Part shown: positions 1 to 64,000 of the stretch, piece by piece
How positions within the stretch are numbered: position 1 is the first letter of the stretch
How the letters are laid out: each line of letters opens with the position of its first letter
NCBI GenBank assembly: GCA_041664925.1
Contig: JBAYJV010000001.1
Span: 293,262 to 357,261 of the forward strand
Length of the DNA stretch: 64,000 nt
Reading direction: 5' to 3'
DNA from: Minisyncoccota bacterium
GTDB taxonomy: Bacteria > Patescibacteriota > Minisyncoccia > JBAYJV01
The notes under the pieces: model-generated
Told to the model about the DNA's origin: nothing
The model's input: the letters and a program-made list of their open reading frames with translations, nothing else
Database searches by the model: none
Position numbers and translations under genes: made by a program

Positions 1-13
1 AAAGGAGAGGTAA

Positions 14-244
14 ATGAAAAAGAAAATTAACAAAGGATTGTTTTGGTGTTCTTTGGGAGTTATTGGATTATTTGGCATAATTTTTCTTCTAATATCAACA
101 AATAGACCATCTTTTAGTGGATTATCTAACATTAATCTTGGTCTGATTTTGTTTATTGTGCTTCCGACTGCGTTTCTCGTTGGATATGATATAATTCCTA
201 CACTCTCTAAGTATGTTCGGAAACAACCAAGCAAGTTCTTGTAA
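14..244 (+). CDS. small hydrophobic membrane protein (2 predicted TM helices), unknown function
   Basis: ORF with AGGAGAGG RBS 5 nt upstream of ATG; hydrophobic stretches; followed by hairpin + T-run. Confidence 0.4.
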   Translation: MKKKINKGLFWCSLGVIGLFGIIFLLISTNRPSFSGLSNINLGLILFIVLPTAFLVGYDIIPTLSKYVRKQPSKFL

Positions 245-252
245 TAAACAAA

Positions 253-280
253 AGCTCGTCTAGAAAGACGGGCTTTTTTT
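253..280 (+). terminator. rho-independent terminator (GCTCGTCT-agaa-AGACGGGC + T7)
   Basis: GC hairpin followed by TTTTTTT immediately after stop of 14..244. Confidence 0.55.
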
Positions 281-467
281 ACTAAATTTATTCTGAATTT
301 TAAAGTCTAAAGTCCCGTACCAGAATCGCTATGTCGTGGTTTTTGTATTTAAACAGATTTGGTACATAAACGAGAAGATTCGGTACGGGATATAAGAAAC
401 TCTAGATTCGTAAACTCACTAAGAATTTCTAATATCTAAAGTTTATAGTTTATGGTCTAAAGTTTTT

Positions 468-2114
468 CTAGGTAACTCTTTCGACCTCGTCTATACTCGT
501 AATGCCTTCCAATATTTTCAGATAACCATCTTGTTTCATTGTTATAAATCCCTGTTTTTTAAGAAGTGCCAAGATGTCGCTATTAGTTGCCCTGCTGAGC
601 ACAAGAGCTTCTATTTCTGAATTAATTGTAAAGATTTCAAAAATACCAATACGGCCACTATATCCCAACCCAAAACATTCTTCGCATCCCTTGGCTTGGT
701 ATATCTTTCCTATTGATGGGTATTTTTCTCTGTCTTTAATATCTTCTAAGTTTTTTTCGATACTCTTCCTTTCGTCGTCTGTTGGTATGTGTTCTTCTTT
801 ACAATGATCGCAAAGTTTGCGAACCAGTCTTTGGGCAATCACAAGTTTAAGCGCAGAAGTTACTGATTTTTCATCAGTGCCTAAATCGCGAAGTCGGGGA
901 ATCGCACCCGCCGCATCATTGGTATGAAGTGTCGAAAAAACTAAGTGTCCTGTTAGAGATGCTTGAATTGCCATATCTGCCGTTTCCCTGTCTCTAATTT
1001 CTCCGACCAAGATTATATCAGGATCTTGACGAACAATTGCTCTAAGAGCGTGGGAAAAATCATATCCTTCTTCGGCATTGATTTGAGATTGGGTTACGCC
1101 TTTAATTTGGTATTCTATCGGGTCTTCGGCTGTAATAATTTTTACTTCCGGATTGTTAATATGTTTTATAAAAGAATAAAGAGTTGTGGTTTTCCCTGAT
1201 CCAGTTGGTCCAGTTGTTAAAATCAATCCATTCGGTTCCTTCAATGCCTTTTTCACACTGCCAAACATAACATCTCGGATACCGAGACTTTCAATAGAAA
1301 GCCCGACAGCGCCTGTTCCTAAAATTCTCATCACAATTGTTTCGCCATCGGCTTCGGGAAGGATAGAAACACGAACATCTATTTTTCTTGTTTCGCCATT
1401 TTCTTCAGGAATATCAAAGCTAAAACGTCCATCTTGATTCGTATCGTGAATATTGATTTTAAGTCCCGATAAAATTTTAATGCGACTTAAAATGTGTTCA
1501 TAGTCGTTTCTTTTTATCTCAACAACATCGTGAAGAACGCCATCAACGCGGTATCTTAGTTTTACTTCATCAGCCTGCGGCTCAAAGTGAATATCTGATG
1601 CTTTTCCAAAATAAGCGCCAGCAATAATGATATTTAAAACTTCTGAAGTCAACGGGCTTAATATTTTTTCTTTAAGATTTCCTATATCTTTTATGCCTTG
1701 TTTCAAATCCTTAATCATCGCAGGGTCTAGCTTAAATGTCCCCTTGAGGCTTTGTTTCGGAGTAACATAGGTTGCGTAAATTTGCCAGGCTTTTTTCAGA
1801 CTTGAATCAGAAACAATAAAAATATCAAGATCATAGCCCTGCTCTCTTAATTTATCTAAAAATGTTGCTGTCGCTGGCAGTTCTGTGCTATAGACTACAA
1901 CTTCCAATCGGCGACCGACTTTTTGCACAATAGCAATCTTTGCTTGTTTCGATTCGTCTTCGGTTATAAGAGTAATCGCTTCTCTGTCTATCGGCGTAGA
2001 AGTAAGGTTTACATAGGGAAATCCTTCTTGTTGCGACCGCTCCTCGGCTCTTTTTTCTTCTTGTTCCCTCCTAATAATATTAAGCGGTAATTTCTTGTTT
2101 TCGTCGTAAAGCAT
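468..2114 (-). CDS. pilB: type II secretion / type IV pilus assembly ATPase (GspE/PilB family)
   Basis: Walker A GPTGSGKTTTLYS, Asp/His boxes, tetracysteine CDHC...C motif typical of GspE/PilB C-terminal domain; 548 aa. Confidence 0.8.
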   Translation of the reverse strand: MLYDENKKLPLNIIRREQEEKRAEERSQQEGFPYVNLTSTPIDREAITLITEDESKQAKIAIVQKVGRRLEVVVYSTELPATATFLDKLREQGYDLDIFIVSDSSLKKAWQIYATYVTPKQSLKGTFKLDPAMIKDLKQGIKDIGNLKEKILSPLTSEVLNIIIAGAYFGKASDIHFEPQADEVKLRYRVDGVLHDVVEIKRNDYEHILSRIKILSGLKINIHDTNQDGRFSFDIPEENGETRKIDVRVSILPEADGETIVMRILGTGAVGLSIESLGIRDVMFGSVKKALKEPNGLILTTGPTGSGKTTTLYSFIKHINNPEVKIITAEDPIEYQIKGVTQSQINAEEGYDFSHALRAIVRQDPDIILVGEIRDRETADMAIQASLTGHLVFSTLHTNDAAGAIPRLRDLGTDEKSVTSALKLVIAQRLVRKLCDHCKEEHIPTDDERKSIEKNLEDIKDREKYPSIGKIYQAKGCEECFGLGYSGRIGIFEIFTINSEIEALVLSRATNSDILALLKKQGFITMKQDGYLKILEGITSIDEVERVT

Positions 2115-2163
2115 ATTTTAATCTAAAAAATAAGGTAAAAATTGAAATAGCAATAAATATTTT

Positions 2164-2589
2164 TTATAACAAATCCTTGGGTTCTTTTCTTAAAATTTTC
2201 AATTTGTCAAAATCTTTATCGAAAGAAATAACTGTCATTTTTTTATTAAGAATGTCTGGGCAAGAAGCAATAAGCGCATCAATAAATTTTACATTATGTT
2301 TCTCGTATAGCTCAAGCATCACAGTAGCGTTGTGTTTGTCTCTTATTTTTAAATACTTCATTTCTGATATGCTTTTTAAGATTGTTGTTATCTGTTGTTT
2401 TTCCAGTCCATAAAAACTTTTTAGCGTCCACTGGATTTCTGCTAAAATTAAGGTCGAAATTGTTGCGCTAATTTCCCCTTGTTTAATTTTATTAAACAAA
2501 AGCTCGCAGTCCTTGGCGGATTGTTTATCGTCCTTGACGATCATTCGCAAAAAAATATTCGTATCAATAAAATAATTACCCTCTTTCAT
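2164..2589 (-). CDS. vapC: PIN-domain ribonuclease toxin (VapC-like)
   Basis: N-terminal YFIDTNIFL, conserved acidic residues (LAEI, FIDALIA, SFDKDF); 14-nt overlap with upstream antitoxin gene. Confidence 0.7.
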   Translation of the reverse strand: MKEGNYFIDTNIFLRMIVKDDKQSAKDCELLFNKIKQGEISATISTLILAEIQWTLKSFYGLEKQQITTILKSISEMKYLKIRDKHNATVMLELYEKHNVKFIDALIASCPDILNKKMTVISFDKDFDKLKILRKEPKDLL

Positions 2590-2815
2590 ATTTTTTTTCC
2601 ATCATTTCTCTAGCCAATAGAGGATCGGTTTTCTTTTTTATTATAATTTGTTCGGCAACTTTTATAAAATCTTTGACAGGCTTCACTTTAATAACTTTCT
2701 CGCCACGAGAAAAACTAACAGAAACTTTGTCTGTTCTTGTTAATCCAAAAATATCTCTGATTTTTTTAGGAATAGTGATTTGACCTTTTTGAGTCATTGC
2801 AGTAAAGTAAGTCAT
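2576..2815 (-). CDS. vapB: AbrB/MazE/SpoVT-type antitoxin (VapB-like)
   Basis: 79 aa, swapped-hairpin motif TQKGQITIPKKIRDIFGL; overlaps PIN gene start. Confidence 0.6.
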   Translation of the reverse strand: MTYFTAMTQKGQITIPKKIRDIFGLTRTDKVSVSFSRGEKVIKVKPVKDFIKVAEQIIIKKKTDPLLAREMMEKKYERG

Positions 2816-2891
2816 ATTATTAAATTCTTACTTAAAAATTAATTCTTACTTCTATTATAATCCTTACTTTGTATTATGTCAATGTCTAGCT

Positions 2892-3410
2892 TTACTCAGT
2901 GAATCTAAAAGTAGAAAGAATCTGATTATAAATATTCATGTATTTCTCGTGTGTTGCTTCGTGGGCATAGGCAACATAACTTATTGAATAAAACTTACTA
3001 TTCTTGCCTACTTTTGTAATAGTAGCTGGTCCAGAGCTTGGCGCAGCTCCTTCCTGCCATTGTCTTCCTTCTAGTCCTCCAAGTGTTACAATCTTATAGT
3101 TATCTTCTGGCAAGTAAGAGTCCGTGCTCACATCTATTCTTATAATATAATAAGAATTTTCATAAGAGTCCTCTATTCCCGTTATCAAAACCTTTTCTTG
3201 TGATGGATCTTCTTTTGTCAGCCCGATTTGATTTAGACCCTCACTGTTCAACTCCCACTCCCTTGGATACCACACTTCATATCCTAGTTCTCGATTTGTG
3301 TATTTTCCCCAATTCAGACTTTCTCCCTTTGGCCAAAAGAACCACGCAATGAAGACACCGACCGTAATGATTAACAAAGTCAGGGCAATGATGAAATTTT
3401 TTTTCTTCAT
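2892..3410 (-). CDS. hypothetical membrane-anchored/secreted protein
   Basis: N-terminal KKK + hydrophobic helix (signal anchor), no recognizable catalytic motif. Confidence 0.4.
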   Translation of the reverse strand: MKKKNFIIALTLLIITVGVFIAWFFWPKGESLNWGKYTNRELGYEVWYPREWELNSEGLNQIGLTKEDPSQEKVLITGIEDSYENSYYIIRIDVSTDSYLPEDNYKIVTLGGLEGRQWQEGAAPSSGPATITKVGKNSKFYSISYVAYAHEATHEKYMNIYNQILSTFRFTE

Positions 3411-3497
3411 ATGATTTTAATCTTATTGCTCTATTTTACTTTACTTTTTTATATTTTCCAAGTTAAGATATAAGGAATAATCTGATATAATGAAAAT

Positions 3498-3989
3498 ATG
3501 GAATTCAAAACAAACAATTTCGAAGAAACAGTGAACTTGGGTAAAAAATTGGTCCTAGATTTTTTAGAATCGGAGCAGCACAGAAAATCAGCGCTTGTTA
3601 TTGTGCTTGAAGGCGATCTGGGAGCAGGAAAAACTACTATTACCCAAGGATTCGCTCAAGCATTGGGCGTCGAGAGCTGGATTAAAAGCCCAACCTTTGT
3701 TCTTATGAGAGAGCACAAGATTAGTCCGGAATACGAAGTACGAAGTTCGAAGTACGAAGAAAAAAACAGTAAACCAAATCGCTTAACTACCCTAATTCAT
3801 ATTGATTGCTACAGAGTTGATAATCCAGACGCCTTAATTGAAATCGGGATTAAAGATATATTAGCTGATCCTCAAAATATTGTTTTTATTGAATGGGGAG
3901 AAAAAATCGCAAAATTACTGCCAAAAAATATCATAAGAATAAAAATTAAACATTTAAAAGAAGATCAAAGAAAAATTACAATAAATTAA
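3498..3989 (+). CDS. tsaE: tRNA threonylcarbamoyladenosine biosynthesis ATPase TsaE (YjeE), with in-frame low-complexity insertion
   Basis: P-loop LEGDLGAGKTTITQGF, SPTF...HIDCYRV motifs of TsaE; contains 4x heptamer TACGAAG array (3732..3759) encoding extra EYEVRSSKYEE segment. Confidence 0.75.
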   Translation: MEFKTNNFEETVNLGKKLVLDFLESEQHRKSALVIVLEGDLGAGKTTITQGFAQALGVESWIKSPTFVLMREHKISPEYEVRSSKYEEKNSKPNRLTTLIHIDCYRVDNPDALIEIGIKDILADPQNIVFIEWGEKIAKLLPKNIIRIKIKHLKEDQRKITIN

Positions 3990-4118
3990 ATCCGAAAATC
4001 GAAACAATATTTAATCTCGAAATCATAAATTCTAAACGGTTTAAAACATTAAATATTAGAATTTTGAATTTGTTTCGAATTTCGTGCTTCGAATTTCAAA
4101 TTTGTTATAAGGTTTAGT

Positions 4119-5111
4119 ATGAAACGTTTGCTCATTATCGACTCTCACGCTCTTCTTCACCGCGCTTATCATGCGCTTCCTCCTTTAACTAATTCAAAAG
4201 GAGAACCCATAGGCGCAATCTACGGTTTCGCCTCAATCCTTGTTAGCAATATTGCCCAGCTAAAACCAGATTACCTTGTTGCCTGTTTTGATTTGCCTAA
4301 GCCAACTTTAAGGCATCAAAAATTTGCTGATTACAAAGCAAAAAGACCGAAAGCGCCAGATGATTTGATTGTTCAGTTTAAGCTTGTAAAGCGTTTCTTA
4401 AAAAATCTCGATATTCCTATTCTTGAAAAAGAAGGTTATGAGGCTGATGATGCGATTGGAACTGTTATCGCTCAAGTTACTCAAAAATATCCTGATATGG
4501 AAAATATTGTTTTAACAGGAGACTTAGATACGCTCCAGCTTATTAATAAAAATACCAAAATTCTCACTCCTAAACGCGGTATATCTGATCCGATTCTTTA
4601 TGACGAGAAAGAACTTGATAAAAAATACCCTGGACTTGAACCAAAGCACATTGTTGAATTTAAAGGATTAAAGGGAGATCAGTCTGATAATATTCCTGGC
4701 GTTCCCGGTATAGGAGAAAAAACTGCCCTAACGCTCATAAGGCGGTTTGGCAATCTTGAAAAACTTTATGAAACCGTAGAAAACGAAAAAGAAATTGAAC
4801 AATTGAAGAAAGAAAAAATTCTATCGGTTTCTGTTGTTAAAAAACTTAAGGAAAACAAAGACTTGGCCTTCTTTAGTCGAGAACTGGCAACAATTTATCG
4901 AGATGTACCCATTGAGTTCAACCTTAAAAACGCTTCCTGGGAACCAAATCCCGTTAGAGTTGAAAATGCCTTAATGGATTTTGGTCTTCGTTCTTTAGTA
5001 AGAAGATACCAAGCGATATCACAGGGAATTGAACTACCAAAATTTGAAAAAAAACCAGAAGAAAAAAAGGAAGAAAAAAAAGAACCCGTAAGGCAGCATT
5101 CTTTATTTTAA
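4119..5111 (+). CDS. stand-alone 5'-3' exonuclease (Pol I N-terminal/FEN-like domain)
   Basis: LIIDSHALLHRAYHALP start, acidic metal sites (EADD, TGDLD), helix-hairpin-helix GVPGIGEKTA; 330 aa without polymerase domain. Confidence 0.8.
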   Translation: MKRLLIIDSHALLHRAYHALPPLTNSKGEPIGAIYGFASILVSNIAQLKPDYLVACFDLPKPTLRHQKFADYKAKRPKAPDDLIVQFKLVKRFLKNLDIPILEKEGYEADDAIGTVIAQVTQKYPDMENIVLTGDLDTLQLINKNTKILTPKRGISDPILYDEKELDKKYPGLEPKHIVEFKGLKGDQSDNIPGVPGIGEKTALTLIRRFGNLEKLYETVENEKEIEQLKKEKILSVSVVKKLKENKDLAFFSRELATIYRDVPIEFNLKNASWEPNPVRVENALMDFGLRSLVRRYQAISQGIELPKFEKKPEEKKEEKKEPVRQHSLF

Positions 5112-5139
5112 GATTTATTAAACTCATTAAACAAATCTA

Positions 5140-6036
5140 ATGCCCGAACTTCCGGAAGTACAAACAACTGTCGATGAATTAAAAAAAGAAATTTTAGGTA
5201 TTGGTTTCTTGGACTTTTGGTGTGATTGGAAAAAGTCAGTAAAGAATCTGTCTCCCGATGAGTTTAAGAAGAAAATCAAGGGAGAAAAGATTTTAAATAT
5301 TTCACGCCGTGCCAAATTACTCGTTTTTAAATTAACGAATAACAAATTATTATTGGCTCATCAGAAAATGACTGGTCATTTTTTGGTTGGAACCTGGAAT
5401 TACCATCCCCGCGCCAAAAGAAAATGGCAGTCAACTGATATTGGCCATTTGCAAGATAAGGTTAATGACTATATTCATTTAATGTTTTGGCTGGACGATG
5501 GCCGACAACTTGCCTTCTCTGATTTGAGAAAATTCGGCTGGATCGCTTTTTATGAAAATATTGCGCTAGAAGATATTCCTGAAATTTCATTTTTGGGACC
5601 TGAGCCGCTAGATAAAAATTTTACGCCCAATATTTTTGAAAAACGACTAAAGAAAACTTCTCGTCCAATTAAACAGGCGATTATGGATCCAAAAATAGTT
5701 GTTGGTATTGGCAATATTTACGCTGACGAATCTCTTTTTTTAGCCCAGATTCACCCCCTAGCACCTGCAAATAGAATTCCTAAACAGAACATAAGGAAGC
5801 TTCTTTATGCAATCCAAAAAACTTTAAAAACTGCTATAAAACATAAAGGCACAACGATTCTTTCAGGAGCTGAGGAATACAGATTGCCCAGCGGAGAAAG
5901 AGGAAATTATCAGGATCAAACCCAAGTTTATCATCGGGAAAATCAACCCTGCCCAAGATGTGGTTCTAAAATTAAACGAATAAAAATCGGTCAGCGCAGC
6001 GCCCATTTTTGTCCAAAGTGCCAAAAAAGCGTATAA
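5140..6036 (+). CDS. mutM: formamidopyrimidine-DNA glycosylase (Fpg/MutM)
   Basis: N-terminal MPELPEVQ (catalytic Pro2/Glu3), H2TH region, C-terminal zinc finger CPRCGSKI...CPKCQ. Confidence 0.85.
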   Translation: MPELPEVQTTVDELKKEILGIGFLDFWCDWKKSVKNLSPDEFKKKIKGEKILNISRRAKLLVFKLTNNKLLLAHQKMTGHFLVGTWNYHPRAKRKWQSTDIGHLQDKVNDYIHLMFWLDDGRQLAFSDLRKFGWIAFYENIALEDIPEISFLGPEPLDKNFTPNIFEKRLKKTSRPIKQAIMDPKIVVGIGNIYADESLFLAQIHPLAPANRIPKQNIRKLLYAIQKTLKTAIKHKGTTILSGAEEYRLPSGERGNYQDQTQVYHRENQPCPRCGSKIKRIKIGQRSAHFCPKCQKSV

Positions 6037-6085
6037 AAAAAGATCCTCATTGGGTTTAACCCTCAAAGGATCTCTATCTCTGTTT

Positions 6086-6382
6086 CTAGCTGTCGCTGCT
6101 TGTTGCCTTGAGCGTGAGCGCCTCCGCTAGGCTTTCTACGCTCAATCCCCGTTTCAGTGCCTTCGGAAGCCACTCTCCAATCCACTTTCTCGGAGTTGTT
6201 GTAACCCTGCCTTCTCCTTTGCACCGATTGCAATCCGAGGAGCGATGGGAGGCACCGCAATCTCCACAGAGAAATTCTTCCGATTCGACTTCCGGACACT
6301 GACCCGTACCGTCACAGTGTGGACAAGACATGGTAAATTCCTCGTCCAGTAAAGCAGCAAGAACTGCTGTTCCTTTCTCCAC
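6086..6382 (-). CDS. small Cys-rich zinc-ribbon protein with DnaJ-type CxxCxGxG motifs (GTG start), GC-rich island
   Basis: AGGAGGT RBS 5 nt upstream of GTG; motifs CPHCDGTG, CGDCG, CNRCKGEG; local GC roughly 50% or more vs about one-third in flanks; other overlapping ORFs in this islet are frame artefacts of GC-richness. Confidence 0.45.
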   Translation of the reverse strand: MEKGTAVLAALLDEEFTMSCPHCDGTGQCPEVESEEFLCGDCGASHRSSDCNRCKGEGRVTTTPRKWIGEWLPKALKRGLSVESLAEALTLKATSSDS

Positions 6383-6434
6383 GAGATACCTCCTTATATT
6401 AATGCTATCTCCATTATAGCAAATTTAAATACAA

Positions 6435-7475
6435 ATGTCAAGAAAAAAGACTAAAAAAATTAAGGCCATTGGATTTTTAATAATATTATTGCCTTTGATT
6501 TTGTTTTTTGTATTGAGCAATAAAAATACAGAAATTAAAAAAGAATCATCGGAAACTCCTCCAACTCAAACACTAAATACAGATTTAAGTCCTATCTCGG
6601 GCTTGCCATGCAAAAATTACAATCGCCGACCTTTTGCCATTATGCTTGCCGGAGATGAAGTCGCTAGGCCTTTGTCCGGTCTTCAATCTGCTGACTTAGT
6701 TGTTGAAATGCCCGTTTTAATATCAGGCATGAATCGCTTAATGGCTGTGTATGTTTGTGGCAACCCAGAGGAAATTGGTAGTGTCCGATCAGCCAGACAT
6801 GATTTTATTCCTCTTGCTATGGGCCTTGATGCCATTTTTGCTCACTGGGGCGGATCTTCGTTTGCACTAGATAAGTTGAATGCCGGTATTATGGATAATA
6901 TCGACGCTCTTTTATACTCTCAAACGGCATTTTGGCGCCAATCTGGTATCCCAGCTCCTCACAATGGCTTTACTAGTATTGAAAAATTAACCAATCAGGC
7001 TAATAAACTTAATTATCGCATGGAGAACAAATTTGAAGGATACCCACACAAAAATGTCAAAATTCAAAGCTCAAATGTCAAAAGCAGGTTGATTATTGGT
7101 TATCCTGATATTAATAAAGTTTGGTGGGATTATAATCCCGAAACCAACGAATATGCAAGGTGGCGCGGATCAAAAGAAGAAAAAGACTATAATTCTAATC
7201 TTCAGGTTAAATCAAAAAATATTGTAGTCATGAGAGCTAATTCTCGTTTTATGGAAGATCAGTACATTGATGTTGATATTGAAGGAGAAGGAACTGCAGA
7301 ATTTTATTTAAATGGCCAAAAGATTGAAGGCACTTGGAAAAAAGAAGGTTCGTATCAGCCAACCAAACTTTATTTTTATGATAATCTTGGTAAAGAAATT
7401 GAGTTTGTGCCGGGACAAATTTGGATCGAGGTTATTGAGCCAGACAAAATTGTAACTTACGAAGAAATAAAATGA
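6435..7475 (+). CDS. hypothetical membrane-anchored extracytoplasmic protein (possibly DUF3048-like)
   Basis: N-terminal basic stretch + TM helix, no catalytic motif recognised; ATGA overlap with downstream holA. Confidence 0.35.
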   Translation: MSRKKTKKIKAIGFLIILLPLILFFVLSNKNTEIKKESSETPPTQTLNTDLSPISGLPCKNYNRRPFAIMLAGDEVARPLSGLQSADLVVEMPVLISGMNRLMAVYVCGNPEEIGSVRSARHDFIPLAMGLDAIFAHWGGSSFALDKLNAGIMDNIDALLYSQTAFWRQSGIPAPHNGFTSIEKLTNQANKLNYRMENKFEGYPHKNVKIQSSNVKSRLIIGYPDINKVWWDYNPETNEYARWRGSKEEKDYNSNLQVKSKNIVVMRANSRFMEDQYIDVDIEGEGTAEFYLNGQKIEGTWKKEGSYQPTKLYFYDNLGKEIEFVPGQIWIEVIEPDKIVTYEEIK

Positions 7476-8443
7476 TTGTTTTTTTGTACGGAAAAGATAA
7501 TTTCCGAAGTTATCAAAAATTAAGAGAAATTGTAGAAAAATATCAGGAAAAATTTCCTGAATCATTAAGTTTTAAAAGCTTTAACGCGGCAAAACTTGAT
7601 TTCAATGAATTCAAGGTTACTACTCAAGTTTCGGCTCTCTTCTCAGAAAAAAAATTAATTGTTTTGCACGCAACCTTTTCTTTGAAGGCAGAATTACAAA
7701 AAAAATTAATTGAGCTTTTTAAAGAAAAGCATCTAGATAAAGACGAAAATAATATTATTATTTTCTGGGAACAAGGAGAAGCCGATAAGCGCACTTCTCT
7801 TTTTAAGTATTTAGAGAAATATTCAAAATCCCAAAACTTTGGACTTTTAAATAAACATCAAACCGAAATCTGGATTAATAAAATAGTTGATAGTCAATTT
7901 CCCGACCTAAAAATACATTCTTCGGCAATAACCTTTCTTTCGGAAAATCTCGGATCTAATTTATGGAGAATTTATAATGAACTCGTGAAAATTCACAATT
8001 ATTTCAATGGATCCAATAAAGTATTAATTACCAAGAGAGATGTTCTAGAATTAGTAAATTTTCCAACTGAAGCTGATATTTTTAAAACGATTGATGCTTT
8101 AGCGTTTAAACAAAAAAAACAAGCCCTTAAAGCATTGGCCGGTCATTTTAAAAACCTGGAGCCTGAATTAAAAATCTTAGCGATGTTTGAATATCAGTTC
8201 AGGGGATTAATCAGAATAAGATCGCTGATTGAAGAAGGTAGAGATTATCAATTTATCCAGCGGGAAACAAAAATCCATCCCTACGCTTTTAGAAAAATGT
8301 ATGGATTAGCCAAGAATTTTTCTATGAAAGAATTAGAAAAAATTTATGATAGGCTTTTTGATTTAGACATAGGATTTAAAACCGGATATATTCAAAATAA
8401 ACAAATCGCCCTTGAAATGTTTATTATAGAAGTATGTCAGTAA
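7472..8443 (+). CDS. holA: DNA polymerase III delta subunit (HolA)
   Basis: MIVFLYGKDNF start typical of HolA, length 323 aa, clamp-loader delta fold pattern; ATGA overlap with upstream gene. Confidence 0.6.
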   Translation: MIVFLYGKDNFRSYQKLREIVEKYQEKFPESLSFKSFNAAKLDFNEFKVTTQVSALFSEKKLIVLHATFSLKAELQKKLIELFKEKHLDKDENNIIIFWEQGEADKRTSLFKYLEKYSKSQNFGLLNKHQTEIWINKIVDSQFPDLKIHSSAITFLSENLGSNLWRIYNELVKIHNYFNGSNKVLITKRDVLELVNFPTEADIFKTIDALAFKQKKQALKALAGHFKNLEPELKILAMFEYQFRGLIRIRSLIEEGRDYQFIQRETKIHPYAFRKMYGLAKNFSMKELEKIYDRLFDLDIGFKTGYIQNKQIALEMFIIEVCQ

Positions 8444-8510
8444 AAGTTTAAATCTAGATTCCTTGCATTGTTGATTTCAAACTGTATAATAATGGTTGCG
8501 TTGATTTTTC

Positions 8511-9875
8511 TTGTTTATAATAAATACCGTGCAGAAAAATATTAAAACAGATGTTGCTATTATCGGAGCCGGCCCAGCCGGTCTTTTTGCGGCTCACGAA
8601 TTAATCTCAAGTGGACTAAAAATAACCGTTATTGATAGAGGCAAAGCCCCATCTGAAAGAGACGGCGACAGAGATATTGTTTACGGTGTTGGCGGAGCTG
8701 GTACTTTCTCCGACGGCAAACTTAATTTAATTGCTGAAAAAATTGGCGGAGATTTGACGGTTACCGGAAGAAGCAAATCTTCTATTCAACAAATCATAGA
8801 AAAAGTTGATAAAATTTTTACCTTTTTTGGCGCGCCCCTAAACTACTCTGGAGAAAATCAAGAAAAACTTTTTGAGTTAAGACAAAGAGCAATGCAACAT
8901 GGCATAGAACTTGTCGCTGCCAAACAAAGACACATAGGAACAACTCATGTTCGAAAAGTAATCGAAAATTTTTATAAATATCTCTTAGATAATGGTGTTG
9001 TCTTCTCTCTGGGAAATCATATTAAACACATTGCTAAGATAAAAAGTGGTTTTGTTTTAGAGGGAAAAAACAATATTCAAGCAAAGTACCTAATCATTGC
9101 TCCTGGCCGAGCCCAGTCTCATTGGTTGAGACCAGAAATGCAAAAACTTGACATTTCTCCTCAGTACGGACCGATTGATATTGGAGTAAGAGTAGAAATT
9201 CCCTATGAGATTTACGAACCAATCGGTAAATTAATGTATGATGCGAAACTTCGAATTGTTTCTTCTACTGATAATCTTGTGAGAACATTTTGCACCAACC
9301 CAAAAGGATTCGTTGCCCGAGAAGATCATGGTGATTTTTTTCTGGTCAACGGTCACGCAGATTCCGAAAGAAAAACTGAATTAACTAATTTCGCGCTATT
9401 GTGCAGAGAGCCACTAACTTGGCCATTATCTGACACAGCACATTACGGAAGGCTTAAGGCGATGGATTGCAATAATCTGGGCGGAGGGAAGCCTATCGCT
9501 CAGCGCCTTATTGATCTTGAAAGTGGACATCGATCAACGCCAGAAAGAATAGGAAAGCTTATGTTTGAACCGACCCTCAAAGACATTACTCCTGGAGACA
9601 TAGGGCTGGGATTGCCTTACAAAACCGTTCGCAATCTCCTTGAGGGCATTGAAAGACTAGATAAAATTATGCCAGGATTACGAAGTCCCCATACGTTGCT
9701 TTATGCTCCAGAAATTAAGTTTTATAGCGATCGTTATCCAATAGGTAAATATATGAATACAAGCATCCCGGGATTATTTATTGCTGGTGATGGATCGGGT
9801 CATTGTGAGGGTATTCCACAGTCTGCTGCCTCCGGGATTATTGCCGCTCAGGGAATTATAGCTAGTGAAAAATAG
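8511..9875 (+). CDS. FAD-dependent oxidoreductase (COG2509-type uncharacterised FAD dehydrogenase)
   Basis: Rossmann dinucleotide motif VAIIGAGPAGLFAAHEL, second GG motif near C-terminus (FIAGDGSGH). Confidence 0.6.
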   Translation: MFIINTVQKNIKTDVAIIGAGPAGLFAAHELISSGLKITVIDRGKAPSERDGDRDIVYGVGGAGTFSDGKLNLIAEKIGGDLTVTGRSKSSIQQIIEKVDKIFTFFGAPLNYSGENQEKLFELRQRAMQHGIELVAAKQRHIGTTHVRKVIENFYKYLLDNGVVFSLGNHIKHIAKIKSGFVLEGKNNIQAKYLIIAPGRAQSHWLRPEMQKLDISPQYGPIDIGVRVEIPYEIYEPIGKLMYDAKLRIVSSTDNLVRTFCTNPKGFVAREDHGDFFLVNGHADSERKTELTNFALLCREPLTWPLSDTAHYGRLKAMDCNNLGGGKPIAQRLIDLESGHRSTPERIGKLMFEPTLKDITPGDIGLGLPYKTVRNLLEGIERLDKIMPGLRSPHTLLYAPEIKFYSDRYPIGKYMNTSIPGLFIAGDGSGHCEGIPQSAASGIIAAQGIIASEK

Positions 9876-9888
9876 GATAACAAGAAAT

Positions 9889-9915
9889 CTTCCTTTTTAA
9901 GGAAGACTTTTGTTT
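9889..9915 (+). terminator. rho-independent terminator after FAD oxidoreductase
   Basis: TCTTCC-ttttta-GGAAGA hairpin + T-run. Confidence 0.5.
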
Positions 9916-9921
9916 GATTCA

Positions 9922-9950
9922 AAAAATCCCCTATCCGGGGGATTTTTTAG
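9922..9950. terminator. bidirectional terminator (AATCCCC-tatcc-GGGGATT flanked by A-run and T-run), serves rpsT on minus strand
   Basis: perfect 7-bp GC stem with A6 upstream and T6 downstream. Confidence 0.55.
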
Positions 9951-9952
9951 TT

Positions 9953-10270
9953 TTATTTTTTTTCTTTCTTTGGTTTTTCCGTTTCTTTTTTTGTTTCAAC
10001 CTTTTCTTTCGAGATTTTATTGATCGCTACTGTTAGTCGAGATTTCTTTCTTGAAGCATTGCCTTTCTTTATAATGTCCTTCTTAGCTGCCTTGTCTATC
10101 GCTTTATAAACATCGGGGAGGATTTTTTCCGCCTGGTCTTTCTTTCCATCTTTAATTAAAACTCTGAGATTTTTAACAAGATCTCTCATTTTCTTTTTAT
10201 ATTGATAATTTATTGCTCTCTTTTTTTCTGACTGACGTAATGCTTTTTTTGCTGATTGTGTTTGTGGCAT
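9953..10270 (-). CDS. rpsT: 30S ribosomal protein S20 with Lys-rich C-terminal extension
   Basis: N-terminal SAKKALRQSEKKRAIN matches S20 signature; highly basic. Confidence 0.7.
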   Translation of the reverse strand: MPQTQSAKKALRQSEKKRAINYQYKKKMRDLVKNLRVLIKDGKKDQAEKILPDVYKAIDKAAKKDIIKKGNASRKKSRLTVAINKISKEKVETKKETEKPKKEKK

Positions 10271-10323
10271 ATTAAATTTAATTTAGATTTAGTTGACTAT
10301 TAGTAACTAAGAATATCACAAAA

Positions 10324-11013
10324 TTATTTTTTTTCAAGATCTATGAGACATTTTGTCCAATTTTTGCTTGTTAGCTTGTCTATATCTAGGGCTTTTTCCA
10401 GTTTAAATTTACCTATTTTTGTCCTTGTAAGTTTTTCCAAATAAGCTCCATTGCTAAGCTTTTGGCCAATATCGTGGGCTAATGATCTAATGTATGTACC
10501 GGCAGAACATAAAATCTCCAATTGAAGAAGTGGGGCATCATAATTCAAAAGCGCTATTTTCTTTATTAATATTTCAACTGGCTCAAGGTCTATTTTTTTT
10601 CCTTCTCTTGCTAATTTATACGCCCTTCTGCCTTGAATTTTCTTTGCTGAAAAAGATGGGGGAATCTGATTAATTTTTCCAATAAAACTTTTTAAAATGA
10701 TCCTTATTTCTTTTTCAGAAGGGAGCGTCTTCTTATAAACATTCATTATACTGCCTGTTTTATCGTAGGTATCAGTTTCTGCGCCTATTTTCATAGTTGC
10801 AATATATTCTTTGTCGCTATTTAGGAATTTTCTTTGTTCTTTTGTTGCATCCCGCCCAATTAAAATAATTAGCAATCCTTCGGCAAAAGGATCTAGCGTG
10901 CCCGCGTGGCCAACTTTTTTAGCACCGGTCGTTCTTCTTACATAATTTACAATATCATGAGAACTTGGTCCTGCGGGTTTATTTATTAAAATAATCCCTG
11001 ATGTTTCAGTCAT
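10324..11013 (-). CDS. truB: tRNA pseudouridine(55) synthase TruB
   Basis: GIILINKPAGPSSHD...KKVGHAGTLDPFAEGLL (catalytic Asp in GTLDP), 8-bp overlap with uvrB. Confidence 0.85.
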   Translation of the reverse strand: MTETSGIILINKPAGPSSHDIVNYVRRTTGAKKVGHAGTLDPFAEGLLIILIGRDATKEQRKFLNSDKEYIATMKIGAETDTYDKTGSIMNVYKKTLPSEKEIRIILKSFIGKINQIPPSFSAKKIQGRRAYKLAREGKKIDLEPVEILIKKIALLNYDAPLLQLEILCSAGTYIRSLAHDIGQKLSNGAYLEKLTRTKIGKFKLEKALDIDKLTSKNWTKCLIDLEKK

Positions 11014-13108
11014 TTTTTTCTAATTCTTTGTATTTATCTCTAAATTTGGCCGCTTTTTCAAAATCGTAATTTTCGGCAGCTTGTCTCATTTCTTCTTTAA
11101 AATATTTAATTATTTCTCTTTTGTTCTTAATCTCAGGGGGTAGTGTGGTATCAATTTCCTTTTTTTTACGATTAATAATGTCTTCCCTAATCGCTTTCTT
11201 TATTTGACTAGGACTAATGTTGTGTTTTTCATTGTAATCTTGCTGAATTTTTCTTCTACGATTTGTTTCGTTAATCGCTCTCTTAATAGAACCTGTTACA
11301 ACATCAGCATAAAGAATAACTCGTCCGTCGGGATGGCGTGCCGCCCGCCCCATTGTTTGAATTAAGCTTGTCTCGTTTCTTAAAAAACCTTCTTTGTCTG
11401 CATCCAAAATGGCCACCAAAGTTACTTCCGGAAGATCTAATCCTTCTCTTAAAAGATTGATACCGACAATTATGTCTATTTTTCCTTGTCTTAAGCTTTT
11501 CAAAACGTCTGTTCTGTCAAAAGTATCAACTTCGGAGTGAAGATAACAAACCCTAAACCCATCGTTTTTTAGAAAATCTGTGATATCTTCAGCTAATCTC
11601 TTCGTGAGAGTTGTTACAAGAATTCTGCCGCCATTTTTTATTTCTTTTTTAAGCTCTTTTAGAAGATCTTGGATTTGATTGTCTTTTTTGCTGTTTTTGT
11701 AAGTGGCATACTTAGGATCTATTGGCCTGATCTCTATTTTTGGATCTAAAAGACCGGTCGGTCTAATAAGCTGTTCAATAATTCCGCCAATATTTAAATA
11801 ATCGCCAACTGTTTTCTTCCCGCTATAATTTATATGAGAATAGTTTCCATGAGTCGCTTTGATTGTTTCGTAATAACCAGGAGTAGCGGATACATAAATA
11901 GCATTAGGAATTCTTGTCTCAAATTCTTTAAAATCGAGAGGGCGATTGTCTAGGGCTGATGGCAATCTAAAACCATACTTGATTAAAACTTTTTTTCTTG
12001 CCTGATCGCCCATATACATACCGCCAATTTGAGGAATTGTCATGTGGGATTCATCTATAACTAAAAGCCAGCCATCTTTTCCGTAGGCAAAATTAAAATA
12101 ATCGACAAGAGTTGCTGGTGGCTGTCCCTTTTCCCTAAAATCAAGTTGCCTAGAATAGTTTTCAATACCATGGCAATAGCCGGTCATTTCAATCATTTCT
12201 AGGTCATGATTTGTTCGTTCTTCAATTCTTTGCGCTTCAAGAAATTTGTCTTTTTGTTTGAAGTATTTAATTCTTTCTGAAAGTTCTGCCCGAATATTCG
12301 CTACAACAAGATTTAGTTTGTCGTGGGGAGCAACGAAATGTTTGGCAGGAAACACTCTAAGGACATCTTTTTTTATGCGCTCGCTAGCGCCTAGAAGATA
12401 GCCCGAAAATTCATCGCGTTTAAACTCGTGAGGTTCAATTTCAATAGAAATAATCTTTCCTTTTTCCCATTCGATTTTATAGGTTTCGTTAGCCGAGACT
12501 GGATAGATATACAAAACGTCGCCTAAAACTTTAAACTTTCCTCTTTCTCCTGAAATCCTTGTTCTTTCATACTGAAGATCGGTAAGCGCTCGAATAACTT
12601 CTTTTTGAGAGATTGTCTCATCTTTTTTTAAGACAAGCGCCACGTCACCGTAGTTCTGAGGGGAACCAAGCCCATAAATACACGAAACTGACGCCACTAC
12701 AACTACATCTTTCCTAGTCATGATCGATTGGGTCGAAGCATGGCGCAATTTATCTATTTCGTCATTAATTTTTGCATCTTTGTCTATATAAGTATCCGTA
12801 ACAGGCATATAGGCTTCGGGTTGATAATAATCGTAATAAGAAACGAAATAATGAACCGCATTCTGGGGAAAAAATTCACGAAACTCTTGAAAAAGCTGAC
12901 CGGCTAAAGTTTTGTTATGCGAAATAATTAAAGTTGGTTTCTGGAACTTTTCAATAATATTAGCAATTGTGAAAGTTTTGCCAGATCCGGTCACGCCCAA
13001 AAGAACCTGATCGCGAAGACCAGATTTGAGATTTTTAAATAATTTCTCAATGGCTTGAGGCTGGTCGCCGGTTGGCGAATAGTCAGATTTTAGGTTAAAA
13101 ATTGACAT
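11006..13108 (-). CDS. uvrB: excinuclease ABC subunit B (UvrB)
   Basis: GVTGSGKTFT Walker A, helicase motifs, beta-hairpin region, DKEGFLR, C-terminal UVR domain; 700 aa. Confidence 0.95.
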   Translation of the reverse strand: MSIFNLKSDYSPTGDQPQAIEKLFKNLKSGLRDQVLLGVTGSGKTFTIANIIEKFQKPTLIISHNKTLAGQLFQEFREFFPQNAVHYFVSYYDYYQPEAYMPVTDTYIDKDAKINDEIDKLRHASTQSIMTRKDVVVVASVSCIYGLGSPQNYGDVALVLKKDETISQKEVIRALTDLQYERTRISGERGKFKVLGDVLYIYPVSANETYKIEWEKGKIISIEIEPHEFKRDEFSGYLLGASERIKKDVLRVFPAKHFVAPHDKLNLVVANIRAELSERIKYFKQKDKFLEAQRIEERTNHDLEMIEMTGYCHGIENYSRQLDFREKGQPPATLVDYFNFAYGKDGWLLVIDESHMTIPQIGGMYMGDQARKKVLIKYGFRLPSALDNRPLDFKEFETRIPNAIYVSATPGYYETIKATHGNYSHINYSGKKTVGDYLNIGGIIEQLIRPTGLLDPKIEIRPIDPKYATYKNSKKDNQIQDLLKELKKEIKNGGRILVTTLTKRLAEDITDFLKNDGFRVCYLHSEVDTFDRTDVLKSLRQGKIDIIVGINLLREGLDLPEVTLVAILDADKEGFLRNETSLIQTMGRAARHPDGRVILYADVVTGSIKRAINETNRRRKIQQDYNEKHNISPSQIKKAIREDIINRKKKEIDTTLPPEIKNKREIIKYFKEEMRQAAENYDFEKAAKFRDKYKELEKND

Positions 13109-13198
13109 GAAACTTAAAATATTGCTTTAAATATTGACACCTGATTTATCTTCTGATAAGATTTTCGTAGGCTTACTAGTTCCCTAAAGGAGGGGAAG

Positions 13199-13804
13199 AT
13201 GGTTAACAAAAGAGCGGAGATAAATATTCAGTGGGATAAAGGAATTGCTCCTTTGAGAAATCTACATTTCGACAGACAGCACTCCGGTCACATTGTTTAT
13301 ACTCCCGATGACCTTATTCAAGAGATTTCTATTGGTTTTCCTGTATTCCCGAATAAATGGTTTGGACAGATTATTATCAAAGGAAAGCCTTGCTTACGAG
13401 AAATTCTTGAAAAAATAGAAAAGCTTGGACAGGAATTTCATTGTTTCAGAGAGACAAGAATTGATCCTGTAGGAGACTTTAAAAGAGATGGCGACCAATC
13501 AGAATGTAGTTATGTTTATGAGATAGGAGTAGAATGCAATCCTTTTGTATATTGGAATGTGTGTGCATATATTTTTGTTCGTTATCTTTCGCCTGAATTT
13601 TGTACTATTGAAATCATCTTGGGTATCGATAGAATAACAGAAGATAATCACCCTTCTTTTATGGATACGATAAAGTTCGAAGAGTTTGACGCTAATACAA
13701 TCCGGATGATTTTAAGGGCTTTTGATCGTTGCATGAGTCAATTGCTTTCTAAAATCCACGAAGTTCATGCTGCTAGTAAACAGCAGCCATGGGATCAACT
13801 ATAG
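13199..13804 (+). CDS. hypothetical Cys-rich protein
   Basis: strong RBS AAAGGAGGGG 4 nt before ATG; no recognisable family; followed by terminator. Confidence 0.4.
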   Translation: MVNKRAEINIQWDKGIAPLRNLHFDRQHSGHIVYTPDDLIQEISIGFPVFPNKWFGQIIIKGKPCLREILEKIEKLGQEFHCFRETRIDPVGDFKRDGDQSECSYVYEIGVECNPFVYWNVCAYIFVRYLSPEFCTIEIILGIDRITEDNHPSFMDTIKFEEFDANTIRMILRAFDRCMSQLLSKIHEVHAASKQQPWDQL

Positions 13805-13805
13805 A

Positions 13806-13832
13806 GCCTCTAAAGGGAGGCTCTTTTCTTTT
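13806..13832 (+). terminator. rho-independent terminator (GAGCCTC-taaaggg-GAGGCTC + T-run)
   Basis: hairpin directly after stop codon. Confidence 0.55.
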
Positions 13833-13926
13833 AAAAGTGCTTAAATGAGATATAATGAAAATACACAGAAAATAATGATTTCTATTGTATTCTATTTATA
13901 TTCCTTTTTTATCACAGATTCAATAA

Positions 13927-14976
13927 ATGCCTACAGAATTTATTAAAGATAAAAAAATTTGGGACAAGCTTATCACAAACCAAGACTCAGGCTTTATGCA
14001 GTCTTGGGATTGGGGAGAATTTAAAGAAAAATTGGGCCATAAGATTTGGCGCATGGCCATTAAGGGAAACGGTCAATGCCAGTATGCTCAAATTATTAAA
14101 CATCGATTGCCTTTGAAAAAATCATACTTTTATATTCCCCAAAGCCCAATTTTTAACTCTCAACTTTCAACTATCAACCATCAACCAATGGAATTATTGA
14201 TTAAGGACATCTGTAAATTAGCAAAGAAAGAAAAGGCGGTATTTATAAAGTGGGAACCGCTTGCCGAATCAAGCGCCGATATTAAAAGATTGAAAAAAGC
14301 TGGATTTGTTGAATCAAAAAACATTCAACCGAAAGATACCTTAGTTTTAGATCTTTCACAAACAGAAGAAGAAATTTTCCAAAACTTCCATAGCAAACAT
14401 AGATACAATATAAAACTGGCTCAAAAAAAAGGCATTCAAATAAAAATCCTTGATTCTGATGGTGAATTTGAAGAATTTTACGGACTGGTAAAGAAAACTG
14501 ACGAAAGAAAGCATATAAAATCATTTCCCAAACAATATTACAAAGAGTTATTCGAGCTTGCTAAAAAATCTGCAAAAACCAAGACATCGCCTGATCTTGA
14601 AATTAGGTTTTTTGGAGCCTATTTTGGCAAAAACATCGCTGCTGGGCTAGTTTTGGTTGTTTGGAATGATAAGGCCATGTATCTTATTGGGGCAAACGAC
14701 TATGAGTATCGACAATGCATGGCTCCCCACCTGCTCCAGTGGGAAACCATTAAAGAGTCTCGAAAGATTGGAGCAAAAGAATATGATTTTTGGGGTATAA
14801 TTAGAAAAGAGGATTTTGAGTCAGATAAAGAATTTGAAAAACACCCGTGGGCAGGCATCACAAGGTTTAAAATAGGTTTTGGTGGGAAAACTGTACAGTT
14901 TGAAAAAACTTTTGACTATATTGTCTCGCCTTTTTGGTATAAAATCTATAAACTAGCGATAAAGCTTAAAATGTAA
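13927..14976 (+). CDS. FemAB-family peptidyltransferase (peptidoglycan interpeptide bridge formation, FemX/MurM-like)
   Basis: FMQSWDWGEFK start and overall FemAB (COG2348) pattern; adjacent to murE; contains in-frame heptamer-like array 14148..14176. Confidence 0.65.
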   Translation: MPTEFIKDKKIWDKLITNQDSGFMQSWDWGEFKEKLGHKIWRMAIKGNGQCQYAQIIKHRLPLKKSYFYIPQSPIFNSQLSTINHQPMELLIKDICKLAKKEKAVFIKWEPLAESSADIKRLKKAGFVESKNIQPKDTLVLDLSQTEEEIFQNFHSKHRYNIKLAQKKGIQIKILDSDGEFEEFYGLVKKTDERKHIKSFPKQYYKELFELAKKSAKTKTSPDLEIRFFGAYFGKNIAAGLVLVVWNDKAMYLIGANDYEYRQCMAPHLLQWETIKESRKIGAKEYDFWGIIRKEDFESDKEFEKHPWAGITRFKIGFGGKTVQFEKTFDYIVSPFWYKIYKLAIKLKM

Positions 14977-15044
14977 AGCGTAAAACGCAAAACAACAACT
15001 TAAAACTCAAAACTGTTTTGCATTTTCCTGCTTATTGTGGGCAA

Positions 15045-16403
15045 ATGCTTATCTCTTGGACTCCTATGAAATCTTTAATTCGCAGAGTTGTACCTAAGCT
15101 AATAGTCAAAATTTATCATTTTTTGATGGCTTTTTGTGTTGCTTATTTCTATGGTTTTCCTTCTAACAAAATGGTCATTGTCGGTGTTACGGGAACAGGA
15201 GGAAAGTCGACCACAGTTAAAATGATTGGTTCCATTTTAGAAGAATACGGCTCCCGTGTTGGCTGGCTCTCGTCTTTGACCCTTAAAATTCTCGATAAAG
15301 AGTGGGTAAATCCATACCACATGACTATGCTTGGAGGGTTCAAGCTGCAAAAATACTTAAGAGATATGGTCAAGGAGGGCATTCATTATGCAGTTGTTGA
15401 GGTAACTTCTGAAGGAATAAAGCAATTTAGACACATTGGGATTAATTTTGATGTTTTGGTTTTCACTAACCTAACTCGAGAACACATTGAGGCTCACGGC
15501 TCATTTGAAAATTATCGCAACGCAAAACTAACGGTCTTTAAAAAATTATCATCTAAGAAAAGAAAAAAGCTTTCATGGATGAAAGAAGTACAACCAAAAA
15601 TCATCATTGCTAATTTAGATGATGAAAATGCGAGTTATTTTATAGAAAACCAGGCCGATAAGAAATTTGGTTATTCTTTAAAAGAAATTGAAGCTCTAAG
15701 TAAAGATATTAAGCTTTTTCAGGTAGCGTCTTCAAAAGTTGATGAACATGGAGTAAGTTTTAAACTTGATAGCACCGAATTTAATGTTTCTCTTCTTGGA
15801 GAATTTAATATTTATAATGCTCTTGCTGCTGTGACTACTACCAGAGCTTTAGGTATAGATTTTATAACCGCCAAACATGCCCTTTTGAAAATAAAAACAG
15901 TTCCTGGTCGAATGGAAAAGATTGAAAACAATAAAAATATTAATGTTGTTATTGACTTGGCTCATACACCGGACTCGCTAAAGCAAGCTTATGAAACTCT
16001 TAGAAAAGCCTATTTCCTCGTACCGGGATTTAAGAATATGATTTGCGTTTTTGGTTCCGCTGGCGGAGGTAGAGATAAGTGGAAACGACCAGTTATGGGA
16101 GAAATCGCTGGCGAATATTGCGATAAAATCTTTTTAACCAATGAGGATCCGTATAGCGAAAATCCTCAGGAAATTATTAAAAGCATTGAAGATGGCGTTA
16201 AAAAAAGCAAAAAAGCTGAAAATCAGGACTATTTCAAAATCGAAGACAGGACAGAAGCAATCAGACAAGCGCTAAAATCGGCTAAAAAAGATGATTTGGT
16301 TGTTATTACTGGCAAAGGAACAGAAGCAACAATGGTTATCGGGGAAGAAAAAATTCCTTGGAATGAAAAAGAAGTCGTTAAAAAGGAACTAGATAATCTA
16401 TAG
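15045..16403 (+). CDS. murE: UDP-N-acetylmuramoyl-tripeptide ligase MurE (start uncertain; track ORF begins at TTG 15018)
   Basis: Mur ligase P-loop GVTGTGGKSTT, central and C-terminal Mur domains, C-terminal ITGKGTE...IPWNEKE typical of MurE. Confidence 0.75.
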   Translation: MLISWTPMKSLIRRVVPKLIVKIYHFLMAFCVAYFYGFPSNKMVIVGVTGTGGKSTTVKMIGSILEEYGSRVGWLSSLTLKILDKEWVNPYHMTMLGGFKLQKYLRDMVKEGIHYAVVEVTSEGIKQFRHIGINFDVLVFTNLTREHIEAHGSFENYRNAKLTVFKKLSSKKRKKLSWMKEVQPKIIIANLDDENASYFIENQADKKFGYSLKEIEALSKDIKLFQVASSKVDEHGVSFKLDSTEFNVSLLGEFNIYNALAAVTTTRALGIDFITAKHALLKIKTVPGRMEKIENNKNINVVIDLAHTPDSLKQAYETLRKAYFLVPGFKNMICVFGSAGGGRDKWKRPVMGEIAGEYCDKIFLTNEDPYSENPQEIIKSIEDGVKKSKKAENQDYFKIEDRTEAIRQALKSAKKDDLVVITGKGTEATMVIGEEKIPWNEKEVVKKELDNL

Positions 16404-16422
16404 ATTATAAATTAAAATAAAA

Positions 16423-16460
16423 AAATACTCGCCTATTTCTTTAGGCGAGTGTTTTGTTTA
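16423..16460. terminator. bidirectional rho-independent terminator (CTCGCCTA-tttctt-TAGGCGAG)
   Basis: 8-bp perfect stem, A-run upstream, T-rich downstream. Confidence 0.55.
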
Positions 16461-16736
16461 GGAGCGATTTGTACTATTTTGTATTCGCCGACCAAGCCAA
16501 TCTTTAAACTCCCATTTTCTCCAGCGATGATAGGCAATTACCACCATAGGCATGCCCGTGATAGCTATCAATATCGTTCTTACAAGATTATTTGGACAGA
16601 ACAGAAAGCCAAGAACTGTAGTGGCTACAAATACGGCTAAAAATATTATAAACACTTTTGCTATCTTTACATCTCTGGCAACTAGCTCATGCAGTCCTTT
16701 TGCTTCTGCGGGAGCAACTGTTTTTCCTTTTTTCAT
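16458..16736 (-). CDS. small membrane protein (2 TM), unknown; likely start at internal ATG with GAGGAGGG RBS
   Basis: RBS CCGAGGAGGGAAA-ATG at 16736; hydrophobic core; track ORF extends to 16760. Confidence 0.4.
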   Translation of the reverse strand: MKKGKTVAPAEAKGLHELVARDVKIAKVFIIFLAVFVATTVLGFLFCPNNLVRTILIAITGMPMVVIAYHRWRKWEFKDWLGRRIQNSTNRS

Positions 16737-16844
16737 TTTCCCTCCTCGGTTTTTGTCCAAGCTAATTTATAAAGAACTCTACAAGACAATGCTATCATGA
16801 TTAATCTTAAAAAGAAAGACGCAAGTAATATTTAGCTAATAAAA

Positions 16845-16882
16845 AAGCGGCGCGATTTCTTTCGCAGCCGCTGTTTGTTTCA
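16845..16882. terminator. bidirectional terminator (GCGGC-gcgatttctttcgca-GCCGC)
   Basis: hairpin with A-run/T-run flanks between convergent small genes. Confidence 0.45.
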
Positions 16883-17278
16883 AAACGATTTATTCTCATT
16901 AACCTTTAAATGCCCATTCTCTAAGTAAAGAGAATGATGATATCCGCAAGAACAAATCATCGAGTCTATTGGCATGTGAGTTAGCTCATATTCGTCTATT
17001 GGATGAATATATCCGCAAGAACATACTATTCCCCATTCCCAGAGTATTTGGCGATAACCAGCGTCAATGGCTGTATGTCGATTTGTCTTTGTTAAAACAA
17101 ATTCTTTTGACTGATGTACAATACCATCTTTAACAATGCTTTCTGGCAAAATACTAAGTGGGTTTTTGTGTTCTATTTGAGGTGCCTTTTCGCCAAGAAA
17201 AGCAATGCTCAAAAATAATCCCATAAGCATTACAATTAAGACAGATGGCCAGATCCAATCTTTTTTGGATGTTTTCAT
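16880..17278 (-). CDS. secreted/membrane-anchored hypothetical protein with duplicated CSCGY(I/H)H motif
   Basis: N-terminal signal anchor; two CSCGY repeats plus His residues suggest metal binding. Confidence 0.4.
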   Translation of the reverse strand: MKTSKKDWIWPSVLIVMLMGLFLSIAFLGEKAPQIEHKNPLSILPESIVKDGIVHQSKEFVLTKTNRHTAIDAGYRQILWEWGIVCSCGYIHPIDEYELTHMPIDSMICSCGYHHSLYLENGHLKVNENKSF

Positions 17279-17375
17279 TTTTTCTCCCTTTTCTTTTTAC
17301 GCCTTGTTTGTCTGCCTTGCGACAATATTGGGTGTTTTTTTACCTCCTTTTTTAAAGAACTAGGCAAATAAAAAA

Positions 17376-17402
17376 ACTAGCCCCTTGATTTGGGGCTAGT
17401 TA
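17376..17402 (-). terminator. terminator downstream of tyrS (CTAGCCCC-ttgattt-GGGGCTAG)
   Basis: perfect 8-bp stem with flanking A/T runs. Confidence 0.5.
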
Positions 17403-17603
17403 TGTTTATTAGAATTAATTACTGCTATATTTTACCAAACACAAACTTCCCAGACCAAGGTCGGCTAATTAATAAGTAGTAATAGGCAAAAATGCTTTTT
17501 AAATTGTCTAGAAAGTTATTCATTACGATTTATATTATTACCAAAGAGGCGCTTTGTCAAACTTAATTTGTTTTTATTCGTCAACAATTCGCGGTTATTA
17601 GCA

Positions 17604-18779
17604 TTAAACTACCTTTACAAAAAACCTCTTCCCTTTACGAATTATGGCAGGGCAATCAGCTTTCTTTATTCTCATCATTGGATCATCAATAATCTGATCA
17701 TTAACCTTAATGCCTCCTTGTTCCACTAATCTGCGCGCTTCTGTGCGAGAAGGGGCAAGTTTAGTTTTTACGAGTAAATCAATAATAAAATCGTCTTTTT
17801 CAAGCTTATAGGTTCCGATTTCATCGGGAATTTCCTTTTTTTGAAAAACTGATTTAAAATATTCTTCGGCTTTACTAGCTTCGCTTTCCGAATAAAGCAT
17901 TTTGACTATTTCCCTGGCTAACTGCATTTTAACATCTCTGGGATTTCTTACCTGAGAAACCATTTCCGTTTTCATCGTCAGCAAGTCATCATACTTAATA
18001 TCAGTTAAAAGTCCAAAATAGGTGAGAATATTTTTGTCTGGCATCGACATAATCTTACCGTAGATTTCCTCTGGCGCCTCATCTATTGCAATAATATTTC
18101 CTAAAGATTGACTCATTTTTTCTTCACCATCAATTCCAGGAAGAATTGGCATCAATACAAGAGCTTGGGGAACCTGACCAGCTTCCTTTTGAAGTTCGCG
18201 AGCTAAAAGTTCGTTAAATTTTTGATCTGAGCCAATAACGGTTAAGTCTGAATCAAGCTCAACCGAATCTTGGGCCTGAAGAATTGGATATAAGAATTCA
18301 TGGGTCCAGACCGGCTTGCCTTGTTTCGTGCGTTTTTCAAACATGTCGCGTTCCCAAAGACGAGTAGCGCTCACTTTTTTAGCAATCTTAAGAAAATCAT
18401 CTAGATTGGTTTTGTCCCACCATTCGCTGTTATAACGAATTTCTAGCCTATCTTTATTTAAAATCTTTGTAACCAGACCCACCATTGCTTCAGCATTTTT
18501 ACGAAGCACTTCTTTCGACTGTCCTTGGCGGGCTTCAAGTTTGTCAGTTGGATCACCAATGCGGCCAGTAAAATCACCCAAAAGAAAGATCACTGTGTGT
18601 CCTGCGTCCTGAAAACGCCTCATAACACGATAATTAACGACATAACCTAAGTGAATCTTTGTGGTTGTTGGATCAGCTCCATGTTTTACGCGAAGTTTTT
18701 TGCCAGACTTTATCTTTTTTTCAAGTTCTGCCTGACCAATCACCTCAGTAGAGCCCCTAATTATATCATCAAGGTTCAT
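17604..18779 (-). CDS. tyrS: tyrosyl-tRNA synthetase
   Basis: class I HIGH-like KIHLGY, GDFTGRIGDP, KMSQS (KMSKS) loop, C-terminal S4 RNA-binding domain. Confidence 0.85.
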   Translation of the reverse strand: MNLDDIIRGSTEVIGQAELEKKIKSGKKLRVKHGADPTTTKIHLGYVVNYRVMRRFQDAGHTVIFLLGDFTGRIGDPTDKLEARQGQSKEVLRKNAEAMVGLVTKILNKDRLEIRYNSEWWDKTNLDDFLKIAKKVSATRLWERDMFEKRTKQGKPVWTHEFLYPILQAQDSVELDSDLTVIGSDQKFNELLARELQKEAGQVPQALVLMPILPGIDGEEKMSQSLGNIIAIDEAPEEIYGKIMSMPDKNILTYFGLLTDIKYDDLLTMKTEMVSQVRNPRDVKMQLAREIVKMLYSESEASKAEEYFKSVFQKKEIPDEIGTYKLEKDDFIIDLLVKTKLAPSRTEARRLVEQGGIKVNDQIIDDPMMRIKKADCPAIIRKGKRFFVKVV

Positions 18780-18850
18780 ATTTTTATAACTAAAATGATT
18801 ACATTTTTAGTTTAAGACAAAAAAATCACTAAGTAAAGGATAAAGAATTG

Positions 18851-18989
18851 TTATCCCCATCCCAAAACTTATCCCCAGTCATCCACACCTTTAAAAAGAT
18901 GTTGTTTTCATCGTGTTTGTTCGGTTAATTTATTGTCTATTATTCATATTTTATGGGGATTTTCTTAAAAACACCCTAAGTTATCCACA
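18851..18989 (+). promoter_or_regulatory. cluster of four same-orientation DnaA boxes (TTATCCCCA x2, TCATCCACA, perfect TTATCCACA) in tyrS-lexA divergent intergenic region
   Basis: boxes at 18851-18859, 18869-18877, 18879-18887, 18981-18989. Confidence 0.5.
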
Positions 18990-19104
18990 ATTGCTTTTCG
19001 GTTTTTGTTCGGTTAAAATTATTTGTGTTCGGCCTTCGTTGTCTTTTTTGACATAACTTCGGCCGACAAGTCGGCCTTTTAGCTGTTTTGATGTCTACTT
19101 TACT

Positions 19105-19722
19105 ATGCCAACAAAAAAATTTATTATTACAAGACGCCAAAAAGAGATTCTAGACTTTATCTTGGATTTCATGGATGAAAACGGTTACAGCCCAAGCCTA
19201 CGCGTTATTGGAAAGGCCATGGGGCTTTCGTCGCCTTCTTCTGTCCATGAACAAATAAAGAAGCTTCAGGAAGCTGGCTTTCTTGAAAGAGAAGATGATT
19301 CCAGATCATTTCTCCCATCAGGAAAAGCCTTAAATTTAACCGAGAAGTTTTCTGTGCCAGTTCTGGGAACTATTGCTGCCGGCTCACCAATTCAGGTCTT
19401 TGAATACCAAGAAAACTTGATGATTCCTAAAACATTAATTTCAAACGGCCACACTGATCTTTTCGCTCTTGAAGTTAAGGGAAATTCGATGATTGAAGAA
19501 GGTATTATGGATGGCGACTATGTTATTTGCGAACCGTCACAAAATGTTAAAAATGGCGATGTCGTAGTCGCTCTAGTTAATGGCACGGAAGTAACTTTAA
19601 AGAAATTCTATAAAGAGAAACGCTGGATTCGCCTTATGCCGGCAAATTCAAAAATGCGTCCTATTTTATCGCGAAATGTCTTGGTTCAAGGGGTTGTGAA
19701 AGCCGTGTTTAGAAAATACTAA
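19105..19722 (+). CDS. lexA: LexA repressor (S24 self-cleaving peptidase)
   Basis: N-terminal winged HTH (TRRQKEILDFI), Ala-Gly cleavage region, Ser (GNSM) / Lys (LKKF) dyad. Confidence 0.85.
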   Translation: MPTKKFIITRRQKEILDFILDFMDENGYSPSLRVIGKAMGLSSPSSVHEQIKKLQEAGFLEREDDSRSFLPSGKALNLTEKFSVPVLGTIAAGSPIQVFEYQENLMIPKTLISNGHTDLFALEVKGNSMIEEGIMDGDYVICEPSQNVKNGDVVVALVNGTEVTLKKFYKEKRWIRLMPANSKMRPILSRNVLVQGVVKAVFRKY

Positions 19723-19840
19723 ATTTTAATTTTCAACTATCAATCTTCAATTATCGACCAATTGTAGGATTGATTTTTTTAATTCAATTTTATCTAGATT
19801 TGTGCTAATCTATAAATAAGATTTTGTAAAATTACGAAAA

Positions 19841-21142
19841 ATGGCGAAAAAAAAGCAACCCAATTTATTCACTGAACCGCCTCAAGTTCTGTCGGTTTTT
19901 GATTATATTTCCCTTGTTAATTCTAATTTAGAAGTCCTTTCTGATATTGCTATAGAAGGCGAGGTTAGTGAGTTTAAGGTTTCTCAAGAAAAATGGGTAA
20001 CTTTCCGCCTCAAAGACGAAAAAGAAGAAGCTAGCATTGAATGTTTCACGGTTATTTTCAAATTAAATCAGCCTGTTGAGGATGGCATGAAAATAAGGGT
20101 TATTGGTCGTCCTCGTATCTATCCCCGCTATGGAAAATTTAGTATTAGTGTTGAAAATATTGAATTAACTGGCGAAGGATCGCTTAAGCGTGCCTTTGAA
20201 TTAACAAAACAAAAACTTCAAGTTGAAGGACTTTTCGACGAAGAAAGAAAGCGTCCCATCCCAGAATTTCCCAAGACAATCGGTCTGATCACTTCTCCAG
20301 ACGCTGCTGCTTACACAGATTTTCTTAAGGTTTTAAAACATCGTTTCGGTGGAATTAAGATTTATTTCTTCTCTGCTCGTGTTCAAGGAAAAGGCGCTGT
20401 CGAAGATATTGTCGAAGGCTTTGACTGGTTTAATCAAAATTATAAAAAGCTTGATATTCAGCTCGTTGTTTTAACTCGCGGCGGCGGAGCCTTGGAAGAT
20501 CTTCAGGCATTTAATTCTGAAGGTGTTGCTCGGGCTGTCTTTTCAAGTAAGATTCCCGTTGTCTGCGGCGTTGGTCATGAAAGAGATGAATCTCTTGTTG
20601 ATTTCGTTGCTGATCTTCGAGCGTCAACTCCTTCTAATGCCGCCGAATTAATCACCAGAGGAAGAGACGAGGTTGGCGCAGAAATAGAGGGAATTATTCA
20701 AAATATTGAATACTTATTAAAACATTCACTGGAAGAAAAACAGAGTTTTTTGAATCACTTTTTATCAAATTGTTCCCACTTTATCAGCGAAAAAACCTAC
20801 GAGACCAAGCAAATTCTTGTTACCTTTTTTCATCGGATTGAAACTATCGGCAGTGTTATTTTCCAAAAGAAACAAGAAATCGGTTTTATTTTAACAAATG
20901 TTGAAAAAAGCATTAAAAATCACCTAGGTACTTTTAATCGCACTGTTAGCCAACAAGAATCATTGTTAAAAAGTTATAATCCTTTAGGGGTTTTGAAGCG
21001 TGGCTATGGTATTGTTCGAAATAAAAATGGTAAAATTATAAAAAGTACCAAAGACATATTAATTGGAGACGACGTTGAAACGGTTATTCGCGACGGCAAC
21101 TTTATTTCTAAAGTTCAAACAATTAAACCAACTAATTCGTAA
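19841..21142 (+). CDS. xseA: exodeoxyribonuclease VII large subunit
   Basis: N-terminal OB-fold, central catalytic domain, 433 aa, followed by xseB. Confidence 0.85.
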   Translation: MAKKKQPNLFTEPPQVLSVFDYISLVNSNLEVLSDIAIEGEVSEFKVSQEKWVTFRLKDEKEEASIECFTVIFKLNQPVEDGMKIRVIGRPRIYPRYGKFSISVENIELTGEGSLKRAFELTKQKLQVEGLFDEERKRPIPEFPKTIGLITSPDAAAYTDFLKVLKHRFGGIKIYFFSARVQGKGAVEDIVEGFDWFNQNYKKLDIQLVVLTRGGGALEDLQAFNSEGVARAVFSSKIPVVCGVGHERDESLVDFVADLRASTPSNAAELITRGRDEVGAEIEGIIQNIEYLLKHSLEEKQSFLNHFLSNCSHFISEKTYETKQILVTFFHRIETIGSVIFQKKQEIGFILTNVEKSIKNHLGTFNRTVSQQESLLKSYNPLGVLKRGYGIVRNKNGKIIKSTKDILIGDDVETVIRDGNFISKVQTIKPTNS

Positions 21143-21150
21143 TCAAAAAT

Positions 21151-21375
21151 ATGCCCGAAAAAGAATTTAATTTCAAAGAAGCATTAGAAGAGCTCAAGAA
21201 AATCAATGAAGAATTTGATTCAGAAGAAATTGATTTAGATATCGCCCTGGAAAAATTCAAGCGTGGCCTTGAACTTGCTAAAAAATGCAAGGAAAAGCTA
21301 TTAGAAGTCGAAAATGAAGTAATTAAAATCAAGGAAAAATTTTCTGCTTCTACCAAAACCCAAGAAGACAATTAA
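21151..21375 (+). CDS. xseB: exodeoxyribonuclease VII small subunit
   Basis: 74 aa, FEEALEELEKI-type helical signature (NFKEALEELKKINEE). Confidence 0.8.
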   Translation: MPEKEFNFKEALEELKKINEEFDSEEIDLDIALEKFKRGLELAKKCKEKLLEVENEVIKIKEKFSASTKTQEDN

Positions 21376-21570
21376 ATCACAAAATTAATCCGTAGTTTTA
21401 TTTAAGTCCATGGGTCAAATACCAGAAAAAAGACAACATTACGAAGCAAAGGCTAAAAGATCTTTTGATTTTATCGCTAAAAAACTTAAGGGGATTAGCA
21501 GGGGACGATTTAGTATCCCTGGTCGCCATCCATCAAGACAAGAGGGGCACGGGAGGACAAAATAAATTAA

Positions 21571-22419
21571 ATGAATTTAAAAGAATTTAAAATAAGTCTT
21601 TTTTTAAAACAGGCTTTCTTTTTTATTTTTACTCAATTTCTAGGATTTCTAGCGCTTCTTCGCATTCAAAACCAGCCAATCATTAAAGAAATTGTTGAAA
21701 ATGAAACTCGAGGAGTTAGTGTTTGGGGATTTTTAGTTCAGTTTATTGTTGTGACCGCGGTATTTCTGGTTTTATTGCCTTTATTTAAGAAGAAGCCAGT
21801 TTTTCTTAAAATTCTTTTTTATTTTAGTATTTTCATTGGTATTAGTTTTCTCTTTGAATTGTTCCTAGGAGAACCATTGGCCGCAATTATATCAATCGGA
21901 TTAATCGTTCTTCTAATTATTAAACCATTTGTTATTTTTCATAATCTTATCTTTTCTGCTGCTTTTTCTAGTGTCGGATTGATCCTAGGGATAACGTTTC
22001 AGCCATTTTCAGTGGCTTTGATTTTAGCAATCTTGTCGCTGTATGATTTTATTGCTGTCTATTTTACGCGCCATATGGTGAAAATAGCCCAGGTGCCAGC
22101 CTCAGAAGGAATATTTTTTGGTTTATTGATTCCTCAGAAAAATAAATTTTTCTCCCAAACAAAAAATCTTAACAAAATCGGCAGTGGTACGGATTTTTCC
22201 TTTTTGGGTGGTGGCGACATGGTTTTTCCATTAATTCTTTCTTTGAGTATAGCAAGAAGTAGTTTTCTTGATGGCATTATTGTGTCTTTATTTTCTCTTT
22301 TCGGTCTATTTGCGCTTCATTTGATGTTTCATTTAAGAACAGATACCAAACCAATGCCAGGACTTCCTCCTTTGGTTTTTATGACTCTTTTGGGATATCT
22401 CGTTGTAACGATTTTTTAA
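21571..22419 (+). CDS. polytopic membrane protein with YD ... GxGD motifs (presenilin/signal-peptide-peptidase-like intramembrane aspartyl protease candidate)
   Basis: LSLYDFIAVY and FLGGGDMVFPL about 55 aa apart in TM segments, PGLP near C-terminus (PAL-like). Confidence 0.45.
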   Translation: MNLKEFKISLFLKQAFFFIFTQFLGFLALLRIQNQPIIKEIVENETRGVSVWGFLVQFIVVTAVFLVLLPLFKKKPVFLKILFYFSIFIGISFLFELFLGEPLAAIISIGLIVLLIIKPFVIFHNLIFSAAFSSVGLILGITFQPFSVALILAILSLYDFIAVYFTRHMVKIAQVPASEGIFFGLLIPQKNKFFSQTKNLNKIGSGTDFSFLGGGDMVFPLILSLSIARSSFLDGIIVSLFSLFGLFALHLMFHLRTDTKPMPGLPPLVFMTLLGYLVVTIF

Positions 22420-22465
22420 AAATGTTAAAATTGAGTAGAATTTCCCTTAATTTCTAGTTTTAATT

Positions 22466-23053
22466 ATGGCTGAAACAAAACAGTATTTAAAATATAAAAT
22501 CTGCGTTTCTGGAGCAGCTAATACAATTAATTGTCCTGAAAATGCCCTAGAAATGGCGGAGAAACTTGGGCAAGAAATTATTTGGCACAACGGTATCGTA
22601 GTAACCGGCGCAACAACTGGTATGCCTTACTGGGCGGCTAAAGGAGCTAAAATGGCTGGTGGAATCAGTATTGGTCTTTCTCCTGCTGCCAGCGAAATTG
22701 CTCATGTCAAAAAATATCGTCTTCCTGTTGATTATTTCGATGTCATTATTTACACAGGATTTAATTACGCCGGCAGAAACCTACTTCTAACCAGAGCTGC
22801 AGACGCTGTGGTTGTAACTTGTGGTCGCATGGGAACACTAAACGAGTTCACGATCGCTTTTGAAGATGATAAACCCATCGGCATTCTCGATCTTGAAGGA
22901 AATGACGGAACAACAGATATGATTAGAGACATTATAAAGGCTGCGCGCCGTGGGCAAGGAAAAATTGTTTATGATAGCGACCCTAAAAAACTTATTGAAA
23001 AATTAATTCCTCTTATTGACAAAGAGCGGGGAATTGAAACACCTAAACTTTAA
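22466..23053 (+). CDS. LOG/TIGR00725-family Rossmann-fold protein
   Basis: KICVSGAANT...GIVVTGATTGMPYWAAKGA pattern of COG1611/TIGR00725. Confidence 0.55.
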   Translation: MAETKQYLKYKICVSGAANTINCPENALEMAEKLGQEIIWHNGIVVTGATTGMPYWAAKGAKMAGGISIGLSPAASEIAHVKKYRLPVDYFDVIIYTGFNYAGRNLLLTRAADAVVVTCGRMGTLNEFTIAFEDDKPIGILDLEGNDGTTDMIRDIIKAARRGQGKIVYDSDPKKLIEKLIPLIDKERGIETPKL

Positions 23054-23063
23054 TTAAAAAAAT

Positions 23064-23558
23064 ATGGAAAATCTCATTGTTCATTATTCTTGGTCAGTGT
23101 TTCTTCTTCAGCTTGTTTTAGCGGCATTACTGGGAGGTTTTTTAGGACTTGAAAGAAATTATGTCGGAAAAGATGCCGGCACAAGAACTTTTGCTTTAAT
23201 TTCTCTTGGTTCTTGTCTTTTTACGATCATTTCTGTTGGCGCTTTCCAAAAATTCATAACAACGACTGGCGGTTCTTTTGATCCAGGCCGTGTTGCTTCT
23301 CAAATTGTTGCCGGTATTGGTTTTATCGGTATGGCTGTAATTTTTCGTCACGGAACTAATCTTGAAGGTGTAACAACTGCTGCAAGTATCTGGGTTGCCG
23401 CTGCTATCGGTATGGCTGTCGGCGTAGAGCTTTATGTCCTAGCTGCTATTGCAACAGTAATTGCCTTTTGTATCCAAGGTGTTTTAAGAATGGCGAATCT
23501 CGAAATGAGACTTGAAGAATGGCATAAACAAAGACAGAAAAATGTTAAAAAATCTTAG
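23064..23558 (+). CDS. mgtC: MgtC/SapB-family membrane protein
   Basis: LLGGFLGLERNYVGKDAGTRTFALISLG signature. Confidence 0.75.
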   Translation: MENLIVHYSWSVFLLQLVLAALLGGFLGLERNYVGKDAGTRTFALISLGSCLFTIISVGAFQKFITTTGGSFDPGRVASQIVAGIGFIGMAVIFRHGTNLEGVTTAASIWVAAAIGMAVGVELYVLAAIATVIAFCIQGVLRMANLEMRLEEWHKQRQKNVKKS

Positions 23559-24696
23559 AGTTTCTCTTAAAGCCATCTCTGTTATTGTCGGCACAATTAT
23601 TGGTGTCGGTATTTTTGGTTTACCTCAAGCAGTTGCCCGAATCGGATTTTTCCCTGGAATTGTCATGCTTGCTTTATTATCCTTGGCTACTCTTTACCTT
23701 CATTATCTTTACGGAGAAATTGTTCTGCGCACTAAATCAAAAAAAAGATTGGTCGGATATGCTGAAAAATATCTTGGCTCTAGGGGAAAAACAATTGCTG
23801 CTGCGTCGGCTCTTTTTGGTCTTGTCGGCTCTCAGTTAGCATATCTTATTGTTGGCGGTGACTTTCTTAAAATAATTTCGCGTAATATTTTGGGAAGTAA
23901 TCCGCTTTTTTATATTGCCATCTTTCTTATTGTTGGATCTCTTGTTGTTTTAAAAGGCACTTCAGCTATTGCAAGTGTGGATTTTTTGATGAGTGTCTTT
24001 TTAATAACAGTTATTGTTGTTATCTTCTGTATTGCTTTTCCTCAGATTGATACTGATCATTTCTCAGGAATAAATATGAAAAATACTTTCCCGGCTTATG
24101 GGGTAATGTTGTTTTCCCTGTCAGGCGCGATCGCTATCCCTGAGACAATTGAATATCTAAGAAAAAAGAAAAACAAAAATTACAAAACAGTTATTACTGT
24201 CGGCACGATTCTTCCCCATCTTTTATATGTTCTTTTTATTGTGGCAACGGTCGGTTTAGTTGGACGCACAATTGGCGAATCGGCAATTGCTGATCTAGAA
24301 ACCTACCTTGGAAGCAATATCGTTATTATTGGAGCCTTGTTTGGCATAATCGCTATTTTCACATCATTTATTGTTACGGGAGCAACGTTAATGAAAATTC
24401 TCTGGTATGACTACAAGATTCCTAAATTGCTCTCTTGGTTGATCATAAGCATCCTGCCCTTAGTTTTGTTTATTGGGGGCATACAAAGTTTTATTCTTAT
24501 TATTGGTGTTGTTGGAGCAGTTATGGGTGGAATTGATGGTATTCTTGTTATTCTAATTTTTCAAAAACTTAAAAAATCGTCAAACAGTAAGCCTGTGATA
24601 GTTTCTGAATTTTCTCAGCTTCTTAAGTGGTTATTGTTAACAATCTTTATTGTCGGTATCTTGTACGAGATTTATTATTTTGCCTCAACAAGATGA
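23512..24696 (+). CDS. amino-acid permease of the aromatic amino acid (Trp/Tyr, HAAAP) transporter family (start possibly 23542)
   Basis: 11 or more TM helices, N-terminal GTIIGVGIFGLPQAVARIGF motif. Confidence 0.5.
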   Translation: MKNGINKDRKMLKNLRVSLKAISVIVGTIIGVGIFGLPQAVARIGFFPGIVMLALLSLATLYLHYLYGEIVLRTKSKKRLVGYAEKYLGSRGKTIAAASALFGLVGSQLAYLIVGGDFLKIISRNILGSNPLFYIAIFLIVGSLVVLKGTSAIASVDFLMSVFLITVIVVIFCIAFPQIDTDHFSGINMKNTFPAYGVMLFSLSGAIAIPETIEYLRKKKNKNYKTVITVGTILPHLLYVLFIVATVGLVGRTIGESAIADLETYLGSNIVIIGALFGIIAIFTSFIVTGATLMKILWYDYKIPKLLSWLIISILPLVLFIGGIQSFILIIGVVGAVMGGIDGILVILIFQKLKKSSNSKPVIVSEFSQLLKWLLLTIFIVGILYEIYYFASTR

Positions 24697-25985
24697 GTTT
24701 ATTTGAAAAAGTAATTTTCTACGCTACGATTTTTCTTGTCCCGTTTAATATCAAAAAATTCGTAGCTAATCCTTTATCTATTGAGCCCTTAACTGAATTT
24801 GGCGCTCTTTTTTTATACCTATCAGACATATTAATCTTGATTCTTTTGGTGTTATGGCTCCATAAGAGTATTTCTCAAAAGAGACTGAAAATAAAAAAAC
24901 TGACTGCCATGATTGTTCCATTTCTATTTTTTGGTCTTTTTTTGACTTTATCTTTATTTTCTAGTAAAAATTTAACTATTAGTTTTTATTTCTTGGTTAA
25001 AATTTTACTTCTAATTAGTTTTTTTTATTATATTAGGTTAAAAATTAAAAAAGAAGAACTAGTAAATATTTATAAAATAATCTTTATCGGTGGTATTGTT
25101 CAGTCGTTAATTGCGCTAGGACAATACATTAAACAGGGTAGTTTGGGCTTAAGGTATTTGGGGGAAAGTGTTATTGCGCCAAATCTTTATGGCGTTGCCA
25201 AAGTTGATTTTCTTGGTCAGAAAATTGTCAGAAGTTACGGAACTTTTTCTCATCCTAATATTCTTGCTGTCTTTCTTTTGATTTCTATCTGTTGCATCCT
25301 GTGGCTCGTTTTAAAACACGGGAAACCCATTTGCCTTATCGGATTACCTATTATTGTTTTAGGTCTTACCTTGACCTTCTCACGCACTACAATTTTTTTG
25401 GGATTAATCTTTGTTCTGTTTTTTCTTTTTTATTCATGGTTAAAAGCTAAGCAATTAAAATTATCTCAAAAAATGGTTATTGAAACAGCTTCTGTTTTCT
25501 TTGTATTTACTGTAGCTTTTGTTATTATTTTTGCTCCCTTAATGATTCAGCGGTTTAATATTCAAAAAGAAGAACAAGCCGTTTCTTTGAGGGTTTTTTA
25601 CAATAATGCTGCTTTTAATATAATAAAAAAATCGCCATTAACGGGCGTAGGTTTAGGTAATTTCATTATTAAACTCAAAGAATCTTATCCTGGTCTTTCC
25701 TCCTGGCAATATCAGCCAGTTCACAATATTTATCTTTTGGTATTTTCTGAAATTGGTATTTTTGGGATTGTCGCCTTTTTATCTGTTTTATTTCTGATTT
25801 TTAAAAATTGTTTAAAGTCTAAAATTTATGGTTTAGATTTAGTAGTTTTTAGTGGCTTAGGAGTTGTTTTTTTGGCCATTGGTCTTGTTGATCACTTTTT
25901 CTTCACTATCAATCAAGGAATATTGTTGTTCTGGTTGATTTTGGGAATAATTAGTAATAAAATTATATCAGTTCCTGAAAAGTAA
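24693..25985 (+). CDS. O-antigen ligase / Wzy-type polymerase-like membrane protein (ATGA overlap with upstream stop; track ORF starts 24627)
   Basis: polytopic, Wzy_C-like loop with GTFSHPNILAVFL. Confidence 0.55.
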   Translation: MSLFEKVIFYATIFLVPFNIKKFVANPLSIEPLTEFGALFLYLSDILILILLVLWLHKSISQKRLKIKKLTAMIVPFLFFGLFLTLSLFSSKNLTISFYFLVKILLLISFFYYIRLKIKKEELVNIYKIIFIGGIVQSLIALGQYIKQGSLGLRYLGESVIAPNLYGVAKVDFLGQKIVRSYGTFSHPNILAVFLLISICCILWLVLKHGKPICLIGLPIIVLGLTLTFSRTTIFLGLIFVLFFLFYSWLKAKQLKLSQKMVIETASVFFVFTVAFVIIFAPLMIQRFNIQKEEQAVSLRVFYNNAAFNIIKKSPLTGVGLGNFIIKLKESYPGLSSWQYQPVHNIYLLVFSEIGIFGIVAFLSVLFLIFKNCLKSKIYGLDLVVFSGLGVVFLAIGLVDHFFFTINQGILLFWLILGIISNKIISVPEK

Positions 25986-26091
25986 GGAGGGTGCCATGGC
26001 GGTAGTAATGGGATGCGGTCCGATTCCTATAATTCGCAGGGTTCCGACGAACAAAAAGAAACACAAGTAGTTCCTAAAAAAAACAAAGACA

Positions 26092-26125
26092 GCGCCTAAA
26101 AGCGCTGCTTTTTTTATTCTATATT
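26092..26125. terminator. bidirectional terminator (CAGCGC-ctaaaa-GCGCTG + T7)
   Basis: hairpin flanked by A8 and T7. Confidence 0.55.
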
Positions 26126-26157
26126 CTAACTTCCAACTTCTAGCTTCTAGCTTCTAA
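26118..26157. repeat. heptanucleotide tandem array (CTTCTAG/CTTCTAA/CTTCCAA, about 5 units) in 3' UTR of dciA-like gene
   Basis: period-7 repeats directly visible. Confidence 0.6.
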
Positions 26158-26462
26158 CGCGCCACCTTTACTTTTATTTCCTTAATTAAAGAACCAATCA
26201 ATACTCGGTTGGTTTTGTCTTTTATTTCATCCTGATAAAATCTCAGTTCTTGCGCCAGATAACTATTGGCACATTTAACATACAGTACCGATCCTCTGAA
26301 TTCAAACTTCATATCCTGATCTAAGACGCATTTCTCAAAACCTAACAACTTCTCAATAACTTTTCTTGCTTCCTTAAAAACTTCAATTCTTTCAAGTCCT
26401 CTTTTAAACCTCGGATCTTTTTTTACTTTATTAATAGCATAATTTATACTGCTGAAAGCCAT
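26154..26462 (-). CDS. DUF721-family protein (DciA-like candidate replicative-helicase operator/loader), adjacent to dnaN
   Basis: 102 aa, position immediately downstream of dnaA-dnaN, C-terminal pattern LYVKCANSYLAQEL...RVLIGSLIKEIKVKV resembling DUF721. Confidence 0.45.
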   Translation of the reverse strand: MAFSSINYAINKVKKDPRFKRGLERIEVFKEARKVIEKLLGFEKCVLDQDMKFEFRGSVLYVKCANSYLAQELRFYQDEIKDKTNRVLIGSLIKEIKVKVAR

Positions 26463-26463
26463 A

Positions 26464-27573
26464 TTATTCAGTATCGCGAACTGGCATAGCGATATAAGTA
26501 TACGAATTATCGGTTGCCGATTTCATTAATAATGGCCTTTCTTTGCCGTTTGCTCGTAAAATCACCTTATTTTTATCAGTATTATTAAGTCCGTCTATGA
26601 GATAGCGATAATTAAAGACTAGTTTTACATCTTCGCCCTTAACTTCCGCTTTAATGCTTGAATTATGTTCTCCTAATTCTTGAGATTTAGAAGATATTTC
26701 AATCAGTCCTTTATTAGAAAAAGAAAGATTAATGTCATTAACTTTTGTAACAAAAAAACTAGCAATCTTAATCGCTTCAATTAGTTTGTCTTTTTCAACC
26801 ACAACCTCTGTTTGGAATTCTTGAGGAATAATTCTTTCGTAATCGGGAAAATGACCTTCTATTAATCTTGATATCAGTTGAATGTCTTCAATGTCAAACA
26901 AAATCTGATTTTCTTTAATTGTAATTTTAATATCCTTATCAATATCACTTAAAATTCTTGTAAGTTCAATAATGGTTTTTAGTGGGATAATCAAGGATAT
27001 TTCTTGGTTTTGTTGAGGAAGAGCTTTTTTCATTACCTTTTCTGCTAAACGAAAACTATCAGTCGCTACTAATTTAAGATCGCCTTGTTGGGTGATTTTA
27101 AACAAGACACCAGAAATCTCTGGTCTAGTATCGGAAAAAGAAGCTGCTTGGTGAACTTGAGACAAAGCTTTGTGAAAATCTCTTGATTTAATAATAAAGA
27201 GTGGATTCTCTTCTATTTTGGGAATAATCGGAAAATCCTCAGCGCTCATTCCTTTAATATTTGCGTTGAAATTATTGCATTTAACCATTAGGTCGTGCTT
27301 TTCCGATTCGAGACTGACTTTGTCTTGAGGAAGAGAAGAAACAAAATTACTCAAAACCCCGACTGGAACAGTAATTTTTCCATCTTCATCAACCTTTGCT
27401 GATACCCAAGTAGTTAATCCGATCTCAAGATCAGTCGCCGAAACCTTGAGTCTGCCTTTATCTGTTTCAATTAAAATATTACTCAAAATAGGCAGGTTGA
27501 TATTTTTTCCAGTAACTCGTTCAACGATACTAATGGCTTTTTTTAATTTTTCTTGAAGACAAATAATTTTCAT
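26464..27573 (-). CDS. dnaN: DNA polymerase III beta sliding clamp
   Basis: 369 aa three-domain clamp pattern, position after dnaA. Confidence 0.9.
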   Translation of the reverse strand: MKIICLQEKLKKAISIVERVTGKNINLPILSNILIETDKGRLKVSATDLEIGLTTWVSAKVDEDGKITVPVGVLSNFVSSLPQDKVSLESEKHDLMVKCNNFNANIKGMSAEDFPIIPKIEENPLFIIKSRDFHKALSQVHQAASFSDTRPEISGVLFKITQQGDLKLVATDSFRLAEKVMKKALPQQNQEISLIIPLKTIIELTRILSDIDKDIKITIKENQILFDIEDIQLISRLIEGHFPDYERIIPQEFQTEVVVEKDKLIEAIKIASFFVTKVNDINLSFSNKGLIEISSKSQELGEHNSSIKAEVKGEDVKLVFNYRYLIDGLNNTDKNKVILRANGKERPLLMKSATDNSYTYIAMPVRDTE

Positions 27574-27864
27574 AATTATTATTAATATTTTATATATTTA
27601 AAGAACTAATTATTACTAAGAATTTTTATTTTGGGGATAAGTTCTAGAAAATTGTTATTTGGCGCGGGTAAATCACTAAAGCTCATACGGATTATCTGTG
27701 AATATCTCGGGATTTTTTCTCTAAACACGAGGATAAGTTTTTCAATTTTAATTTTCTGAAAAATATATCCATCGAATTGTACGCGTGATTAACCAATGGT
27801 TATCCTCAGCTTTTCCCCAGAAATTAGTAAGTCTATAAAACTTCTTTGACAGAAAAAGCAAACC
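27574..27864. promoter_or_regulatory. candidate oriC: AT-rich unwinding stretch plus DnaA-box-like 9-mers in dnaA-dnaN intergenic region
   Basis: one-mismatch boxes TGGGGATAA (27632-27640), TTATCCTCA (27800-27808), plus weaker ones; AT-rich tract 27574-27640. Confidence 0.55.
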
Positions 27865-29232
27865 TTAGGTGTTGTAAAGTCGCTCCTTTATTAGGTTTAA
27901 CTCCATTACGAGACCTTCATCTAATTGGCGATTGTGTTCGACTTTATCGCAAGCATGTATAACTGTCGTGTGATCGCGGCCACCGAGTTTTTTTCCGATA
28001 GAAGGATAAGATTCGTGAAGCTCTTCCCTGAGAAGATACATCGATATCTGACGCGGTTTGACTAATTCTTTTTTTCGGCCTCCCTCAATAATGTCTTCTA
28101 GAGGTATTTCATAAAACTCCGCAACTGTCTCTAATATCTTTGAAGAAGAAACACGCTTGGGTGGTCTCACAATTAAATTTTTCAAAAGCTCTTTAGCTTT
28201 TTCTAAATCAGGAATACTGTTATTAGATTTATAGTAAGCATGAATTTTATTTAAAGAACCTTCAAGTTCGCGAACGTTTTTTTGAACTTTACTGGCAATA
28301 AAATGAATAATATCGTCAGAAAGATTGTATTCTAAGGTTTCAAGTTTAGATTTAAGAATAGCAATGCGGGATTCGAAATCTGGATAAGAAATATCAACCG
28401 TCATACCTCCCTCAAAACGGGAACAGAGGCGTTCTTCTAGGGTAGGAATTGCCTTAGGCGGGCGATCAGAGCTGATAATAATTTGCTTATTGGCTTCATA
28501 TAAAGCATTAAAAGTGTGGAAAAATTCAATCTGGGTTTTCTCCTTTCCGGCCAAGAATTGAATATCGTCAATAATCAAAACATCAATCTTGCGATATTTC
28601 TTTTTAAAATCTTCCATTCTTTGGGTGCGGATAGCGTCAATTAACTCACTCGTAAAAGCTTCGGAAGAAATATATTTAACCTTAATTTGTCCGGGATACT
28701 GTTTAACTAATTCGTTGCCGATTGCCTGTAAGAGATGAGTTTTTCCTAAACCAACACCGCCATAAATAAAAAAGGGATTATATTCCCTTCCAATGTTTTC
28801 TGGTTTTACCAAAGAGAGAGCAGCAGCGTGAGCAAGTTCATTGAACGAACCGACAATAAAAGTCGAAAAATCGTATTTAGGATTTAAATTGGTTTCCTCA
28901 TCGATGATTCGATTATTAAGCAATCCCAACTGAGGTTCTTGAGCTGATTCTTCAGGGCGACGATTAATAATAACATCAACAACTCTTCTGGAAGCAACAA
29001 TATATTCCAATTTCTTTACTTCGGGAGAAACATTGCGCAAAGCGCGCAGGATTAAAGTGTTACATCTATTTTCAAGCCACTCGCGAGTGAACTGATTGGG
29101 AACTTCAAGTGTACAAATACCTTCATTTCTGGAAACAAGTCGAGCGTTTTTAATCCAAGTAACAAAATTGGCCTTAGAAACAGATAATTCTATTTCACCG
29201 ACAGCAGCTTGCCAAAGTTCTTCAATGTTCAT
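27865..29232 (-). CDS. dnaA: chromosomal replication initiator DnaA
   Basis: AAA+ Walker A GGVGLGKTHLL, Walker B LIIDDIQF, C-terminal DNA-binding domain. Confidence 0.95.
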   Translation of the reverse strand: MNIEELWQAAVGEIELSVSKANFVTWIKNARLVSRNEGICTLEVPNQFTREWLENRCNTLILRALRNVSPEVKKLEYIVASRRVVDVIINRRPEESAQEPQLGLLNNRIIDEETNLNPKYDFSTFIVGSFNELAHAAALSLVKPENIGREYNPFFIYGGVGLGKTHLLQAIGNELVKQYPGQIKVKYISSEAFTSELIDAIRTQRMEDFKKKYRKIDVLIIDDIQFLAGKEKTQIEFFHTFNALYEANKQIIISSDRPPKAIPTLEERLCSRFEGGMTVDISYPDFESRIAILKSKLETLEYNLSDDIIHFIASKVQKNVRELEGSLNKIHAYYKSNNSIPDLEKAKELLKNLIVRPPKRVSSSKILETVAEFYEIPLEDIIEGGRKKELVKPRQISMYLLREELHESYPSIGKKLGGRDHTTVIHACDKVEHNRQLDEGLVMELNLIKERLYNT

Positions 29233-29523
29233 AAACGAAGGATAACATCTTTAAGGTTATTTTAGCACGGAATCTTTAAATGCAATCTTTATCAACAAAT
29301 GCGTGAATAATGCTGTTTTAGGGGATTAACCTGCATTTTTTGTTGATAACCTGTGTAAAACTCCTTAATAACATCATTATTCTATATCTAACCCACCTCC
29401 AATTGCAATAGATACGCAAAATCAGAAATTCTTACCTAATCTAAAAAACACTTGAGTGTTTTGGGTGGTGACATCAAAACTAAAATGATAAAATAAGAAC
29501 ATGCTTAATTAATAATTTTTAAA
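29233..29523. promoter_or_regulatory. dnaA upstream region with two inverted one-mismatch DnaA boxes (TTATCAACA)
   Basis: 29289-29297 TTATCAACA and 29341-29349 TGTTGATAA. Confidence 0.45.
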
Positions 29524-30792
29524 ATGACAGAGCCAAATTTAGAAAAACAAGAAGCACTAGAAGATAAAAAACCACAAATCGACAAAGAATCATCTGATAA
29601 TGAGTGGACAGACATGGAAATTAAACAAAAAGAATTTATAAACAAAGTTACTGCCGCTAATCTGGACTTATCGGCAGATCAGGCGTCTGAAAAATTGGTA
29701 GCGCTTGAGAAAAAATATGACTGTCAACTTTTCAGAGTTATTTATGGAGAGGGACCACATAAAGAGCTAACAGTTAGGCGCAAAAAATTATCAATTTACA
29801 GAGAATTAAATATTATTTCCGATGAAGAAATAACAATATTAGAAAAGCTGGAAGCGGATTTTTCAAAAATAACCAAAGAAATTTGCACAGCAACAGGCGA
29901 TGATCCAGAAGAAACTCTCAAAAACATTGATTCTATTCTTGAATACCAAATGGCCAAGGATTTATCTGAGGCCAAAGAAATTTTGATTAACGGACCAATT
30001 ATTGAAGGATTTGAAGAAACCAAGGACCATCAAATGCCCGATGAATCAGTGCGCCAATTTTTAAAAGATGCTTTCGGTTTGGAGGCCTTAAAAAAAGCTA
30101 AGGTTGCTCGAGTGACCAAGGATGATCAATACATGATTTTTCTTGGTTATAATTTTCAATACGGAGACAAGGGGGCTAAGTTGGTTAAACAAGGCATTGC
30201 AGATTGGGATGGTTATGATCACACAAGATTAATTCTTAAAAGCAAAGAAGATTATCTTAAGGCAGCTATGTTTTTAGAAGAAACTGACAATCCAGATCGG
30301 CTTGAACACGCATTTAAAGTTCGAGCATCATCGGGAAACCCTGGGGGTTTTAGTATTATTCGGCTGCGAAGTTTTGGTGTTGAGAAATCTTCAGAGCTTG
30401 ATTTTTTGACAGACACAACAGAATTTGACAATGAAGACGATAGAATGCGAGCGTTTATGTTGGGGGTAATAGCGCATGAGATAGCACACGGTTATGAAAA
30501 ACAAGAGAAGGAAGGAATTTTTGACGAATACAAGAGAATTATTGAAGAGGAAAATAGTTATATTAGGTCGCAATATGTCAGCGATTATGTGCTTAAACAT
30601 AAAGAAAGATACGGAAGTGATCCGCAGGCAATTTTTCGCGAAGACTTTGCAGAAGCAGTGAGAATTTATATTACTAATCCAGAATACCTTCAGCAAAATT
30701 ATCCAAGAAGGTTCGCTTTTATTAACCAGAAATTTCCTTTTATCAAGGCAGGTGCAATTGGTGTGGCGATAAAGAATATGAGAAAGAAGTAG
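29524..30792 (+). CDS. hypothetical acidic protein with HExxH (VIAHEIAHGYE) putative zinc-metallopeptidase motif
   Basis: single HEIAH motif, no family recognised; divergent from dnaA. Confidence 0.4.
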   Translation: MTEPNLEKQEALEDKKPQIDKESSDNEWTDMEIKQKEFINKVTAANLDLSADQASEKLVALEKKYDCQLFRVIYGEGPHKELTVRRKKLSIYRELNIISDEEITILEKLEADFSKITKEICTATGDDPEETLKNIDSILEYQMAKDLSEAKEILINGPIIEGFEETKDHQMPDESVRQFLKDAFGLEALKKAKVARVTKDDQYMIFLGYNFQYGDKGAKLVKQGIADWDGYDHTRLILKSKEDYLKAAMFLEETDNPDRLEHAFKVRASSGNPGGFSIIRLRSFGVEKSSELDFLTDTTEFDNEDDRMRAFMLGVIAHEIAHGYEKQEKEGIFDEYKRIIEEENSYIRSQYVSDYVLKHKERYGSDPQAIFREDFAEAVRIYITNPEYLQQNYPRRFAFINQKFPFIKAGAIGVAIKNMRKK

Positions 30793-30878
30793 AAGTTTAT
30801 ACAATATTCAATCTTAATAAATCAAATAAAACAAAAAAACACACTGATTAATAGCGTGTTTTTTTTGTTTCTATGTTT

Positions 30879-31706
30879 TTAGTTTAATTTGAAAAGCGTT
30901 TTTGCATTTTGGGTGGTGACTTGAGCAACTTCTTGAAAACCAATGCCTTTTATTTCCGCAATCCTTTCCGCGACATATTTTACATACAGTGGCAGATTTT
31001 TTTTGCCTCTGAATGGTACAGGCGCAACATAAGGACAATCAGTTTCCACCATCAATTTTTCTAGCGGGGTTTCTTTTATAATTTCATCGTATGCCTTAGT
31101 AAAAGTGATGACGCCTGTAAAAGAAATTAAAAATCCTAGCTCAATCATTTCTCTGGCATCTTCTTTCGTTCCAGAAAAGAAATGAGCAGTGCCGCGAAGC
31201 GGTATTTCGAATTTCGAATTTCGAATTTCGAATTTAAGGATCTTTACAAGATCCTTCCATGCTTCTCGGCAGTGGATAATAATCGGAAGATTGAGTTTTT
31301 GAGCAAACAAAACCTGTTGTTTAAAAGACTTCTTTTGAGCTTCTTTGTCTTCTTCTGTTTTTGCGTAAGTATAGTCTAGTCCGATTTCGCCAATCGCAAC
31401 GACTTTTTTGCTTTTTGCGAGTATCTCATATTTTTTGGCATCAAATTCTTCGGGACGAGATTTAAAACTTGGTTCGACTTCATTGACATCGACTTGGTTG
31501 GGAATAGCGTGGATGGGGTGAAGGCCGATGGCGGCCCAAACGCCAGTTTTGTATCTTTCGGCAATTTCAACGGCGCGCTTGCTGGTTTCATATTGCGAGC
31601 CGACATTGATTAATTGAATATCATTTTTAAAACATTGATCAATAACCTGGTTATGATCATCTTTAAAGGCGTTGAAATTGAGATGGGCGTGGGTGTCGAT
31701 TAACAT
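30879..31706 (-). CDS. tatD: TatD-family metal-dependent DNase/hydrolase (ATG start at 31706; track used upstream TTG at 31721) with in-frame heptamer-repeat insertion
   Basis: MLIDTHAHLNF start, TIM-barrel His/Asp/Glu metal ligands (IGEIGLDY, IIHCREA); 4.5x ATTTCGA array 31204..31236. Confidence 0.85.
   Translation of the reverse strand: MLIDTHAHLNFNAFKDDHNQVIDQCFKNDIQLINVGSQYETSKRAVEIAERYKTGVWAAIGLHPIHAIPNQVDVNEVEPSFKSRPEEFDAKKYEILAKSKKVVAIGEIGLDYTYAKTEEDKEAQKKSFKQQVLFAQKLNLPIIIHCREAWKDLVKILKFEIRNSKFEIPLRGTAHFFSGTKEDAREMIELGFLISFTGVITFTKAYDEIIKETPLEKLMVETDCPYVAPVPFRGKKNLPLYVKYVAERIAEIKGIGFQEVAQVTTQNAKTLFKLN
31204..31236. repeat. 4.5-unit tandem heptanucleotide repeat (ATTTCGA) inside tatD coding sequence
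   Basis: directly visible; encodes KFEIRNSKFEIP. Confidence 0.7.
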
Positions 31707-31953
31707 AAACTTAAAGCGCAAAGCTTAAAGCGAAAAACAACAACTTAAAACTTAAAATTGAGAATAGTAGCAACAAACATCTTTTAGTCATTCTGAGTGC
31801 AACGAAGAATCCTGGGATCTTTCGGTCGCCTTGGGCGACCTCAAGATGACATTACTTTTATTTTAAAGGTTTTTAGGGAAAAAGAAAGCCGTGAGCTTGT
31901 ATTTTTTCAATAAAAATATAAAATGAAAATATGCAAAAAGGAGGAATAAAAAT

Positions 31954-32325
31954 ATGAACCTAGAACAAGAATCAATCTCGCCAGAACAGTCACAAGAAAA
32001 AAAAGAACCGATTTTTGATCAAGAAAAATTTAGGTCACTATGTGCAATATGGAAAGAAGAAGAGACAAAAATGCACAGTTGTATGAAGGCCTCTTTCATA
32101 AAAGGAGCAAAAGAACATGAAGGGAAAGCAAAAGAAGCATATGACCAATTATTGGAAATAGCAGAAGCAGCCCTAAAGGAAAGCAATGGAGATAGAAAAA
32201 TTTTTAACGAAATAACAAGAGCAATTTTAAAAATAGAATCCTATGGGGGGGGATCAGAAACCATTGATCTTACAGATTTTCTTGAAGATTTGGTTTTGAA
32301 GATTGTTTCAGAAAGGAGCGAATAA
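31954..32325 (+). CDS. hypothetical acidic protein (123 aa)
   Basis: strong RBS AAAGGAGGAATAAAAAT-ATG; followed by terminator; immediately upstream of radical SAM gene. Confidence 0.45.
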   Translation: MNLEQESISPEQSQEKKEPIFDQEKFRSLCAIWKEEETKMHSCMKASFIKGAKEHEGKAKEAYDQLLEIAEAALKESNGDRKIFNEITRAILKIESYGGGSETIDLTDFLEDLVLKIVSERSE

Positions 32326-32345
32326 TTAGCTTTATTTTGAGAAAC

Positions 32346-32376
32346 AAAACGGCGATAGATGTCGCCGTTTTTTAAT
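32346..32376 (+). terminator. rho-independent terminator (ACGGCGA-tagatg-TCGCCGT + T6)
   Basis: perfect 7-bp GC-rich stem + T-run. Confidence 0.6.
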
Positions 32377-32456
32377 TTATTATGAATAAATTATTTATAG
32401 CACTCCATTTATATTTAATAGAGGGTATAATAAGATAAGAATAATTATTTTTAGCG

Positions 32457-33476
32457 GTGTTGTCGCAAATGAATAAATTAATCAATAAAATTCTTAAAGA
32501 ATTAAGCTATCAGACAGGGCGATATATGGTTTCGCCTGAATATGTGAGCTTAATGATTACAGGAAAGTGCAATTTTCGTTGCCAAACCTGTTCTATTTGG
32601 CAAAAAAAGGAAAAAAAGGAATTAAACGAAGCGGACTGGCTTAGAATAGCCCATGAATTAAGCGACGCCTTGAAGCCAGACACTTTTATAGAAATAAATG
32701 GTGGAGAGCCATTAATGAGACCTTCTTTAACTATTTCTCTTGTAAAAGAACTAAAGAGGTATTTTAAAAAAGTAACCCTTAATTCGAATGGATCACTGAT
32801 TAATGAAGAAATCCTTGATCAGCTTAAAAAGGCAGGGCTGGGTACTATAAAAATGTCATTTTATAGCCTAGACGAGAAAATCCATAATCAATTGCGTGGA
32901 AATTCCCTGGCTTATGATCAGGCGATGAAGACCATAAGCCTCATAACAAAGAAGCAAATTGAACTTGAAATTGGCTTGCTCATTACTTCCAAAAACATAA
33001 AAAATGCGGTAGAATTGGTTATGTACCTTCAAACACTTCCCAAAACATCAATTATCCTTCAGCCGCTTGACGAGAAGATTGGTTTGCCCCAATCTTTGAA
33101 TAGATCCGACAATAAATTAATTACCAGTCTTTGGCCAAAAAGAGACGACATTGACACTTTCTTTTCTTGGATAGAAAAAAACAGGCAAAAAATAAAAAAC
33201 TCGTCTGCCAATTTGGAAGCAATTAGGCAATATTATTTAGATCCAAAAAGTACCTTAAGTTTTCGTTGCTTTGCTGGTCAGAGAAGTCTAATTATTCAAC
33301 CCGACGGCGACGTCTTATTGTGTTTTAAAGGAAAAAGCATTGGAAATATAAAAAATCAGAGCGTGAAAAAAATCCTTAAGAACGCCATAAGCGAACGAAA
33401 GAAAATAAAAAATTGCCAGAAATATTGCCGTATTATTGGTTGTAATTTTTCCCGTGGCCTGAAAGAAATGTTATAG
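32457..33476 (+). CDS. radical SAM enzyme with C-terminal SPASM/twitch-like Cys-rich domain
   Basis: CNFRCQTC (CxxxCxxC) near N-terminus; C-terminal C-x17-(Gx4C) then CQKYCRIIGC cluster. Confidence 0.75.
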   Translation: MLSQMNKLINKILKELSYQTGRYMVSPEYVSLMITGKCNFRCQTCSIWQKKEKKELNEADWLRIAHELSDALKPDTFIEINGGEPLMRPSLTISLVKELKRYFKKVTLNSNGSLINEEILDQLKKAGLGTIKMSFYSLDEKIHNQLRGNSLAYDQAMKTISLITKKQIELEIGLLITSKNIKNAVELVMYLQTLPKTSIILQPLDEKIGLPQSLNRSDNKLITSLWPKRDDIDTFFSWIEKNRQKIKNSSANLEAIRQYYLDPKSTLSFRCFAGQRSLIIQPDGDVLLCFKGKSIGNIKNQSVKKILKNAISERKKIKNCQKYCRIIGCNFSRGLKEML

Positions 33477-33513
33477 GAGAACAAAGGGAAGACTTTAATT
33501 ATGAGAAATTTTT

Positions 33514-34341
33514 ATGAATCCGACTACATCAATTGTTATTAGAACAAAAAACGAAGAAAAATATCTAGAAAAAGTTCTTCAAATCCTGAAGCAACAAACC
33601 TATCAGGATTTTGAGATTGTTATTGTTGACGATCATTCAACTGATCGAACTTTAGAAATTGCGCAAAATTATGGATGCAAGATTGTGTCTGTTCCCAAGG
33701 GGAAATTCACTTATCCTTATGCTTGTAACGTCGGTGTTAAAAATAGTGTTGGTCGCTATATTGTCTTTTTGAGCGGACACTCTATACCTATCAATAATGA
33801 TTGGCTTAGAAATGGATTATCTAATTTTCGGAATGAGGACGTCTCTGGCGTGTATAGCGTAGTCTCGGCTTTACCCAATGCAAATCTACTAGAAAGATTT
33901 TTGTATGGCACGAATGTTATTTTTAATAAAAAAAGGACCATCATTGATAGGCCTGAAAAAGTTGGCATGGGTGTTTTGGGTTTTACAAATGCGATTATAG
34001 ATAAGCATCTTTGGGAAAGATATAATATTGACGAAAAATTTGCCAGGGGTGGTGAAGATACAGCCTGGGCTAGGTATTGGGTAGAAAGAGGGTTTGTCGT
34101 GATTCATGACAAAAGATTTAGAGTTTATCACTCTCACAACATGGGTCCAATCGGTCAAGTAAAGCAATTTGCCAATTGGGTGACATTGAGCAAGCCAAGG
34201 AAATTTAAAGCACAAGACAGGAATTTTGAGGTTGACTTAGAAGTTCAGAAAAGTTGCTCAACTCCGTCTTGTTATTTTCGTAAGGCGAAAGTCAGTATTT
34301 TTTCTTTTGCTAAAAAGATTTTTGAGGAAGAGAATAGTTAA
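33514..34341 (+). CDS. family-2 glycosyltransferase
   Basis: IVIRTKNEEKYL...FEIVIVDDHSTDRT GT-A fold DxD region. Confidence 0.7.
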   Translation: MNPTTSIVIRTKNEEKYLEKVLQILKQQTYQDFEIVIVDDHSTDRTLEIAQNYGCKIVSVPKGKFTYPYACNVGVKNSVGRYIVFLSGHSIPINNDWLRNGLSNFRNEDVSGVYSVVSALPNANLLERFLYGTNVIFNKKRTIIDRPEKVGMGVLGFTNAIIDKHLWERYNIDEKFARGGEDTAWARYWVERGFVVIHDKRFRVYHSHNMGPIGQVKQFANWVTLSKPRKFKAQDRNFEVDLEVQKSCSTPSCYFRKAKVSIFSFAKKIFEEENS

Positions 34342-34408
34342 TAGAGTAATATCATATATTAACACTTGACAATATTATCGCGAGGCGTTATCATAGATTA
34401 ATATAAGC

Positions 34409-34690
34409 ATGATTGAGAGTTTTCATTGCAAAGAAACACAGAAGATTTTTAAAAGAGAAACCTCTTCTAAGCTTCCTCATTTAATTCAACGATCAGCCGT
34501 AAGAAAACTTTTAATAATAGATGCGGCTGTGTCCTTAAAAGATCTTCGTATTCCCCCAGCTAATCATTTAGAGAAATTAAGGGGGAAAAGAAAAGGACAG
34601 CATAGTATTCGCATCAATGGTCAATGGCGCATATGTTTTGAATGGAAACAAGGCAATGCTTATAGGGTAGAGATTTGCGATTATCATTAA
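34409..34690 (+). CDS. higB: HigB-type toxin (plasmid maintenance system killer protein, RelE superfamily)
   Basis: MIESFHCKETQKIF...RKGQHSIRINGQWRICFEW...ICDYH matches HigB (COG3549) pattern. Confidence 0.8.
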   Translation: MIESFHCKETQKIFKRETSSKLPHLIQRSAVRKLLIIDAAVSLKDLRIPPANHLEKLRGKRKGQHSIRINGQWRICFEWKQGNAYRVEICDYH

Positions 34691-34699
34691 TAAAAAAAC

Positions 34700-35005
34700 A
34701 TGACCACAAAAAAAATGAAACCAATTTATCCGGGAGAAGTCCTTAAAGAAGAATTTTTAAAACCCCTTGAAATCTCGGAATATCGCCTAGCGAAGGATAT
34801 TGCCGTATCTCCCAGACGCATCAATGAAATTACACATGGAACAAGGGCGATTACTGTTGATACGGCGCTTCGTTTTGCCAAATATTTTGGCAATTCACCT
34901 CAGTTTTGGCTAAATTTACAATCGCATTACGAATTGGAGATACAAGAAGAAAGCATGAAAGATATCTTGAAATATAAGGTAAAAACCCTTAATTATGCGA
35001 TGTAA
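34700..35005 (+). CDS. higA: HigA antitoxin (XRE-family HTH)
   Basis: MKPIYPGEVLKEEFLKPL...SPQFWLNLQ matches HigA (COG3093). Confidence 0.8.
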   Translation: MTTKKMKPIYPGEVLKEEFLKPLEISEYRLAKDIAVSPRRINEITHGTRAITVDTALRFAKYFGNSPQFWLNLQSHYELEIQEESMKDILKYKVKTLNYAM

Positions 35006-35031
35006 AAAGTACTAATAGAATTAAAAAACAA

Positions 35032-35066
35032 AAAAACAGCTCTTGATAAGCTGTCTTTTTTTTTAT
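35032..35066. terminator. bidirectional terminator (ACAGCT-cttgata-AGCTGT + T9), part of duplicated ~65-bp repeat
   Basis: hairpin with A-run/T-run. Confidence 0.6.
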
Positions 35067-35072
35067 GTTCAT

Positions 35073-35819
35073 TTACTTAATCAATTCTTGGGAAAAGGGA
35101 TTAGTGCGTCTAGTTTTATATAATACCTTAAGATAATTTTTAAGAATTATTGGCAATGTTTTTGCAAATTTTATCGGGTGACGATATTTTCTTAAACTTG
35201 TATCAATATTCATCAATGGGTCGTGTAAAATTGGAGCTTTGTTTTTATAGTGATATTGTCTTTTAACGGTGATTGAAATATATAAATCTTCCAAGCGCTT
35301 GTAAGTTAAATCGAAACCACCGATATCTAAAAAAGCTTTTTTCCGAATAGCCATGTTGTTGCCGAAAAGAAAAGTCAGTCCAAGCTTAAAATGAGCTTTT
35401 TGAAAATTGTTCGATATAAAAGTAGGGAATCGTTTTTTTTCATAGAAATTTTTTCCGCCACATGCTATTACTTTTTTATTGCGCATATTCTTTTCAATTC
35501 TTTCTAACCACTCGGCTGATACGATGGAATCAGCATCAGTAGTCGCTATTATTGGATAGTGCGCATACAAAAATCCTTTCTGGCGAGCAAACACAATACC
35601 CTGACACTTTTCTTCCAGTAATTTAACATCCAAGAAACCATTTTTAATAAATTGTTTTACTACGGCAACGGATCTGTCGGTCGAGTTATTGTTAACTACA
35701 ATAATCTCAAATGGCCCCGGAAAAATTTGTTTTTCAAAGGCTTTTAGACATTTAAGTATAGTGTTTTCCTCGTTATATAACGGTATTACAACAGAAATCA
35801 TAATATTAAATTTTAACAC
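35073..35819 (-). CDS. family-2 glycosyltransferase
   Basis: MISVVIPLYNEENTI...IIVVNNNSTDRS GT-A N-terminal signature. Confidence 0.7.
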   Translation of the reverse strand: MLKFNIMISVVIPLYNEENTILKCLKAFEKQIFPGPFEIIVVNNNSTDRSVAVVKQFIKNGFLDVKLLEEKCQGIVFARQKGFLYAHYPIIATTDADSIVSAEWLERIEKNMRNKKVIACGGKNFYEKKRFPTFISNNFQKAHFKLGLTFLFGNNMAIRKKAFLDIGGFDLTYKRLEDLYISITVKRQYHYKNKAPILHDPLMNIDTSLRKYRHPIKFAKTLPIILKNYLKVLYKTRRTNPFSQELIK

Positions 35820-35837
35820 ACTTTATTTTCTACCACT

Positions 35838-36530
35838 ATGTTTGTCTTTATTGATGTTCATGTTATTATAGTAATCAACATGAAAAGCATTTTTGACAGG
35901 AATTATTTCACAAAAGAATATTATTACAAAAGAAAAAGATCTAATTATTCGAATTATAGTCGTTTTGATAACAATGCGTTCTGGAGACCGGTCATAAAAG
36001 TTATAAAGAAATATAAAATGAGTGGAAATTTTTTAGATCTAGGATGTGCTTTTGGATTTCTTTCTAAAAGGGTTATTCCATATTTTACGAATGTGTATGG
36101 TCTGGACATATCAGAATACGCAATTAGTCGTGCGCAAAATCAAACAGATTCAGTTAGATTTGTCAGTGCAGATCTTAATAAAAAAACACTTCCTTACAAT
36201 GATAATTATTTTAACTGCGTAGCCGCTCTTGATATTATAGAGCATACCGAATCAACAGAAAACACTCTTAAAATAATAACAAAAAAATTAGCTCCTAATG
36301 GATATTTAATTATAGGTTTTCCCGTCAGAGATACGGTTATGGGGAAAATTGTAGGAATTTTTGATAAAGACCCAACACACATTAGTATTGTTAACAGAAA
36401 AACACTTAAAGAACAGATATTAAAAGCAGGGCTAAGCGTAGTAGAACAACACTATTTCACAAAAGTTTTAGGTGTTCATGTGCGGGGCTTATCAGGAAAT
36501 ATTTTTATAGTCGCTCGGAAACAAAAATAA
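35838..36530 (+). CDS. class I SAM-dependent methyltransferase (start possibly at internal Met 35880)
   Basis: motif I FLDLGCAFGFL, motif post-II ALDIIEH. Confidence 0.7.
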   Translation: MFVFIDVHVIIVINMKSIFDRNYFTKEYYYKRKRSNYSNYSRFDNNAFWRPVIKVIKKYKMSGNFLDLGCAFGFLSKRVIPYFTNVYGLDISEYAISRAQNQTDSVRFVSADLNKKTLPYNDNYFNCVAALDIIEHTESTENTLKIITKKLAPNGYLIIGFPVRDTVMGKIVGIFDKDPTHISIVNRKTLKEQILKAGLSVVEQHYFTKVLGVHVRGLSGNIFIVARKQK

Positions 36531-36543
36531 AAGGCAAAACAAA

Positions 36544-36576
36544 AGAACAGCTTCTTGTTAGCTGTTTTTTTTTGTG
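36544..36576. terminator. bidirectional terminator (ACAGCT-tcttgtt-AGCTGT + T9), paralogous copy of 35032..35066
   Basis: hairpin + T-run. Confidence 0.6.
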
Positions 36577-36585
36577 CCTATTTAC

Positions 36586-38133
36586 TTAATCAAATCTTGG
36601 AAAAAGGATGTCGAGTGGCCTTAGGGTCGTGCCTGGCTTAATGTTTGTCCAGCTATCTTTATATTTCGGATTTTTGGCTAGTAATTTCTTTATATCTAAA
36701 ACAGCTGCAATTTTTAGCGCAGTTTCGGGCATGAAAACATAAATTTGCCAAGCGATCTGATGAATTGCATCCAAAAGACCATAAAGCGCCCAATTCAGCT
36801 CCTCAGTTTTTCTTCGCCTCGCTAGTGCCCAGGGCTCTGTTTTGTCAATGTATTTATTTGCTTCGGCAATAAATTGCCAGATTGAAAAGAGCGCTTCATT
36901 AAATTTGAAATCTGCAACATTTTTATCGATGTCTTGCCAGGCTTTTTTCCAGTTATGAATTTTATCATCAACTCTTAGAGGATGGGTGTCAGGATCTTTA
37001 CTGATCTGCGGTACTTTGTTGTCACAATATTTATCAATCATTTTTACTACTCGAGAAACTAAATTCCCCAGTCCTGAAGCTAGATCAGCATTGTAGGTTT
37101 CATTAAATCTTTCATAAGTGAAATCGCCATCACCGGTTGTCGGTATTTCTTTTAAGAGATAATATCTTAATGCGTCTGTTCCGTATTTTCCAATGATTTC
37201 AAACGGACTGACAACATTACCTAGGGTTTTTGACATCTTTTGTCCATCAGATGAGATAAAGCCATGAACAAGAAGAGTGTTGGGGAGCGACAATCCAGCC
37301 GAAAGAAGGATGCCCGGCCAAATAAGGGCATGAAAACGCAAAATGTCCTTTCCGATTATTTGGATGTCAGCGGGCCAATATTTATTAAAATTGGCCTCAT
37401 CGGCGCTTCCAAAGCCCAAAGACGAGATATAATTAGTCAAAGCATCAGCCCAAACATAAATTGTTTGGGTATTGTCGCTTGGAACGGGAATTCCCCAATC
37501 AAGAGACGAGGCGGGACGAGAAAAACTTACATCTTGGACACCATCTTTTATTAGGGAAAATAGTTCATTAGTTCTAATTTCTGGAATGATTTTTAGTTTT
37601 CCAGATTCAATTAACTTCTTAATTTCATCGCCATACTTTGAAAGTTTGAAAAAATAATTTTTTTCTTTAATTTCTTCTGGTTTGGCATTATGAAGATGGC
37701 ATTTTCCGTCTTTATCTAAATCCTTTTTAGTAATAAAGGCCTCACAGCCAGCGCAATAGAGACCGTCGTAAGTTTTTTTATAAATATCACCCTTTTCTTC
37801 TAATGTTTTCCAAATTTTTTCAACACCTGGCCAGTGGCGTTTTTTGTCAGTTGTTCGTATAAAGTCATCATTTGAAATGTTCAATGTTTTTGTCAGCTCC
37901 AAAACCTTGGCAGAATTTTCGTTTACCAATTCGCTTGTGGTTATGCCAAGTTTTTCAGCAGTTTTTTTATTTTTAACACCATTTTCGTCAGTCCCTGTTA
38001 AAAAGCGAACATCTTCTTTCTGAAGTCGATGGTAGCGCGCTAAAACATCTGCCTGTGCTAGTTCTAAAGCAAAACCAATATGTGGACAGGCATTTGTATA
38101 GACGATAGATGTTGTTATATAGTATCTTTTCAT
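36586..38133 (-). CDS. metG: methionyl-tRNA synthetase (minimal form without C-terminal tRNA-binding extension)
   Basis: class I HIGH (CPHIGF), KMSKTLGN, CP-domain zinc knuckle CAGCE...C..H, anticodon-binding helical domain. Confidence 0.8.
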   Translation of the reverse strand: MKRYYITTSIVYTNACPHIGFALELAQADVLARYHRLQKEDVRFLTGTDENGVKNKKTAEKLGITTSELVNENSAKVLELTKTLNISNDDFIRTTDKKRHWPGVEKIWKTLEEKGDIYKKTYDGLYCAGCEAFITKKDLDKDGKCHLHNAKPEEIKEKNYFFKLSKYGDEIKKLIESGKLKIIPEIRTNELFSLIKDGVQDVSFSRPASSLDWGIPVPSDNTQTIYVWADALTNYISSLGFGSADEANFNKYWPADIQIIGKDILRFHALIWPGILLSAGLSLPNTLLVHGFISSDGQKMSKTLGNVVSPFEIIGKYGTDALRYYLLKEIPTTGDGDFTYERFNETYNADLASGLGNLVSRVVKMIDKYCDNKVPQISKDPDTHPLRVDDKIHNWKKAWQDIDKNVADFKFNEALFSIWQFIAEANKYIDKTEPWALARRRKTEELNWALYGLLDAIHQIAWQIYVFMPETALKIAAVLDIKKLLAKNPKYKDSWTNIKPGTTLRPLDILFPRFD

Positions 38134-38798
38134 CTGTTTATCAAAACAACGAATTCTCCTTTATTTTTATCCTGATCTAATTTTTCTAACACCTGCTTGG
38201 GTGTTCCTCGATAGATTGTTTCAAATTTTTTAGTCAACTCTCTTCCCAAAACAATTTCTTCTATTTCCAAATCAATAATCTCTGACAAGAACTTCTTGAT
38301 TCGATAAACTGATTCATAAACCACTACGGGAAATCTCGAATCCTTGATAATGCCTAGGAAAGTTTTGCGTCCTTTCTTTTTTGGCATAAAACCTAAAAAC
38401 AAAAAGCGATTTACATTAAAATCGGCGACAGACAATAACGCAGTTAAAGCAGATGATCCTGGTATGGGAATAATCTTTGCGCTTTCACCAAATATTTCTA
38501 TAACTTTTTGAACTAGCTTACCCCCTGGATCAGCGATGTTTGGGGTGCCCGCCTCAGAAACTAGCGCAATTTTTTTACCAGATTTCAATAATTCAATAAT
38601 ACCATCATAAACACTACCTTCTGAATGTTCATGAAACGATTGAAGGCGGGTTTTGATTTCATATCTATCAAAAAGCCTTTTTGTCACGAGCGGTTTTTCT
38701 GACAATACAAGATCTGTCTCTTTTAGTATTCGCACTGCTCTTACGGTTATATCTTCTAAATTACCAATTGGCGTGGCGACCAAATAAAGTTCTCCCAT
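38130..38798 (-). CDS. rsmI: 16S rRNA (cytidine1402-2'-O)-methyltransferase RsmI
   Basis: LYLVATPIGNLEDIT start, tetrapyrrole-methylase fold motifs. Confidence 0.85.
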   Translation of the reverse strand: MGELYLVATPIGNLEDITVRAVRILKETDLVLSEKPLVTKRLFDRYEIKTRLQSFHEHSEGSVYDGIIELLKSGKKIALVSEAGTPNIADPGGKLVQKVIEIFGESAKIIPIPGSSALTALLSVADFNVNRFLFLGFMPKKKGRKTFLGIIKDSRFPVVVYESVYRIKKFLSEIIDLEIEEIVLGRELTKKFETIYRGTPKQVLEKLDQDKNKGEFVVLINR

Positions 38799-38799
38799 A

Positions 38800-39840
38800 T
38801 TACTTTGGTTTAGATTTTTGAAACTTAGTTAATCCAAAAATATCACTGGAAAATTCAGAAATCAGCATAGTAATGGGAATTGCTAAGATCATACCAAGAA
38901 TACCACCCAACTTAACGCCTACCAAGATTGCCAAAATCGTTATAACTGGATTAAGTCCCGTAGTTTTTTGCATAATCTTGGGAACTAATAGGTGATTTTC
39001 TAGTTGTTGGATAATAATATATAACCCAAGCGTTATGAGCGCCAGAATCGGGGATTCGATAAAAGCAATCGCAATGGCTGGAATTGCTGAAAGGATTGGA
39101 CCAACGGTAGGCACTAATTCAAAAATTCCTGCTAAAACAGAAAGCGCTAAAGCATAAGGGATCTGTAAAATTGTTAGGCCGATGAAAGTCATTAGACCAA
39201 CAACTAATCCTAGTAATAGTTGAGAACCAAACCAGCGGCTCATCTTTTTTTGAGCTCGTTCCCAGATATTGATTGCGTAATCTCTTTTCCCTTCTGGTAT
39301 AAATGTTCGGATAATCTTTCGCACACCTTCTTGCTCTATTGTTAAATAAAAAGACAGAATAAAAACAACAATAAATGAAGCAACGCGACCCACGATGTCT
39401 TCAGTTACAGAAAAAATATTAAAACTAAATTGACTAATCTTTTCACTCAGACTAACGAAGAATTCTTGAAACTGACTCTGGTCGTGAATAATATTCTTAA
39501 GCAAAACGATACTAGAACTTAGTTTGTCTGCTATATTGGGCATGAAATTTGACAACTGTTTTAGTTCACCTGCCAGAGGAGTAATAATGATTGTGAGTAA
39601 AAATCCGATAAATGCGATAGCTAGAAAATAAACAATAATTGTGCCGATCGTTTTTGGAATACGGTGTTTTTTTAGCCAGTTTACGGGAAGGCTAGCGGTC
39701 GATGCAATGATTAGGGCAAAAAAGAGGATAACCAAGACGTTCCTAATTAAAAAAGCAAAGAAAATTAAAGCAATAACCGCCAGAGTCTTAAAAATTGTGA
39801 CTGACGATATTTCTATAGTTTGTCTTTGATTCTTTTCCAT
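38800..39840 (-). CDS. AI-2E family (UPF0118/PerM) membrane transporter
   Basis: 8-TM protein with C-terminal LELVPTVGPILSAIP motif region. Confidence 0.7.
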   Translation of the reverse strand: MEKNQRQTIEISSVTIFKTLAVIALIFFAFLIRNVLVILFFALIIASTASLPVNWLKKHRIPKTIGTIIVYFLAIAFIGFLLTIIITPLAGELKQLSNFMPNIADKLSSSIVLLKNIIHDQSQFQEFFVSLSEKISQFSFNIFSVTEDIVGRVASFIVVFILSFYLTIEQEGVRKIIRTFIPEGKRDYAINIWERAQKKMSRWFGSQLLLGLVVGLMTFIGLTILQIPYALALSVLAGIFELVPTVGPILSAIPAIAIAFIESPILALITLGLYIIIQQLENHLLVPKIMQKTTGLNPVITILAILVGVKLGGILGMILAIPITMLISEFSSDIFGLTKFQKSKPK

Positions 39841-39848
39841 AGATGTTT

Positions 39849-41114
39849 TTAAAAAATTAAAGTGTTTTTCAAAGATTGGTTTTTGTTGGGAGTAATAAGA
39901 GCAAGGTTAAGATTTTTAGGCATAAATATTTCCTGAGCAACATTGCGGATATCTTCGCTTGTAATCATGTCTATTTTCTGGAAAATTTTCTCTGGTGAAC
40001 TAATTTTGTTTCTCAAAAGTTTTTGTCTTCCCAAGAAAAAGGCAATATCGCTAGAGGTTTCGAGAGCAAGTAAAGTCGTGCCCTTAATGTGTTCTTTAGC
40101 TTTTTTGAGTTCTTGCTCTGAAACAATATCTTGTTTTATTTTTTCGAACTCATCTTTAATCAATTTTATCACTTTTTGAATATTTTCATGATGAATCCCG
40201 GCTTGAACCACGAAATAACCGCTATCAGTATAACTTTCTTGAGAACTTTTGATGTAATAACACAACCCTTGTCTTTCTCTAATATTAATGAATAATCGGG
40301 AGCTCATACCTCCTCCCAGAACAGTATCGAGAAGCGCTAAGGCATGGCGTTTTTTACTAAACATATCAAAAGATCTTACTCCAAGACAGAGATGGGTTTG
40401 ATCTGTTTCTTTGGGAAAAATAACAATTTCTGATTTTTCCTGTTTCTCAACAACTTTAATTTTGTCTTTGGTTTCTTGGGTTGGGTATGAACCGAAAAAC
40501 TTCTCTGTCAATTTAAGGGTGTCATCGGGATCAATCTTGCCAGCAATAACTAAAACAGAATTTTTACTACTATAATGATTTTTAAGATAATTAATGAAAT
40601 TTTCTCGCTTAAATTGAGTAATATTTTTTTCTGTTCCTATAATATGCCATCCTGCTGGGGTGTCACCATAAAGAAGTTTTTCAAAAACTTCGTCAACATA
40701 GGCGATAGGCGTATCTTGGTACAATTTTATTTCTTCGGCAATCACTCCCTTTTCTCTTTCAATTTCTTCTTCTTTAAAAAGTGAATTTGTCAGCATATCA
40801 GAAAGAACATCTAATGCTAAAGGAAGATGAAGATGGGCAAGTTTTACATAAAAACCAGTAAATTCCTTTCCCGTAAAAGCGTTATAAATTCCGCCAACAT
40901 TATCGAGAGTTTCAGAAATAGCGAGAGTGTCAGGACGTTTCAAAGTACCCTTGAAGAATATATGCTCTAAAAAATGAGAGATGCCATTTTCTTCTTTTGT
41001 TTCGTATTTTGATCCGGCTGCAACCAAAAATAGCACTGTCACGGTTTCAGTGCTCTTTAAGGGAGCCAGCACAACCTTAAGACCATTACTTAGTTGGTGC
41101 GATTTGTAATTCAT
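39849..41114 (-). CDS. M16-family zinc peptidase (insulinase-like)
   Basis: inverted zinc motif HFLEH (HxxEH) near N-terminus, 421 aa. Confidence 0.75.
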   Translation of the reverse strand: MNYKSHQLSNGLKVVLAPLKSTETVTVLFLVAAGSKYETKEENGISHFLEHIFFKGTLKRPDTLAISETLDNVGGIYNAFTGKEFTGFYVKLAHLHLPLALDVLSDMLTNSLFKEEEIEREKGVIAEEIKLYQDTPIAYVDEVFEKLLYGDTPAGWHIIGTEKNITQFKRENFINYLKNHYSSKNSVLVIAGKIDPDDTLKLTEKFFGSYPTQETKDKIKVVEKQEKSEIVIFPKETDQTHLCLGVRSFDMFSKKRHALALLDTVLGGGMSSRLFINIRERQGLCYYIKSSQESYTDSGYFVVQAGIHHENIQKVIKLIKDEFEKIKQDIVSEQELKKAKEHIKGTTLLALETSSDIAFFLGRQKLLRNKISSPEKIFQKIDMITSEDIRNVAQEIFMPKNLNLALITPNKNQSLKNTLIF

Positions 41115-41704
41115 TAAAGTTTCAAAAAATTCATTTTATAGTAGATTTTTCTGGTTAATTCAACGTCTTTCTTGCAATATTTATAGATTTCATCATATTC
41201 TTTATTAAGATATTTTCCGTAAACTTCCGAACCGCACATTTCGTCTTTTGAAGTGGCAAAGCCGAAAATTTTTGCAAGCGTATCTAAAGAGGTATTACTA
41301 ATCATAGACCATTTTTCCCACTCTCTCATTGTGTCATAAATCGGTTCTGATCGATAACGCGCAAAACTTAGTTCTCTTGATGGTTTAATACCATGAACAA
41401 TTGATCTTTTGTAGAGAAATCTAAGGTCAAAATCCATAATATTGTGTCCGATAAAAACATCGACGTCTTCGGCGATTTTCCAGAATTCAGTTAAAATTTC
41501 TCGTTCATTACCCTTAATAATACTTGCGCCCTCTGATTTTGGCGGCTCCTTTATATAAGCAATACAAAAAACACGACCGAAATTACCATCCAAAGCAGTT
41601 CTTTCAAAAGAATCACCTTTTCTTCTCTTAATAATTTCTTCAACCATTTCCTTTTTTTCTCTTTCAGCAGGAATTGTTTCGATATCAAATATTAAACGGT
41701 TCAT
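41114..41704 (-). CDS. RNase H-like 3'-5' exonuclease (PolB-exonuclease-like/YprB-type, COG3298)
   Basis: Exo I FDIET, Exo II GHNIMDFDLRFL motifs. Confidence 0.55.
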   Translation of the reverse strand: MNRLIFDIETIPAEREKKEMVEEIIKRRKGDSFERTALDGNFGRVFCIAYIKEPPKSEGASIIKGNEREILTEFWKIAEDVDVFIGHNIMDFDLRFLYKRSIVHGIKPSRELSFARYRSEPIYDTMREWEKWSMISNTSLDTLAKIFGFATSKDEMCGSEVYGKYLNKEYDEIYKYCKKDVELTRKIYYKMNFLKL

Positions 41705-41904
41705 AAAATAAGGGATATAATGAATAAATGAGACACAAGAAATAAGCAGGATGGATAAATTTTTTTCTTTTATCCTCTTAACCCCTTTATATCCTGTATT
41801 TCTTATTGTATAACAAATAAAAAATAAGGCAACAAAACAATTTTAAAAACAAAAGTCAACTTTTCAGGTGAAAAATTGACTTAGAATAATAAAAACCTAA
41901 AAAC

Positions 41905-43467
41905 CTAATCCAAGTCACACAACATATAGGCTATTGCCTTTGCTGCCAAGTCCATCGCTTCTTCGTCAAAGTTTGCTTCTGGAGTATGTAATTTGTAACC
42001 GCTGTCACCCTTTTTTCTTGCTCCCAAAGTTAATCTTGTTGATGGAATTTCTTTGCTAAAATAATTAGCATCATCTGGAACAAGCACAGGTTCAGTCTGA
42101 TAGGTGATGTTTTTATCGAATTTATCAATGGATGACTTCAGGACATTAGTTAGTCGGGGATCTCCTCTGAATGATGATATGCCCATTTTGTGGTGAAATT
42201 CGTATTGTAGTCCCGGATAATCTTTTGCAACTTCAGAAACTTTTCTTATTAGTGCTTCTTTAATGATTTTTCGCAAAGTTTTTCCTTTAACATCCGGTTC
42301 AAGAGACCACACCTTGCCAAAATTAACCGGGTTGGGCTTTGTATCTGACTTGGTCGGTTTTTCTCTTTTCCAGAAAGGAATTTTTTCTGCCGACACTGTC
42401 TCGCCCGTCCAATCATCACCAAAAAGATGTCCACTAATTTTTAATCCTTGAACATTTTGGGGGCGGTGTTGTTCGTCTTGTTCTTCTAAACGGAGAAGTT
42501 CTAAGATTCTCCCAACCTGTTCATTTATATAAGCATTTTTATCTTTAATTGACCAATCCTGTCCTTCTTTTGACGATATAGTTTCGCTAATTTCACCATA
42601 AATTTTATCAACTGCAATCAATATTTTTTTGATCTCTTGGTCAACTTTTTCAAAAAACATTTTTTGGACAGCAGGATCAGTATCTGGATCGGTAATTTCA
42701 ACAGCCCACCTATCTGAAGCGGCTAACACAGGCCTTCCTTTTTCAAATTCTCCTTCGGCTAAAACAGTTCCTGTTTCAGAAAAATCATTATAATGCCAAC
42801 TAACGAGACCATCTGCGCTAAGCATGTTTCTTATTTCTTCAGGGAGTTCTTTATTTCTGTTAGCTTCGTGAATAATTTTCGCCGCGCCTGTTTCTACGGC
42901 AGTTGATGATTCCTCGTTACCTCTAGCAACGCAGATAACATCGAAACCAAGGCCGACTTCATCATTAATTTTTGTTAAATACCTTGTTATACCTTCTCCG
43001 GTTGCTGAATTTAAGTCATGACCACAACCATGAAATGCGTCAGTGTTTTCAGATGAATATGGTAGACCAGTTTTTTCTTGCATCGGAAGAGCGTCCATGT
43101 CCCATGTTAGAACATATTTTTTTCTAGGTTGTCCTTCTGTTGATTTTTTGCCGCGCAAAATACCAACAACGCCAGCAATGCCTTTCTTTTTTTCATCTTC
43201 GCTGATTTTATAATCTGTTTCAAGAATCCAAGCTTCTAAGCCCAAGTTTTTTAGATTTTCAAGAGTTGTTTCGGCTGTCCTTTTAATCTCAAAACCGGTT
43301 TCTGGATATTGATGAATATCTCGTCTTCTTTCAACCATTTTCTGATAAGTTTCGGGCGCTTCGCTTTCTATTAAACTAGCAATTTTTTCTAACTCTGCCT
43401 GTCTTTCCGGAGTTAATTCTTTTTCTGTTTTTTCAGAAGGACTAAATTGTTCATTTTTGATACCCAT
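41905..43467 (-). CDS. M20-family amidohydrolase/peptidase-like protein
   Basis: HGCGHD motif (M20D HACGHD-like), 520 aa. Confidence 0.45.
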   Translation of the reverse strand: MGIKNEQFSPSEKTEKELTPERQAELEKIASLIESEAPETYQKMVERRRDIHQYPETGFEIKRTAETTLENLKNLGLEAWILETDYKISEDEKKKGIAGVVGILRGKKSTEGQPRKKYVLTWDMDALPMQEKTGLPYSSENTDAFHGCGHDLNSATGEGITRYLTKINDEVGLGFDVICVARGNEESSTAVETGAAKIIHEANRNKELPEEIRNMLSADGLVSWHYNDFSETGTVLAEGEFEKGRPVLAASDRWAVEITDPDTDPAVQKMFFEKVDQEIKKILIAVDKIYGEISETISSKEGQDWSIKDKNAYINEQVGRILELLRLEEQDEQHRPQNVQGLKISGHLFGDDWTGETVSAEKIPFWKREKPTKSDTKPNPVNFGKVWSLEPDVKGKTLRKIIKEALIRKVSEVAKDYPGLQYEFHHKMGISSFRGDPRLTNVLKSSIDKFDKNITYQTEPVLVPDDANYFSKEIPSTRLTLGARKKGDSGYKLHTPEANFDEEAMDLAAKAIAYMLCDLD

Positions 43468-43475
43468 AAATTTAA

Positions 43476-44420
43476 TTAATCAACTTTTACATTTAAAAGG
43501 TAAGTATAGAGGCCCATTGATGCGTAGACCCATTCTCTTAAAAAGTCTTTTACAATAACCCGAGAATCTTTATCGACTTCTTTTTCAACGGTTAGGCGAC
43601 CATCTGTCAGAATTCTTGGAGTTACATATTGAATAAAAGCATCTGGTTTCACGAGTTCTAGATCTTTTTCCGTAAAGATTTTAACCAATTTGTTGTATTT
43701 TTCCACTAATCCTGGATCTTCTCCTGGTTGGGGTAATCCTTCCATGATGATTAAAGAGTCTACTTTGGATATAAAATCTTCAAGCTTTCCTCTGATTAAT
43801 TGGCCGCCGGTTTTTTTAACAAAATCTTTAATATGAGGAGGCGTTTCGAACTCGTCAATCACAGGATCTTCATACATCGTTACGCCCATAATGCTTAACA
43901 TTTTAATCATTGCCTTAATGGGGCGCGAAGACTTAGTCATGCCGTAAAATCCTACAGTTGATTTTTTGAAATCAAAATTTCTACGAGAAAGAGAATAAAT
44001 CATAGTTAAAGAACCGTTTGTGTGTTCATCGCTACCGCACATAGCATTCACTAAAGGAATAGGGAAATCAGCAGAAAAGTCGTCTAAATTCAAGCTTTTG
44101 TGCCTAACAGCCATAATGTCACAAGCAGGAGCATACGATCTCATAAAATCCTCTATATCTTCTTCTCCTGATGCAACATAGGTTCCAGCGGTTCCACTAA
44201 TTCCAACAAAGCCGCCGCCCAATCTGATTATCGCTGACTGTAAAATTGTTGATGTGCGTGTGCTTTCTTGAAAAAATAATGTAGCGAGAACTTTTCCCGG
44301 GCAGAGATGGGTAAAATCTTTACCTTTTTCAATACCTTCTTGAAAAATCTTAGCGCGCCTACAGACCTCTAAATAATCTTCTTTAGTAAAATCTTCCGCT
44401 TTGATTAAATGTTTGGGCAT
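43476..44420 (-). CDS. divergent aspartate/ornithine carbamoyltransferase-fold protein
   Basis: FFQESTRTS (STRTR-like), DIMAVRH, PLVNAMCGSDEHTNG (HPxQ region altered); 314 aa. Confidence 0.4.
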   Translation of the reverse strand: MPKHLIKAEDFTKEDYLEVCRRAKIFQEGIEKGKDFTHLCPGKVLATLFFQESTRTSTILQSAIIRLGGGFVGISGTAGTYVASGEEDIEDFMRSYAPACDIMAVRHKSLNLDDFSADFPIPLVNAMCGSDEHTNGSLTMIYSLSRRNFDFKKSTVGFYGMTKSSRPIKAMIKMLSIMGVTMYEDPVIDEFETPPHIKDFVKKTGGQLIRGKLEDFISKVDSLIIMEGLPQPGEDPGLVEKYNKLVKIFTEKDLELVKPDAFIQYVTPRILTDGRLTVEKEVDKDSRVIVKDFLREWVYASMGLYTYLLNVKVD

Positions 44421-44462
44421 ATTTTTTATTAAAAATTAAATTTCTAAACTTAAAATTAAGTC

Positions 44463-45401
44463 TTATAAAGTTGTAATTGGTCGAGCTTGGAGAATATAAA
44501 GCGTATTATTTTCAAGCGCCCATTCAATATCTTGCGGCTTTCCGTAATGATTTTCAATATTGATAGCGATTTTCGCCAATTCCTTGATTTTTTCATTTGA
44601 TAATTTCTGTTTATCTTTTTTATCGTCAGGTACTGCTCTTTCTTCTGTGTCAAAATCAGGTTTTCTGACAATCATTTTTGTTTGTTCAGATGTGCTGACA
44701 TCAATAAAATTGAGAGTGCTTTTTTCAATAACATAACTATCGGGCGTAATACTTCCCTGAACTAAAGCTTCTCCCAATCCCCAACAAGCCTCCGCAATCA
44801 TTTGATCTTTATCTCGAGTGACTGGATGGACCGTAAAACAAACGCCGGCAACTTCAGAATCAATCATTTTTTGGACTACTACTGCCACAGAAACCAATTT
44901 TCCTTTATAACCACGCTCGAATCTGTAACATAGTGCTCTTGGAGAAAACAGCGAAGCCCAACATTTTTTTACGCTTTCTAAAACATTATTTTTGTTTATA
45001 AAAAGATAGCTTTCAAGTTGGCCTGCCCAAGCGTCAATAGCGGAATCTTCGGCAGTAGCTGACGACCTGATGGCAACATATTCTGTGTCAAGATTATCAA
45101 AATTAATTAAAATTTCTTCTTTAATATTCTCAGGAATGCTTCCATTAGAAACGATATTATGAATTTCTTCTGAACAGGATTCTATGGCTGAAGAATCCTG
45201 AGTATCAACCTTGTCCAATAATTTATCAATTTTTGTTTTAATATCGTTATCTTTTAAAAATTTATCAAAAGCAGAAGCAAGGACAACAAAACCCGGAGGA
45301 ACAGGGATGCCCGCCTGAGTCATTTCGCCCAGAGACGCTCCTTTTCCACCGGCAATTCCTACATCATTTTTTGAAATTTCTCTAAAATTCTTGATATACA
45401 T
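44463..45401 (-). CDS. stand-alone PPDK_N / PEP-synthase N-terminal ATP-grasp nucleotide-binding domain protein
   Basis: VGIAGGKGASLGEM, GIPVPPGFVV, VAIRSSATAEDS, GVCFTVHP, DIEWA...LQARPITTL; no swivel or TIM-barrel domain. Confidence 0.8.
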   Translation of the reverse strand: MYIKNFREISKNDVGIAGGKGASLGEMTQAGIPVPPGFVVLASAFDKFLKDNDIKTKIDKLLDKVDTQDSSAIESCSEEIHNIVSNGSIPENIKEEILINFDNLDTEYVAIRSSATAEDSAIDAWAGQLESYLFINKNNVLESVKKCWASLFSPRALCYRFERGYKGKLVSVAVVVQKMIDSEVAGVCFTVHPVTRDKDQMIAEACWGLGEALVQGSITPDSYVIEKSTLNFIDVSTSEQTKMIVRKPDFDTEERAVPDDKKDKQKLSNEKIKELAKIAINIENHYGKPQDIEWALENNTLYILQARPITTL

Positions 45402-45422
45402 ATTATTTTAATTATTTTTTAA

Positions 45423-46298
45423 CTATACACTCCATCTTTTCTTTCTTTCTTCTGTCTCTTTCTCGAGTTCTTCAATTATTTTTTTAAGATCCTCTTCGTC
45501 AAATTCTCTTTCCTGATCTCTATAGCTAATTTTAACCCTTCCATTTTCAATATCAATTTTATGTCCCTCTAGATAATTTCTGGCACCTCCTATTTCATCA
45601 AGACCGGCAGCATTAATCGGCATGCCCAAAAGTTTCATTACCAAAAAATCAGTATTTGCATTATGGGATATGCCAAACAATTTTATTTCGTTATTAGGAA
45701 AATGACCCTGGTTGATTTCCATCATGCTCATGAGCCACCTTATCTGTTTAATGGTAACTTGTTCAGGGGAACCGAAGAAAGTAGTATCAAATTCGGCCAC
45801 TGGTGCCTCGGGATTTTCTTTTAGCATTTCCTGCCTAAGTTGGGCTAATTCTTCAGGAGACCAGGCGGCCCATGTTTTTACGGCAAAACCTTCGTTTCCA
45901 AATATCTGCCGACTTTTTTCAAATAATTTTGCTCCTCTTGGATCACCGGTCTTTGGTATTCCTATAAGCGAAGAATAAGATAATCCTTTAATTAAAACTT
46001 TTTCTTTCGTGCTTGAATCAATTTTTTGTATTTCTCCAATATCATGAACATCTAAAATTCTATATCCTTGACCGGCCTCATTGAACAAGCTAATTAATGT
46101 TTCTTCAAAAATATCCCTTGTTTTCTGGGTTCTTTCTATATTTGATGGCATAAAAGCAATGACTGTGCCCTCAGGATAGGTTTTTATTTCTTCAAAAAGT
46201 TCTTTGGCACGGTCTCTAATTTTTTCTCTACCATCTTCTGAAATATGGCCGGTTTCATCTTTTTCCCCATGGCGCAAAACCTCAAATGATTGTTTCAT
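45423..46298 (-). CDS. histidine phosphatase superfamily (PGAM/SixA branch) protein
   Basis: VLRHGEK (RHG), SNIERTQKT (second Arg), ISHNANTDF (second His). Confidence 0.6.
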   Translation of the reverse strand: MKQSFEVLRHGEKDETGHISEDGREKIRDRAKELFEEIKTYPEGTVIAFMPSNIERTQKTRDIFEETLISLFNEAGQGYRILDVHDIGEIQKIDSSTKEKVLIKGLSYSSLIGIPKTGDPRGAKLFEKSRQIFGNEGFAVKTWAAWSPEELAQLRQEMLKENPEAPVAEFDTTFFGSPEQVTIKQIRWLMSMMEINQGHFPNNEIKLFGISHNANTDFLVMKLLGMPINAAGLDEIGGARNYLEGHKIDIENGRVKISYRDQEREFDEEDLKKIIEELEKETEERKKRWSV

Positions 46299-46321
46299 GA
46301 TATTTGTAAAATTAATTAAAA

Positions 46322-47734
46322 TTATGTTTTCTCTAATATTTTAATCATACCCTTATTCGCATCGACTTCAACCAAATCACCATCTTTAAGTATTTGAGTT
46401 GCAATTTTTGTACCAATAATACAGGGGATTCCTAATTCTCTACTAACTATAGCTGCATGACACAATATTCCACCTTCATCTGTGATAATGGCACCGGATC
46501 GCTTAATCACTCCTATAAGATTAGGCGTTGTCATGGTTGTAACCAAAATTTCTCCATTCTGTAATTCTTTAGCCATTTCTGTGCTTAGGATTATTCTGAC
46601 TCGTCCTTTGTATGTGCCAGAATTAGCTACTGTTCCCTTGATTTCTTCAAAATAGGTTTTTTCTTCTTCAAACGGAAGTTCACTATACGAAACAATTCCA
46701 CCTATAAGGATATTTGTGAAGTATTGTTTTCGTTTTATTATATCAATTTCAGTTTTGTTTTTAAAAAGATTATCGATTTCTAATACATTATACCAAACGA
46801 TATCCTCAAATTTAATATTGAATTTATTGGCAATTGCCCTAAGTAACGATCTAATGCGGTATTGTCCTAGTGTAAGCACTGTAATTCTGTTCATTCTGAA
46901 AATCATATAATCTTGGAGTAATTCGGATATCTCTATAATGTCTTTTGGCAGGGAACTTATAGATTCTATGTACTTGGCTTTTTTCTCTTCTTGATTTGCC
47001 GTTAAATTATTTAGTTCTTCGGCAGGATTTTTAATATTTTCTATTGTTTTTAAGAAATAATCATCGTCATATGGTTCGCTCAATAGGTGAGTGGTAAGAC
47101 CCATATATCCAAAATTCGCACTATGTTGTTTTATTTGCTTATCAATATTTACTCCTGATCGTTTAAGGATAGCTATCTCTAGTAAATCTTTTTGTTCTTG
47201 AAAAAAATCACTATTTTCCTGAACAGTAGTTAGAACTCTAAAAATTTTATCTTGTTTTATTTGACTAGCGTCTTTTAAATAAATATTTATTTTATTCTTA
47301 AGCCCTTCCGTTAATATTTGTTCTGGAGCGAAAACGGTATGCATAAAAGGAGAGAAGGAATAAAAATCTTTCTTAAAAAGATCCCAATATTTCAATAACT
47401 TACTACTACTCACACTCATATTTGATTTACTGATGACCTCCGTAGTATTGAGAATCTTTTTTAACCTTTTCTTACCTTCCAGCAAATGTTCTTTCATAAA
47501 TTCTAAGGGGTTTTTGTTTGCCAAAAAAGCCTCTTTGAGATTTCGCTTGCTCTCTAAGTTCTGAAGAATAGAACAAAGCTTCTTTTTGTCTTCTACTCTA
47601 GACACAATATCAAAATTAACACCAACTAATTTTGGTATTTCTTTACTCATTCCTTGGCTAATTATGTCTAAAGTTAGGCCTGTTAGAGGCCTAGAAACTA
47701 CCTTAAACCACTTAGAATCATCGTATTTTTCCAT
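46322..47734 (-). CDS. PEP-utilizing-enzyme mobile (phosphohistidine swivel) domain protein, paralog A (likely start MEKYDD at 47734; track ORF extends to 47827)
   Basis: C-terminal GGILCHAAIVSRELGIPCIIGT...DGDLVEVDA; divergent ~370-aa N-terminal region. Confidence 0.65.
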   Translation of the reverse strand: MEKYDDSKWFKVVSRPLTGLTLDIISQGMSKEIPKLVGVNFDIVSRVEDKKKLCSILQNLESKRNLKEAFLANKNPLEFMKEHLLEGKKRLKKILNTTEVISKSNMSVSSSKLLKYWDLFKKDFYSFSPFMHTVFAPEQILTEGLKNKINIYLKDASQIKQDKIFRVLTTVQENSDFFQEQKDLLEIAILKRSGVNIDKQIKQHSANFGYMGLTTHLLSEPYDDDYFLKTIENIKNPAEELNNLTANQEEKKAKYIESISSLPKDIIEISELLQDYMIFRMNRITVLTLGQYRIRSLLRAIANKFNIKFEDIVWYNVLEIDNLFKNKTEIDIIKRKQYFTNILIGGIVSYSELPFEEEKTYFEEIKGTVANSGTYKGRVRIILSTEMAKELQNGEILVTTMTTPNLIGVIKRSGAIITDEGGILCHAAIVSRELGIPCIIGTKIATQILKDGDLVEVDANKGMIKILEKT

Positions 47735-49157
47735 ATTTTCTATGAATAATTTTAATTTTACCCTTATTTGCATCGACTTCAACCAAATCACCATCTTTAA
47801 GTATTTGAGTTGCAATTTTTGTACCAATAATACAGGGAATATTAAACTCTCTGCTGATTATAGCTGCATGACACAATATTCCACCTTCATCTGTGATAAT
47901 GGCACCAGCCTTTTTAACAGCGCCAATTAAGTTAGCCGTAGTCATTGATGCAACCAAAACCTCTCCTTTTTTGAATGATTTAATCTTATCAAGACCTGTT
48001 ATTATTTTTACGTAACCAGTGTATTTTCCTGTCTTTGCTATTGATCCTGAAAATTCATTTCCGGAGACATTATCAGAAGTTTTTTCAACTTCTTCATAAT
48101 AGATTTTCCCATTTATTAAACTGGATACGAAAGATTTTTTTCTGGCTTCAACATTAGTCTTTTTAGGACGAATAAAAAGATTATCTATTTCTGGTACTGT
48201 GTACCAAATAATATCTTCAAATTTGATATCAAATCTTTTACCTATCTCTCTGGTAAGTTTTTTAACATAGTGTAATCCGACATTCATTCCTTCAGCTCTT
48301 TCCGTTCTAAAGATTGTATATTCCTGAAGAAGCTCAGCGAGTTTTACAATATCTTTTGGTATAGATTTTGCGAAACTATTGTATCCAGAAAGTATTTCTT
48401 TTTTATTTTTTTCTAATTTGATTAGTAAGTCTTTTGGATTTTTTATCTCATTTATGATTTCAAGAAAATGTTTTCTATCATACGGTTCGCTTGAAAGATG
48501 AGCGGTTATCCCCATATTTCCGAATTTTTTAATATGATTCTTTAATCTGTTCTCTATGTTTTTATTTTTTCTTATAAGAATACCTATTTCCAAAAGATCT
48601 TTCTGTTCTAGGTAGAAAATACTATCTTTTTTAATTGTTGTTAACAGCCTAAAGTAGTTTTCTTTATCTTTTGGAGAACTTTTCTTAAAATAAGCATCAA
48701 TCTTACTTTTCAGTCTGTTTGTAAGTATTTCTTCTGGAATAAAAGGGATATGAATAAAAGGACAGAAAGCGCAATAAGTTTTTTTAAACAGAATCCAATA
48801 ATTTTCTAGTTTTTCAATACTAACGTTCAGATTGTAACTATAAATTTTTTTTCCTACCCGTAGAGTTTTTTTTGTTCTTTTTCTTCCGATTTTAAGATGT
48901 TCTCTAAAAAAACTATAACCATTTTCGTGATTTTCAAAGATTTTTACCAATCTTTCTCTGCTTTCTTTCCCTTGATAGAGGGATAGGTCATTATCGTTTA
49001 TTGATTTTTCACATTTTAAATCTAATGTTGTGCCAGTAAGTCTTGGCATCTCTTCGTTTATGCCTTGAGCAACCAAACTAAAAGTTAAAATCGTGGCTGG
49101 TCGCGCAACCACCTTAATCCATTCCATATTTTCTGTAGGATTAATTTTCTTTTTCAC
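47718..49157 (-). CDS. PEP-utilizing-enzyme mobile domain protein, paralog B
   Basis: C-terminal GGILCHAAIISREFNIPCIIGT...DGDLVEVDA; 3' 150 nt about 92% identical to paralog A. Confidence 0.65.
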   Translation of the reverse strand: MKKKINPTENMEWIKVVARPATILTFSLVAQGINEEMPRLTGTTLDLKCEKSINDNDLSLYQGKESRERLVKIFENHENGYSFFREHLKIGRKRTKKTLRVGKKIYSYNLNVSIEKLENYWILFKKTYCAFCPFIHIPFIPEEILTNRLKSKIDAYFKKSSPKDKENYFRLLTTIKKDSIFYLEQKDLLEIGILIRKNKNIENRLKNHIKKFGNMGITAHLSSEPYDRKHFLEIINEIKNPKDLLIKLEKNKKEILSGYNSFAKSIPKDIVKLAELLQEYTIFRTERAEGMNVGLHYVKKLTREIGKRFDIKFEDIIWYTVPEIDNLFIRPKKTNVEARKKSFVSSLINGKIYYEEVEKTSDNVSGNEFSGSIAKTGKYTGYVKIITGLDKIKSFKKGEVLVASMTTANLIGAVKKAGAIITDEGGILCHAAIISREFNIPCIIGTKIATQILKDGDLVEVDANKGKIKIIHRKYGKIR

Positions 49158-50682
49158 TTTTTAATATTTTTACAACACCTCTATCTGCATCAACTTCAAC
49201 AAGATCGCCATCTTTAATGACTTTTGTAGCGTTTTTTGTGCCAATAATGCAGGGTTTTTTGAGCTCTCTGGCAATAATAGCAGCATGGCAAGTCAATCCT
49301 CCTTCATCAGTTACAATTGCTCCGGCCAATCGCATTACAGGCACGAAATCAACTGTAGTTGATTGAGCTATAAGAATTTCTCCTTTTTCCATTTTATTCA
49401 TTTCAGCGGTTGATAAAATTAACCTAGCAATGCCTCGAATTTTTCCTTTAGCGCCGATCTGGCCCGTAATTGTATCTATTTTTTCTGTTTCTTTTTTAAA
49501 TTGATCGAAATTGCTTTTTACATAATCTATTTCTTCTTGAACAAGCTCCCTGATACCATATTCAACGGAAAGGATTAAATTATATCCATTTTTTCTTTGC
49601 TGGTATTTTGTTTTTAACCCTTCTAATGATACTTTGCCCAAAATGCCATCTTTTATTTCTTCTGGCGAAAGACAATAAACCTGTTGCCAATTTTCCAAAT
49701 CAAGAATTTTTGCGATTGTATCAAAAAATGGTCTTACCAAGAAACCAACGTGAGAAAAAATACTCTTTCGATATTCAGCCAAAACAGTCCCCAGGCGCAT
49801 TGCTAAAATTATATTTTTTAATTTTTCAGACATTGGTAAATCACCAAATAATTTATCGCGTTGCGATAATATTTCTTTTCTGTGTGTTTTTTTAGCAGTG
49901 ATTTGTTCTTGGCAATCTCCATTATTGATGTATTTTTTAATGTCTTCGATAAATTTTGGTTCAGGAATAGGTTCGTCGATAAAATTTACCGTTATCCACG
50001 CTGAATCATTCATTAATTGATTGAGTTTTTCTTTAAAAGGAGTACCAGATAAGATGCTATTAAAATTGTTTCTGGTTTTTTTCATTTCTTCTTGTATCCA
50101 AGAAGATAATTCAAGTACGGCAATTTCTTGTTTAAAAGCTGGGGTTTCTTCATCCGGCGTAACCAATATATTAATATTTGCATCAATTTCACTAGGATCA
50201 ATATTTTTTAGTTCTTCTTTGGCAATAATAGGAGCTAACCTAGACAAATCCCAATTTAGCATTGATGTGATCATTAACCCCAAGGACAGAGCAATGTGCG
50301 ATTCGCAATATTGATCTAATTTTTTGATTAAATCATTTTTATCAGAAATCTCTTTGATTTTATTTAATTCATAAGCAATCTTAAGGAATTGCTCGCCTCG
50401 ATCTAAGAATTTTTGCTTGAGATTTTTACCTAAAAAACCATAAGGATCTTTAATAGATTCTGTTATTAAAAAATCAAGAACCTTTTCGTCGGAAATTTTA
50501 GTATCAAAAATAGCGCAACGGGTTCCTTCAGAAATCCATAATTCTTCCAGTGGCGGGACCTTCCAACTGTCAGCTCCATACGTAAAACCAACAGCATCTA
50601 AGTAACGCTGAAAAAATGCAAAATTGCGCGTAAGCTGATAATTCCAATTTTCTGGACTAAAAATTTTTAAATCTATAGGCAT
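49141..50682 (-). CDS. PEP-utilizing-enzyme mobile domain protein, paralog C
   Basis: C-terminal GGLTCHAAIIARELKKPCIIGT...DGDLVEVDA. Confidence 0.65.
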   Translation of the reverse strand: MPIDLKIFSPENWNYQLTRNFAFFQRYLDAVGFTYGADSWKVPPLEELWISEGTRCAIFDTKISDEKVLDFLITESIKDPYGFLGKNLKQKFLDRGEQFLKIAYELNKIKEISDKNDLIKKLDQYCESHIALSLGLMITSMLNWDLSRLAPIIAKEELKNIDPSEIDANINILVTPDEETPAFKQEIAVLELSSWIQEEMKKTRNNFNSILSGTPFKEKLNQLMNDSAWITVNFIDEPIPEPKFIEDIKKYINNGDCQEQITAKKTHRKEILSQRDKLFGDLPMSEKLKNIILAMRLGTVLAEYRKSIFSHVGFLVRPFFDTIAKILDLENWQQVYCLSPEEIKDGILGKVSLEGLKTKYQQRKNGYNLILSVEYGIRELVQEEIDYVKSNFDQFKKETEKIDTITGQIGAKGKIRGIARLILSTAEMNKMEKGEILIAQSTTVDFVPVMRLAGAIVTDEGGLTCHAAIIARELKKPCIIGTKNATKVIKDGDLVEVDADRGVVKILKSEKEN

Positions 50683-50703
50683 AATCTATAAAAAAAACAT
50701 ATT

Positions 50704-51084
50704 TTAAGTGAAAAATTGACTCAAAACCTTGTCTTTTTTAAATTTCTTTATATTGCGATTAACTTGGCGATAAAAAGCGGGGTAGTGAGAACGATTAATA
50801 ATCTTTCTTCGCCACAATTGGCGATAGGGTGGTTTCTGACAATGAGCTAATTCGTGGGCTAGTGTTCGCAGAATAACGCTGGGTTTTTTGGGCCTTCTTT
50901 CTCGAGGTGAATAAAGATCTAGAACTACTTTTTTTGTTTTGAGATTAATATAGGCAATGCGGAAAGATCTTTTTGGATCTTTAATAGGTGATTTTCTTTT
51001 CATTGCCTGAAAATGAAAACCGGCAAGACTTAGAGTCTCACAGGTACGTTCAAAAAGAAACTGTCCCAGCTCTTCTTGCGTCAT
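50704..51084 (-). CDS. small HExxH protein (SprT/DUF45-like putative zinc metallopeptidase)
   Basis: LAHELAHC motif, 126 aa, basic. Confidence 0.4.
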
Positions 51085-52247
51085 GAGCCAAGGATTTTTT
51101 TAAGAGCCTCAACTTTGTCTGTTTTTTCCCAAGGAAGATTTAATTCTGGTCTGCCAAAATGACCATAACAAGCAACTTGGCGATAAAGTGGTCGCCTTAA
51201 TCCCAGGTGATGAATAATGGCTCCTGGTCTTAAGTCAAAAACTTTTTTGACTGCGCCTAAAATCTTTTTATCAGAGATTTTGCCGGTATCAAAAGTGTAA
51301 ACATCAATAGCCAATGGCTTTGCTATGCCGATGGCATAAGCAATTTGAACCTGACACTTATCAGCCAGATTGGCTGCAACAATGTTTTTTGCTACCCAGC
51401 GGGCAGCGTAAGAGCCTGTTCGATCAACTTTTGTCGGATCTTTTCCCGAAAAACAGCCTCCGCCATGAGAACCAACTCCGCCATAGGTATCAACAATAAT
51501 CTTTCTGCCCGTTAAGCCCGTGTCTGCGGCTGGGCCGCCCTTAACAAATCTGCCAGTTGGATTTACAAGAAATTTAGTTTCTTTATCAATAAGTTTTTTT
51601 GGCAAGATTGGTAACATAACTTTACTAATAATGTCTTTTTTTAGATCGGAAAGTTTGAATTCTGGATCATGTTGCGCAGAAACTAAAACAGTCTGAATTC
51701 TTGCTGGCAAACCATTCACATATTCAACTGTTACCTGAGATTTTCCATCTGGCCTCAAATATTTAATTTCTCCTGATTTTCTTACTTCAGATAATTTTTT
51801 GACCAAACGATGAGCTAAAACTATTGGAAGAGGCATTAGTTCTGGCGTTTCTTTCATAGCATAACCATACATCATACCTTGATCGCCTGCGCCGATATTG
51901 AGATCGTTAGGATCATCTACTCCCTGGGCAATATCCCGAGATTGTTCCTGAATAGCACAACTGATACCGCAGGTCTCCCAATCAAAACCAATGGAAGAAT
52001 TATTGTAACCGATATCCTTAATAACAGATCTAGTAATTTTAGGAATATCAACGTAACAATTCGTTGTCATTTCCCCGGCAATCATAACCATGCCATTGGT
52101 TAATAAAGCTTCCATTGCAACTCGCCCCATCGGATCTTGCCTCATAACATTGTCCAATATAGCATCAGAAATTTGATCAGCCATCTTATCGGGATGGCCT
52201 TCGGTAACTGACTCAGAAGTAATCAAATAGTCTCGATTATTTTTCAT
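51081..52247 (-). CDS. metK: S-adenosylmethionine synthetase
   Basis: [28 protein letters not shown], canonical MetK motifs. Confidence 0.95.
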
Positions 52248-53565
52248 CGTTGAGTAATTTAATTAATTTATTATTTAAATCTCCGATATTTATTCTTGTT
52301 TGTTTCATAGAATCTCTTTCTCTGATAGTAACTGATTTATCGTTAATAGTTTCAAAATCAATCGTTATGCAAAACGGCGTACCGATTTCATCTTGTCTGC
52401 GATAGCGCTTGCCAATACTTTGAGTTTCATCATACTCGCAGATGAATTTATTTTTTAGGTCATCAAGAATTTGCTTAGCAATTTCAGTTAATTCCAACTT
52501 TTTAGATAGAGGCAAAATCGCTATTTTTATAGGTGATAACCAATAGGGGAATTTCATAACAATCCTTGTTTCTTCTTTTTCATCTGCCGTTGGGGCTTTT
52601 TCTTCGTGATAATGCTCGCACAAAACAGCCAAGACCGTTCTGTCAACGCCCAAGCTTGGCTCAATCACATGAGGAACTGTTTTTGTGCCGGTTTCAGGAT
52701 CTGTGTAGGAAAATCCATGGTTTTTTAAATCAAAATCTGTTCTATAAGCAAGGCCATAAAGTTCTTTTTTTCCAAAAGGAAACCGATATTCAATATCAAT
52801 GGTTTTTTTGGAGTAATGAGCTAATTCTTTTTTTTCAACAACACATTCATTAATATTTTCTTTACTAAGCCCAAGCAAACTCATCCAGTCCCTTAATTCA
52901 GAAAGCCACTCATCAAAATACTTTTGCCAATCTTTTTCGGAAACAAAATACTCAATTTCCATCTGTTCAAATTCGCGGGTTCTGAAAATAAAATTTCCCG
53001 GCGTAATTTCATTACGAAAAGCCTTACCAACTTGAGCAATTCCAAAAGGTAATCGTTTTCTTGTAGAATCTACAATATTCTTAAAATTAACGAAGATGCC
53101 TTGAGCTGTCTCAGGCCTTAAGTAGGCGATATTACCATCTTCTTCGCCCTTGGGGCCAATAAAAGTCTTAAACATCAAATTAAACTTGGTTGGTTTGGTA
53201 AGCTCATTATTTTTGCAGCTTGGACAAATGGATTTTTCTAATTCATCTTTTTTGAAGCGCATGTGGCATTTCTTGCATTCAACCAATTCATCAGCAAACC
53301 CTGCGCCCAAATGACCAGAAGCTTTCCAAACTTCCGGATTCATAATTAAAGCGGCGTCGATTCCAACCATATCTTGTCTGTCTTGGACAAACTTTTTCCA
53401 CCACATTTGTTTTATATTGTTCTTGATTTCAACTCCAAGCGGTCCATAATCCCAAGTATTTGCCATACCTCCATAAATTTCCGATGACGGAAAAATAAAC
53501 CCTCTTCTTTTTGAAAGTGAAATAATTTTTTCAATTGATTTTTCCATAATTTTAGCGCTCAACAC
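52237..53565 (-). CDS. glyQS: glycyl-tRNA synthetase (alpha2 dimeric type)
   Basis: [17 protein letters not shown]...YGPLG, class II motifs, 442 aa. Confidence 0.85.
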
Positions 53566-55393
53566 TTAAACTGGTCTTTAATTGGTCAATTTTGGCACCA
53601 AGATCTTGTTGGGTAAACATGTCTTTTCCGTGAACTTGGGCTTCTTCGGTCAATATCAAGTTGGATCCTATTTGTGTAGGTGAAGGAATTGAATTTACTT
53701 TGAAAATAATTTGTTTAACTGAACTTGTTTGTCCCGTGCCAGCCTTAATTTCTTTGATTTGCCAAAGCAATTGGCCTGTCAAAGGATCAAAGGTTATATT
53801 ATTTTCTGGGGGCCACCAAGTATTTTCCCAATAAACTCCAACGGGAAGTTGCGAAGAAACGGTTACGTTCTCTAAATCGTTGTAATAATTAAGAAGTTGC
53901 CAGGAAATAAGATAGGTAGTTTTTTCTCCTGACTTTGGTGGATAAGGACCAGAAGCTGTGAATGGCTGCTGAGTATTCTGATCTAAGATAGCTCCCTTAG
54001 CAATTAAAACAGAGTTTAATTTTACTGAAGTCTGCGAGCTATTTTCTAGCTGAATACCGGAAAGTTCTGGAGGAACCATATTAGGCAATATACTTGCTCT
54101 AGCGGTTAATATAAAATTCTTATCATTATAAGATTCTATTGGAACGCTTTTTTTGATGCTTATCTTAAACTTAGTACTACCAGCCTCAAATGGTCCTAAA
54201 ATAGCCAATTGCGAAATGCGGCGACTGTCCCACATAATTTTTTTCTCTCTTTCAATGTATATGCCTTGGTTTTCTGGGATTATACTGGCTGGGTCAGAGT
54301 CAAAAATATTACCGTCTAGAACCACAGATAAAACAAGATCTCTTAGGGTTGAATCAGTAGTGTTATTAAAATTAACAATAAATTCTATATCTGATCCTAG
54401 ATTAACAACATTGAGACTACTTAAGTTAGTTGTTTGAATGCTAATATTGACAGGAGCGGGGGTCAAAGAAATTGCCGAGAACGCTTGAGAATAAACCTGG
54501 TATTGATCATTGGCATCTTTCATTTCAATGACGGCAGTCAGGTTAATGACGTCTAGTCGTTGAGTTAAGACACCAGTAACCTTGAATTCTTTTTCTTCCG
54601 ATGGGTTGATTTGATCAATAATCCATGTGTTGTTAGCAATGTCTGGGTTTGTTGGAGTGTAACTCTTAGGACTAAATCCGTTTGGATAATTAATTTTAAA
54701 ACGAATATCTCTATATGTGTCTTCTGACTTATTCGAAAAATTGATCGTATAAGTAATGTCTTTATTGAGAGTTACAATTTTTGGTTCATCAATAACAATT
54801 TTCAATGGGGAAGATACTATGTCAACAGCAAAATCAGTTTCCTTCTTTAGTTCTGAGCTGATTCTGGAAGGCGTATATTTTAAAGTTACTCTTACCACTC
54901 CTTTGTATTCTTCGGGACCGAAAATTTTAACATAAGAAGAAACAGTTTTTTGTTTATCTCCAGCTAGGCGACCGATTTCTAAAACATCTTGACTGTCCGG
55001 TCTTTGAGGATTTTGTAGCTGTGATCCCTTTGGGTATTCGACAAACAATCGACAATCTTCTATGGCCGAACCATTGCCATTTTTTACTAAGAAATCGTAT
55101 TTAAGAAATGCCCCAGATTGGATTTTTTGAGAACCGTCTACTTGAATAGAAATACGATCCTGACTAAATGAAGTGCGATGACCTAGCCATGAAATAGCAA
55201 TGCCAAGCAATATTATGACTATCAAAGAAGAAGAAATAATTTTTAACCATTTTTTTCTTTTTTGATTAAAAAATGGTTCTTTTGGTGGCAGTTCCTTTCT
55301 TTTTTGATCGATATTATAATCTAGTCGCTTGGTCAATCCACTATCGACCTCTGGTCGGTAAATTCCTTTTTTGAGATCATCCAATGATGACAT
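53552..55393 (-). CDS. large membrane-anchored extracytoplasmic repeat-domain protein, unknown function
   Basis: N-terminal TM helix after basic segment; beta-rich Thr/Ser/Asn-rich body, probable repeated Ig-like/DUF11-type domains. Confidence 0.4.
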   Translation of the reverse strand: MSSLDDLKKGIYRPEVDSGLTKRLDYNIDQKRKELPPKEPFFNQKRKKWLKIISSSLIVIILLGIAISWLGHRTSFSQDRISIQVDGSQKIQSGAFLKYDFLVKNGNGSAIEDCRLFVEYPKGSQLQNPQRPDSQDVLEIGRLAGDKQKTVSSYVKIFGPEEYKGVVRVTLKYTPSRISSELKKETDFAVDIVSSPLKIVIDEPKIVTLNKDITYTINFSNKSEDTYRDIRFKINYPNGFSPKSYTPTNPDIANNTWIIDQINPSEEKEFKVTGVLTQRLDVINLTAVIEMKDANDQYQVYSQAFSAISLTPAPVNISIQTTNLSSLNVVNLGSDIEFIVNFNNTTDSTLRDLVLSVVLDGNIFDSDPASIIPENQGIYIEREKKIMWDSRRISQLAILGPFEAGSTKFKISIKKSVPIESYNDKNFILTARASILPNMVPPELSGIQLENSSQTSVKLNSVLIAKGAILDQNTQQPFTASGPYPPKSGEKTTYLISWQLLNYYNDLENVTVSSQLPVGVYWENTWWPPENNITFDPLTGQLLWQIKEIKAGTGQTSSVKQIIFKVNSIPSPTQIGSNLILTEEAQVHGKDMFTQQDLGAKIDQLKTSLSVER

Positions 55394-55394
55394 A

Positions 55395-56147
55395 TTAGTT
55401 GTTTTTGAGAAGTAATGATTTAACTGGCAAATAACTCTTAGGAAGACTAATTCCCGATGAATATTCCAAATAGTTATTGGAAAATTCGAATATTTTTTTC
55501 AGACCATCTTCTTTAATAGTAGTTTTTTTTAAATAACTAAACGATTTTTTTTGAATCAGACGCAAGAAATTTAATTCTTTTTGATCAATAACGACTGATT
55601 TCTTATTTTTACCACTAACATTTATTAGAGATTGCGACAGTCCCGTTTTAAAATTAAAAGAGAAATTCTTTGTCGTTTCCCTTCCAGAGATACTTAAATT
55701 GGGAAAATAGCCAAGATAAAAAGCTAATTTTAAAGAAAAATAAGTCAAAATCAATAGACAGGTTTTATTATCAGGATGCTTTCTTATTAGCGACAACGCC
55801 GATACCAGAAGAAGCAATATTTTTCTATCAGAGATTCTTTCTTCAATTAGATTATCGATCAAATCCACTAGGTAGAAAGAAACAAATTGTGCCAGAGATG
55901 ATTTTTTTGGGTAAAAATCATTCAAAAGTTCAGCGCCAGTTATTACAGGTTCTCCGCTCGAAGAAACAGCAATAATTTGACTATAAGAGAAAGGAGTAAG
56001 GGCAGATTTCAAACGGGCTTCATTCCTATTTAGTCCTTTAGCAAGATAAATAACTTTTCCAAAATTAAGCGTGTAAGCTGTAATATAAGTATTTTTTCCC
56101 TCTACTGATCTGTTTTTTAAAATAAGAGCTTTTGTTTTAAAGTGCAT
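55395..56147 (-). CDS. recO: DNA repair protein RecO-like
   Basis: N-terminal OB-fold pattern KALILKNRSVEGKNTYITAYT..GKVIYLAKG, 250 aa. Confidence 0.55.
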   Translation of the reverse strand: MHFKTKALILKNRSVEGKNTYITAYTLNFGKVIYLAKGLNRNEARLKSALTPFSYSQIIAVSSSGEPVITGAELLNDFYPKKSSLAQFVSFYLVDLIDNLIEERISDRKILLLLVSALSLIRKHPDNKTCLLILTYFSLKLAFYLGYFPNLSISGRETTKNFSFNFKTGLSQSLINVSGKNKKSVVIDQKELNFLRLIQKKSFSYLKKTTIKEDGLKKIFEFSNNYLEYSSGISLPKSYLPVKSLLLKNN

Positions 56148-56155
56148 TAACTCTA

Positions 56156-64000: not shown

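Follow-up and report, generated by a model that had tools for sequence, protein, structure and literature searches.

The stretch of DNA analysed here, 64,000 nucleotides long and called the window throughout, carries a tract of tandem heptamers inside the gene for TsaE. The gene and the features within it are as follows.

3498 to 3989, plus strand: tsaE, 163 aa, an ATPase subunit of the t6A pathway and the host gene of the tract (PF02367, TIGR00150, AF2 model, motifs)
3687 to 3815, plus strand: SPTF-to-HIDCYR segment of hypervariable length, in this TsaE 43 aa (homologue alignment, loop-length histograms, PDB alignment)
3723 to 3759, plus strand: full array in the register common to relatives, five units and two bases (in-register DNA alignment with L003, L088, L099, L005 and L094)
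3732 to 3759, plus strand: the tract as originally reported, encoding Y79-E87 of TsaE (TRF, sequence, pattern statistics)
3732 to 3788, plus strand: 19-aa insertion Y79-T97 (YEVRSSKYEEKNSKPNRLT) relative to solved TsaE (a single 19-column gap against 1HTW/1FL9)

Firstly, the host gene encodes a bona fide TsaE. Its product scores 112.2 bits against PF02367 (cutoff 26.6) and 99.3 bits against TIGR00150 (cutoff 60.1), and the motifs of the family, whose roles are taken from PMC6009658, are all present and invariant in the homologue alignment: Walker A GDLGAGKTT, SPTF, HIDCYR and IEWGE. Foldseek matched its AF2 model (pLDDT 88) to 1HTW, the structure of H. influenzae TsaE, with a TM score of 0.77-0.80, and the top 9 matches were all TsaE.

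Secondly, the four tandem 7-mers placed at 3732-3759 by the original prediction were confirmed. TRF returns an array of period 7, 4.0 copies and 90% matches with the consensus TACGAAG; read directly, the units are TACGAAG, TACGAAG, TTCGAAG and TACGAAG, the third being an interruption. The dimer pattern TWCGAAGTWCGAAG occurs three times, always inside the tsaE tract, against 0.06 expected from dinucleotide shuffles, and a count of 3 was reached in 0 of 100 such shuffles. In the register common to relatives, 3723-3759 reads AGTCCGG, AATACGA, AGTACGA, AGTTCGA, AGTACGA and AG, with a decayed 5' unit. The tract qualifies as a microsatellite or long SSR, a class that requires a short unit to be repeated head to tail at least 3-4 times, and more often than chance would give.

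Thirdly, the tract lies, as had been proposed, between SPTF (at S64) and the H-DxYR motif (HIDCYR, at H101), and it belongs to an insertion relative to canonical TsaE. The proposed size of about 17 aa was slightly low: an alignment to TsaE orthologues had been suggested to delimit the insertion, and alignment to the solved H. influenzae TsaE leaves one gap only, of 19 residues, opposite Y79-T97. In most Patescibacteria relatives the SPTF-HIDCYR segment measures 20, 27-28 or 32-33 aa, and in H. influenzae TsaE it is 24 aa long; among homologues it spans 20 to 62 aa. The AF2 model is confident outside residues 82-92, which have a pLDDT below 50 and are predicted to be disordered, with strands 70-74 and 98-103 on either side. 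From this model, the insertion is best read as the predicted tip of a strand-turn-strand surface hairpin, disordered and length-tolerant. The inserted peptide, EYEVRSSKYEE..., has an alternating hydrophobic/polar pattern. In the T. maritima complex, TsaB and TsaD are contacted by SPT(F/Y)T, the Tyr of HxDxYR, helix alpha3 and the beta5-beta6 connection (PMC6009658), regions that exclude the turn carrying the insertion.

Since the unit is 7 nt long, only three-unit changes (21 nt, 7 aa) keep tsaE in frame. Computed products bear out the claim that gain or loss of a single unit would frameshift the gene: ±1 or ±2 units yield products of 86-100 aa without HIDCYR and all that lies downstream, and the frame is regained at ±3 units. 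In this one respect, that of an SSR within an ORF whose unit is not a triplet and whose slips shift the frame, the tract resembles a contingency locus.

Length and sequence of the tract in close relatives

The original prediction had left two outcomes side by side, a stable tract or a phase-variable one. The comparison of relatives favours the first. tsaE is identical among the window, L001 and L002, and the tract reads the same, base for base, in the window as in two Logan assemblies produced independently and by different pipelines (SRR6484324 and SRR18595301). Seven contigs at 85-86% protein identity (L003, L004/L087, which are one contig, L005, L088 and L099-L101) keep the same tract length and register and differ by substitutions only. 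In L003, L088, L099 and L005 the in-register sequence is AGTTCGA, AGTACGA, AGTTCGA, AGTGCAG, AACACAA and AG, the 3' units being decayed in these relatives at 85% identity. Divergence amounts to 0.29-0.31 in the tract, much as in the remainder of the loop (0.20-0.29), and to 0.115-0.139 in the gene core, and the inserted sequence evolves about 2.3 times faster than the core. Relatives carrying the same segment without its repeat structure, an ancient fixed insertion, had been named as the outcome that would speak against the original prediction, and the situation comes close to it: the relatives keep an old, fixed insertion in which the repeat structure has partly decayed.

No copy-number change of the tsaE tract was seen in the assembled consensus sequences of the three identical assemblies and the seven relative contigs, and no ±7-aa variants were found within 90% identity clusters. 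ON/OFF alleles of differing repeat number were likewise not found, every contig examined being in frame with its copy number unchanged. A scan of metagenome contigs for the exact flanks separated by a gap of 10-40 nt gave 0 matches, the reference allele included, in a collection that does not hold this strain. With no copy-number change and decay by point mutation, nothing points to an on/off switch.

Unit-wise slippage is active in the clade: the intergenic array adjoining tsaE is shorter in L096 by exactly 14 nt, or two units. The coding array (AGTTCAA)x4 is perfect and identical in five contigs (L094-L098). The closest relative without the segment, L006, is 89% identical over the aligned part and lacks 11 of the inserted residues. 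It differs from the window by 33 nt, no multiple of 7 or 21; a clean multiple-of-7 deletion was rejected on this ground, and at least that event was no clean three-unit step.

These observations bear on the idea that the tract is a contingency locus, in which single-unit slips would reversibly toggle tsaE and TsaE-dependent t6A synthesis. The non-triplet unit, the truncation of TsaE by ±1 unit and the slippage of whole units in the clade's intergenic arrays (L096) speak for this idea, and selection for mutability could yield the perfect 4.3-copy arrays kept at the site in many lineages. However, copy number is constant in all contigs compared, from four lineages, and all 16 array-bearing tsaE genes of the background set described below are intact and in frame. 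The window tract, moreover, has only 4 copies, interrupted by TTCGAAG, and its length has been kept over about 12-14% core nucleotide divergence and about 30% substitutions in the tract itself. Finally, tsaE is a housekeeping gene; phase-variable genes are typically surface or restriction-modification genes. We therefore regard phase variation, which these data leave unsupported, as very unlikely. The tsaE tract is best read as an old microsatellite, born of slippage, that is now frame-locked and decaying.

Period-7 arrays in the window and across the clade

Further heptamer arrays lie elsewhere in the window.

3992 to 4103, plus strand: spacer that follows tsaE, with TTCGAA-type heptamer arrays in opposed orientation (CCGAAAATCGAAAC ... 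GTTTCGAATTTCGTGCTTCGAATTTC), able to pair (TRF, RNA fold)
7052 to 7082, plus strand: period-7 array in decay, with 4.4 AAATGTC-like copies at 75% matches, lying in frame within ORF 6435-7475 (TRF, ORF, sequence)
14153 to 14188, plus strand: imperfect array of period 7 with about 4.4 CAACTWT-like units, lying in frame within a FemAB-family gene (13927-14976) and encoding FNSQLSTINHQP
26115 to 26159, no strand: period-7 array of about 5 TTCTAAC/TTCTAGC units, for the most part intergenic, that adjoins the 3' end of ORF 26154-26462 on the minus strand (TRF 26124-26158, scan)
31204 to 31235, minus strand: perfect (TCGAAAT)x4.6 array, in frame in tatD (30879-31721, minus strand) (TRF with 100% matches, ORF, peptide)

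The units of the window arrays are TWCGAAG, TTCGAAA, CAACTWT, TTCTAAC and AAATGTC, and the tsaE tract and three further arrays are translated. The tatD array encodes KFEIRNSKFEI and has a TTCGAA core in common with the tsaE tract; its host product scores 266 bits against PF01026, and in relatives the TatD loop is hypervariable with a periodicity of 7 aa. The FemAB array (TRF 14155-14185, 87% matches; PF02388, 157 bits for the gene) is old, since L094, a relative at 55%, has a segment of equal length; a recent insertion was rejected for this array. The array at 7052-7082 encodes NVKIQSSNVKS, and the syntenic gene in the relatives L094 and L099 is DUF3048.

A period scan at a criterion of 80% self-match detected four distinct period-7 arrays in the window (five detector segments) against 0.0 in Markov simulations, and periods 5, 6, 8 and 9 were at background. 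We extended the scan to a background set of independent relatives at no more than 44% identity, among the matches listed by a TsaE-alignment search of genome contigs. Its 80 independent Patescibacteria tsaE loci hold 112 period-7 arrays, against 35, 77, 25 and 7 for periods 5, 6, 8 and 9, respectively; 50 kb of E. coli, taken as a control, gave no period-7 arrays. Period-7 arrays are thus specifically over-represented, both in the window and across the 80 loci. The original prediction had overlooked this genome-wide and clade-wide excess, as well as the recurrence of arrays at the TsaE loop described below.

By a crude ORF heuristic, 71 of the 112 background arrays lie inside ORFs, the per-base density being nonetheless higher in intergenic DNA; by the same heuristic, long perfect arrays in these loci are found more commonly within coding DNA than between genes. 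The lengths of perfect coding arrays concentrate at 30-31 nt, or about 4.3 copies. Single in-frame arrays were also found in Pol I, RecJ, transketolase, Mur ligase and holA. The 63 perfect runs comprise 44 distinct canonical units, a diversity that speaks for a local origin of the arrays and on which a single mobile repeat element was rejected.

Chance, low-complexity composition or an assembly artefact could be suspected in an AT-rich genome (35% GC) with many weak repeats in the TRF list, but the dimer pattern far exceeds its shuffled expectation, period-7 arrays are absent from the Markov simulations, and independent assemblies made with different pipelines agree on the tract, whose length falls far below that of a sequencing read. 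The probability that we attach to this explanation is negligible.

A role of the repeats as DNA or RNA, for instance as protein-binding iterons or through pairing of the TTCGAA-type repeats in tsaE with the CTTCGAA/TTTCGAA repeats of the spacer about 330 nt downstream, was weighed on the same arrays. tsaE, tatD and the spacer behind tsaE do all contain related heptamers with a TTCGAA core. The spacer, for which TRF reports period 7, 4.4 copies and 70% matches at 4073-4103, folds at -24.3 kcal/mol, somewhat better than shuffles (z = -2.5), and the intergenic arrays of relatives are often inverted pairs. Against this, an Rfam search of 3300-4300 matched no known RNA family, and conservation of the unit already fails among relatives at 85% identity, whose 3' units have decayed, other lineages having entirely different units. 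TTCGAA itself occurs 20 times in the window against 17.5 expected, and for want of enrichment it was rejected as a special restriction or binding site. A cis-acting element is accordingly most improbable.

The TsaE loop as a recurrent site of heptamer arrays

In the background set, the TsaE loop holds 15 arrays in 6,990 nt, where 0.6 would be expected. By the crude ORF heuristic, array density per 10 kb is 21.5 in the TsaE loop, 0.49 in other coding DNA and 3.6 in intergenic DNA, which corresponds to a 44-fold enrichment over other coding DNA and a 6-fold enrichment over intergenic DNA. The corresponding Fisher P values (3e-16 and 7e-8, respectively) are overstated, as the homologues share ancestry. 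About one in five related species has a heptamer array in this loop, and a further, compound array in L062 comprises about 13 units. The distribution of loop lengths peaks at 20 and 27 aa, and loop residues are identical at an offset of 7 in 13.6% of positions, against 7.0% pooled over the other offsets. This suggests that Patescibacteria lengthen protein loops in 7-amino-acid steps.

The arrays at this site differ between lineages. L053 and L038, 59% identical outside the loop, each carry a perfect 4.4-copy array at the orthologous site, and the two arrays differ by one base in every unit. L094 has (AGTTCAA)x4 where the clade of the window has AGTWCGA units. Lineage-specific units, together with homogeneous arrays in species that are 59% identical, demonstrate concerted evolution of the arrays between species. 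At the TsaE site the units match the local codons of a conserved [KR]F[KQ] context; in L094, AAG TTC AAA corresponds to the unit AAGTTCA. In-frame insertion of a mobile element of the Rickettsia RPE type was rejected, as units differ by site and lineage and match the local codons here.

The peptide itself might be what is selected: EYEVRSSKYEE... would be an extension of the TsaE hairpin serving, for example, as a lineage-specific interaction surface, and the DNA repeat a trace of its origin. The 6-fold excess over intergenic DNA is not obviously explained by tolerance alone, the length of the segment is constant in the clade of the window, and similar heptad peptides (YEVR-S/N-x-KY) occur in the TatD loops of relatives. 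Yet the segment is predicted to be disordered and evolves faster than the gene core, 11 of its residues are missing from L006, units and peptides are wholly different between lineages, and the TsaB/TsaD contacts of the T. maritima complex lie outside the turn. We consider an adaptive peptide unlikely, if less far-fetched than a switch or a cis-acting element; positive selection may act on the loop.

Origin of the arrays and comparison with known repeat systems

We therefore favour, as the probable explanation, a frame-locked, decaying heptamer microsatellite in a disordered and dispensable hairpin tip of TsaE, which turns over on deeper time scales. Replication slippage on local sequence at the tip of the SPTF-HIDCYR turn would have given rise to the array. 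Single-unit slips, presumably far more frequent than three-unit ones, would be null alleles and be purged, and the array would thereby be locked in frame. In the lineage of the window, its length would have long been fixed, its sequence eroding through point substitutions as fast as the relaxed loop around it, and the product would be a disordered, dispensable extension of a surface hairpin rather than a genetic switch. Over deeper time, arrays would contract and re-expand at the same site, giving homogeneous arrays with lineage-specific units; such turnover would make the loop a clade-wide hot spot that grows in steps of 7 aa. We infer slippage as the generating mechanism; the purging of out-of-frame alleles would account for both the stability and the hot spot, and the inserted peptide is probably dispensable.

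Simple slippage does not explain how an ORF could go from one copy to four and avoid frameshifted states on the way, nor the 6-fold excess over intergenic DNA and the coding bias of long perfect arrays. Selected hypermutability, or a dedicated activity generating period-7 repeats, would explain the regeneration at the same site, the excess over intergenic DNA and the coding bias of perfect arrays. In the former case, the arrays in TsaE, TatD and other housekeeping genes of Patescibacteria would be selected hypermutable sites, at which frequent single-unit slips would maintain standing tsaE-null cells or genome copies and hence heterogeneity of t6A-dependent translation in these ultra-small episymbionts. 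Such selection strikes us as highly improbable.

Taken alone, the window tract is nothing out of the ordinary, a microsatellite decaying in a loop that tolerates it, with no apparent regulation of an essential gene. Taken with its relatives, it is part of a less ordinary pattern by which conserved enzymes of Patescibacteria (TsaE, TatD) appear to gain longer surface loops, via heptanucleotide arrays undergoing concerted evolution at fixed hot spots; arrays that change in frame only by three units make these loops change in 7-aa steps. If the pattern is genome-wide, it offers a concrete mechanism by which mutation would produce the many lineage-specific insertions of CPR proteins, poses the puzzle of how an ORF crosses the frameshifted +1 and +2 intermediates, and marks sites at which assemblies and gene callers may mis-handle real frameshift polymorphism.

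Several known systems share features with these arrays. Like the phase-variable contingency loci known from host-adapted bacteria, H. influenzae among them (PMC2651432; for the pressures on coding SSRs, PMC3315296), the tsaE tract is an SSR within an ORF with a non-triplet unit, a one-unit change of which inactivates the gene. Unlike them, it is without observed copy-number variation, short, interrupted and conserved in length over substantial divergence, and it lies in a housekeeping gene with no link to surface structures or restriction-modification. Genome-specific heptamer families, namely the tandem heptanucleotides of cyanobacteria, GGGAATC in Xanthomonas and GGGGA(T/C)T in Nostoc (PMC4692102) and the TAACTGA family of Beggiatoaceae (PMC4679880), have in common with our arrays the period of 7, 2-6 or more copies, and intergenic inverted pairs able to form hairpins. 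In those families, one dominant unit per genome is found almost entirely in intergenic DNA; here there is no dominant unit, location is not predominantly intergenic and many arrays are translated. The tandem repeats of Borgs, archaeal extrachromosomal elements, are, according to PMC9879509, recent repeats that arise independently within ORFs and add disordered protein segments, as here; in our case the unit is 7 nt long, the repeats are on a bacterial chromosome, and a change in frame needs steps of three units.

The closest counterpart is the excess of heptamer SSRs already known from bacteria. As relayed in PMC4692102 and PMC4679880, Mrazek et al. (2007) found heptamers to be the most over-represented long SSRs in many bacteria, for which a slippage mechanism based on polymerase contacts was proposed. 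Our literature search found no description of heptamer arrays in CPR/Patescibacteria or of TsaE insertions in CPR, nor any account of comparable in-frame hot spots. The arrays described here resemble these heptanucleotide LSSRs, as the two papers summarise them, in their tandem 7-nt units, local origin, period-7-specific excess, presumed polymerase slippage and copy numbers that change from one close strain to another, as that of the intergenic array does here in L096. The LSSRs described there are mostly intergenic, non-triplet units being reportedly disfavoured in coding DNA. Unlike them, the arrays of Patescibacteria lie in frame in conserved housekeeping genes, at about 4.3 copies, and recur at one protein loop across lineages.

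The heptamer tract in tsaE

Four tandem heptamers had been predicted inside the coding sequence of tsaE, and the sequence, Tandem Repeats Finder, a shuffle count and TsaE profile scores confirmed this.

3498..3989, + strand: tsaE, 163 aa (Pfam TsaE, TIGR00150)
3732-3759, + strand: heptamer tract TACGAAG TACGAAG TTCGAAG TACGAAG (sequence, Tandem Repeats Finder)

Tandem Repeats Finder (TRF) assigned the tract a period of 7, with 4.0 copies and 90% matches. Across the 64-kb window, the dimer pattern TWCGAAGTWCGAAG turns up three times, always within the tract (0.06 expected from dinucleotide-preserving shuffles). The gene product clears the cutoffs of Pfam TsaE (112 bits vs 26.6) and TIGR00150 (99 bits vs 60.1), contains the Walker A, SPTF, HIDCYR and IEWGE motifs, and is identical to a protein annotated TsaE at NCBI (Candidatus Paceibacterota MAG).

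The predicted insertion relative to canonical TsaE is present, at 19 residues rather than about 17: alignment with H. influenzae TsaE (1HTW, 1FL9) leaves Y79-T97 (nt 3732-3788) facing one gap of 19 residues, and T. maritima TsaE aligns as ∼20 residues shorter at this site. An AlphaFold2 model computed from 24 homologues has high overall confidence (pLDDT 88.1, pTM 0.85) and matches solved TsaE structures at TM 0.77-0.80; residues 70-74 and 98-103 form strands, and residues 82-92 fall below a pLDDT of 50. According to this model, the tract, which codes for Y79-E87, would form part of a floppy hairpin tip. The SPT(F/Y)T peptide of T. maritima TsaE reaches into the active site of TsaD in the TsaBDE structure, where the HxDxYR Tyr is stacked on TsaD (PMC6009658); hence both ends of the segment would be anchored at the interface, and the insertion probably lengthens the distal turn, pointing away from this interface. 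Three protein relatives (P0011-P0013, 173-182 aa, 55-60% identity) have a far longer insertion in this loop, for example ...NKKSNVRTVSRSTRQNLDSSLRSEFKNQNDDLKIKSSEPS...

Reading frame and tract length

The original prediction also held that gain or loss of one unit would frameshift tsaE. The arithmetic holds: with one or two units more or fewer, the computed product ends at 86-100 aa, ahead of HIDCYR, and the frame is regained by ±3 units only (156 or 170 aa). Single-unit changes in the tract are null alleles. Such frame-breaking slips would suit a phase-variation switch of tsaE, the more dynamic of the two behaviours first proposed, but we consider this very improbable, as no sign of switching was found: the tsaE sequences of the window and of two independent Logan assemblies (SRR6484324, SRR18595301) agree at every base, relatives at 85-86% protein identity keep the segment length and register of the window on seven contigs from several samples (L003, L004/L087, which are one contig, L005, L088 and L099-L101), and no ±7-aa variants occur within clusters at 90% identity. 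An exact-flank pattern scan of JGI contigs gave zero matches, the reference allele being likewise absent.

The other option, a stable tract, is favoured, since its length is constant in the window lineage and the 85-86% relatives, which differ by substitutions only. In the shared register, the segment reads AGTCCGG AATACGA AGTACGA AGTTCGA AGTACGA AG in the window and AGTTCGA AGTACGA AGTTCGA AGTGCAG AACACAA AG in the relatives, different end units having been eroded in each. Divergence is 0.29-0.31 in the tract, 0.20-0.29 in the remaining loop and 0.115-0.139 in the gene core, so that the tract resembles the loop around it and has ∼2.3 times the divergence of the core; this is relaxed decay by point mutation at unchanged length. 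At the tract segment, 33 nt are missing from one relative (L006/P0004, 89% identity across the aligned part), suggesting that the inserted segment is dispensable; a difference of 33 nt rules out a clean multiple-of-7 loss. What sits in this disordered, length-tolerant hairpin tip is thus a genuine heptamer SSR that keeps its length and is decaying in the window lineage, an ordinary, presumably frame-locked microsatellite.

Period-7 arrays in the window and across Patescibacteria

With arrays defined by 80% self-match and at least 3.5 copies, the window contains four distinct period-7 arrays (five detector segments) versus 0.0 in first-order Markov simulations, while periods 5, 6, 8 and 9 are at background level; all TRF arrays of at least 3.5 copies have period 7. 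Four arrays are translated in frame, that of tsaE and the following:

ORF 6435..7475 (syntenic gene in relatives, DUF3048): in-frame period-7 array, peptide NVKIQSSNVKS
FemAB-family gene: in-frame period-7 array, peptide FNSQLSTINHQP
31204-31235, in tatD (30879..31721, - strand): perfect (TCGAAAT)x4.6 / (ATTTCGA)x4.6, peptide KFEIRNSKFEI

Degenerate TAAAACT-like units (∼8 copies, 71% matches) span 14960-15014, across the FemAB-family stop (14976) and up to the start of a Mur-ligase-like ORF (15018), and ∼5 copies of TTCTAAC/TTCTAGC (26115-26159) lie directly 3' of a small ORF (26154..26462, -), over its stop region.

The tsaE, tatD and tsaE-downstream spacer arrays have a TTCGAA core in common, and TTCGAA is not enriched in the window (20 observed vs 17.5 expected). 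The spacer (3992-4103), between tsaE and a 5'-3' exonuclease gene, holds opposed TTCGAA-type arrays that pair as a long imperfect hairpin (-24.3 kcal/mol, z = -2.5). Inverted pairs of intergenic arrays are frequent in relatives (L094 10460-10494 with 10534-10566, L010 2998-3075, L022 18803-18873) and may be terminator-like structures. The adjoining exonuclease (4119-5111; PF02739 + PF01367, 330 aa) stands alone without a polymerase domain and has a low-complexity KKPEEKKEEKKEP tail made of 12/15-nt repeats (5046-5086); its syntenic counterpart in L041 is a full-length Pol I. That flap-processing capacity is relevant to repeat expansion is speculative. Upstream of tsaE (2164-2815, - strand), overlapping genes encode a PIN-domain toxin and a MazE-type antitoxin (141 aa and 79 aa), a pair kept in relatives L001-L004 and L099.

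As background, 80 species-level Patescibacteria tsaE loci among the matches listed (1.27 Mb) were retrieved independently of the window. They contain 112 arrays of period 7 and 35, 77, 25 and 7 of periods 5, 6, 8 and 9; the 50 kb surrounding E. coli tsaE, used as a control, has no period-7 array. The SPTF-to-HxDxYR coding segment (6,990 nt in the 80 loci) holds 15 of the 112, a density per 10 kb of 21.5, against values of 0.49 for the rest of the coding DNA and 3.6 between genes. Only 0.62 would be expected there under uniformity (P = 3e-16) and 2.5 at the intergenic rate (P = 7e-8), significance being overstated by the relatedness of the loci. A sixteenth array-bearing tsaE, in L062, has an intact ORF with ∼9 + 4 units: at 10184-10279, ∼9 CAGMAGC are followed by ∼4 near-complementary ACTGGCA, in frame (loop peptide SAARSQQPATSGQKPAARSQQDWKQATGNWQ). 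Units in the TsaE loop vary by lineage (CAATCTA, AAAATCA, AAGTCAA, GAAATCC, CGATCCA, AAACCCC, AACATGG, AAGATTT, AAGTTCA and others), and 63 perfect runs comprise 44 canonical units; this diversity points to birth from local sequence, and lineage-specific units rule out mobile-element copies. Period-7 arrays are specifically abundant in the clade, concentrated at the TsaE loop and homogenised within species.

The TatD loop that hosts the perfect array of the window is a second hot spot: it measures 27-55 residues motif to motif in relatives, with peptides such as YEVRNTKYKIRN, KSKIKNQKSKI and KPKTQNLKPNL, and residue identity is 18.1% at offset 7 versus 7.6% at other offsets pooled. In the background loci, further in-frame arrays lie in Pol I, transketolase, RecJ, peptidase U32, Mur ligase, FemAB, holA (∼10 copies), 5'-3' exonuclease, T2SSE ATPase and a Wzy_C protein. 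The holA (DNA polymerase III delta) homologue of L085 has ∼ten perfect CTCCATG copies near its N-terminus (14748-14819, 65-nt perfect stretch), in frame and coding for (HAPCSML)n; AACATGG arrays also occur in tsaE and FemAB of this genome.

Array turnover and known systems

Perfect in-ORF arrays cluster at 30-31 nt (∼4.3 copies), which equals a one-unit seed, 2-3 bases of microhomology and three extra units (+21 nt, +7 aa). Loop lengths in TsaE relatives peak at 20 and 27-28 aa, as when KRF-KNFYH becomes KRF-KIYDLRF-KNFYH, coded by (AGATTTA)n, and among 120 homologues loop residue identity is 13.6% at offset 7 versus 6.4-7.6% at offsets 3-6 and 8-11 (relatedness inflates the P values). L053 and L038, only 59% identical outside the loop, both carry at the orthologous site an array of 4.4 copies free of internal variation; its flanks are conserved, and the two units are one base apart in every copy (AATCAAA vs AGTCAAA). 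Likewise L094, whose protein is 59% identical to the window TsaE (64% outside the loop), carries a perfect (AGTTCAA)x4 in place of the AGTWCGA units of the window clade. Homogeneous arrays with lineage-specific units represent concerted evolution, arrays contracting and then re-expanding over long time scales. Over short times the coding array stays fixed: all five near-identical contigs assigned to the L094 lineage (L094-L098) have the same one. In L096, the intergenic array downstream of tsaE (∼1715-1730 vs L094 10534-10566) is exactly 14 nt shorter through loss of two heptamer units (TCATTTTGCATTTT), a direct copy-number polymorphism, with no change in the coding array 300 nt upstream. Slippage is therefore active yet filtered in the ORF.

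The arrays probably arise by replication slippage, which fits the polymerase-contact hypothesis that PMC4692102 and PMC4679880 relay for the excess of heptamers. Out-of-frame alleles would be purged by purifying selection, and the ORF arrays thus locked would be removable only by rare three-unit events. Such a frame-lock would account for both the stability of the tract and the build-up of arrays at tolerant loops. Long perfect arrays are more frequent in coding DNA than between genes; this coding excess, the passage of an ORF from one copy to four with no lethal intermediates and the choice of period 7 are left unexplained by slippage.

Our literature search found neither heptamer arrays described for Patescibacteria nor a hot spot reported in the TsaE loop. 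An excess of long heptanucleotide SSRs is known in many bacteria, according to the same two papers; the clade-wide pattern beyond the tract is a novel variation on it and merits a systematic census. The described genome-specific families (cyanobacterial tandem heptanucleotides, GGGAATC, TAACTGA) are mainly intergenic with one dominant unit per genome (PMC4692102, PMC4679880), unlike the Patescibacteria arrays, which have diverse units and are in many cases translated. Phase-variable SSRs have their frame logic in common with the tract, which differs in behaviour (PMC2651432, PMC3315296), and Borg tandem repeats that make disordered protein regions, as described in PMC9879509, offer a conceptual parallel.

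Follow-up and report, generated by a model that had tools for sequence, protein, structure and literature searches.

Between fpg and a DUF3048 gene in an AT-rich Paceibacterota (CPR) bacterium lies a short islet of DNA whose base composition differs sharply from that of its surroundings. GC-rich islets of AT-rich genomes are often RNA genes, and the question that this one raises is whether it is an RNA gene, an artefact of composition, or a real gene for a small protein, and in the last case where the gene came from and what its product might do. The genome of the host is reduced, and accessory genes are scarce in it. We analyzed the islet within a stretch of 64,000 nucleotides, which we call the window, starting from a preliminary description of the same DNA.

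Composition and codon usage

The GC content is 0.535 at 6086-6382 and 0.516 at 6060-6400, compared with a window mean of 0.350, and the standard deviation for 300-nt segments of the 64 kb is 0.040. The single GC-richest 300-nt segment in the 64 kb starts at exactly 6086 (0.537, ~4.7 standard deviations over the mean), which confirms the GC excess that had been described for the islet. By codon position, the GC of the small gene is 0.566/0.535/0.505, versus 0.451/0.325/0.290 for the 50 window ORFs of at least 150 aa. We used 13,389 segments of 98 codons taken from these 50 ORFs as the codon reference set. Third-position GC (GC3) in these segments is 0.289 +/- 0.051 with a maximum of 0.439, against 0.505 in the small gene, and the overall GC of the small gene is also above that of every segment (maximum 0.473). 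On a CAI-like index, the small gene scored 0.556, versus 0.698 +/- 0.026 and a minimum of 0.628 for the 50 ORFs. The codon usage had been called unlike the rest of the window, and both GC3 and the CAI-like index do fall beyond the range of the 50 ORFs. The composition of the small gene is foreign.

Gene structure and expression signals

On the minus strand we find, as had been described, the ribosome binding site, the start codon and the 98-codon ORF: a Shine-Dalgarno sequence AGGAGGT (6394..6388, read from the sequence), a 5-nt spacer, a GTG start (6382..6380), and a CDS from the ORF list for a 98-aa Cys-rich protein at 6086..6382, ending in TAG (6088..6086). The described convergence with fpg also holds, as fpg is on the plus strand at 5140-6036 (Pfam H2TH, Fapy_DNA_glyco, zf-FPG). 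On the other side, the DUF3048 gene (6435-7475, plus strand) is divergent from the small gene. The 398 nt from the fpg stop to the DUF3048 start (6037..6434, to which no strand was assigned) make up the whole inserted cassette, and its neighbors are fpg, a 5'-3' exonuclease gene, tsaE, the DUF3048 gene, holA, S20, truB and uvrB.

A sigma-70 promoter and a terminator are two features that were absent from the preliminary description. The predicted promoter, on the minus strand at 6441..6413, has the -35 TTGACA (6441..6436), a 17-nt spacer, and the extended -10 TGcTATAAT (6421..6413). It matches 12/12 consensus positions and has the TG motif in addition; the 64 kb contain only 2 such 12/12 matches, where Markov-1 simulations predict 0.03. 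The divergent DUF3048 gene has its start codon, ATG, at 6435-6437, overlapping this -35. The predicted intrinsic terminator, found by folding, is a hairpin followed by UUUUUUU on the minus strand at 6076..6035 (inverted repeat I2, 6041-6073); the minus-strand hairpin has a free energy of -18.4 kcal/mol (z -4.4), its plus-strand counterpart one of -14.1 kcal/mol. Read on the plus strand, the U-run is an A-run that overlaps the stop codon of fpg, which places the hairpin immediately 3' of fpg as well.

A related small gene, for a protein that we call P0004, is carried by a Paceibacterota-type NCBI contig (L004), and the same set of signals can be recognized there: a promoter at the equivalent place (TTGACT-17-TATAAT with TG, 11/12), with 11/17 spacer bases identical to those of the window in a hand alignment, then AGGAGG, 5 nt, and ATG, and at the end a different and stronger hairpin (-28.8 kcal/mol) with a U-run at the same place. 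Judged from these predictions, the expression signals are strong and are conserved between the window and L004, and the islet is a complete, self-contained unit of promoter, Shine-Dalgarno sequence, ORF and terminator.

Protein gene or RNA gene

P0004 has 89 aa and is the sole clear relative of the window protein among 1.84e9 representative proteins (phmmer E 1.6e-17), with 47% identity over 78 residues by BLAST and 53% over the matched stretch by phmmer. The order of genes on L004 is the same as in the window (DUF3048, small gene, fpg, 5'-3' exonuclease, tsaE, with only the small gene on the opposite strand), and the flanking proteins of the two genomes are 67% and 71% identical, versus 47% for the small protein. 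Identity between the two small genes by codon position is 0.60/0.71/0.29, with the third position saturated, and different codons stand behind 25 of the 38 identical residues. Both indels are whole codons. All seven Cys, LLDEEF and W-x-GEW-x-P are kept in both genomes. Among the six frames, the 98-codon frame alone has no stop in either genome, and its pN/pS (0.38) is the lowest. Selection was measured on the single pair of window and L004, in which dS is saturated; in this pair, the pattern of substitutions marks the islet as a protein-coding gene under purifying selection. The proposed coding ORF is therefore borne out by a syntenic homologue with the substitution pattern of purifying selection, and the overlapping ORFs in other frames, which had been dismissed as artefacts of GC-richness, either have stops in the homologue or are an antisense shadow frame. 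The shadow frame is the plus-strand ORF at 6108-6302, which at first seemed conserved in L004 (57% over 30 aa). We rejected it as a shadow because its wobble bases fall on the same positions as those of the sense frame, the frame is interrupted by stops in both genomes, its start is not conserved, and Pfam gives no match for it.

We also considered that the islet is a structured non-coding RNA gene, in which case the high GC would come from RNA structure and the ORF would be a by-product. Besides the general tendency of such islets to be RNA genes, the strong predicted promoter and terminator would suit this reading, and the transcript folds better than its shuffles (z -3.8 with the terminator, -2.7 without). 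The L004 transcript, however, has a z of -1.8, which is not significant, and the ribosome binding site and start codon are conserved. The preliminary description had called for an RNA gene to be excluded with Rfam, and no family matches over the islet: there was no match anywhere in the 64-kb window at the gathering threshold, and none overlapping the islet at E up to 10 in the region 5900-6600. ARAGORN found neither a tRNA nor a tmRNA. What decides the matter is that conservation between the window and L004 tracks codon positions, with the third at random level. On these grounds we rejected the RNA gene as largely refuted and give it next to no credence.

Start codon and public annotation

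The gene call at NCBI (MFA6436929.1) has 81 aa and leaves out residues 1-17. LLDEEF is upstream of M18 and is identical in P0004, where no Met stands at the position corresponding to M18. Based on this, the 98-aa form starting at GTG appears to be the right one and the 81-aa call too short, which allows the public gene call to be corrected to 98 aa. The exact 98-aa protein sequence is present in public collections. In the three contigs with an identical protein the DNA is identical as well, so they carry no information on selection.

Insertion at the fpg-DUF3048 junction

In genomes without the cassette, fpg and DUF3048 are 4 nt apart (L030), 20 nt (L035), or roughly 10-95 nt (L014-L018, more distant Paceibacteria and Moranbacteria in which DUF3048 comes directly after fpg on the same strand). 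L030 and L035 were obtained from a metagenome scan with a DUF3048 alignment. L030 is a congener of the window genome: their DUF3048 proteins are 86% identical, their DNA is 86.5% identical over 3.4 kb, and their fourfold sites are 0.635 identical and unsaturated. The first 44 nt of L030 are the 3' end of fpg, with the stop 4 nt before the DUF3048 ATG. L035, which also is without the cassette, has a DUF3048 protein 80% identical to that of L004. Given that fpg is directly followed by the DUF3048 gene in relatives, the congener included, the cassette is best read as an insertion. By this comparison of junctions, it is lineage-restricted, patchy in distribution, and splits an ancestral fpg-DUF3048 pair. 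Horizontal acquisition, first suggested from codon usage, is supported beyond composition by these relatives that do not have the cassette.

Neither terminal inverted repeats nor target-site duplications could be made out convincingly at the ends of the cassette, and no mobile-element genes flank it. The fpg-DUF3048 junction evidently tolerates insertions, as L037 has another gene at the same place (GxxExxY family, TIGR04256).

In a neighbor-joining tree of DUF3048 proteins, the genomes group as (window, L030), (L034, (L035, (L004, (L033, L031/L032)))). This tree fits one old gain with at least two clean losses and one rearrangement, and it also fits two gains at the same junction. On the side of one gain, the site, orientation and architecture are alike in the window and L004, the promoter spacers are similar, the -35 is within the 5' codons of DUF3048 in both genomes, and we know of no targeting mechanism that sends two insertions to one spot. 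Two gains are favored by parsimony, by the intact junctions of L030 and L035, and by the GC3 of the window copy, which is unameliorated (0.505 versus 0.356 in L004) although fourfold identity of the flanking genes between the window and L004 is 0.33-0.39, near saturation. A rough calculation suggests that a donor of very high GC3 could leave these GC3 values after one old gain. It may also be that the cassette is itself mobile or the junction a recombination hot spot, so that homologous cassettes entered the two Paceibacterota lineages of the window and L004 independently, and L030 and L035, the nearest relatives sampled, kept the junction intact. In that case the zinc-finger protein would play a part in conflict, for example by inhibiting a protein of a phage or of the host. 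We consider this unlikely; if true, it would point to an unrecognized, integrase-free route by which single-gene cassettes move in CPR genomes.

Features of the protein

The small protein has 98 aa, ~10.5 kDa, a pI of 4.96, a net charge of -5.4 and 7 Cys, and has no hydrophobic segment. Residues 1-17, with the conserved LLDEEF, form a predicted N-terminal helix (6332..6382, minus strand; from P0004 identity and the AF2 model). They are followed by a Cys-rich core, residues 20-58 (6209..6325, minus strand), which from Cys conservation and hhalign is a putative zinc-binding hairpin of DnaJ-CR type. The three CxxC pairs that had been reported, two of them as CxxCxGxG, are present in this core, which consists of CPHCDGTG (20-27), a lone Cys29, CGDCG (39-43) and CNRCKGEG (51-58). 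P0004 has a Cys at 7/7 of these positions, and the outer CxxCxGxG pair is invariant in 5/5 members of the family alignment. The AF2 model (pLDDT 72.9, pTM 0.55) predicts helices at 2-12, 64-77 and 82-95, and a beta-hairpin with strands 16-19 and 59-62 that bears the Cys knuckles.

Every match of the window protein to a named family is below the curated cut-off. In Pfam, these are DUF6758 (PF20544; 19.7 bits versus a cut-off of 27, E 5.7e-4, profile positions 5-75 of 208), DnaJ_CXXCXGXG (PF00684; 17.0 versus 32.7 bits, E 0.0074) and Anti-TRAP (PF15777; 11.9 versus 32 bits). In NCBIfam, the best match is a very weak one to DnaJ_bact (TIGR02349; 20 versus 377 bits), and RtpA (NF058604) scores 14.4 versus 65 bits. 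P0004 has 19.9 bits with PF00684, where the gathering threshold is 32.7. PHROG matches are sub-threshold, to families of unknown function at E ~1e-3. A PADLOC scan for defense systems gave nothing meaningful, and no HTH family matches the window protein. Pfam at E up to 1 detects no J domain in the 98 aa, so the protein is not a DnaJ. In the literature on phage CxxCxGxG proteins and DUF6758, we found nothing functional.

Profile and structure comparisons point in the same direction. Using hhalign, the five-member alignment matched DnaJ CR domains with 94.2% probability and an E of 1.1e-7 over 50 columns, which is support and not proof, as both profiles are shallow and motif-rich. CPHCDGTG, CGDCG and CNRCKGEG are paired with DnaJ CR repeats 2, 3 and 4. 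The top PDB fold matches of the AF2 model are DnaJ CR and anti-TRAP, all non-significant; for anti-TRAP (2bx9, 3lcz), Foldseek gave E 0.85-1.2 and TM 0.46-0.48 normalized to the target. Matches in BFVD, likewise non-significant, are to small uncharacterized or DnaJ-like phage proteins. The DnaJ-type zinc finger of the preliminary description therefore stands as a resemblance (hhalign 94%) and falls as a membership, with all scores below cut-offs. We conclude from these comparisons that the protein resembles the DnaJ-CR/anti-TRAP class of zinc knuckles without belonging to a curated family, and that it probably binds zinc. The protein is the product of an orphan-like accessory gene, of a familiar structural class and no new kind of system.

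Distant relatives and origin

Word-indexed and full phmmer searches returned only P0004 and four marginal hits. Among 1.8e9 representative proteins, the distribution of the small protein is two species, and the congener L030 does not have the cassette. A metagenome scan with the small-protein alignment returned nothing, a scan of viral contigs returned only bona fide DnaJ and multi-CxxCxGxG proteins, a similarity at the level of the motif, and tblastn of P0001 and P0007 found no homologue in 50,697 deposited phage genomes. One of the marginal phmmer hits, P0006 (E 6.4e-4 among 1.8e9 proteins), is above the Pfam thresholds for DnaJ_CXXCXGXG and Anti-TRAP.

Two others, P0007 (108 aa) and P0008 (102 aa), have a zinc finger followed by an XRE-type HTH. 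At its C-terminus (RGLSVESLAEAL; KRGLSVESLAEAL), the window protein can be aligned to the first helices of the HTH in these two proteins, where it ends, and P0004 ends earlier still; the link has an E of ~1e-3 and is dominated by the Cys/Gly motif. P0007 and P0008 are basic, with a pI of 8.4-9.1 versus 4.96 for the window protein. Their contigs have a GC of 59-61%, and the contigs of P0005 one of 59-68%. On its contig (L020), P0007 has neighbors of phage type: a RuvC-like resolvase, DNA methyltransferases, a PAPS reductase, and Mom-like and ParB-like genes. P0008 (L021) adjoins HicAB and PAAR-motif genes, a weaker indication of phage that is based on precomputed Pfam hits only. From these relatives we infer that the cassette may have come from a high-GC host, by way of one of its mobile elements or phages. 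An anti-TRAP-like or phage-derived function, as had been suggested, is still speculation; what supports it is the phage-like context of one of the two zinc-finger-plus-HTH relatives and the sub-threshold PHROG hits.

Possible functions

Taking these observations together, we think that the islet is probably an autonomous cassette for a small, acidic, cytosolic zinc-knuckle protein, foreign, inserted, and of mobile-element origin. The protein would consist of the N-terminal helix, a DnaJ-CR-type (CxxCxGxG) zinc-binding hairpin with seven Cys, and two C-terminal helices, and a strong constitutive promoter would drive its expression. The zinc-stabilized hairpin with its flanking helices could then serve as a module that binds another protein and so titrates or inhibits it, as anti-TRAP does with the same kind of zinc knuckle. 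We offer this last step tentatively, by analogy, and believe it to have a smaller chance of being right than wrong. DNA binding seems less likely given that the protein is acidic and its HTH incomplete.

Other readings of the gene have to be weighed against a foreign cassette for a working protein. It might be a decaying relic, what is left of the N-terminal part of a phage zinc-finger-plus-HTH regulator after loss of the DNA-binding domain, and persist with no function in its own right. The C-terminus (RGLSVESLAEAL) that aligns with the start of the HTH in P0007 and P0008 and then stops, with an even shorter one in L004, is what a relic would look like, and so are the very narrow and patchy distribution (two species, with a congener that is without the cassette) and the faster evolution relative to the neighbors (47% versus 67-71% identity). 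A relic would not be expected, however, to keep its frame open with seven Cys, LLDEEF and W-x-GEW-x-P intact while synonymous sites are saturated (pN/pS 0.38), nor to maintain promoter, Shine-Dalgarno sequence and terminator in both lineages, and we regard a relic as rather unlikely. A stand-alone DnaJ-CR-like chaperone or thiol-disulfide factor, which would hold unfolded clients or exchange disulfides, has a model in the plant one-domain DnaJ-type zinc-finger proteins. The CxxCxGxG motifs, the profile alignment to DnaJ CR repeats 2-4 and the very weak best NCBIfam match to TIGR02349 DnaJ_bact are in line with it. We consider it quite unlikely for a protein with seven instead of eight Cys, only two full CxxCxGxG repeats, no J domain, no client-binding domain, and scores far under the cut-offs; a patchy accessory gene is also an unlikely core chaperone.

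The HTH in P0007 and P0008 raises the option of a nucleic-acid-binding regulator, either a zinc-ribbon transcription factor or a translational regulator like phage Mu Com; a Mom-like gene is two genes from P0007, and there are sub-threshold PHROG matches to Q-like antiterminators. With a net charge of -5.4 and a pI of 4.96, the window protein differs from the basic HTH relatives (pI 8.4-9.1), its HTH is incomplete, and no HTH family matches it, so that such a regulator appears improbable. Finally, the cassette could act in cis, with an antisense promoter and a terminator that interrupt the fpg-DUF3048 unit and tune DUF3048 or fpg, the peptide being secondary. The means would be termination and transcriptional interference. 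Consistent with this, relatives have fpg and DUF3048 side by side and in the same direction, the perfect promoter opposes read-through from fpg while its -35 overlaps the DUF3048 start codon, and no DUF3048 promoter of at least 9/12 was found in 6383-6434. A cis role leaves the conservation of the ORF at the protein level unexplained, however, and we hold it to be very improbable.

The preliminary description was right in what it observed and in its main interpretation. The practical gains from this locus are modest and its general interest is moderate to low. It does demonstrate that a compositional islet in a CPR genome can be a real, selected small gene, neither an RNA gene nor an artefact, and it offers a clean single-gene insertion into a reduced genome, with its (predicted) expression signals complete. 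From the patchy occurrence of the cassette at one junction, one might learn how single genes are gained and lost in CPR bacteria. If the protein inhibits a host or phage protein, it would be a CPR example of anti-TRAP-type small zinc-knuckle regulators.

Comparison with known systems

The CR domain of DnaJ/Hsp40 (PF00684; 1exk, 2ctt) has eight Cys in four CxxCxGxG repeats. The window protein, in contrast, has seven Cys in two full repeats and CGDCG, with the second repeat represented by the lone Cys29. It also differs from DnaJ/Hsp40 in standing alone, as a protein of 98 aa that has flanking helices, and in having no J domain, G/F region or C-terminal client-binding domains.

Anti-TRAP (RtpA; 2bx9, 3lcz) is likewise a small, stand-alone protein with a DnaJ-CR-like zinc knuckle, and it binds another protein. 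Its structures are Foldseek PDB matches 2 and 3 of the window protein (E 0.85-1.2). Anti-TRAP has ~53 aa and a single Zn(Cys)4 site. It belongs to the trp regulon of Bacillus, and there is no hint of that regulon at this locus.

P0007, P0008 and the window protein have in common the outer pair CPxCxGxG...CxRCxGxGxV, followed by W-I and a helix. P0007 and P0008 are basic, have a complete HTH and do not have the inner three Cys, whereas the window protein is acidic, stops after the second HTH helix, and has an additional helix with LLDEEF at the N-terminus. We group PHROGs 15035, 8027 and 20107, all of unknown function, with P0007 and P0008 as phage-borne small proteins; their similarity to the window protein is only at E ~1e-3.

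Phage morons, a concept from lambdoid phages, are autonomous promoter-gene-terminator units of atypical composition. Unlike a moron, the cassette is outside any prophage, between fpg and DUF3048/holA, which are housekeeping genes, on a CPR chromosome. What it shares with morons is its own predicted consensus promoter and its own terminator around a single ORF, with the same parts in L004, an orientation opposite to that of its neighbors, and a deviant GC content.

Start codon and antisense frame of the small gene

The NCBI record (MFA6436929.1/MFA6896025.1) annotates the small cysteine-rich gene (6086-6382, minus strand) as encoding 81 aa, with its start at M18. Because a conserved LLDEEF lies upstream of M18 (window 6332-6382, minus strand), a Shine-Dalgarno sequence is present and a homologue lacks the internal Met, these sequence features indicate that the gene starts at a GTG and encodes the 98-aa form. 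Opposite the gene, on the plus strand, there is an antisense ORF at 6108-6302. Compared with the antisense strand of the homologous gene in L004, a Paceibacterota-type contig, it is 57% identical across 30 aa. Since the 6108-6302 frame has its third positions at the same nucleotides as the sense frame, the antisense ORF mimics coding conservation and can mislead tests that judge coding potential by codon position.

Insertion site and promoters

The junction between fpg and the DUF3048 gene (6435-7475, plus strand), where the small gene is found, seems to tolerate or attract insertions. In L037, another Paceibacterota relative, a different gene is inserted there in the orientation of the genes beside it (1523-1936, 137 aa), and its product matches the GxxExxY family (TIGR04256, E 1.8e-25). 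In the 52 nt before the DUF3048 ATG (6383-6434, plus strand), we found neither a sigma-70 promoter matching at least 9 of 12 consensus positions nor a Shine-Dalgarno sequence. With the insertion in place, DUF3048 may have to be transcribed by read-through coming from fpg, in the face of a strong antisense promoter.

Besides the promoter of the small gene, the only perfect (12/12) match to the sigma-70 consensus in the 64-kb window is a predicted promoter at 2854-2882 (minus strand). Just downstream, on the same strand, is an AbrB/MazE-type antitoxin gene (2576-2815) followed by a PIN-domain gene, so both perfect promoters of the window would drive accessory-type genes.

Second GC peak

At 51368-51575, GC climbs to 0.553 over 150 nt, which ranks second among the GC peaks of the window. 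This peak is contained in a 388-aa ORF (51081-52247, minus strand) that, by eye only, reads as a putative S-adenosylmethionine synthetase (MetK). It seems to reflect a conserved, Gly-rich core of the usual kind rather than a feature of its own.

Other variable genes around fpg

Accessory genes also vary in a second slot, beyond tsaE, within a region that is otherwise syntenic between the window and L004: the window has a MazE-PIN toxin-antitoxin pair there (about 2150-2815), and L004 has a HicB-HicA pair (4847-5327). Upstream of fpg, a stand-alone 5'-3' exonuclease gene of 330 aa (4119-5111 in the window) is common to the window, L004 and the contig L006. In the more distant relatives L015-L018, where fpg directly precedes the DUF3048 gene, the same position (about 340-3080) is occupied by a full-length PolA-like ORF of 850-912 aa.

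Follow-up and report, generated by a model that had tools for sequence, protein, structure and literature searches.

Tandem heptanucleotide arrays and a heptamer-armed palindromic element family in a streamlined Patescibacteria genome

Introduction

A 64,000-nt stretch of a Minisyncoccota genome (assembly GCA_041664925.1, contig JBAYJV010000001.1; hereafter the window), from a small, uncultured member of the Paceibacterota (Parcubacteria, CPR), repeatedly shows short head-to-tail runs of 7-nt units. The question raised by this locus is whether such runs are chance, the product of a mechanism that generates repeats in a 7-nt register, or copies of a dispersed small element. A first-pass annotation had listed several of these arrays as intergenic, had described two of them, at 14973 and 31707, as related copies, and had preferred a lineage-specific repeat-generating mechanism or a dispersed element to chance.

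Why long bacterial repeats favour a period of 7 is a question that has stood since the STRR work of 1990 and the SSR survey of 2007. STRR sequences were reportedly described by Mazel et al. in the cyanobacterium Calothrix, and the survey of prokaryotic SSRs is said to be that of Mrazek et al. According to work cited in passages of PMC4679880 and PMC4692102, no class of long SSR in prokaryotes is more strongly over-represented than heptanucleotide repeats; units elsewhere include GGGAATC in Xanthomonas and GGGGA(T/C)T in Nostoc (PMC4692102). We found no report of heptamer repeats in Patescibacteria in the literature. These bacteria provide a very different test bed, with tiny gene-dense genomes, reduced repair and regulation, and arrays even in essential genes.

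Results

Lag segments with a score of at least 12 were counted for periods 1-24 in the window and in 40 dinucleotide shuffles. Four period-7 segments were present in the window versus 0.0 in the shuffles, and period 14 was the only other period to exceed them. With less strict thresholds, periods 7, 14 and 21 reached 3-20 times the Markov-3 controls, and periods 2-5 were rarer than in these controls. Period 7 accounted for 11 of the 55 TRF rows of the window, with 3.7-8 head-to-tail units per row, which places them within the STRR type (at least three copies). Related Patescibacteria DNA (409 kb) contained 49 period-7 arrays versus 4-15 for any other period from 5 to 12, and period 7 thus stood above other periods both in the window and in its relatives.

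CPR and non-CPR DNA were compared over 80 loci listed from a contig search with TatD alignment patterns; no close relatives were among the matches listed in that search, the peptide patterns being too generic. Arrays occurred about once per 8-9 kb in Patescibacteria loci and about once per 41 kb in other bacteria (23 in 217 kb of CPR loci, 26 in 1076 kb of other bacteria), and those of the other bacteria (1.08 Mb) were clustered in a few MAGs. A repeat-generating mechanism, as proposed earlier, would accordingly be specific for period 7 and lineage-dependent, in array density and in the unit turnover described below; the phenomenon itself is not unique to this lineage.

The genome has a GC content of 35%, and several of its arrays are short and degenerate, with TRF scores of 31-34 (440-465, 4073-4103, 7052-7082, 14960-15014 and 31706-31731), which might be taken to point to chance, low complexity of AT-rich DNA, or faulty assembly. 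That explanation is hardly credible and is refuted by the data. Neither the dinucleotide nor the Markov-3 shuffles reproduced the excess, other periods were not enriched, and Firmicutes loci of 26-35% GC contained no period-7 arrays; the earlier dismissal of chance was well founded. Assembly artefact is unlikely because independently assembled relatives from different samples have identical arrays. Contigs of different samples that are 99.8-100% identical showed no array length differences, so that slippage as an active process is something we infer.

Ten arrays were delimited in the window, six in spacers and four in frame in genes, where they encode parts of TsaE, DUF3048, FemAB and TatD loops. 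Spacers make up 7.5% of the window yet hold six of the ten arrays, which is an intergenic preference; a crude ORF call over the 409 kb placed about 60% of arrays within ORFs. Overall, the sites are gene boundaries, short spacers and tolerant surface loops of housekeeping enzymes, in frame. All arrays listed by the first-pass annotation were recovered, exactly or within a few bases. Its intergenic label fits six of the ten arrays, the other four lying in coding sequence, and its list, real in every entry, left out the two strongest arrays (31204-31235 and 3732-3759) as well as the weaker ones at 7052-7082 and 424-465. The observation had been understated.

Among the spacer arrays, the weak AATTTCT AATATCT AAAGTTT ATAGTTT AT (424-465, + strand) lies directly past the stop codon of a T2SSE-type ATPase gene (468-2114, - strand). 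The spacer between tsaE and a 5'-3' exonuclease gene (3993-4103, + strand) sets A-rich CCGAAAA TCGAAAC units opposite a T-rich TTTCGAA-type array (4040-4103), with a predicted long imperfect hairpin (-22.7 kcal/mol, z -1.95). In the relative L146 this spacer holds inverted TTTCTAA/TTAGAAA arrays, and in L149 a diverged copy of the family to which the two related copies belong (nhmmer E 2.4e-8). From the stop codon of a lexA-like gene into the spacer before xseA runs TTTTCAA CTATCAA TCTTCAA TTATCGA CCAATTG (19720-19762, + strand), an array that matches the in-frame one of FemAB at 81% identity over 31 nt and has a diverged orthologue in L146. The array TATTCTA TATTCTA ACTTCCA ACTTCTA GCTTCTA GCTTCTA (26115-26158, + strand), between the convergent Wzy_C-like (+) and dciA (-) genes, comes just after a GC-rich stem that has a T-run, and it also overlaps the stop codon of dciA; its orthologues were found in L081 and L083.

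This last array and those at 31204 and 31707 are near dnaA-dnaN-dciA (26154-29232), and three units of 7 make 21 bp, or two helical turns, with lag 21 enriched. Binding of proteins to the arrays as DNA-level iterons, in replication or chromosome organisation, is nevertheless very improbable: like arrays occur across all 64 kb and, in relatives, also at loci distant from dnaA, they are also found in coding loops and have many unrelated units, and metagenome copies of the element family described below lie beside unrelated genes. A DnaA-trio or iteron function was rejected, the arrays showing no clustering at oriC.

The in-frame array of tatD is perfect (ATTTCGA x4.6; 31204-31235, - strand; TRF 100% matches, score 64). 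On the sense strand it reads AAATTCG and encodes KFEIRNSKFEI in a surface loop that varies over 33 homologues and exceeds that of T. maritima TatD (1j6o) by five residues. Heptamer arrays of related units occupy the same loop in L083, L085, L081, L148 and the Saccharibacteria locus L011, the units across relatives being AAATTCG, AAATTAG, AAATACG, AAATTCA and TTTAGAA. In tsaE, TACGAAG x4 (3732-3759, + strand) belongs to a 19-residue insertion, EYEVRSSKYEEKNSKPNRL, relative to H. influenzae YjeE (1htw), and the same loop in L149 has heptamers and a nested insert. The FemAB array AACTCTC AACTTTC AACTATC AACCATC AACCA (14155-14187, + strand) encodes NSQLSTINHQP. In this loop P0257-P0259 and the Doudnabacteria protein P0291 (39% identity) have NFQFSIFNF, encoded by AATTTTC x4, and such identical arrays in lineages so far apart are hard to explain by neutral descent. 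A weaker array in the DUF3048 gene, AAATGTC AAAATTC AAAGCTC AAATGTC (7052-7082, + strand; TRF score 34), encodes NVKIQSSNVKS; L146 and L149 have other heptamer arrays in that loop. Relative to the solved TatD and TsaE structures the in-frame arrays are loop insertions, and the TatD and FemAB loops are variable in alignments. Heptamer arrays with nested inserts were seen in L085, L148 and L149.

Two genes that are unrelated, tatD of L148 and the FemAB gene of L149, contain in frame a 73-nt element (97% identity) with a non-repetitive 40-nt centre, flanked by AAATTCA runs. The samples behind these contigs are separate but related, and the contigs probably represent the same or closely related species. 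The occurrence of one element in both genes shows that heptamer-bearing elements move. The tatD gene of L008 contains a palindrome, GTCATTCTGAG.

Relatives also have arrays, whose units have drifted, at the corresponding spacers and loops, namely at the tatD loop, the tatD 5' spacer and after dciA, and also at the FemAB loop, the DUF3048 loop, the tsaE spacer and the lexA spacer. Units and lengths differ between relatives at about 70-85% protein identity. Orthologous arrays display unit turnover of the concerted-evolution type, drift together with re-homogenisation. The GGGAATC unit itself is present in L149.

The array at 14973 had been placed after the FemAB gene, which is correct for most of it; copy A (14962-15058, + strand; nhmmer E 4.3e-18, model positions 3-94) takes up most of the 89-nt spacer before the ATG of a Mur ligase gene (15066), but at its 5' end it overlaps the FemAB gene and includes the final codons and stop codon (14974-14976) of that gene. 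It comprises a left arm (GTAAAGC GTAAAAC GCAAAAC), a core (AACAAC TTAAAAC TCAAAAC, to 15015) and a decayed T-rich right arm (TTTTGCA TTTTCCT GCTTATTGT). In relatives the same spacer holds a right-arm remnant alone (L147) or is reduced to 10 nt with no element (L146). Copy B (31707-31760, + strand; nhmmer E 2e-9) has a left arm and core only, CTTAAAG CGCAAAG CTTAAAG CGAAAAA CAACAAC TTAAAAC TTAAAAT, and lies upstream of tatD, as described earlier, directly adjoining the ATG (31706-31704, - strand).

The two copies are related, as had been claimed. Their ungapped alignment of 54 nt (14962-15015 against 31707-31760) is 83% identical, they share an exact, non-periodic 19-nt core and have the same order of units, and a profile built from independent family members recovered both (E 4e-18 and 2e-9). 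Of the two, A represents a full element in decay and B half an element.

The family consists of imperfect palindromes of about 100-120 nt with an A-rich arm, (GCGYAAA)n, a T-rich arm, (TTTRCGC)n, and a conserved core, AAAACAACAACTTAAAACTTAAAA / TTTTGAATTTTGCACTGTTGTTTT. Metagenome contigs were scanned with the 22-nt core as sole query, and about 19 independent loci were obtained that had NNAAARC arrays upstream, which were absent from the query, and in most cases the inverted arm downstream. A third copy in the same genome, 6.4 kb outside the window, brings the number to three within about 77 kb. The suggestion of a dispersed small element was thereby supported. The profile search detected further diverged copies in CPR loci only, and none in 1.07 Mb of other bacteria; L105, a family member of 56% GC, has a flanking gene nearest by homology to Patescibacteria/Parcubacteria proteins. 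Because the 60-nt centres of L126 and L127, which are different loci, are almost identical while their arms vary, and because the 22-mer was found in contigs of 27-56% GC, the data suggest that the core is constrained and not pure junk.

No transposase, RAYT, integrase or reverse transcriptase was found by Pfam among the window ORFs, and no RAYT (IS200/IS605-like Y1 transposase) in about 77 kb of the 433-kb contig or in the synteny annotations. Within the repetitive arms no target-site duplications could be identified. In a viral scan the 22-mer was found in one marine phage lineage, in the leader of a phage structural-type gene and with no heptamer arms, so that carriage of the family by phages is not supported. 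Integron attC sites were rejected because their core sites (GTTRRRY / RYYYAAC) are incompatible with GTTTTGC-type units, and a small ORF in the group-3 elements was ruled out by an early stop codon.

Local slippage alone, with the likeness of copies A and B due to convergence on favoured A/T-rich heptamers, would agree with the many different units within one genome and with the gradual shift of orthologous arrays, in which single substitutions arise and then spread along the array; slippage is also a published hypothesis, as cited in passages of PMC4679880 and PMC4692102. As a complete explanation it is improbable, and for copies A and B it is largely refuted by the exact non-periodic core and equal unit order, by an architecture that this genome has three times and that about 19 unrelated contigs have as well, and by the 73-nt element with its non-repetitive centre.

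The predicted family hairpin has 5-bp helices with 2-nt mismatches between them, every 7 nt, in AU-rich stems. Folding z-scores were -3 to -6 in six of eight members. Folds in the window were weak (z -1.8 for copy A, -1 to -2 over copies A, B and the other arrays), and a clear hairpin is thus confined to family members in a better state of preservation. With nine members, RNAalifold predicted the apical hairpin alone, and covariation was unusable because the search pattern had fixed the left side. Rfam 15 covariance models gave no match in the window, and chance-level matches only (E at least 0.09) at seven family loci. Promoter and terminator scans at copies A and B gave nothing above shuffles and no consensus; the intrinsic terminator signature (GC-rich stem-loop and U-tract) was absent there, and the association with terminators that had been raised was not found at these copies.

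On the tatD sense strand copy B is a T-rich array that reaches the ATG, with no Shine-Dalgarno (SD) motif. L083 has the orthologous array, and L081, L085 and L001 have other T-rich heptamer arrays at this site, which gives five lineages with arrays directly upstream of the start and no SD; the gene at 4119 is roughly similar. These T-rich arrays hint at a role in expression. The remaining arrays are placed otherwise: some at stop codons, some between convergent genes and some within genes.

The arrays and hairpins could on this basis be functional cis elements at the RNA level. In 5' leaders they would be platforms to which single-strand-binding proteins of the OB-fold type, either cold-shock proteins or S1, attach at roughly one per 7 nt in SD-independent translation; between co-directional genes they would be long AU-rich hairpins, acting as transcript 3' ends, stabilisers or RNase III sites. 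Besides the tatD leaders, this reading draws on the parallel with the TAACTGA repeats of Beggiatoaceae, which stand in for SD sequences and have been proposed to bind CSP/S1 (PMC4679880), on the position of family members, which fill spacers of co-directional genes from the upstream stop codon on and fold well, on a core better conserved than the arms, and on the phage leader that contains the 22-mer. We consider it possible but unlikely, as the elements do not keep to one orientation with respect to neighbouring genes (roughly 8 of the hairpin members are sense and 3 antisense), folding is poor or one arm is missing in copies A and B, the GC-rich stem and U-tract of a terminator are absent, the family alignment with its pattern-fixed left side shows no usable covariation, relatives have unrelated units at the same site, and many arrays are in coding sequence, where leader or terminator function is impossible.

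Discussion

On balance we favour the explanation that these are STRR-like heptanucleotide slippage repeats together with small non-autonomous carrier elements, tolerated in spacers and surface loops, and that the habit is genome-wide and extends across Patescibacteria. Arrays would extend and homogenise through slipped-strand mispairing in a 7-nt register, and small non-autonomous elements bearing heptamer runs would seed new sites. Most copies would be passengers, neutral or selfish, and would last only at sites where they are harmless; within genes, survival would depend on a unit that is stop-free in any frame and a total insert that is a multiple of three.

The arrays resemble STRR/LSSR repeats in their head-to-tail 7-nt units, usually in 3-6 copies and with several units per genome, in the strong over-representation of period 7 alone, in their mostly intergenic location, in a position that is conserved while length and sequence vary between related genomes, and in occasional inverted pairs capable of forming hairpins. 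They differ in that the host is a streamlined Patescibacteria genome of about 92% coding sequence, the units are rich in A/T and do not form G-quadruplexes, a large share of the arrays lies in frame in conserved housekeeping genes, in the same loops across CPR phyla, and some are the arms of a dispersed palindrome with conserved sequence.

Rickettsia palindromic elements (RPE), reportedly described by Ogata et al. in 2000, are likewise small repeats in frame in conserved genes that add surface-loop peptides without loss of function. The TsaE, DUF3048, FemAB and TatD arrays, the 73-nt element of L148/L149 and GTCATTCTGAG in L008 tatD are RPE-like by description; the inserts here are mostly simple heptamer arrays and not palindromes of 100-150 nt, and the host lineage is another. 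The small dispersed repeats (SDR) of Nostoc (Elhai et al. 2008, Genome Res 18:1484, as cited in PMC3116915) are reportedly very small mobile sequences in hairpin contexts, in genomes rich in heptamer repeats. The nested inserts in L085, L148 and L149 look SDR-like, although the phylum differs.

TAACTGA direct repeats occur in marine Beggiatoaceae, cyanobacteria and Bacteroidetes (MacGregor 2015, PMC4679880). Like these, the present repeats are direct heptamers in 2-6 copies, occasionally within ORFs, with a patchy cross-phylum distribution and no known vehicle, and the tatD leader of five lineages matches their frequent position a few nt before a start codon in place of an SD. In contrast, no window unit is TAACTGA, no single unit dominates, arrays are inconsistent in how they are oriented and placed with respect to starts, and no alternative RpoC is associated.

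REPINs are dispersed intergenic palindromes (PMC3116915). The family shares with REP/REPIN, MITE and ERIC sequences a short, non-coding, imperfectly palindromic, hairpin-forming structure, many dispersed intergenic copies, often between co-directional genes, and the presence of decaying and half-copies. Unlike in those systems, the arms are tandem heptamer arrays and not a unique inverted repeat, and the core 22-mer is common to genomes of very different GC. It is thus REP/REPIN-like as a dispersed hairpin palindrome but has no RAYT within about 77 kb, and MITE-like in its inverted arms but with no transposase among the window ORFs and no target-site duplications identified. Since heptamer repeats are already known, novelty is limited to the host lineage and the element family.

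The preferred reading, slippage plus carrier elements, offers no reason why period 7 is favoured over 6 or 8. Mrazek and colleagues are said to have put forward a polymerase footprint as the origin of the 7-nt register. A more speculative reading, to which we give rather little credence, is that the arrays are the footprint of specific machinery common to Patescibacteria and scattered phyla, either a tiny mobile-element system or a templated protein that adds or recognises repeats with a 7-nt footprint, the conserved core, AAAACAACAACTTAAAACTTAAAA, serving as recognition or RNA element. The same spacers and protein loops would be targeted repeatedly, which would account for the identical NFQFSIFNF in FemAB proteins 39% identical and for the TatD loop that has arrays in both Paceibacterota and Saccharibacteria; such machinery would also account for the GGGAATC and AGTGACG units common across phyla. 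If true, protein-loop innovation and spacer architecture in minimal genomes would have a source that has so far gone unrecognised.

The palindromic family may merit a new entry in Rfam or in a repeat library. If the habit is confirmed genome-wide, KFEIRNS, NFQFSIF and YEVRSSK in CPR proteins would be heptamer-derived peptides rather than motifs, the arrays and the palindromic family would be markers for strain typing and for the study of concerted evolution, and profiling of array-rich versus array-free lineages could reveal the enzyme behind the 7-nt register.

Heptamer arrays in the window

The window is 35% GC and about 92.5% coding, leaving 7.5% non-coding. Its TatD and FemAB proteins are identical to NCBI proteins of a Candidatus Paceibacterota MAG. 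Period 7 accounted for 11 of the 55 TRF rows, and periods below 7 for none. A lag scan over periods 1-24 returned four strong segments at period 7 against 0.0 in 40 dinucleotide shuffles; besides 7, only period 14 stood out likewise. With thresholds relaxed, periods 7, 14, and 21 exceeded Markov-3 simulations 3-20-fold, and short periods were depleted. The TRF rows and both comparisons demonstrate that the period-7 signal is real and specific. Chance, already disfavoured in the first-pass annotation, is an unlikely explanation, as neither shuffles nor simulations gave a comparable signal.

Every array named in that annotation was found in the sequence, but the two best were missing from its list: a perfect ATTTCGA x4.6 in frame inside tatD (31204-31235), and TACGAAG x4 in frame inside tsaE (3732-3759). 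Two further arrays lie in frame inside the FemAB gene (14155-14187, encoding NSQLSTINHQP) and the DUF3048 gene (7052-7082). The arrays are therefore not confined to intergenic DNA; the remaining six all lie in the non-coding 7.5% and abut a start or stop codon. The array at 26115 is directly preceded by a GC-rich stem and T-run (agcgcctaaaagcgctgcttttttt, 26088-26114) that resembles an ordinary terminator serving the upstream plus-strand gene, and is thus additional to the terminator rather than its replacement.

The genes dciA, dnaN, and dnaA are consecutive on the minus strand (26154-29232), with spacers of about 290 nt at 27574-27864 and 29233-29523, and the tatD-dnaA-dnaN-dciA synteny recurs in relatives. 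The replication origin probably lies within the window; that the arrays act as oriC iterons is unlikely. Other features of the window are three tandem paralogues at 46322-50682, each with a terminal PEP-utilizers mobile domain, with a 300-nt direct repeat (76% identity) between the first two and a PPDK_N gene adjoining (44463-45401), and two toxin-antitoxin pairs at 2164-2815 and 34409-35005, which synteny with relatives annotates as PIN/MazE-like and HigB/HTH.

Distribution across lineages

As a control set we used 80 TatD-containing loci from named genomes among the matches listed. The 13 Patescibacteria loci contained 23 period-7 arrays in 217 kb, and the 67 loci from other bacteria 26 in 1,076 kb. 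Among these matches, the latter arrays clustered in a few MAGs (Desulfobacteraceae, Nitrospiraceae, a Deltaproteobacterium, Aridibacter, Longimicrobiaceae, and one Oscillospiraceae), and AT-rich Firmicutes loci had none. Across 409 kb of Patescibacteria DNA, close relatives included, 49 arrays had period 7, and periods 5-12 yielded 4-15 each. The arrays are a lineage habit and not a peculiarity of the window. The lineage-specific mechanism proposed earlier is supported by the excess in Patescibacteria loci, although such arrays are not unique to this lineage. That several phyla have in common a machinery dedicated to 7-nt units, or a mobile system of this kind, seems improbable.

The longest perfect array encountered, (AACAGGG)x9, spans 65 nt, apparently within an ORF, on a Moraniibacteriota contig of 54% GC (L005, 16374-16438). 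Certain units are shared between phyla. An AGTGACG unit is common to Saccharibacteria (L008, 8534-8560) and Desulfobacteraceae (L021, 6141-6211), the L021 arrays forming neighbouring inverted pairs. The TGGTCAT-type units of a Nitrospiraceae MAG (L032, 6441-6471) resemble the Calothrix STRR unit TTGGTCA. A CPR FemAB gene (L149, 10125-10156) contains the Xanthomonas repeat GGGAATC x4.5.

Conserved sites with drifting units

Syntenic relatives (loci L081, L083, L085, L146-L149, and L165) carried arrays at the same sites as the window. At the tatD loop, flanked by HCR...ILK and GVAHFFSG, the unit is AAATTCG in the window, AAATTAG/AAATTCG in L085, TACGAAG/TACGAAA in L083, TTTAGAA-type in L081, AAATTCA in L148, and AACTACA in a Saccharibacteria TatD (L011). 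Position was likewise kept while the unit drifted in the tatD 5' spacer, the spacer after dciA, the DUF3048 loop, and the tsaE-exonuclease and lexA-xseA spacers. The FemAB loop encodes NSQLSTINHQP in the window versus NFQFSIFNF (AATTTTC x4) in three relatives; despite an identity of just 39%, a Doudnabacteria protein has the latter at this loop too. Arrays thus favour gene boundaries and loops, and persist there while their units change in concert. Compared with solved structures (1j6o for TatD, 1htw for TsaE), the in-gene arrays are additional residues. Between contigs 99.8-100% identical from different samples we found no differences in array length, so the arrays do not seem hypervariable on that time scale and are unlikely to be assembly artefacts.

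A dispersed palindromic family

The homology proposed for two intergenic copies was borne out: 14962-15015 (copy A, between the FemAB and Mur ligase genes) and 31707-31760 (copy B, upstream of tatD) align without gaps at 83% identity and share an exact 19-mer. Metagenome contigs were scanned with the 22-nt core alone (AACAACAACTTAAAACTNAAAA), returning 59 stretches. At about 19 independent loci an NNAAARC heptamer array, absent from the query, lies directly upstream of the core, and most also have a mirror-image T-rich array downstream, giving the consensus AAGCGTAAAGCGnAAAGCGCAAAGCGCAAAACAACAACTTAAAACTTAAAA-TA-TTTTGAATTTTGCACTGTTGTTTTGCGCTTTnCGCTTTnCGTTTT. RNA folding predicted long hairpins in six of eight members (z-scores -3.2 to -6.1), some with 5-bp helices and 2-nt mismatches alternating at seven-base intervals. 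A profile search yielded two diverged copies in L149, one of them in the tsaE-exonuclease spacer, which in the window is the site of the TTTCGAA palindrome, and second copies in L113, L132, and L126; 1.07 Mb of non-CPR loci among the matches listed contained none. As a test, the 9.5 kb of the same genome beyond the window's left edge was searched; it held another copy, the third and a full-length one (L165, 18525-18638, E 4.6e-12). The dispersed small element suspected at first is thereby corroborated, and in-place slippage alone is contradicted by all of these copies.

Copy A, which matches profile positions 3-94 and folds weakly, is a full element in decay, and copy B comprises left arm and core. 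In the FemAB-Mur spacer of relatives, L147 retains a right-arm remnant alone and L146 has lost the element, indicating an old, decaying insertion. No Rfam family matched the window or family loci, copies A and B showed neither a promoter nor a terminator consensus, and the window contained no transposase-like gene. One member (L105) has 56% GC, and its flanking gene is closest to Patescibacteria/Parcubacteria among named relatives.

All members lie in short spacers beside housekeeping genes (RNase III, S4, S2, MurA, UDG, NrdD, SecF, RecX), in both orientations. The main rival explanation is a role at the RNA level: either the arrays would offer OB-fold proteins a platform in SD-less leaders, a function already proposed for TAACTGA repeats, or they would form inter-cistronic hairpins. 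Arrays contacting the tatD ATG in five lineages and the conserved core speak for it; mixed orientations, decaying copies, and arrays within coding sequence make it doubtful.

A related element type (L090, L111, L117, L125, L131, L142) joins AAACTTA-type heptamers to the same core and continues into a period-8 array (AATTGTTG)n, with two copies 1.3 kb apart in L111. Without heptamer arms, the 22-mer core (AACAACAACTTAAAACTTAAAA) also occurs in one marine phage lineage (L087, L092-L096, and others; IMG/VR loci L150-L164), where it forms the leader of a structural-looking gene and stops 3 nt short of the ATG. Coincidence and a common A-rich translation leader are both conceivable reasons.

Mobile heptamer-bearing elements

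A 73-nt segment, 97% identical, is in frame in both tatD of L148 (10457-10564) and the FemAB gene of L149 (10349-10421), two contigs of distinct yet related samples that probably represent one species or a pair of closely related ones. It reads AAATTCA AAATTCA G, a 40-nt GC-richer centre, and AATTCAA AATTCAA AA, encoding ...KFKIQTFPPRF(S/F)R(E/K)TGRFFNSKFK.... Other homologues have no insert at this FemAB loop. Judged by these two insertions, which also contradict slippage without dispersal, heptamer-bearing elements evidently move, with at least one mobile heptamer-flanked element. L085 (tatD loop) and L149 (tsaE loop) have similar inserts nested within their arrays. Another palindrome, GTCATTCTGAG...CTCAGAATGAC, is an in-frame insert in the L008 (Saccharibacteria) tatD loop; the window's one element of this type, GTCATTCTGAGTGCAACGAAGAATC...GACCTCAAGATGAC (31787-31852; -23.9 kcal/mol, z -2.45), adjoins copy B.

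Origin and maintenance of the arrays

According to published summaries (PMC4679880, PMC4692102), no class of long SSR is more over-represented in many prokaryotes than heptanucleotide repeats, with which the Patescibacteria excess agrees, and polymerase slippage with a 7-nt footprint is a proposed cause. Examples on record are Calothrix/Nostoc STRRs and the repeats GGGAATC of Xanthomonas and TAACTGA of Beggiatoaceae. Our arrays belong to this known kind, heptanucleotide STRR/LSSR repeats, together with dispersed palindromes. The searchable literature yielded no paper on heptamer repeats in Patescibacteria, and it appears not to describe this host lineage, how often in-frame arrays occupy conserved loops of essential genes, or the heptamer-armed palindrome family.

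We lean towards a combination of slippage, seeding, and retention. Slipped-strand mispairing in a 7-nt register would extend and homogenise arrays, small non-autonomous elements would seed new ones, and arrays would be retained solely at harmless sites. Inside genes, harmless would mean that the unit is stop-free in all frames and that total length is a multiple of three; AAATTCG, TACGAAG, and AACTATC are stop-free in every frame, whereas the intergenic TAAAGCG and CTTCTAG are not.

Follow-up and report, generated by a model that had tools for sequence, protein, structure and literature searches.

The spacer between the divergent genes tyrS and lexA carries, on one strand, four 9-mers that resemble the DnaA box TTATCCACA, which raises the question of what the replication initiator might be doing at this place. 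The initial annotation had proposed either a cluster that titrates or regulates DnaA, of the kind described in Bacillus, or DnaA-dependent transcriptional control linked to the SOS regulon or to tyrS. Considering the window (the whole 64 kb stretch of DNA that was analyzed) together with related loci, we favor a DnaA-responsive lexA promoter, at which DnaA would co-regulate the transcription of lexA together with LexA, and we give this reading a probability of roughly 0.7.

All four 9-mers were found on the plus strand between tyrS and lexA, and Pfam assignments agree with the identities proposed for both flanking genes and for the nearby dnaA. The features are the following:

17604-18779, minus strand: tyrS, the divergent neighbor (Pfam tRNA-synt_1b and S4)
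18851-18859, plus strand: DnaA box D1, TTATCCCCA, a 9-mer match whose footprint is kept in 11 orthologous spacers
18869-18877, plus strand: DnaA box D2, TTATCCCCA followed by a conserved G, a 9-mer match nearly invariant in relatives
18879-18887, plus strand: DnaA box D3, TCATCCACA, a 9-mer match separated from D2 by 1 nt
18981-18989, plus strand: proximal DnaA box P, a perfect TTATCCACA at about -45 to -37, invariant in relatives
19105-19722, plus strand: lexA (Pfam LexA_DNA_bind and Peptidase_S24)
26464-27573, minus strand: dnaN (Pfam)
27865-29232, minus strand: dnaA (Pfam)

The cluster thus holds four matches to TTATCCACA with at most one mismatch, one of them perfect, and this one, box P, is the sole perfect DnaA box within the 64 kb window, whose GC content is about 35%. 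The distance from the cluster to dnaA is 8,876 bp (about 8.9 kb), and lexA is followed by xseA and xseB, as assigned by Pfam in the window. The source name of a protein identical to the LexA of the window is LexA of Candidatus Paceibacterota bacterium (Patescibacteria/CPR).

The enrichment of such 9-mers holds for the cluster and fails for the window as a whole, where 21 boxes at up to one mismatch were counted against 17.2 ± 4.4 in shuffles. In Markov simulations of the window (orders 1, 3 and 5, with 1000 windows each, 3000 altogether) the number of boxes within 140 bp never exceeded three, a value reached in 0.5-0.8% of them, and three boxes on the same strand occurred in at most 0.2%; four boxes were obtained in 0 of 3000. 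We also took a census of boxes at up to one mismatch in those intergenic regions of the window that measure 60 bp or more, 26 in number. Two or more boxes are present in three of these regions, namely tyrS-lexA (4), dnaN-dnaA (2) and the region upstream of dnaA (2), and 21 regions have none. A box density comparable to that of the tyrS-lexA spacer was not found in the other regions of this census, so the claim of a cluster stands.

Relatives of the locus were found through LexA scans of genome and metagenome collections and look-up of the encoding contigs. They share the gene order murE-tyrS(-)-lexA(+)-xseA, with LexA 78-99% and TyrS 63-92% identical to the proteins of the window, and the same elements are present in all of their readable spacers. 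Eleven orthologous spacers were aligned with MAFFT. In this alignment the boxes appear as phylogenetic footprints that are invariant or nearly so (D1 as TTwTCCcCA, D2 as TTATCCCCAG and D3 as nnATCCACA), and the same is true of a TTTGTTCG motif and of the block TTATCCACArTT..TTTCGG.TT.TGTTCGG.TA.A.T....G.GTTCGG, whereas elsewhere the spacer has diverged and shows indels. The cluster is therefore present, and not absent, in the tyrS-lexA spacers of its relatives. Box P is invariant in 13 of 13 of the relatives' spacers; D2 reads TTATCCCCA in nine of the eleven and TTGTCCCCA in the other two (L003 and L029), the D3 core TCCACA is kept in ten of the eleven, and D1 varies between TTTTCCCCA and TTTTCCACA in relatives. 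The distal trio D1-D3 is specific to the clade of the window.

The conserved block that begins with box P would correspond to the promoter of lexA. A generic promoter scan of the window did not call it, because its -35 hexamer matches TTGACA at three of six bases only. Given that the scan missed this weak hexamer, the promoter was inferred from conservation, and we predict a sigma-70-type promoter, TTGCTT-N17-TAAAAT, at 18991-19019. Its elements and the associated repeats, the solitary one coming from a repeat-family search, are as follows:

18916-18924, plus strand: S0, a solitary TTTGTTCGG motif with the same core as the promoter repeats
18991-18996, plus strand: predicted -35 hexamer TTGCTT, read from the sequence, in a conserved position
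18997-19012, plus strand: direct repeat TTCGG-N5-GTTCGG with an 11-bp period, which fills the promoter spacer and is nearly invariant in relatives
19014-19019, plus strand: predicted -10 hexamer TAAAAT, conserved, 17 nt after the -35 hexamer
19026-19032, plus strand: third repeat TGTTCGG at the predicted transcription start (GTTCGG itself at 19027-19032)

The 17-nt promoter spacer reads TTCGGTTTTTGTTCGGT. Among relatives the -35 hexamer is TTGCTT, TTGTTT, TTTACT or TTGTGT and the -10 hexamer TAAAAT, TAGAAT, TACAAT or TATACT. A GTTCG is kept 20 bp after the second repeat in all of them. In S0, which lies 65 bp upstream of box P in the window, the GTTCG core is invariant and TTTGTTCG nearly so.

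The direct repeat TTCGG-N5-GTTCGG is probably the autoregulatory operator of LexA, as indicated by its position, its conservation and its co-variation with LexA. Its half-sites stand at a fixed period over the lexA promoter, they are conserved, and they change when LexA changes: in a lineage whose LexA is altered by a one-residue deletion and substitutions before helix 3, the operator is replaced by TTTAGGT-N4-TTTAGGT. By the same token, the third repeat TGTTCGG is probably a further LexA half-site, and S0 is a candidate for an extra one. The exact TTCGG-N5-GTTCGG pattern occurs once per fetched locus, only at lexA promoters. No further operator of the TTCGG type was found in the 64 kb window, where other matches fall in coding regions or are due to chance, nor was a copy found in the region upstream of uvrB; the fetched flanks of the relatives, which cover small parts of their genomes, hold no other promoter-associated copy. 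Because the window offers no further operator of this type, the assignment to LexA draws on position, conservation and co-variation.

LexA operators made of direct repeats have been described in Alphaproteobacteria, where the motif is GTTC-N7-GTTC (PMC8565304), and a passage in PMC7739468 cites Patescibacteria as a further case of a direct-repeat LexA motif (Sanchez-Osuna et al., 2017). The repeat of the window shares with the alphaproteobacterial operator the 11-bp period and the location in the lexA promoter, and one of the more distant loci described below (L088) has GTTC-N7-GTTC exactly. Its membership in this class of operators is likewise proposed from position, conservation and co-variation.

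The spacing of these elements indicates to which gene the boxes belong. The distance from D1 to D2 is 18-19 bp across relatives, that from D2 to D3 is always 10 bp, and that from D3 to S0 (TTTGTTCG) always 36-37 bp. S0 and P are 64-67 or 76-77 bp apart, two classes that differ by about one helical turn; box P precedes the predicted -35 hexamer by 1 nt, and the 17 nt between the -35 and -10 hexamers are invariant. The flanking distances vary, from 71 to 498 bp between tyrS and D1 (71 bp in the window) and from 62 to 196 bp between P and the lexA ATG, and in some relatives small minus-strand ORFs, read from the sequence, are inserted between tyrS and D1. Given that the flanking distances vary while the internal and promoter spacings are fixed, the box module appears to be attached to the lexA promoter and not to tyrS. 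Of the two targets suggested for transcriptional control, the SOS regulon is therefore favored by the fixed register with the predicted lexA promoter in the 11 spacers.

DnaA boxes are also found at the lexA promoters of distant Patescibacteria, with neighborhoods that differ from that of the window, which further supports the link to SOS control. One of these lineages is a large group whose LexA is 38-42% identical to that of the window, with records named Nomurabacteria, Parcubacteria and similar. Just before the ATG it shows TGTGGATAA-N7-8-TTGTTT-AGGTTATCTTTAGGTAG-TATACT, that is, a perfect box in the opposite orientation a few nt upstream of the -35 hexamer, replaced in some members by TTGTCCACA or TTATCCCCA; the promoter spacer of this group holds the different direct repeat TTTAGGT-N4-TTTAGGT. 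The other loci are:

L080 (LexA 58% identical): TTATCCCCA 10 nt before the -35 hexamer, with lexA divergent from nrdA
L081 (LexA 57%): TGTGGATAA-N8-TTGTAT-gttcggttttgttcggt-TATAAT
L082 (LexA 51%): TTATCCACA-N7-TTGCAT-gttcgatttctgttcgt-TAGAAT
L083 and L085 (LexA 46-48%): box at about +14 to +22, after TTGTGT-N17-TATAAT
L086, Falkowbacteria (LexA 52%): TGTGGATAA-N5-TTGACA-ttcggtttttgttcggt-TATACT
L087, Komeilibacteria (LexA 46%): one box upstream and one at +16 to +24
L088, Uhrbacteria (LexA 48%): TGTGGATAA-N7-TTGCAT-gcGTTCtgtttttGTTC-TAAAAT

In all nine of the other lineages (LexA 38-58% identical) there is, within 90 nt of the predicted start, a box with one mismatch or none, a recurrence that measures conservation and not independent origin, since the lineages share ancestry. 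The box is perfect in eight of the nine, whose names include Nomura-, Falkow-, Komeili- and Uhrbacteria, against a background in these loci of 0.038 perfect and 0.44 one-mismatch boxes per kb. It is located at about -53 to -41 or at +14 to +24, in either orientation, and the left neighbors differ (nrdA, an RNase T-family gene and others), so that the box occurs with no tyrS nearby. The DnaA box is thus recurrent, as judged from these predicted promoters, and not universal: a further set of lexA promoters shows no box within 600 bp, several of them with a similar layout, read from the sequence, in which the repeat is inside the spacer (L030, L032, L033, L036, L037, L040 and L072); it is absent from one locus of lineage B (L045), and it is also absent from the non-CPR lexA loci, which were of the Firmicutes type with Cheo boxes or proteobacterial.

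In the reading that we favor, LexA would bind the repeats inside the promoter spacer and at about +1 and so repress its own gene. DnaA would bind box P, a strong and presumably high-affinity site that abuts the -35 hexamer at about -45 to -37, as well as the packed trio of weaker boxes in the same orientation about 100 bp upstream of P. In this way lexA transcription would combine two signals, DNA damage through the self-cleavage of LexA and initiator status through the amount or the ATP form of DnaA. The weaker trio may be filled cooperatively only at high levels of DnaA-ATP and may contact box P, for instance by looping; such cooperation is suggested by the phase-conserved spacing between trio and P. 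A possible physiological role would be that DnaA-ATP, building up while replication is blocked, restrains the resynthesis of LexA until replication resumes.

As to the sign of the regulation, we lean toward repression by a margin little better than even, if DnaA does act on lexA. The lean has three grounds: some lineages carry a box at +14 to +24, DnaA boxes beside the -35 hexamer repress in mioC, dnaA and uvrB of E. coli, and DnaA and LexA jointly repress uvrB, recN and dinJ in the same organism. An operator at about +14 to +24 normally only represses. The upstream box positions, from -53 to -37, fit activation as well as repression.

Whether the scheme extends beyond the clade of the window, so that across a large part of Patescibacteria DnaA would directly co-regulate lexA through one hard-wired promoter design, is a proposal to which we would give even odds. 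The design would pair a direct-repeat LexA operator in the promoter spacer with a DnaA box that either adjoins the promoter or closely follows it; the clade of the window would have expanded it to four phase-locked boxes, a module that might respond cooperatively to DnaA-ATP. If this is true, initiation or replication status would gate the entry of cells into the DNA-damage response or their exit from it, and with lexA under its direct control the initiator would stand above the entire SOS regulon. Retention of the element where LexA is only about 40% identical suggests long-standing selection for such a link, in organisms whose genomes are very small and whose regulators are few. For lexA in this group, the analysis also yields a candidate operator and a model of the promoter.

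Both DnaA-regulated promoters and the co-regulation of genes by DnaA and LexA are already known. DnaA acts as a transcription factor at the dnaA, mioC, nrdAB and rpoH promoters of E. coli, and in B. subtilis a DnaA regulon that responds to replication stress comprises dnaA, sda, ywlC and yydA (review PMC8203912). The locus described here resembles these promoters in having single or clustered boxes beside or within a sigma-70 promoter and in mixing high- and low-affinity boxes, and differs from them in the phase-conserved gap of about 100 bp between the trio and the proximal box, which is specific to the clade of the window. The closest parallel is E. coli uvrB, which, like recN and dinJ, DnaA and LexA repress together (Wurihan et al., 2018, PMC6015884; review PMC8203912). 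In both cases DnaA and LexA boxes are interleaved in the promoter region of one SOS gene, one consensus box is accompanied by several weaker ones, and the proposed role links replication status to the SOS response. In contrast to uvrB, the target here would be the gene of the master repressor, lexA; the probable LexA operator is not a palindrome but a direct repeat within the promoter spacer; and the arrangement, as seen in the sequences, is conserved over a large part of Patescibacteria. In the literature searched, lexA does not appear among the DnaA targets of E. coli or B. subtilis, and full-text searches for DnaA boxes at lexA promoters, or in CPR/Patescibacteria, turned up nothing relevant, although the arrangement may have been described before. 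What would be new are lexA itself as the predicted target, the wide occurrence of the arrangement among Patescibacteria and, in the clade of the window, its version with four phase-locked boxes.

The strongest rival, which we nevertheless consider unlikely, is that the cluster is a locus that titrates or inactivates DnaA and so governs initiation at oriC, its location next to lexA being incidental. Loci of this type, such as the DnaA-box clusters of B. subtilis and datA of E. coli, are intergenic clusters outside oriC and fairly close to it, with many boxes acting on DnaA availability; in datA an IHF site and hydrolysis of DnaA-ATP are involved. The cluster of the window is likewise an intergenic group of boxes of the same type outside oriC and fairly near to it, since its four boxes in one orientation are separated from dnaA and the probable oriC by only 8.9 kb; no other group of boxes in the window is as dense, and the trio is packed like an oligomerization array. 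However, it is much smaller, with four boxes only, it is locked to the lexA promoter in a register fixed to the nucleotide, and the unit conserved across lineages is one promoter box, which in the unrelated neighborhoods of the other lineages would be useless for titration. The Bacillus-type cluster that the initial annotation had considered is accordingly disfavored as an account of the conserved unit, while for the distal trio such a function is possible. Titration and the control of transcription are not mutually exclusive.

Somewhat less probable still is that the target of the trio, or of the cluster as a whole, is the gene to its left (tyrS in the window) or both divergent promoters. In the window D1 lies 71 bp from the tyrS start, and in several members of the clade the trio precedes a leftward gene by 67-104 bp, this gene being tyrS or a small ORF read from the sequence; in L025 and L026 the trio is about 70 bp upstream of such a small minus-strand ORF. 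Nevertheless, the gene on the left and its distance (71-498 bp) differ among relatives, whereas the lexA promoter is kept at a fixed spacing, and the 11-spacer alignment contains no conserved leftward -10 or -35 hexamer adjoining the trio. In the other lineages the box has entirely different left neighbors, such as nrdA or the RNase T-family gene. The variable distance, the inserted ORFs and the boxes of distant lineages that lack a neighboring tyrS leave the proposed DnaA control of tyrS unsupported.

A regulation of lexA by DnaA further requires that DnaA be the protein that reads the 9-mers. We regard as improbable, slightly more so than control of the leftward gene, the alternative in which another protein binds them, or in which they form part of an extended LexA operator, and merely resemble DnaA boxes. 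Its support comes from the C at position 7 of TTATCCCCA, which departs from the classical consensus, and from the fact that the boxes always accompany LexA-type repeats. The C7 variants are, however, also kept beside dnaA and the probable oriC: the dnaA-dnaN spacer of the clade has likewise retained TTATCCCCA and TTTTCCCCA, the unusual variants of the trio. In the window and two relatives this spacer contains the conserved pair TTATCCTCA-N2-TTTTCCCCA (27800-27819 in the window) and a conserved TTwTCCCCA (27632-27640, minus strand) followed by an AT-rich tract, and the dnaA promoter of the clade has the conserved paired boxes TTTTACACA-N2-TTATCmACA. Recognizing TTATCCCCA and TTTTCCCCA as box variants in this clade would help the prediction of origins in CPR genomes.

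The behavior of the two kinds of element across lineages also speaks against a common reader. A perfect TTATCCACA is present in eight of the nine other lineages, and the 9-mer stays TTATCCACA, TTATCCCCA or TTGTCCACA while its placement shifts, for it may lie upstream in either orientation or beyond the -10 hexamer, at varying distances from the repeats; the repeats switch to TTTAGGT, but the 9-mer does not. Since the repeats co-vary with LexA and the 9-mer remains unchanged, LexA would be the reader of the repeats, and a different, highly conserved protein that of the 9-mer. Domain IV of the DnaA encoded in the window is canonical, its motifs PRQ, P-IG and GGRDHTTV-HA matching those of the E. 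coli DnaA bound to a DnaA box (1J1V) and of the DnaA chains in 8BTG. We take these motifs to hold the base-contacting residues of the domain.

A replication origin in this spacer, or one half of a bipartite oriC, would agree with the presence of a box cluster, divergent flanking genes and a nearby dnaA, and is nonetheless very improbable. The boxes are separated by unconserved sequence, and the 11-spacer alignment reveals no conserved AT-rich unwinding element next to them; such a combination of a box array and a conserved AT-rich element is seen instead in the dnaA-dnaN spacer, which is thus the better candidate. The box moreover travels with lexA in other genomes, and the GC skew of the 64 kb window simply tracks the coding strand, which makes it uninformative on the origin. 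Finally, chance co-occurrence of the four boxes in AT-rich intergenic DNA, to which the unenriched window-wide count could have pointed, was rejected and is given almost no weight, in view of both the simulations and the retention of the boxes in spacers that have otherwise diverged.

Other candidates at the locus were set aside. An Rfam search of positions 17000-20000 returned no T-box or other riboswitch upstream of tyrS, and a Phe_leader match at 17276-17405 was taken as chance, with a sub-threshold score of 24 bits against a gathering score of 55. A 47-aa ORF at 18913-19056 is not conserved, and the length of the S0-P interval, over which it extends, varies by non-multiples of three; a conserved small RNA in this interval was likewise rejected, given that the sequence is not conserved. 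The lexA leader (19026-19110), whose hairpin is not conserved past the closest relatives, folds modestly better than its shuffles (z = -2.3).

A probable oriC is the spacer between dnaN and dnaA, which was compared with the corresponding regions of two relatives, L089 and L090, together with the sequences flanking both genes:

27574-27864: dnaN-dnaA spacer (3363-3652 in L089, 3378-3653 in L090)
29341-29360 (- strand) and 29289-29297: elements upstream of dnaA, also present upstream of dnaA in L089 and L090
26154-26462 (- strand): 102-aa ORF directly downstream of dnaN

Two parts of this spacer are kept in the window and both relatives, namely the pair TTATCCTCA-N2-TTTTCCCCA (27800-27819, + strand) and TTATCCCCA (27632-27640, - strand) followed by an AT-rich tract, and the remainder has diverged. 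Upstream of dnaA, the same three sequences retain the adjacent box pair TTTTACACA-N2-TTATCAACA (with TTATCCACA replacing TTATCAACA in L090). They also share TGTTGATAA in inverted orientation, along with a pair of promoter-like elements: TTGCA...TATAGAAT and GTGCTAAAAT. This conserved arrangement suggests, at the sequence level, that dnaA is autoregulated. On the other side of dnaN, the gene occupying the position of the 102-aa ORF in L079, L089 and L090 displays a weak Pfam match to DciA, and thus the three genes may form a single dnaA-dnaN-dciA cluster.

In a distant Patescibacteria lineage, the lexA promoter spacer carries the direct repeat TTTAGGT-N4-TTTAGGT, which differs from that of the window and is located upstream of lexA, about 60 nt before the ATG (L008, L010-L012, L015, L042-L063 and others). 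The LexA of this lineage lacks one residue ahead of helix 3, and operator and repressor look as if they were changing together, as judged from sequence. The predicted lexA leader of the window contains a further element:

19061-19076: GC-rich hairpin GGCCGACAAGTCGGCC, then TTTTAG, 29 nt before the ATG

This element looks like a terminator. The hairpin is present in L002, degraded in L021 and L022, and missing from more distant relatives.

On the tyrS side, some relatives harbor 200-450 bp of extra sequence between tyrS and the trio of distal DnaA boxes (L025/L079 at ~9640-9830, and the L023 and L026 spacers), with short minus-strand ORFs that resemble small hydrophobic peptides with an apparent ribosome-binding site and terminator hairpin. 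The conserved TAAGTAAAGGA/TAAGTAAAGAA motif, ~40-60 bp upstream of tyrS (18820-18840 in the window, the tyrS-proximal spacer part in relatives), remains beside the gene in these expanded spacers and could belong to the promoter or leader of tyrS. The region upstream of tyrS yielded no T-box.

The lexA neighbourhood also varies. In the window, xseA-xseB come after lexA; in other lineages either a small conserved ORF and then a dinB-type (IMS) polymerase gene lie 3' of lexA, or lexA is divergent from nrdAB, encoding ribonucleotide reductase (L080, 1042-4037; L081, L083 and L085, downstream of lexA). In a Falkowbacteria contig (L086, 1608-2606), a bAvd / 23S-rRNA-IVP-like gene lies directly upstream of lexA, and the promoter with a DnaA box and a predicted LexA operator is positioned before this gene, which suggests a two-gene operon.

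Follow-up and report, generated by a model that had tools for sequence, protein, structure and literature searches.

In Bacillus subtilis, the unwinding module consists of DnaA boxes 6 and 7, DnaA-trios, and an AT-rich element; it agrees with the elements described here in order, orientation, and distance to dnaN (PMC8287927 supplement). For the bipartite origins of Helicobacter pylori and Clostridioides difficile, unwinding is predicted downstream of dnaA (PMC7561715; PMC3479198). An ancestral replication operon of the order dnaA-dnaN-recF-dciA-gyrB-gyrA has been proposed (Brezellec et al. 2016; PMC5109545). DciA proteins of Groups 1-3 carry a terminal extension or linker, which binds DnaB in Vibrio cholerae and is essential in mycobacteria (bioRxiv 10.1101/2022.01.24.477630). 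Domain-only 'Group 4' proteins are known from Bacteroidetes, Thermotogae, and Rickettsia, and no member has been studied biochemically. Candidate phyla were left out of that survey, which therefore gives no class for Patescibacteria.

Here we describe a region that is very probably the locus of the chromosomal replication origin in a member of Candidatus Paceibacterota/Patescibacteria, with a dnaA-dnaN organisation like that of B. subtilis. To our knowledge, no origin has been tested in this lineage. The same reading was put forward in the original prediction and is supported by DnaA boxes, a box-trio module, duplex instability, and a local skew switch. All positions refer to the whole 64-kb stretch of DNA that was analysed (the window).

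Gene content and layout

Features of the locus are collected in Table 1. The original prediction had dnaA and dnaN as neighbours on the minus strand. Open reading frames were found at exactly those positions, and TIGRFAM and Pfam models make both identities secure. DnaA scored 516 bits against TIGR00362 (cutoff 344), also matched Pfam DnaA_N, Bac_DnaA, and Bac_DnaA_C, and has the complete set of domain I, AAA+ domain, and DNA-binding domain IV; its orthologues in three related loci (L001-L003) are 74-77% identical. DnaN scored 293 bits against TIGR00663 and contains all three Pfam beta-clamp domains. The predicted 291-bp spacer, the AT-rich tract at its dnaN end, and four one-mismatch DnaA boxes near dnaA were all present as well. 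When related genomes were compared, as had been suggested, the dnaA-dnaN-dciA order, the boxes, and the unwinding module recurred in Patescibacteria relatives.

Table 1. Positions of features at the dnaA-dnaN locus in the window, with the basis for each. Roles of non-coding elements are predictions.
Feature	Position	Strand	Basis
Terminator-like hairpin, bidirectional	26089..26108	both	Terminator scan
dciA, domain-only DciA/DUF721, 102 aa	26154..26462	-	PF05258; fold match
dnaN, DNA polymerase III beta sliding clamp, 369 aa	26464..27573	-	TIGR00663; Pfam
dnaA-dnaN spacer, 291 bp, proposed oriC proper	27574..27864	-	Box density; conservation
AT-rich tract, candidate DNA unwinding element, 58 bp	27574..27631	.	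~93% A+T
DnaA-trio-like triplets TTA GTA ATA ATT	27608..27619	-	Start 12 nt after box TTATCCCCA
Anchor DnaA box TTATCCCCA of unwinding module	27632-27640	-	One mismatch
Distal spacer box ATATTCACA	27705-27697	-	
Distal spacer box TTATCCTCG	27736-27728	-	
Distal spacer box TTATCCTCA	27800-27808	+	One mismatch; TGAGGATAA read 27808-27800 (-)
Distal spacer box TGGGGAAAA	27819-27811	-	
dnaA, chromosomal replication initiator, 455 aa	27865..29232	-	TIGR00362; Pfam domains
Upstream DnaA-box group, between promoter and dnaA start	29289..29360	-	
Upstream inverted box TGTTGATAA	29297-29289	-	One mismatch; TTATCAACA read 29289-29297 (+)
Upstream box TTATCAACA	29341-29349	-	One mismatch
Upstream box TTTTACACA	29360-29352	-	
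Putative dnaA promoter TTGCAA, 18 nt, TAGAAT	29379..29408	-	Consensus scan, 9/12 matches

As expected from the prediction, neither rpmH nor rnpA lies upstream of dnaA, and a divergent ORF encoding an HExxH motif (29524..30792) is found there instead. The motif is invariant across the family of this protein, which has no match in Pfam or NCBIfam; its fold weakly matches a putative zinc metallopeptidase (4l7a, E 0.03). In closer relatives tatD adjoins dnaA on the upstream side, and the HExxH gene is a lineage-specific insertion. At the other end of the locus, the terminator-like hairpin closes both dnaN-dciA and a convergent wzy-like gene. Rfam models, run over all 64 kb with gathering thresholds, gave no matches. 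A tandem repeat of 7-bp units by the dciA stop (26124-26158) was dropped because it is not conserved in relatives.

A domain-only DciA

The 102-aa ORF next to dnaN had been thought to resemble DUF721 in its C-terminal part. An HMM search with PF05258 (DciA) gave an above-threshold match (30.3 bits, gathering cutoff 24, E 4.9e-7), with residues 55-98 aligned to profile positions 46-89 of 89, only about half the profile. Because tblastn with the window protein reached only its three closest relatives, other positional orthologues were taken as ORFs and tested against Pfam; fourteen of seventeen post-dnaN ORFs in relatives matched PF05258 (best E 5.4e-13). Homologues also carry precomputed PF05258 annotations and the NCBI name 'DciA family protein', and a profile built from the relatives matches PDB 7ykm, 'DciA DUF721 domain'.

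An AlphaFold model of the protein (pLDDT 83) was compared with known structures using Foldseek. Ranks 1-3 were DciA of V. cholerae (8a3v) and of Deinococcus radiodurans (7ykm), and ranks 4-5 were DnaA domain I (4tps). The modelled protein thus has a predicted KH-like DciA fold related to DnaA domain I. The DnaB-contacting terminal extension or linker of Groups 1-3 is absent from the 102 residues, and the model has no disordered tail. We therefore place the protein with the domain-only 'Group 4', still within the family.

The dciA ATG begins 1 nt past the dnaN stop codon (TAA-T-ATG), a position kept in relatives, and the two genes are probably translationally coupled. Among the fifty-eight long ORFs that were taken as genes in the window, Pfam identified no DnaC, DnaI, or DnaB, and the only IstB/AAA-type matches were those of DnaA itself. 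Helicase loading, including binding to DnaB, is the predicted role of this DciA.

DnaA boxes around dnaA

Across the window, one-mismatch DnaA boxes are not enriched (21 observed against 17.2 expected). Since this count is at chance level, weight was placed only on local clustering and conservation. The 582 bp flanking dnaA contain four such boxes against 0.16 expected (Poisson estimate ~2e-5). In thirty-one Patescibacteria loci, the spacer holds 10.75 boxes/kb and the 300 bp upstream of dnaA hold 6.76/kb, compared to 0.36/kb elsewhere. The core TT.TCCCCA of the anchor box is maintained in L001-L003 and L043. L001-L003 keep all three upstream boxes, some of them as perfect TTATCCACA.

The conservation and density of the upstream boxes are also what would be expected if unwinding took place upstream of dnaA (29233-29523), with the spacer holding only regulatory boxes and the dnaN promoter. 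We consider this arrangement distinctly improbable. Both hexamers of the putative dnaA promoter are invariant in the alignment with L001-L003, and the boxes lie 3' of this -35/-10 pair, the layout of an autoregulated promoter. The function of these upstream boxes may be autoregulation, with no part in the origin. DnaA most likely represses its own gene through the three conserved boxes between promoter and dnaA start, and these may double as the left half, or second cluster, in a bipartite origin.

Unwinding module in the spacer

Read towards dnaN, the spacer carries box TTATCCCCA, a 12-nt gap, four triplets, and an AT-rich run, with the module 67 bp before dnaN. By the published rules, a basal unwinding system has a box with three or more correctly oriented DnaA-trios that start no more than 16 bp beyond it (PMC8287927). 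The four triplets of the window start within this distance, with only a loose fit to 3'-GAT-5': on the opposite strand they read 3'-AAT CAT TAT TAA-5', and AAT, CAT, TAT, and TAA agree loosely with the consensus 3'-[G/A]AT-5'. In a five-way alignment, TAATAAT in the trio region is invariant.

As NTN triplets are common in DNA of 65% A+T, the case for trios leans on conservation and orientation and not on the window alone. The same succession of box, gap, at least four NTN triplets, and AT-rich run in the dnaA-to-dnaN orientation was found in sixteen of thirty-two Patescibacteria spacers, compared to one of thirty-two reverse-complement controls, and in these sixteen it always lies 64-117 bp before dnaN. 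Only 2.5% of background DnaA boxes have a trio pattern behind them. More distant relatives have the full tandem-box form (e.g. TTATCCACCTATCCACA-tcc-CTAATAGTAATA). The box-trio module was not found in the region upstream of dnaA, contrary to what an origin there would predict.

By nearest-neighbour free energy, the minimum of duplex stability in the 64 kb lies in the AT-rich tract (27562-27632) whether stretches of 40, 60, or 80 bp are scored, and we propose this tract as a candidate DNA unwinding element. Upstream of dnaA, even the weakest duplex reaches only the top 0.5-7% for instability in the window, which also argues against unwinding on that side. Separately, the tract must hold the dnaN translation start signals as well.

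Under the spacer model, initiation would begin with DnaA binding to the double-stranded boxes, anchored at TTATCCCCA (27640-27632). An ATP-DnaA oligomer would grow from this box onto the adjoining trios (27619-27608) and open the 58-bp, extremely AT-rich tract just upstream of the dnaN start. The small DciA protein would then help to deliver the replicative helicase DnaB. Binding and unwinding at the spacer, helicase loading by DciA, and autoregulation by DnaA are functions that we infer.

Strand composition and gene orientation

Raw and cumulative GC skew were set aside as origin markers. Raw skew mostly tracks the coding strand, with its main turning point at ~36-37 kb, the start of a 27-kb run of minus-strand genes, so a strand-corrected GC3-skew analysis was used instead. 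Within the window, a polarity switch of the origin type fits best at 26.5-27.7 kb (R2 0.15; permutation P = 0.0015 for the fixed site, 0.031 when scanned), a modest to weak signal in these 64 kb alone.

The switch is strong when thirty related loci are pooled. Plus-strand GC3 skew is about -0.11 for dnaA and the genes to its left, and is +0.16 for dnaN and +0.16 to +0.24 for dnaN and the genes to its right. Same-strand genes also differ in GC3 skew across the dnaA-dnaN locus in seventeen of eighteen loci (P = 7e-5). Because the skew of dnaA is like that of the genes to its left, the switch is placed after dnaA, against an origin upstream of that gene; the pooled analysis resolves hardly finer than one gene, which leaves such an origin some room.

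Gene orientation is not origin-like, as about three-quarters of the coding bases in the window would be head-on to forks leaving 27.6 kb. In some bacteria, including E. coli, the origin is far from dnaA. The chromosome origin could likewise lie outside the window, with the boxes near dnaA merely regulating transcription of dnaA and dnaN, an explanation that would fit the contrary gene orientation. We judge it very improbable, given the origin-type change of GC3-skew sign in both the window and the thirty relatives, the conserved and orientation-specific unwinding-type module between dnaA and dnaN, and the position of the window's least stable DNA in the same spacer.

Across twenty-seven related loci, the opposite strand carries 88% of the coding bases right of dnaN, an orientation that is not origin-like either. 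Despite this, the skew puts the genes to the right of dnaN-dciA on the lagging-strand template.

A second box cluster at lexA

A second, denser cluster of DnaA boxes, not noted in the original prediction, is found at the lexA promoter (18851-18989), 8.7 kb from the dnaA-dnaN spacer, with four same-strand boxes within 139 bp. The tyrS-lexA intergenic region also holds the only perfect TTATCCACA of the window, and a tandem pair together with this perfect box is conserved in L001, L002, and L043. With divergent flanking genes and a local minimum of raw GC skew near 19 kb, the intergenic region (18780-19104) could itself be proposed as the true origin, but we give this next to no chance. No trio run follows any of its boxes, its AT content is nowhere exceptional (the weakest duplex there ranks only at ~1% in the window), and the strand-corrected skew fits more poorly at ~19 kb (R2 ~0.06) than at dnaA-dnaN (0.15-0.16). 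In addition, pooling the loci puts the step at offset 0 relative to dnaA-dnaN and not at +8.7 kb. Around the perfect box, the conserved sequence resembles a lexA promoter/operator and includes two exact TGTTCGGTTAA repeats upstream of lexA; no further copies of TGTTCGGTTAA were found as possible LexA operators. We therefore rejected this cluster as an origin and regard it as regulatory, leaving the dnaA-dnaN spacer as the preferred site.

Implications

This is a well-supported but ordinary origin locus, and not a new kind of system. It provides an origin assignment for an uncultured lineage with small genomes and adds candidate-phylum examples to the domain-only DciA class. That the B. subtilis-type combination of box, trios, and AT tract just before dnaN reaches Patescibacteria is support for an ancient module. 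The site can also serve as an anchor for orienting metagenome-assembled genomes and for coverage-based (peak-to-trough) estimates of growth rate.

One could go further and combine these features into a single account, which as a whole we think rather unlikely to hold. Origins in Patescibacteria may use a minimal version of the basal unwinding system with a single box, and the fork moving towards dnaN would meet a conserved head-on gene block. The boxes in the lexA promoter would couple the SOS repressor to the status of the initiator, and a tail-less DciA, produced in step with the sliding clamp, would load the helicase. If true, bacteria of the CPR would have a reduced yet distinctly wired initiation and stress circuit.

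Comparison with known systems

The closest likeness is to the dnaA-dnaN part of B. subtilis oriC (incC). Both sites lie between dnaA and dnaN, just 5' of dnaN, and both have a box TTATCC.CA on the dnaA-sense strand, about 12 nt, NTN triplets (3'-NAN-5' on the other strand), and an AT-rich run, with further boxes upstream of dnaA. In contrast to B. subtilis, the box-7-like site and GC cluster of the window have decayed to an A/T-rich 12-nt gap, although tandem boxes persist in its more distant relatives, and its trios are looser. In the window, a DciA gene is present and genes for the loaders DnaD, DnaB(Bsu), and DnaI were not seen; rpmH-rnpA is absent upstream, and the origin is a prediction from sequence.

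Box clusters on both sides of dnaA recall H. pylori and C. difficile oriC1/oriC2 (PMC7561715; PMC3479198), and unwinding is here also predicted downstream of dnaA. The upstream cluster in the window, however, may be just an autoregulatory operator.

With the DciA structures 8a3v and 7ykm, the window protein shares the Pfam match, the predicted KH-like fold, and a gene in a replication cluster, though it is only 15-17% identical to them. Compared to V. cholerae DciA, it is shorter (102 aa against 157 aa) and has no DnaB-binding C-terminal helical hairpin or linker. It resembles the domain-only 'Group 4' in being a single domain with fewer than fourteen residues outside it on either side. Relative to the ancestral replication operon, recF, gyrB, and gyrA are non-adjacent in the window, and dciA lies directly 3' of dnaN and ends the operon, the next gene being convergent. 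As in that operon, dciA is linked to both dnaA and dnaN.

Genes, host and comparison set

The original prediction placed a replication origin at dnaA, dnaN and a 102-aa ORF, and the ORF list gives all three genes at identical positions on the minus strand. The DUF721-like C-terminus proposed for the 102-aa protein was borne out by a profile search that scored above the gathering score, with the match limited to residues 55–98 and to the C-terminal half of the profile. The host is an uncultured member of the Patescibacteria. The nearest dnaA loci are from Patescibacteria MAGs, and the HExxH protein encoded beside dnaA matches a protein (WC242_02450) of a Candidatus Paceibacterota MAG at NCBI with 100 per cent identity. 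Our comparison set comprised forty-three dnaA loci (L001–L043, of which L001–L003 are the closest relatives): forty-two were taken from species-representative genomes and the other from a 769-kb metagenome contig (JGI Ga0272441_10000001, dnaA locus at ~589–609 kb).

Features of the origin region and of other sites discussed in the text
Feature	Position	Strand	Details
dnaA	27865..29232	-	TIGR00362, 516 bits; Pfam N-terminal, AAA+ and C-terminal DNA-binding domains
dnaN	26464..27573	-	TIGR00663, 293 bits; 3/3 clamp domains in Pfam
dciA (102-aa ORF)	26154..26462	-	PF05258 (DciA, formerly DUF721), 30.3 bits; gathering score 24
DnaA box TTATCCCCA	27640-27632		read dnaA-to-dnaN
12-nt gap aaataaaaattc			between box TTATCCCCA and triplets; read dnaA-to-dnaN
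Triplets TTA GTA ATA ATT	27619-27608		read dnaA-to-dnaN
Box pair TTTTACACA-gg-TTATCAACA	29360-29341		upstream of dnaA
Inverted box TGTTGATAA	29297-29289		upstream of dnaA
TTGCAA-18-TAGAAT pair	29408-29379		promoter-like
HExxH gene	29524-30792	+	422 aa
Accessory block	31954-36530		between tatD and metG
PEP-utilising gene block	44463-50682	-	includes protein 45423-46298
Head-on genes near origin	19105-25985 and 36586-63444		also in related loci L001-L043
tyrS-lexA intergenic region	18780-19104		divergent genes
Box TTATCCCCA	18851		tyrS-lexA intergenic
Tandem boxes TTATCCCCA-g-TCATCCACA (= TTATCCCCAgTCATCCACA)	18869-18887		tyrS-lexA intergenic
Perfect box TTATCCACA	18981-18989		only perfect copy in window
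tyrS-lexA cluster in relatives	L002 ~21100-21250; L043 19580-19700; L001 19307		positions in those loci
TGTTCGGTTAA	18918-18928 and 19006-19016		two exact copies; no others in window
Hairpin GGCCGAC-AA-GTCGGCC plus TTTT	19061-19080		just before lexA
7-bp tandem repeat	26124-26158		five copies, AGAAGCT/AGAAGTT-like on minus strand
24-codon ORF MAVVMGCGPIPIIRRVPTNKKKHK	25996-26070	+	after GGAGGG

A candidate unwinding module in the dnaA-dnaN spacer

Read from dnaA to dnaN, the last 67 bp before the dnaN ATG consist of a DnaA box, a gap, a run of triplets and 34 more A/T-rich bases. Order and orientation agree with those of the B. subtilis unwinding module, which is given 3'-to-5' as AATAGGTGT-TTAGGTGT-CCGG-GATGATAATGAAGATGAT, or TTATCCACA-AATCCACA-GGCC-CTACTATTACTTCTACTA and then an AT-rich run on the dnaA-sense strand (Pelliciari et al. 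2021 and supplement, PMC8287927). The window's box-to-trio distance of 12 nt also lies inside the peak of 10–13 nt reported in that study. More distant relatives retain the full tandem-box form (e.g. TTATCCACCTATCCACA-tcc-CTAATAGTAATA); within the clade that includes the window, the proximal box has degenerated to the 12-nt gap, and TAATAAT of the trio region is invariant in the alignment. For lengths of 40, 60 and 80 bp alike, the least stable stretch in the 64-kb window falls within the AT tract.

Because NTN triplets are frequent in A/T-rich DNA, we checked the orientation specificity of the module, using a pattern that allowed up to two mismatches in the box and a gap no longer than 16 nt, and that required four or more NTN triplets beginning CTA or TTA. 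Sixteen of thirty-two spacers carried this pattern in the dnaA-to-dnaN orientation, always 64–117 bp before dnaN, compared with one of the thirty-two reverse-complement spacers. It followed 2.5 per cent of boxes located elsewhere in the loci.

The Moranbacteria-type loci (L008–L016, L019) have short dnaA-dnaN spacers of 43–157 bp, most of them with two tandem boxes in the opposite orientation (TGTGGATAAnnTGTGGATAA), and no trio run was found in these spacers. Their unwinding site may be located elsewhere or organised otherwise.

DnaA boxes around dnaA

The four one-mismatch boxes of the original prediction were all found where it had placed them. Such boxes exceed chance locally but not window-wide: the window holds 21 against 17.2 expected, while the two intergenic regions flanking dnaA hold four in 582 bp against 0.16 expected (Poisson estimate ~2e-5). 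Across thirty-one Patescibacteria loci, box density is 10.75/kb in the dnaA-dnaN spacer, 6.76/kb in the 300 bp upstream of dnaA and 0.36/kb in the remainder. In alignments with the closest relatives (55–77 per cent protein identity), the boxes stand out as islands of conservation amid diverged spacers.

All close relatives keep the boxes upstream of dnaA, in some cases as the perfect TTATCCACA. They lie downstream of a conserved promoter-like pair, which is the layout that would be expected if DnaA repressed its own promoter. By analogy with bipartite origins, they may also contribute to origin opening.

On the far side of these boxes is the divergent HExxH gene. Since tatD directly abuts dnaA in L001–L003 and L043, where the HExxH gene is missing from this position, we regard it as an insertion beside the origin. 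Its product belongs to a small family (~24 sequences) with H318, E319 and H322 invariant, and matched nothing in Pfam or NCBIfam. The AlphaFold model is confident (pLDDT 85), and its only PDB similarity is a weak one to a putative zinc metallopeptidase (4l7a, E 0.03). The accessory block encodes a radical SAM/SPASM protein, two family-2 glycosyltransferases, a HigB-like toxin with an HTH partner, and a methyltransferase. In L043 tatD and metG are adjacent, and the block resembles a small inserted island close to the origin. Elsewhere in the window, the gene for a PPDK_N (ATP-binding) protein precedes one whose product (45423–46298) has no Pfam match, and three tandem paralogues of ~480–510 aa come next, each carrying the C-terminal PEP-utilizers mobile domain alone. 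Such a split and amplified layout is unusual for a PEP-utilising enzyme.

Strand composition and gene orientation

Raw GC skew in the window mostly follows the coding strand. For fifty-eight genes, we fitted the third-codon-position GC skew (GC3 skew) of each as a constant plus a co-orientation term relative to forks from a trial origin. The fit was best with the origin at 26.5–27.7 kb and had origin polarity (R2 0.15–0.16); the permutation P was 0.0015 with the position fixed in the spacer and 0.031 for the maximum over all positions. Pooled over thirty related loci, the GC3 contrast peaks at the spacer. Referred to the plus strand, GC3 skew in related loci is -0.10 to -0.15 for plus-strand genes left of dnaA, -0.11 for dnaA, +0.16 for dnaN and dciA, and +0.18 to +0.24 for minus-strand genes further right. 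In 17 of 18 loci the difference between minus-strand genes on the left and right sides has the expected sign (P = 7e-5). Together these values map the skew switch to about one gene, after dnaA.

Gene orientation around the locus is not origin-like. About three-quarters of the window's coding bases would be head-on to forks leaving 27.6 kb, and about one-quarter co-oriented. In related loci, 65 per cent of coding bases left of dnaA are co-oriented, and 88 per cent of those right of dnaN-dciA (up to 10 kb; twenty-seven loci) are on the opposite strand. GC3 skew places the genes right of dnaN on the lagging-strand template, and we therefore treat their head-on orientation as an unexplained feature and not as evidence for another origin.

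The tyrS-lexA box cluster

The densest box cluster in the window is not at dnaA but in the divergent tyrS-lexA intergenic region. L001, L002 and L043 keep its tandem pair and perfect box. We considered this cluster as an origin and rejected it: a trio run and an outstanding AT tract are both missing, the skew fit is poorer there, and the pooled skew step lies elsewhere. We read it as a predicted DnaA-bound promoter or titration site. Its placement suggests that DnaA may control lexA and/or tyrS, or that the cluster titrates DnaA.

The same region contains the two TGTTCGGTTAA copies, followed by the related TGTGTTCGG within a block that is nearly invariant in L001 and L002, a candidate LexA operator for this clade. 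Immediately before the lexA start is a perfect hairpin, GGCCGAC-AA-GTCGGCC, with TTTT, a possible leader, attenuator or small-transcript end.

A domain-only DciA

The dciA ATG begins one base after the dnaN stop (TAA-T-ATG), and a terminator-like hairpin lies 45 nt downstream of the gene. Almost all related loci have an ORF of 83–106 aa at the same place; 14 of 17 such ORFs individually match PF05258, and homologues are named 'DciA family protein' or 'DUF721 domain-containing protein' at NCBI. A profile of the relatives' ORFs had a sole PDB sequence match, the DUF721 domain of D. radiodurans DciA (7ykm). The AlphaFold model of the 102-aa protein (pLDDT 83) has as its best three PDB matches two V. 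cholerae DciA chains in complex with DnaB (8a3v) and 7ykm; DnaA domain I comes next, an already known relationship of the DciA fold. No match to DnaC, DnaI or DnaB was found among the fifty-eight long ORFs taken as genes in the 64-kb window.

The 7-bp tandem repeat overlaps the dciA stop codon and is not conserved in relatives. The 24-codon ORF lies between a wzy-like gene and a bidirectional terminator.

Comparison with known origins

The origin region, as observed, is confirmed, and its interpretation as an origin is supported by the box-trio module, the AT tract, and the local and pooled GC3-skew switch. The evidence supports a dnaA-dnaN origin of the B. subtilis type in which an unwinding module can be recognised, dnaA is probably autoregulated and a domain-only DciA is coupled to dnaN. 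All of these components are of known kinds, and relatives are already annotated accordingly; what is new is the candidate-phylum member and a few side observations. The 102-aa protein is essentially the domain alone and fits 'Group 4' as defined by Blaine et al. (bioRxiv 10.1101/2022.01.24.477630). According to that survey, which left out candidate phyla, Group 4 occurs mainly in Bacteroidetes, Thermotogae and others, lacks the extensions required for V. cholerae DnaB contact and for mycobacterial viability, and has had no biochemical study to date. In 15 of 23 phyla, dciA is found within a dnaA-dnaN-recF-gyrB-gyrA operon (Brezellec et al., PMC5109545), whereas here it directly follows dnaN, and recF and gyrB are not adjacent.
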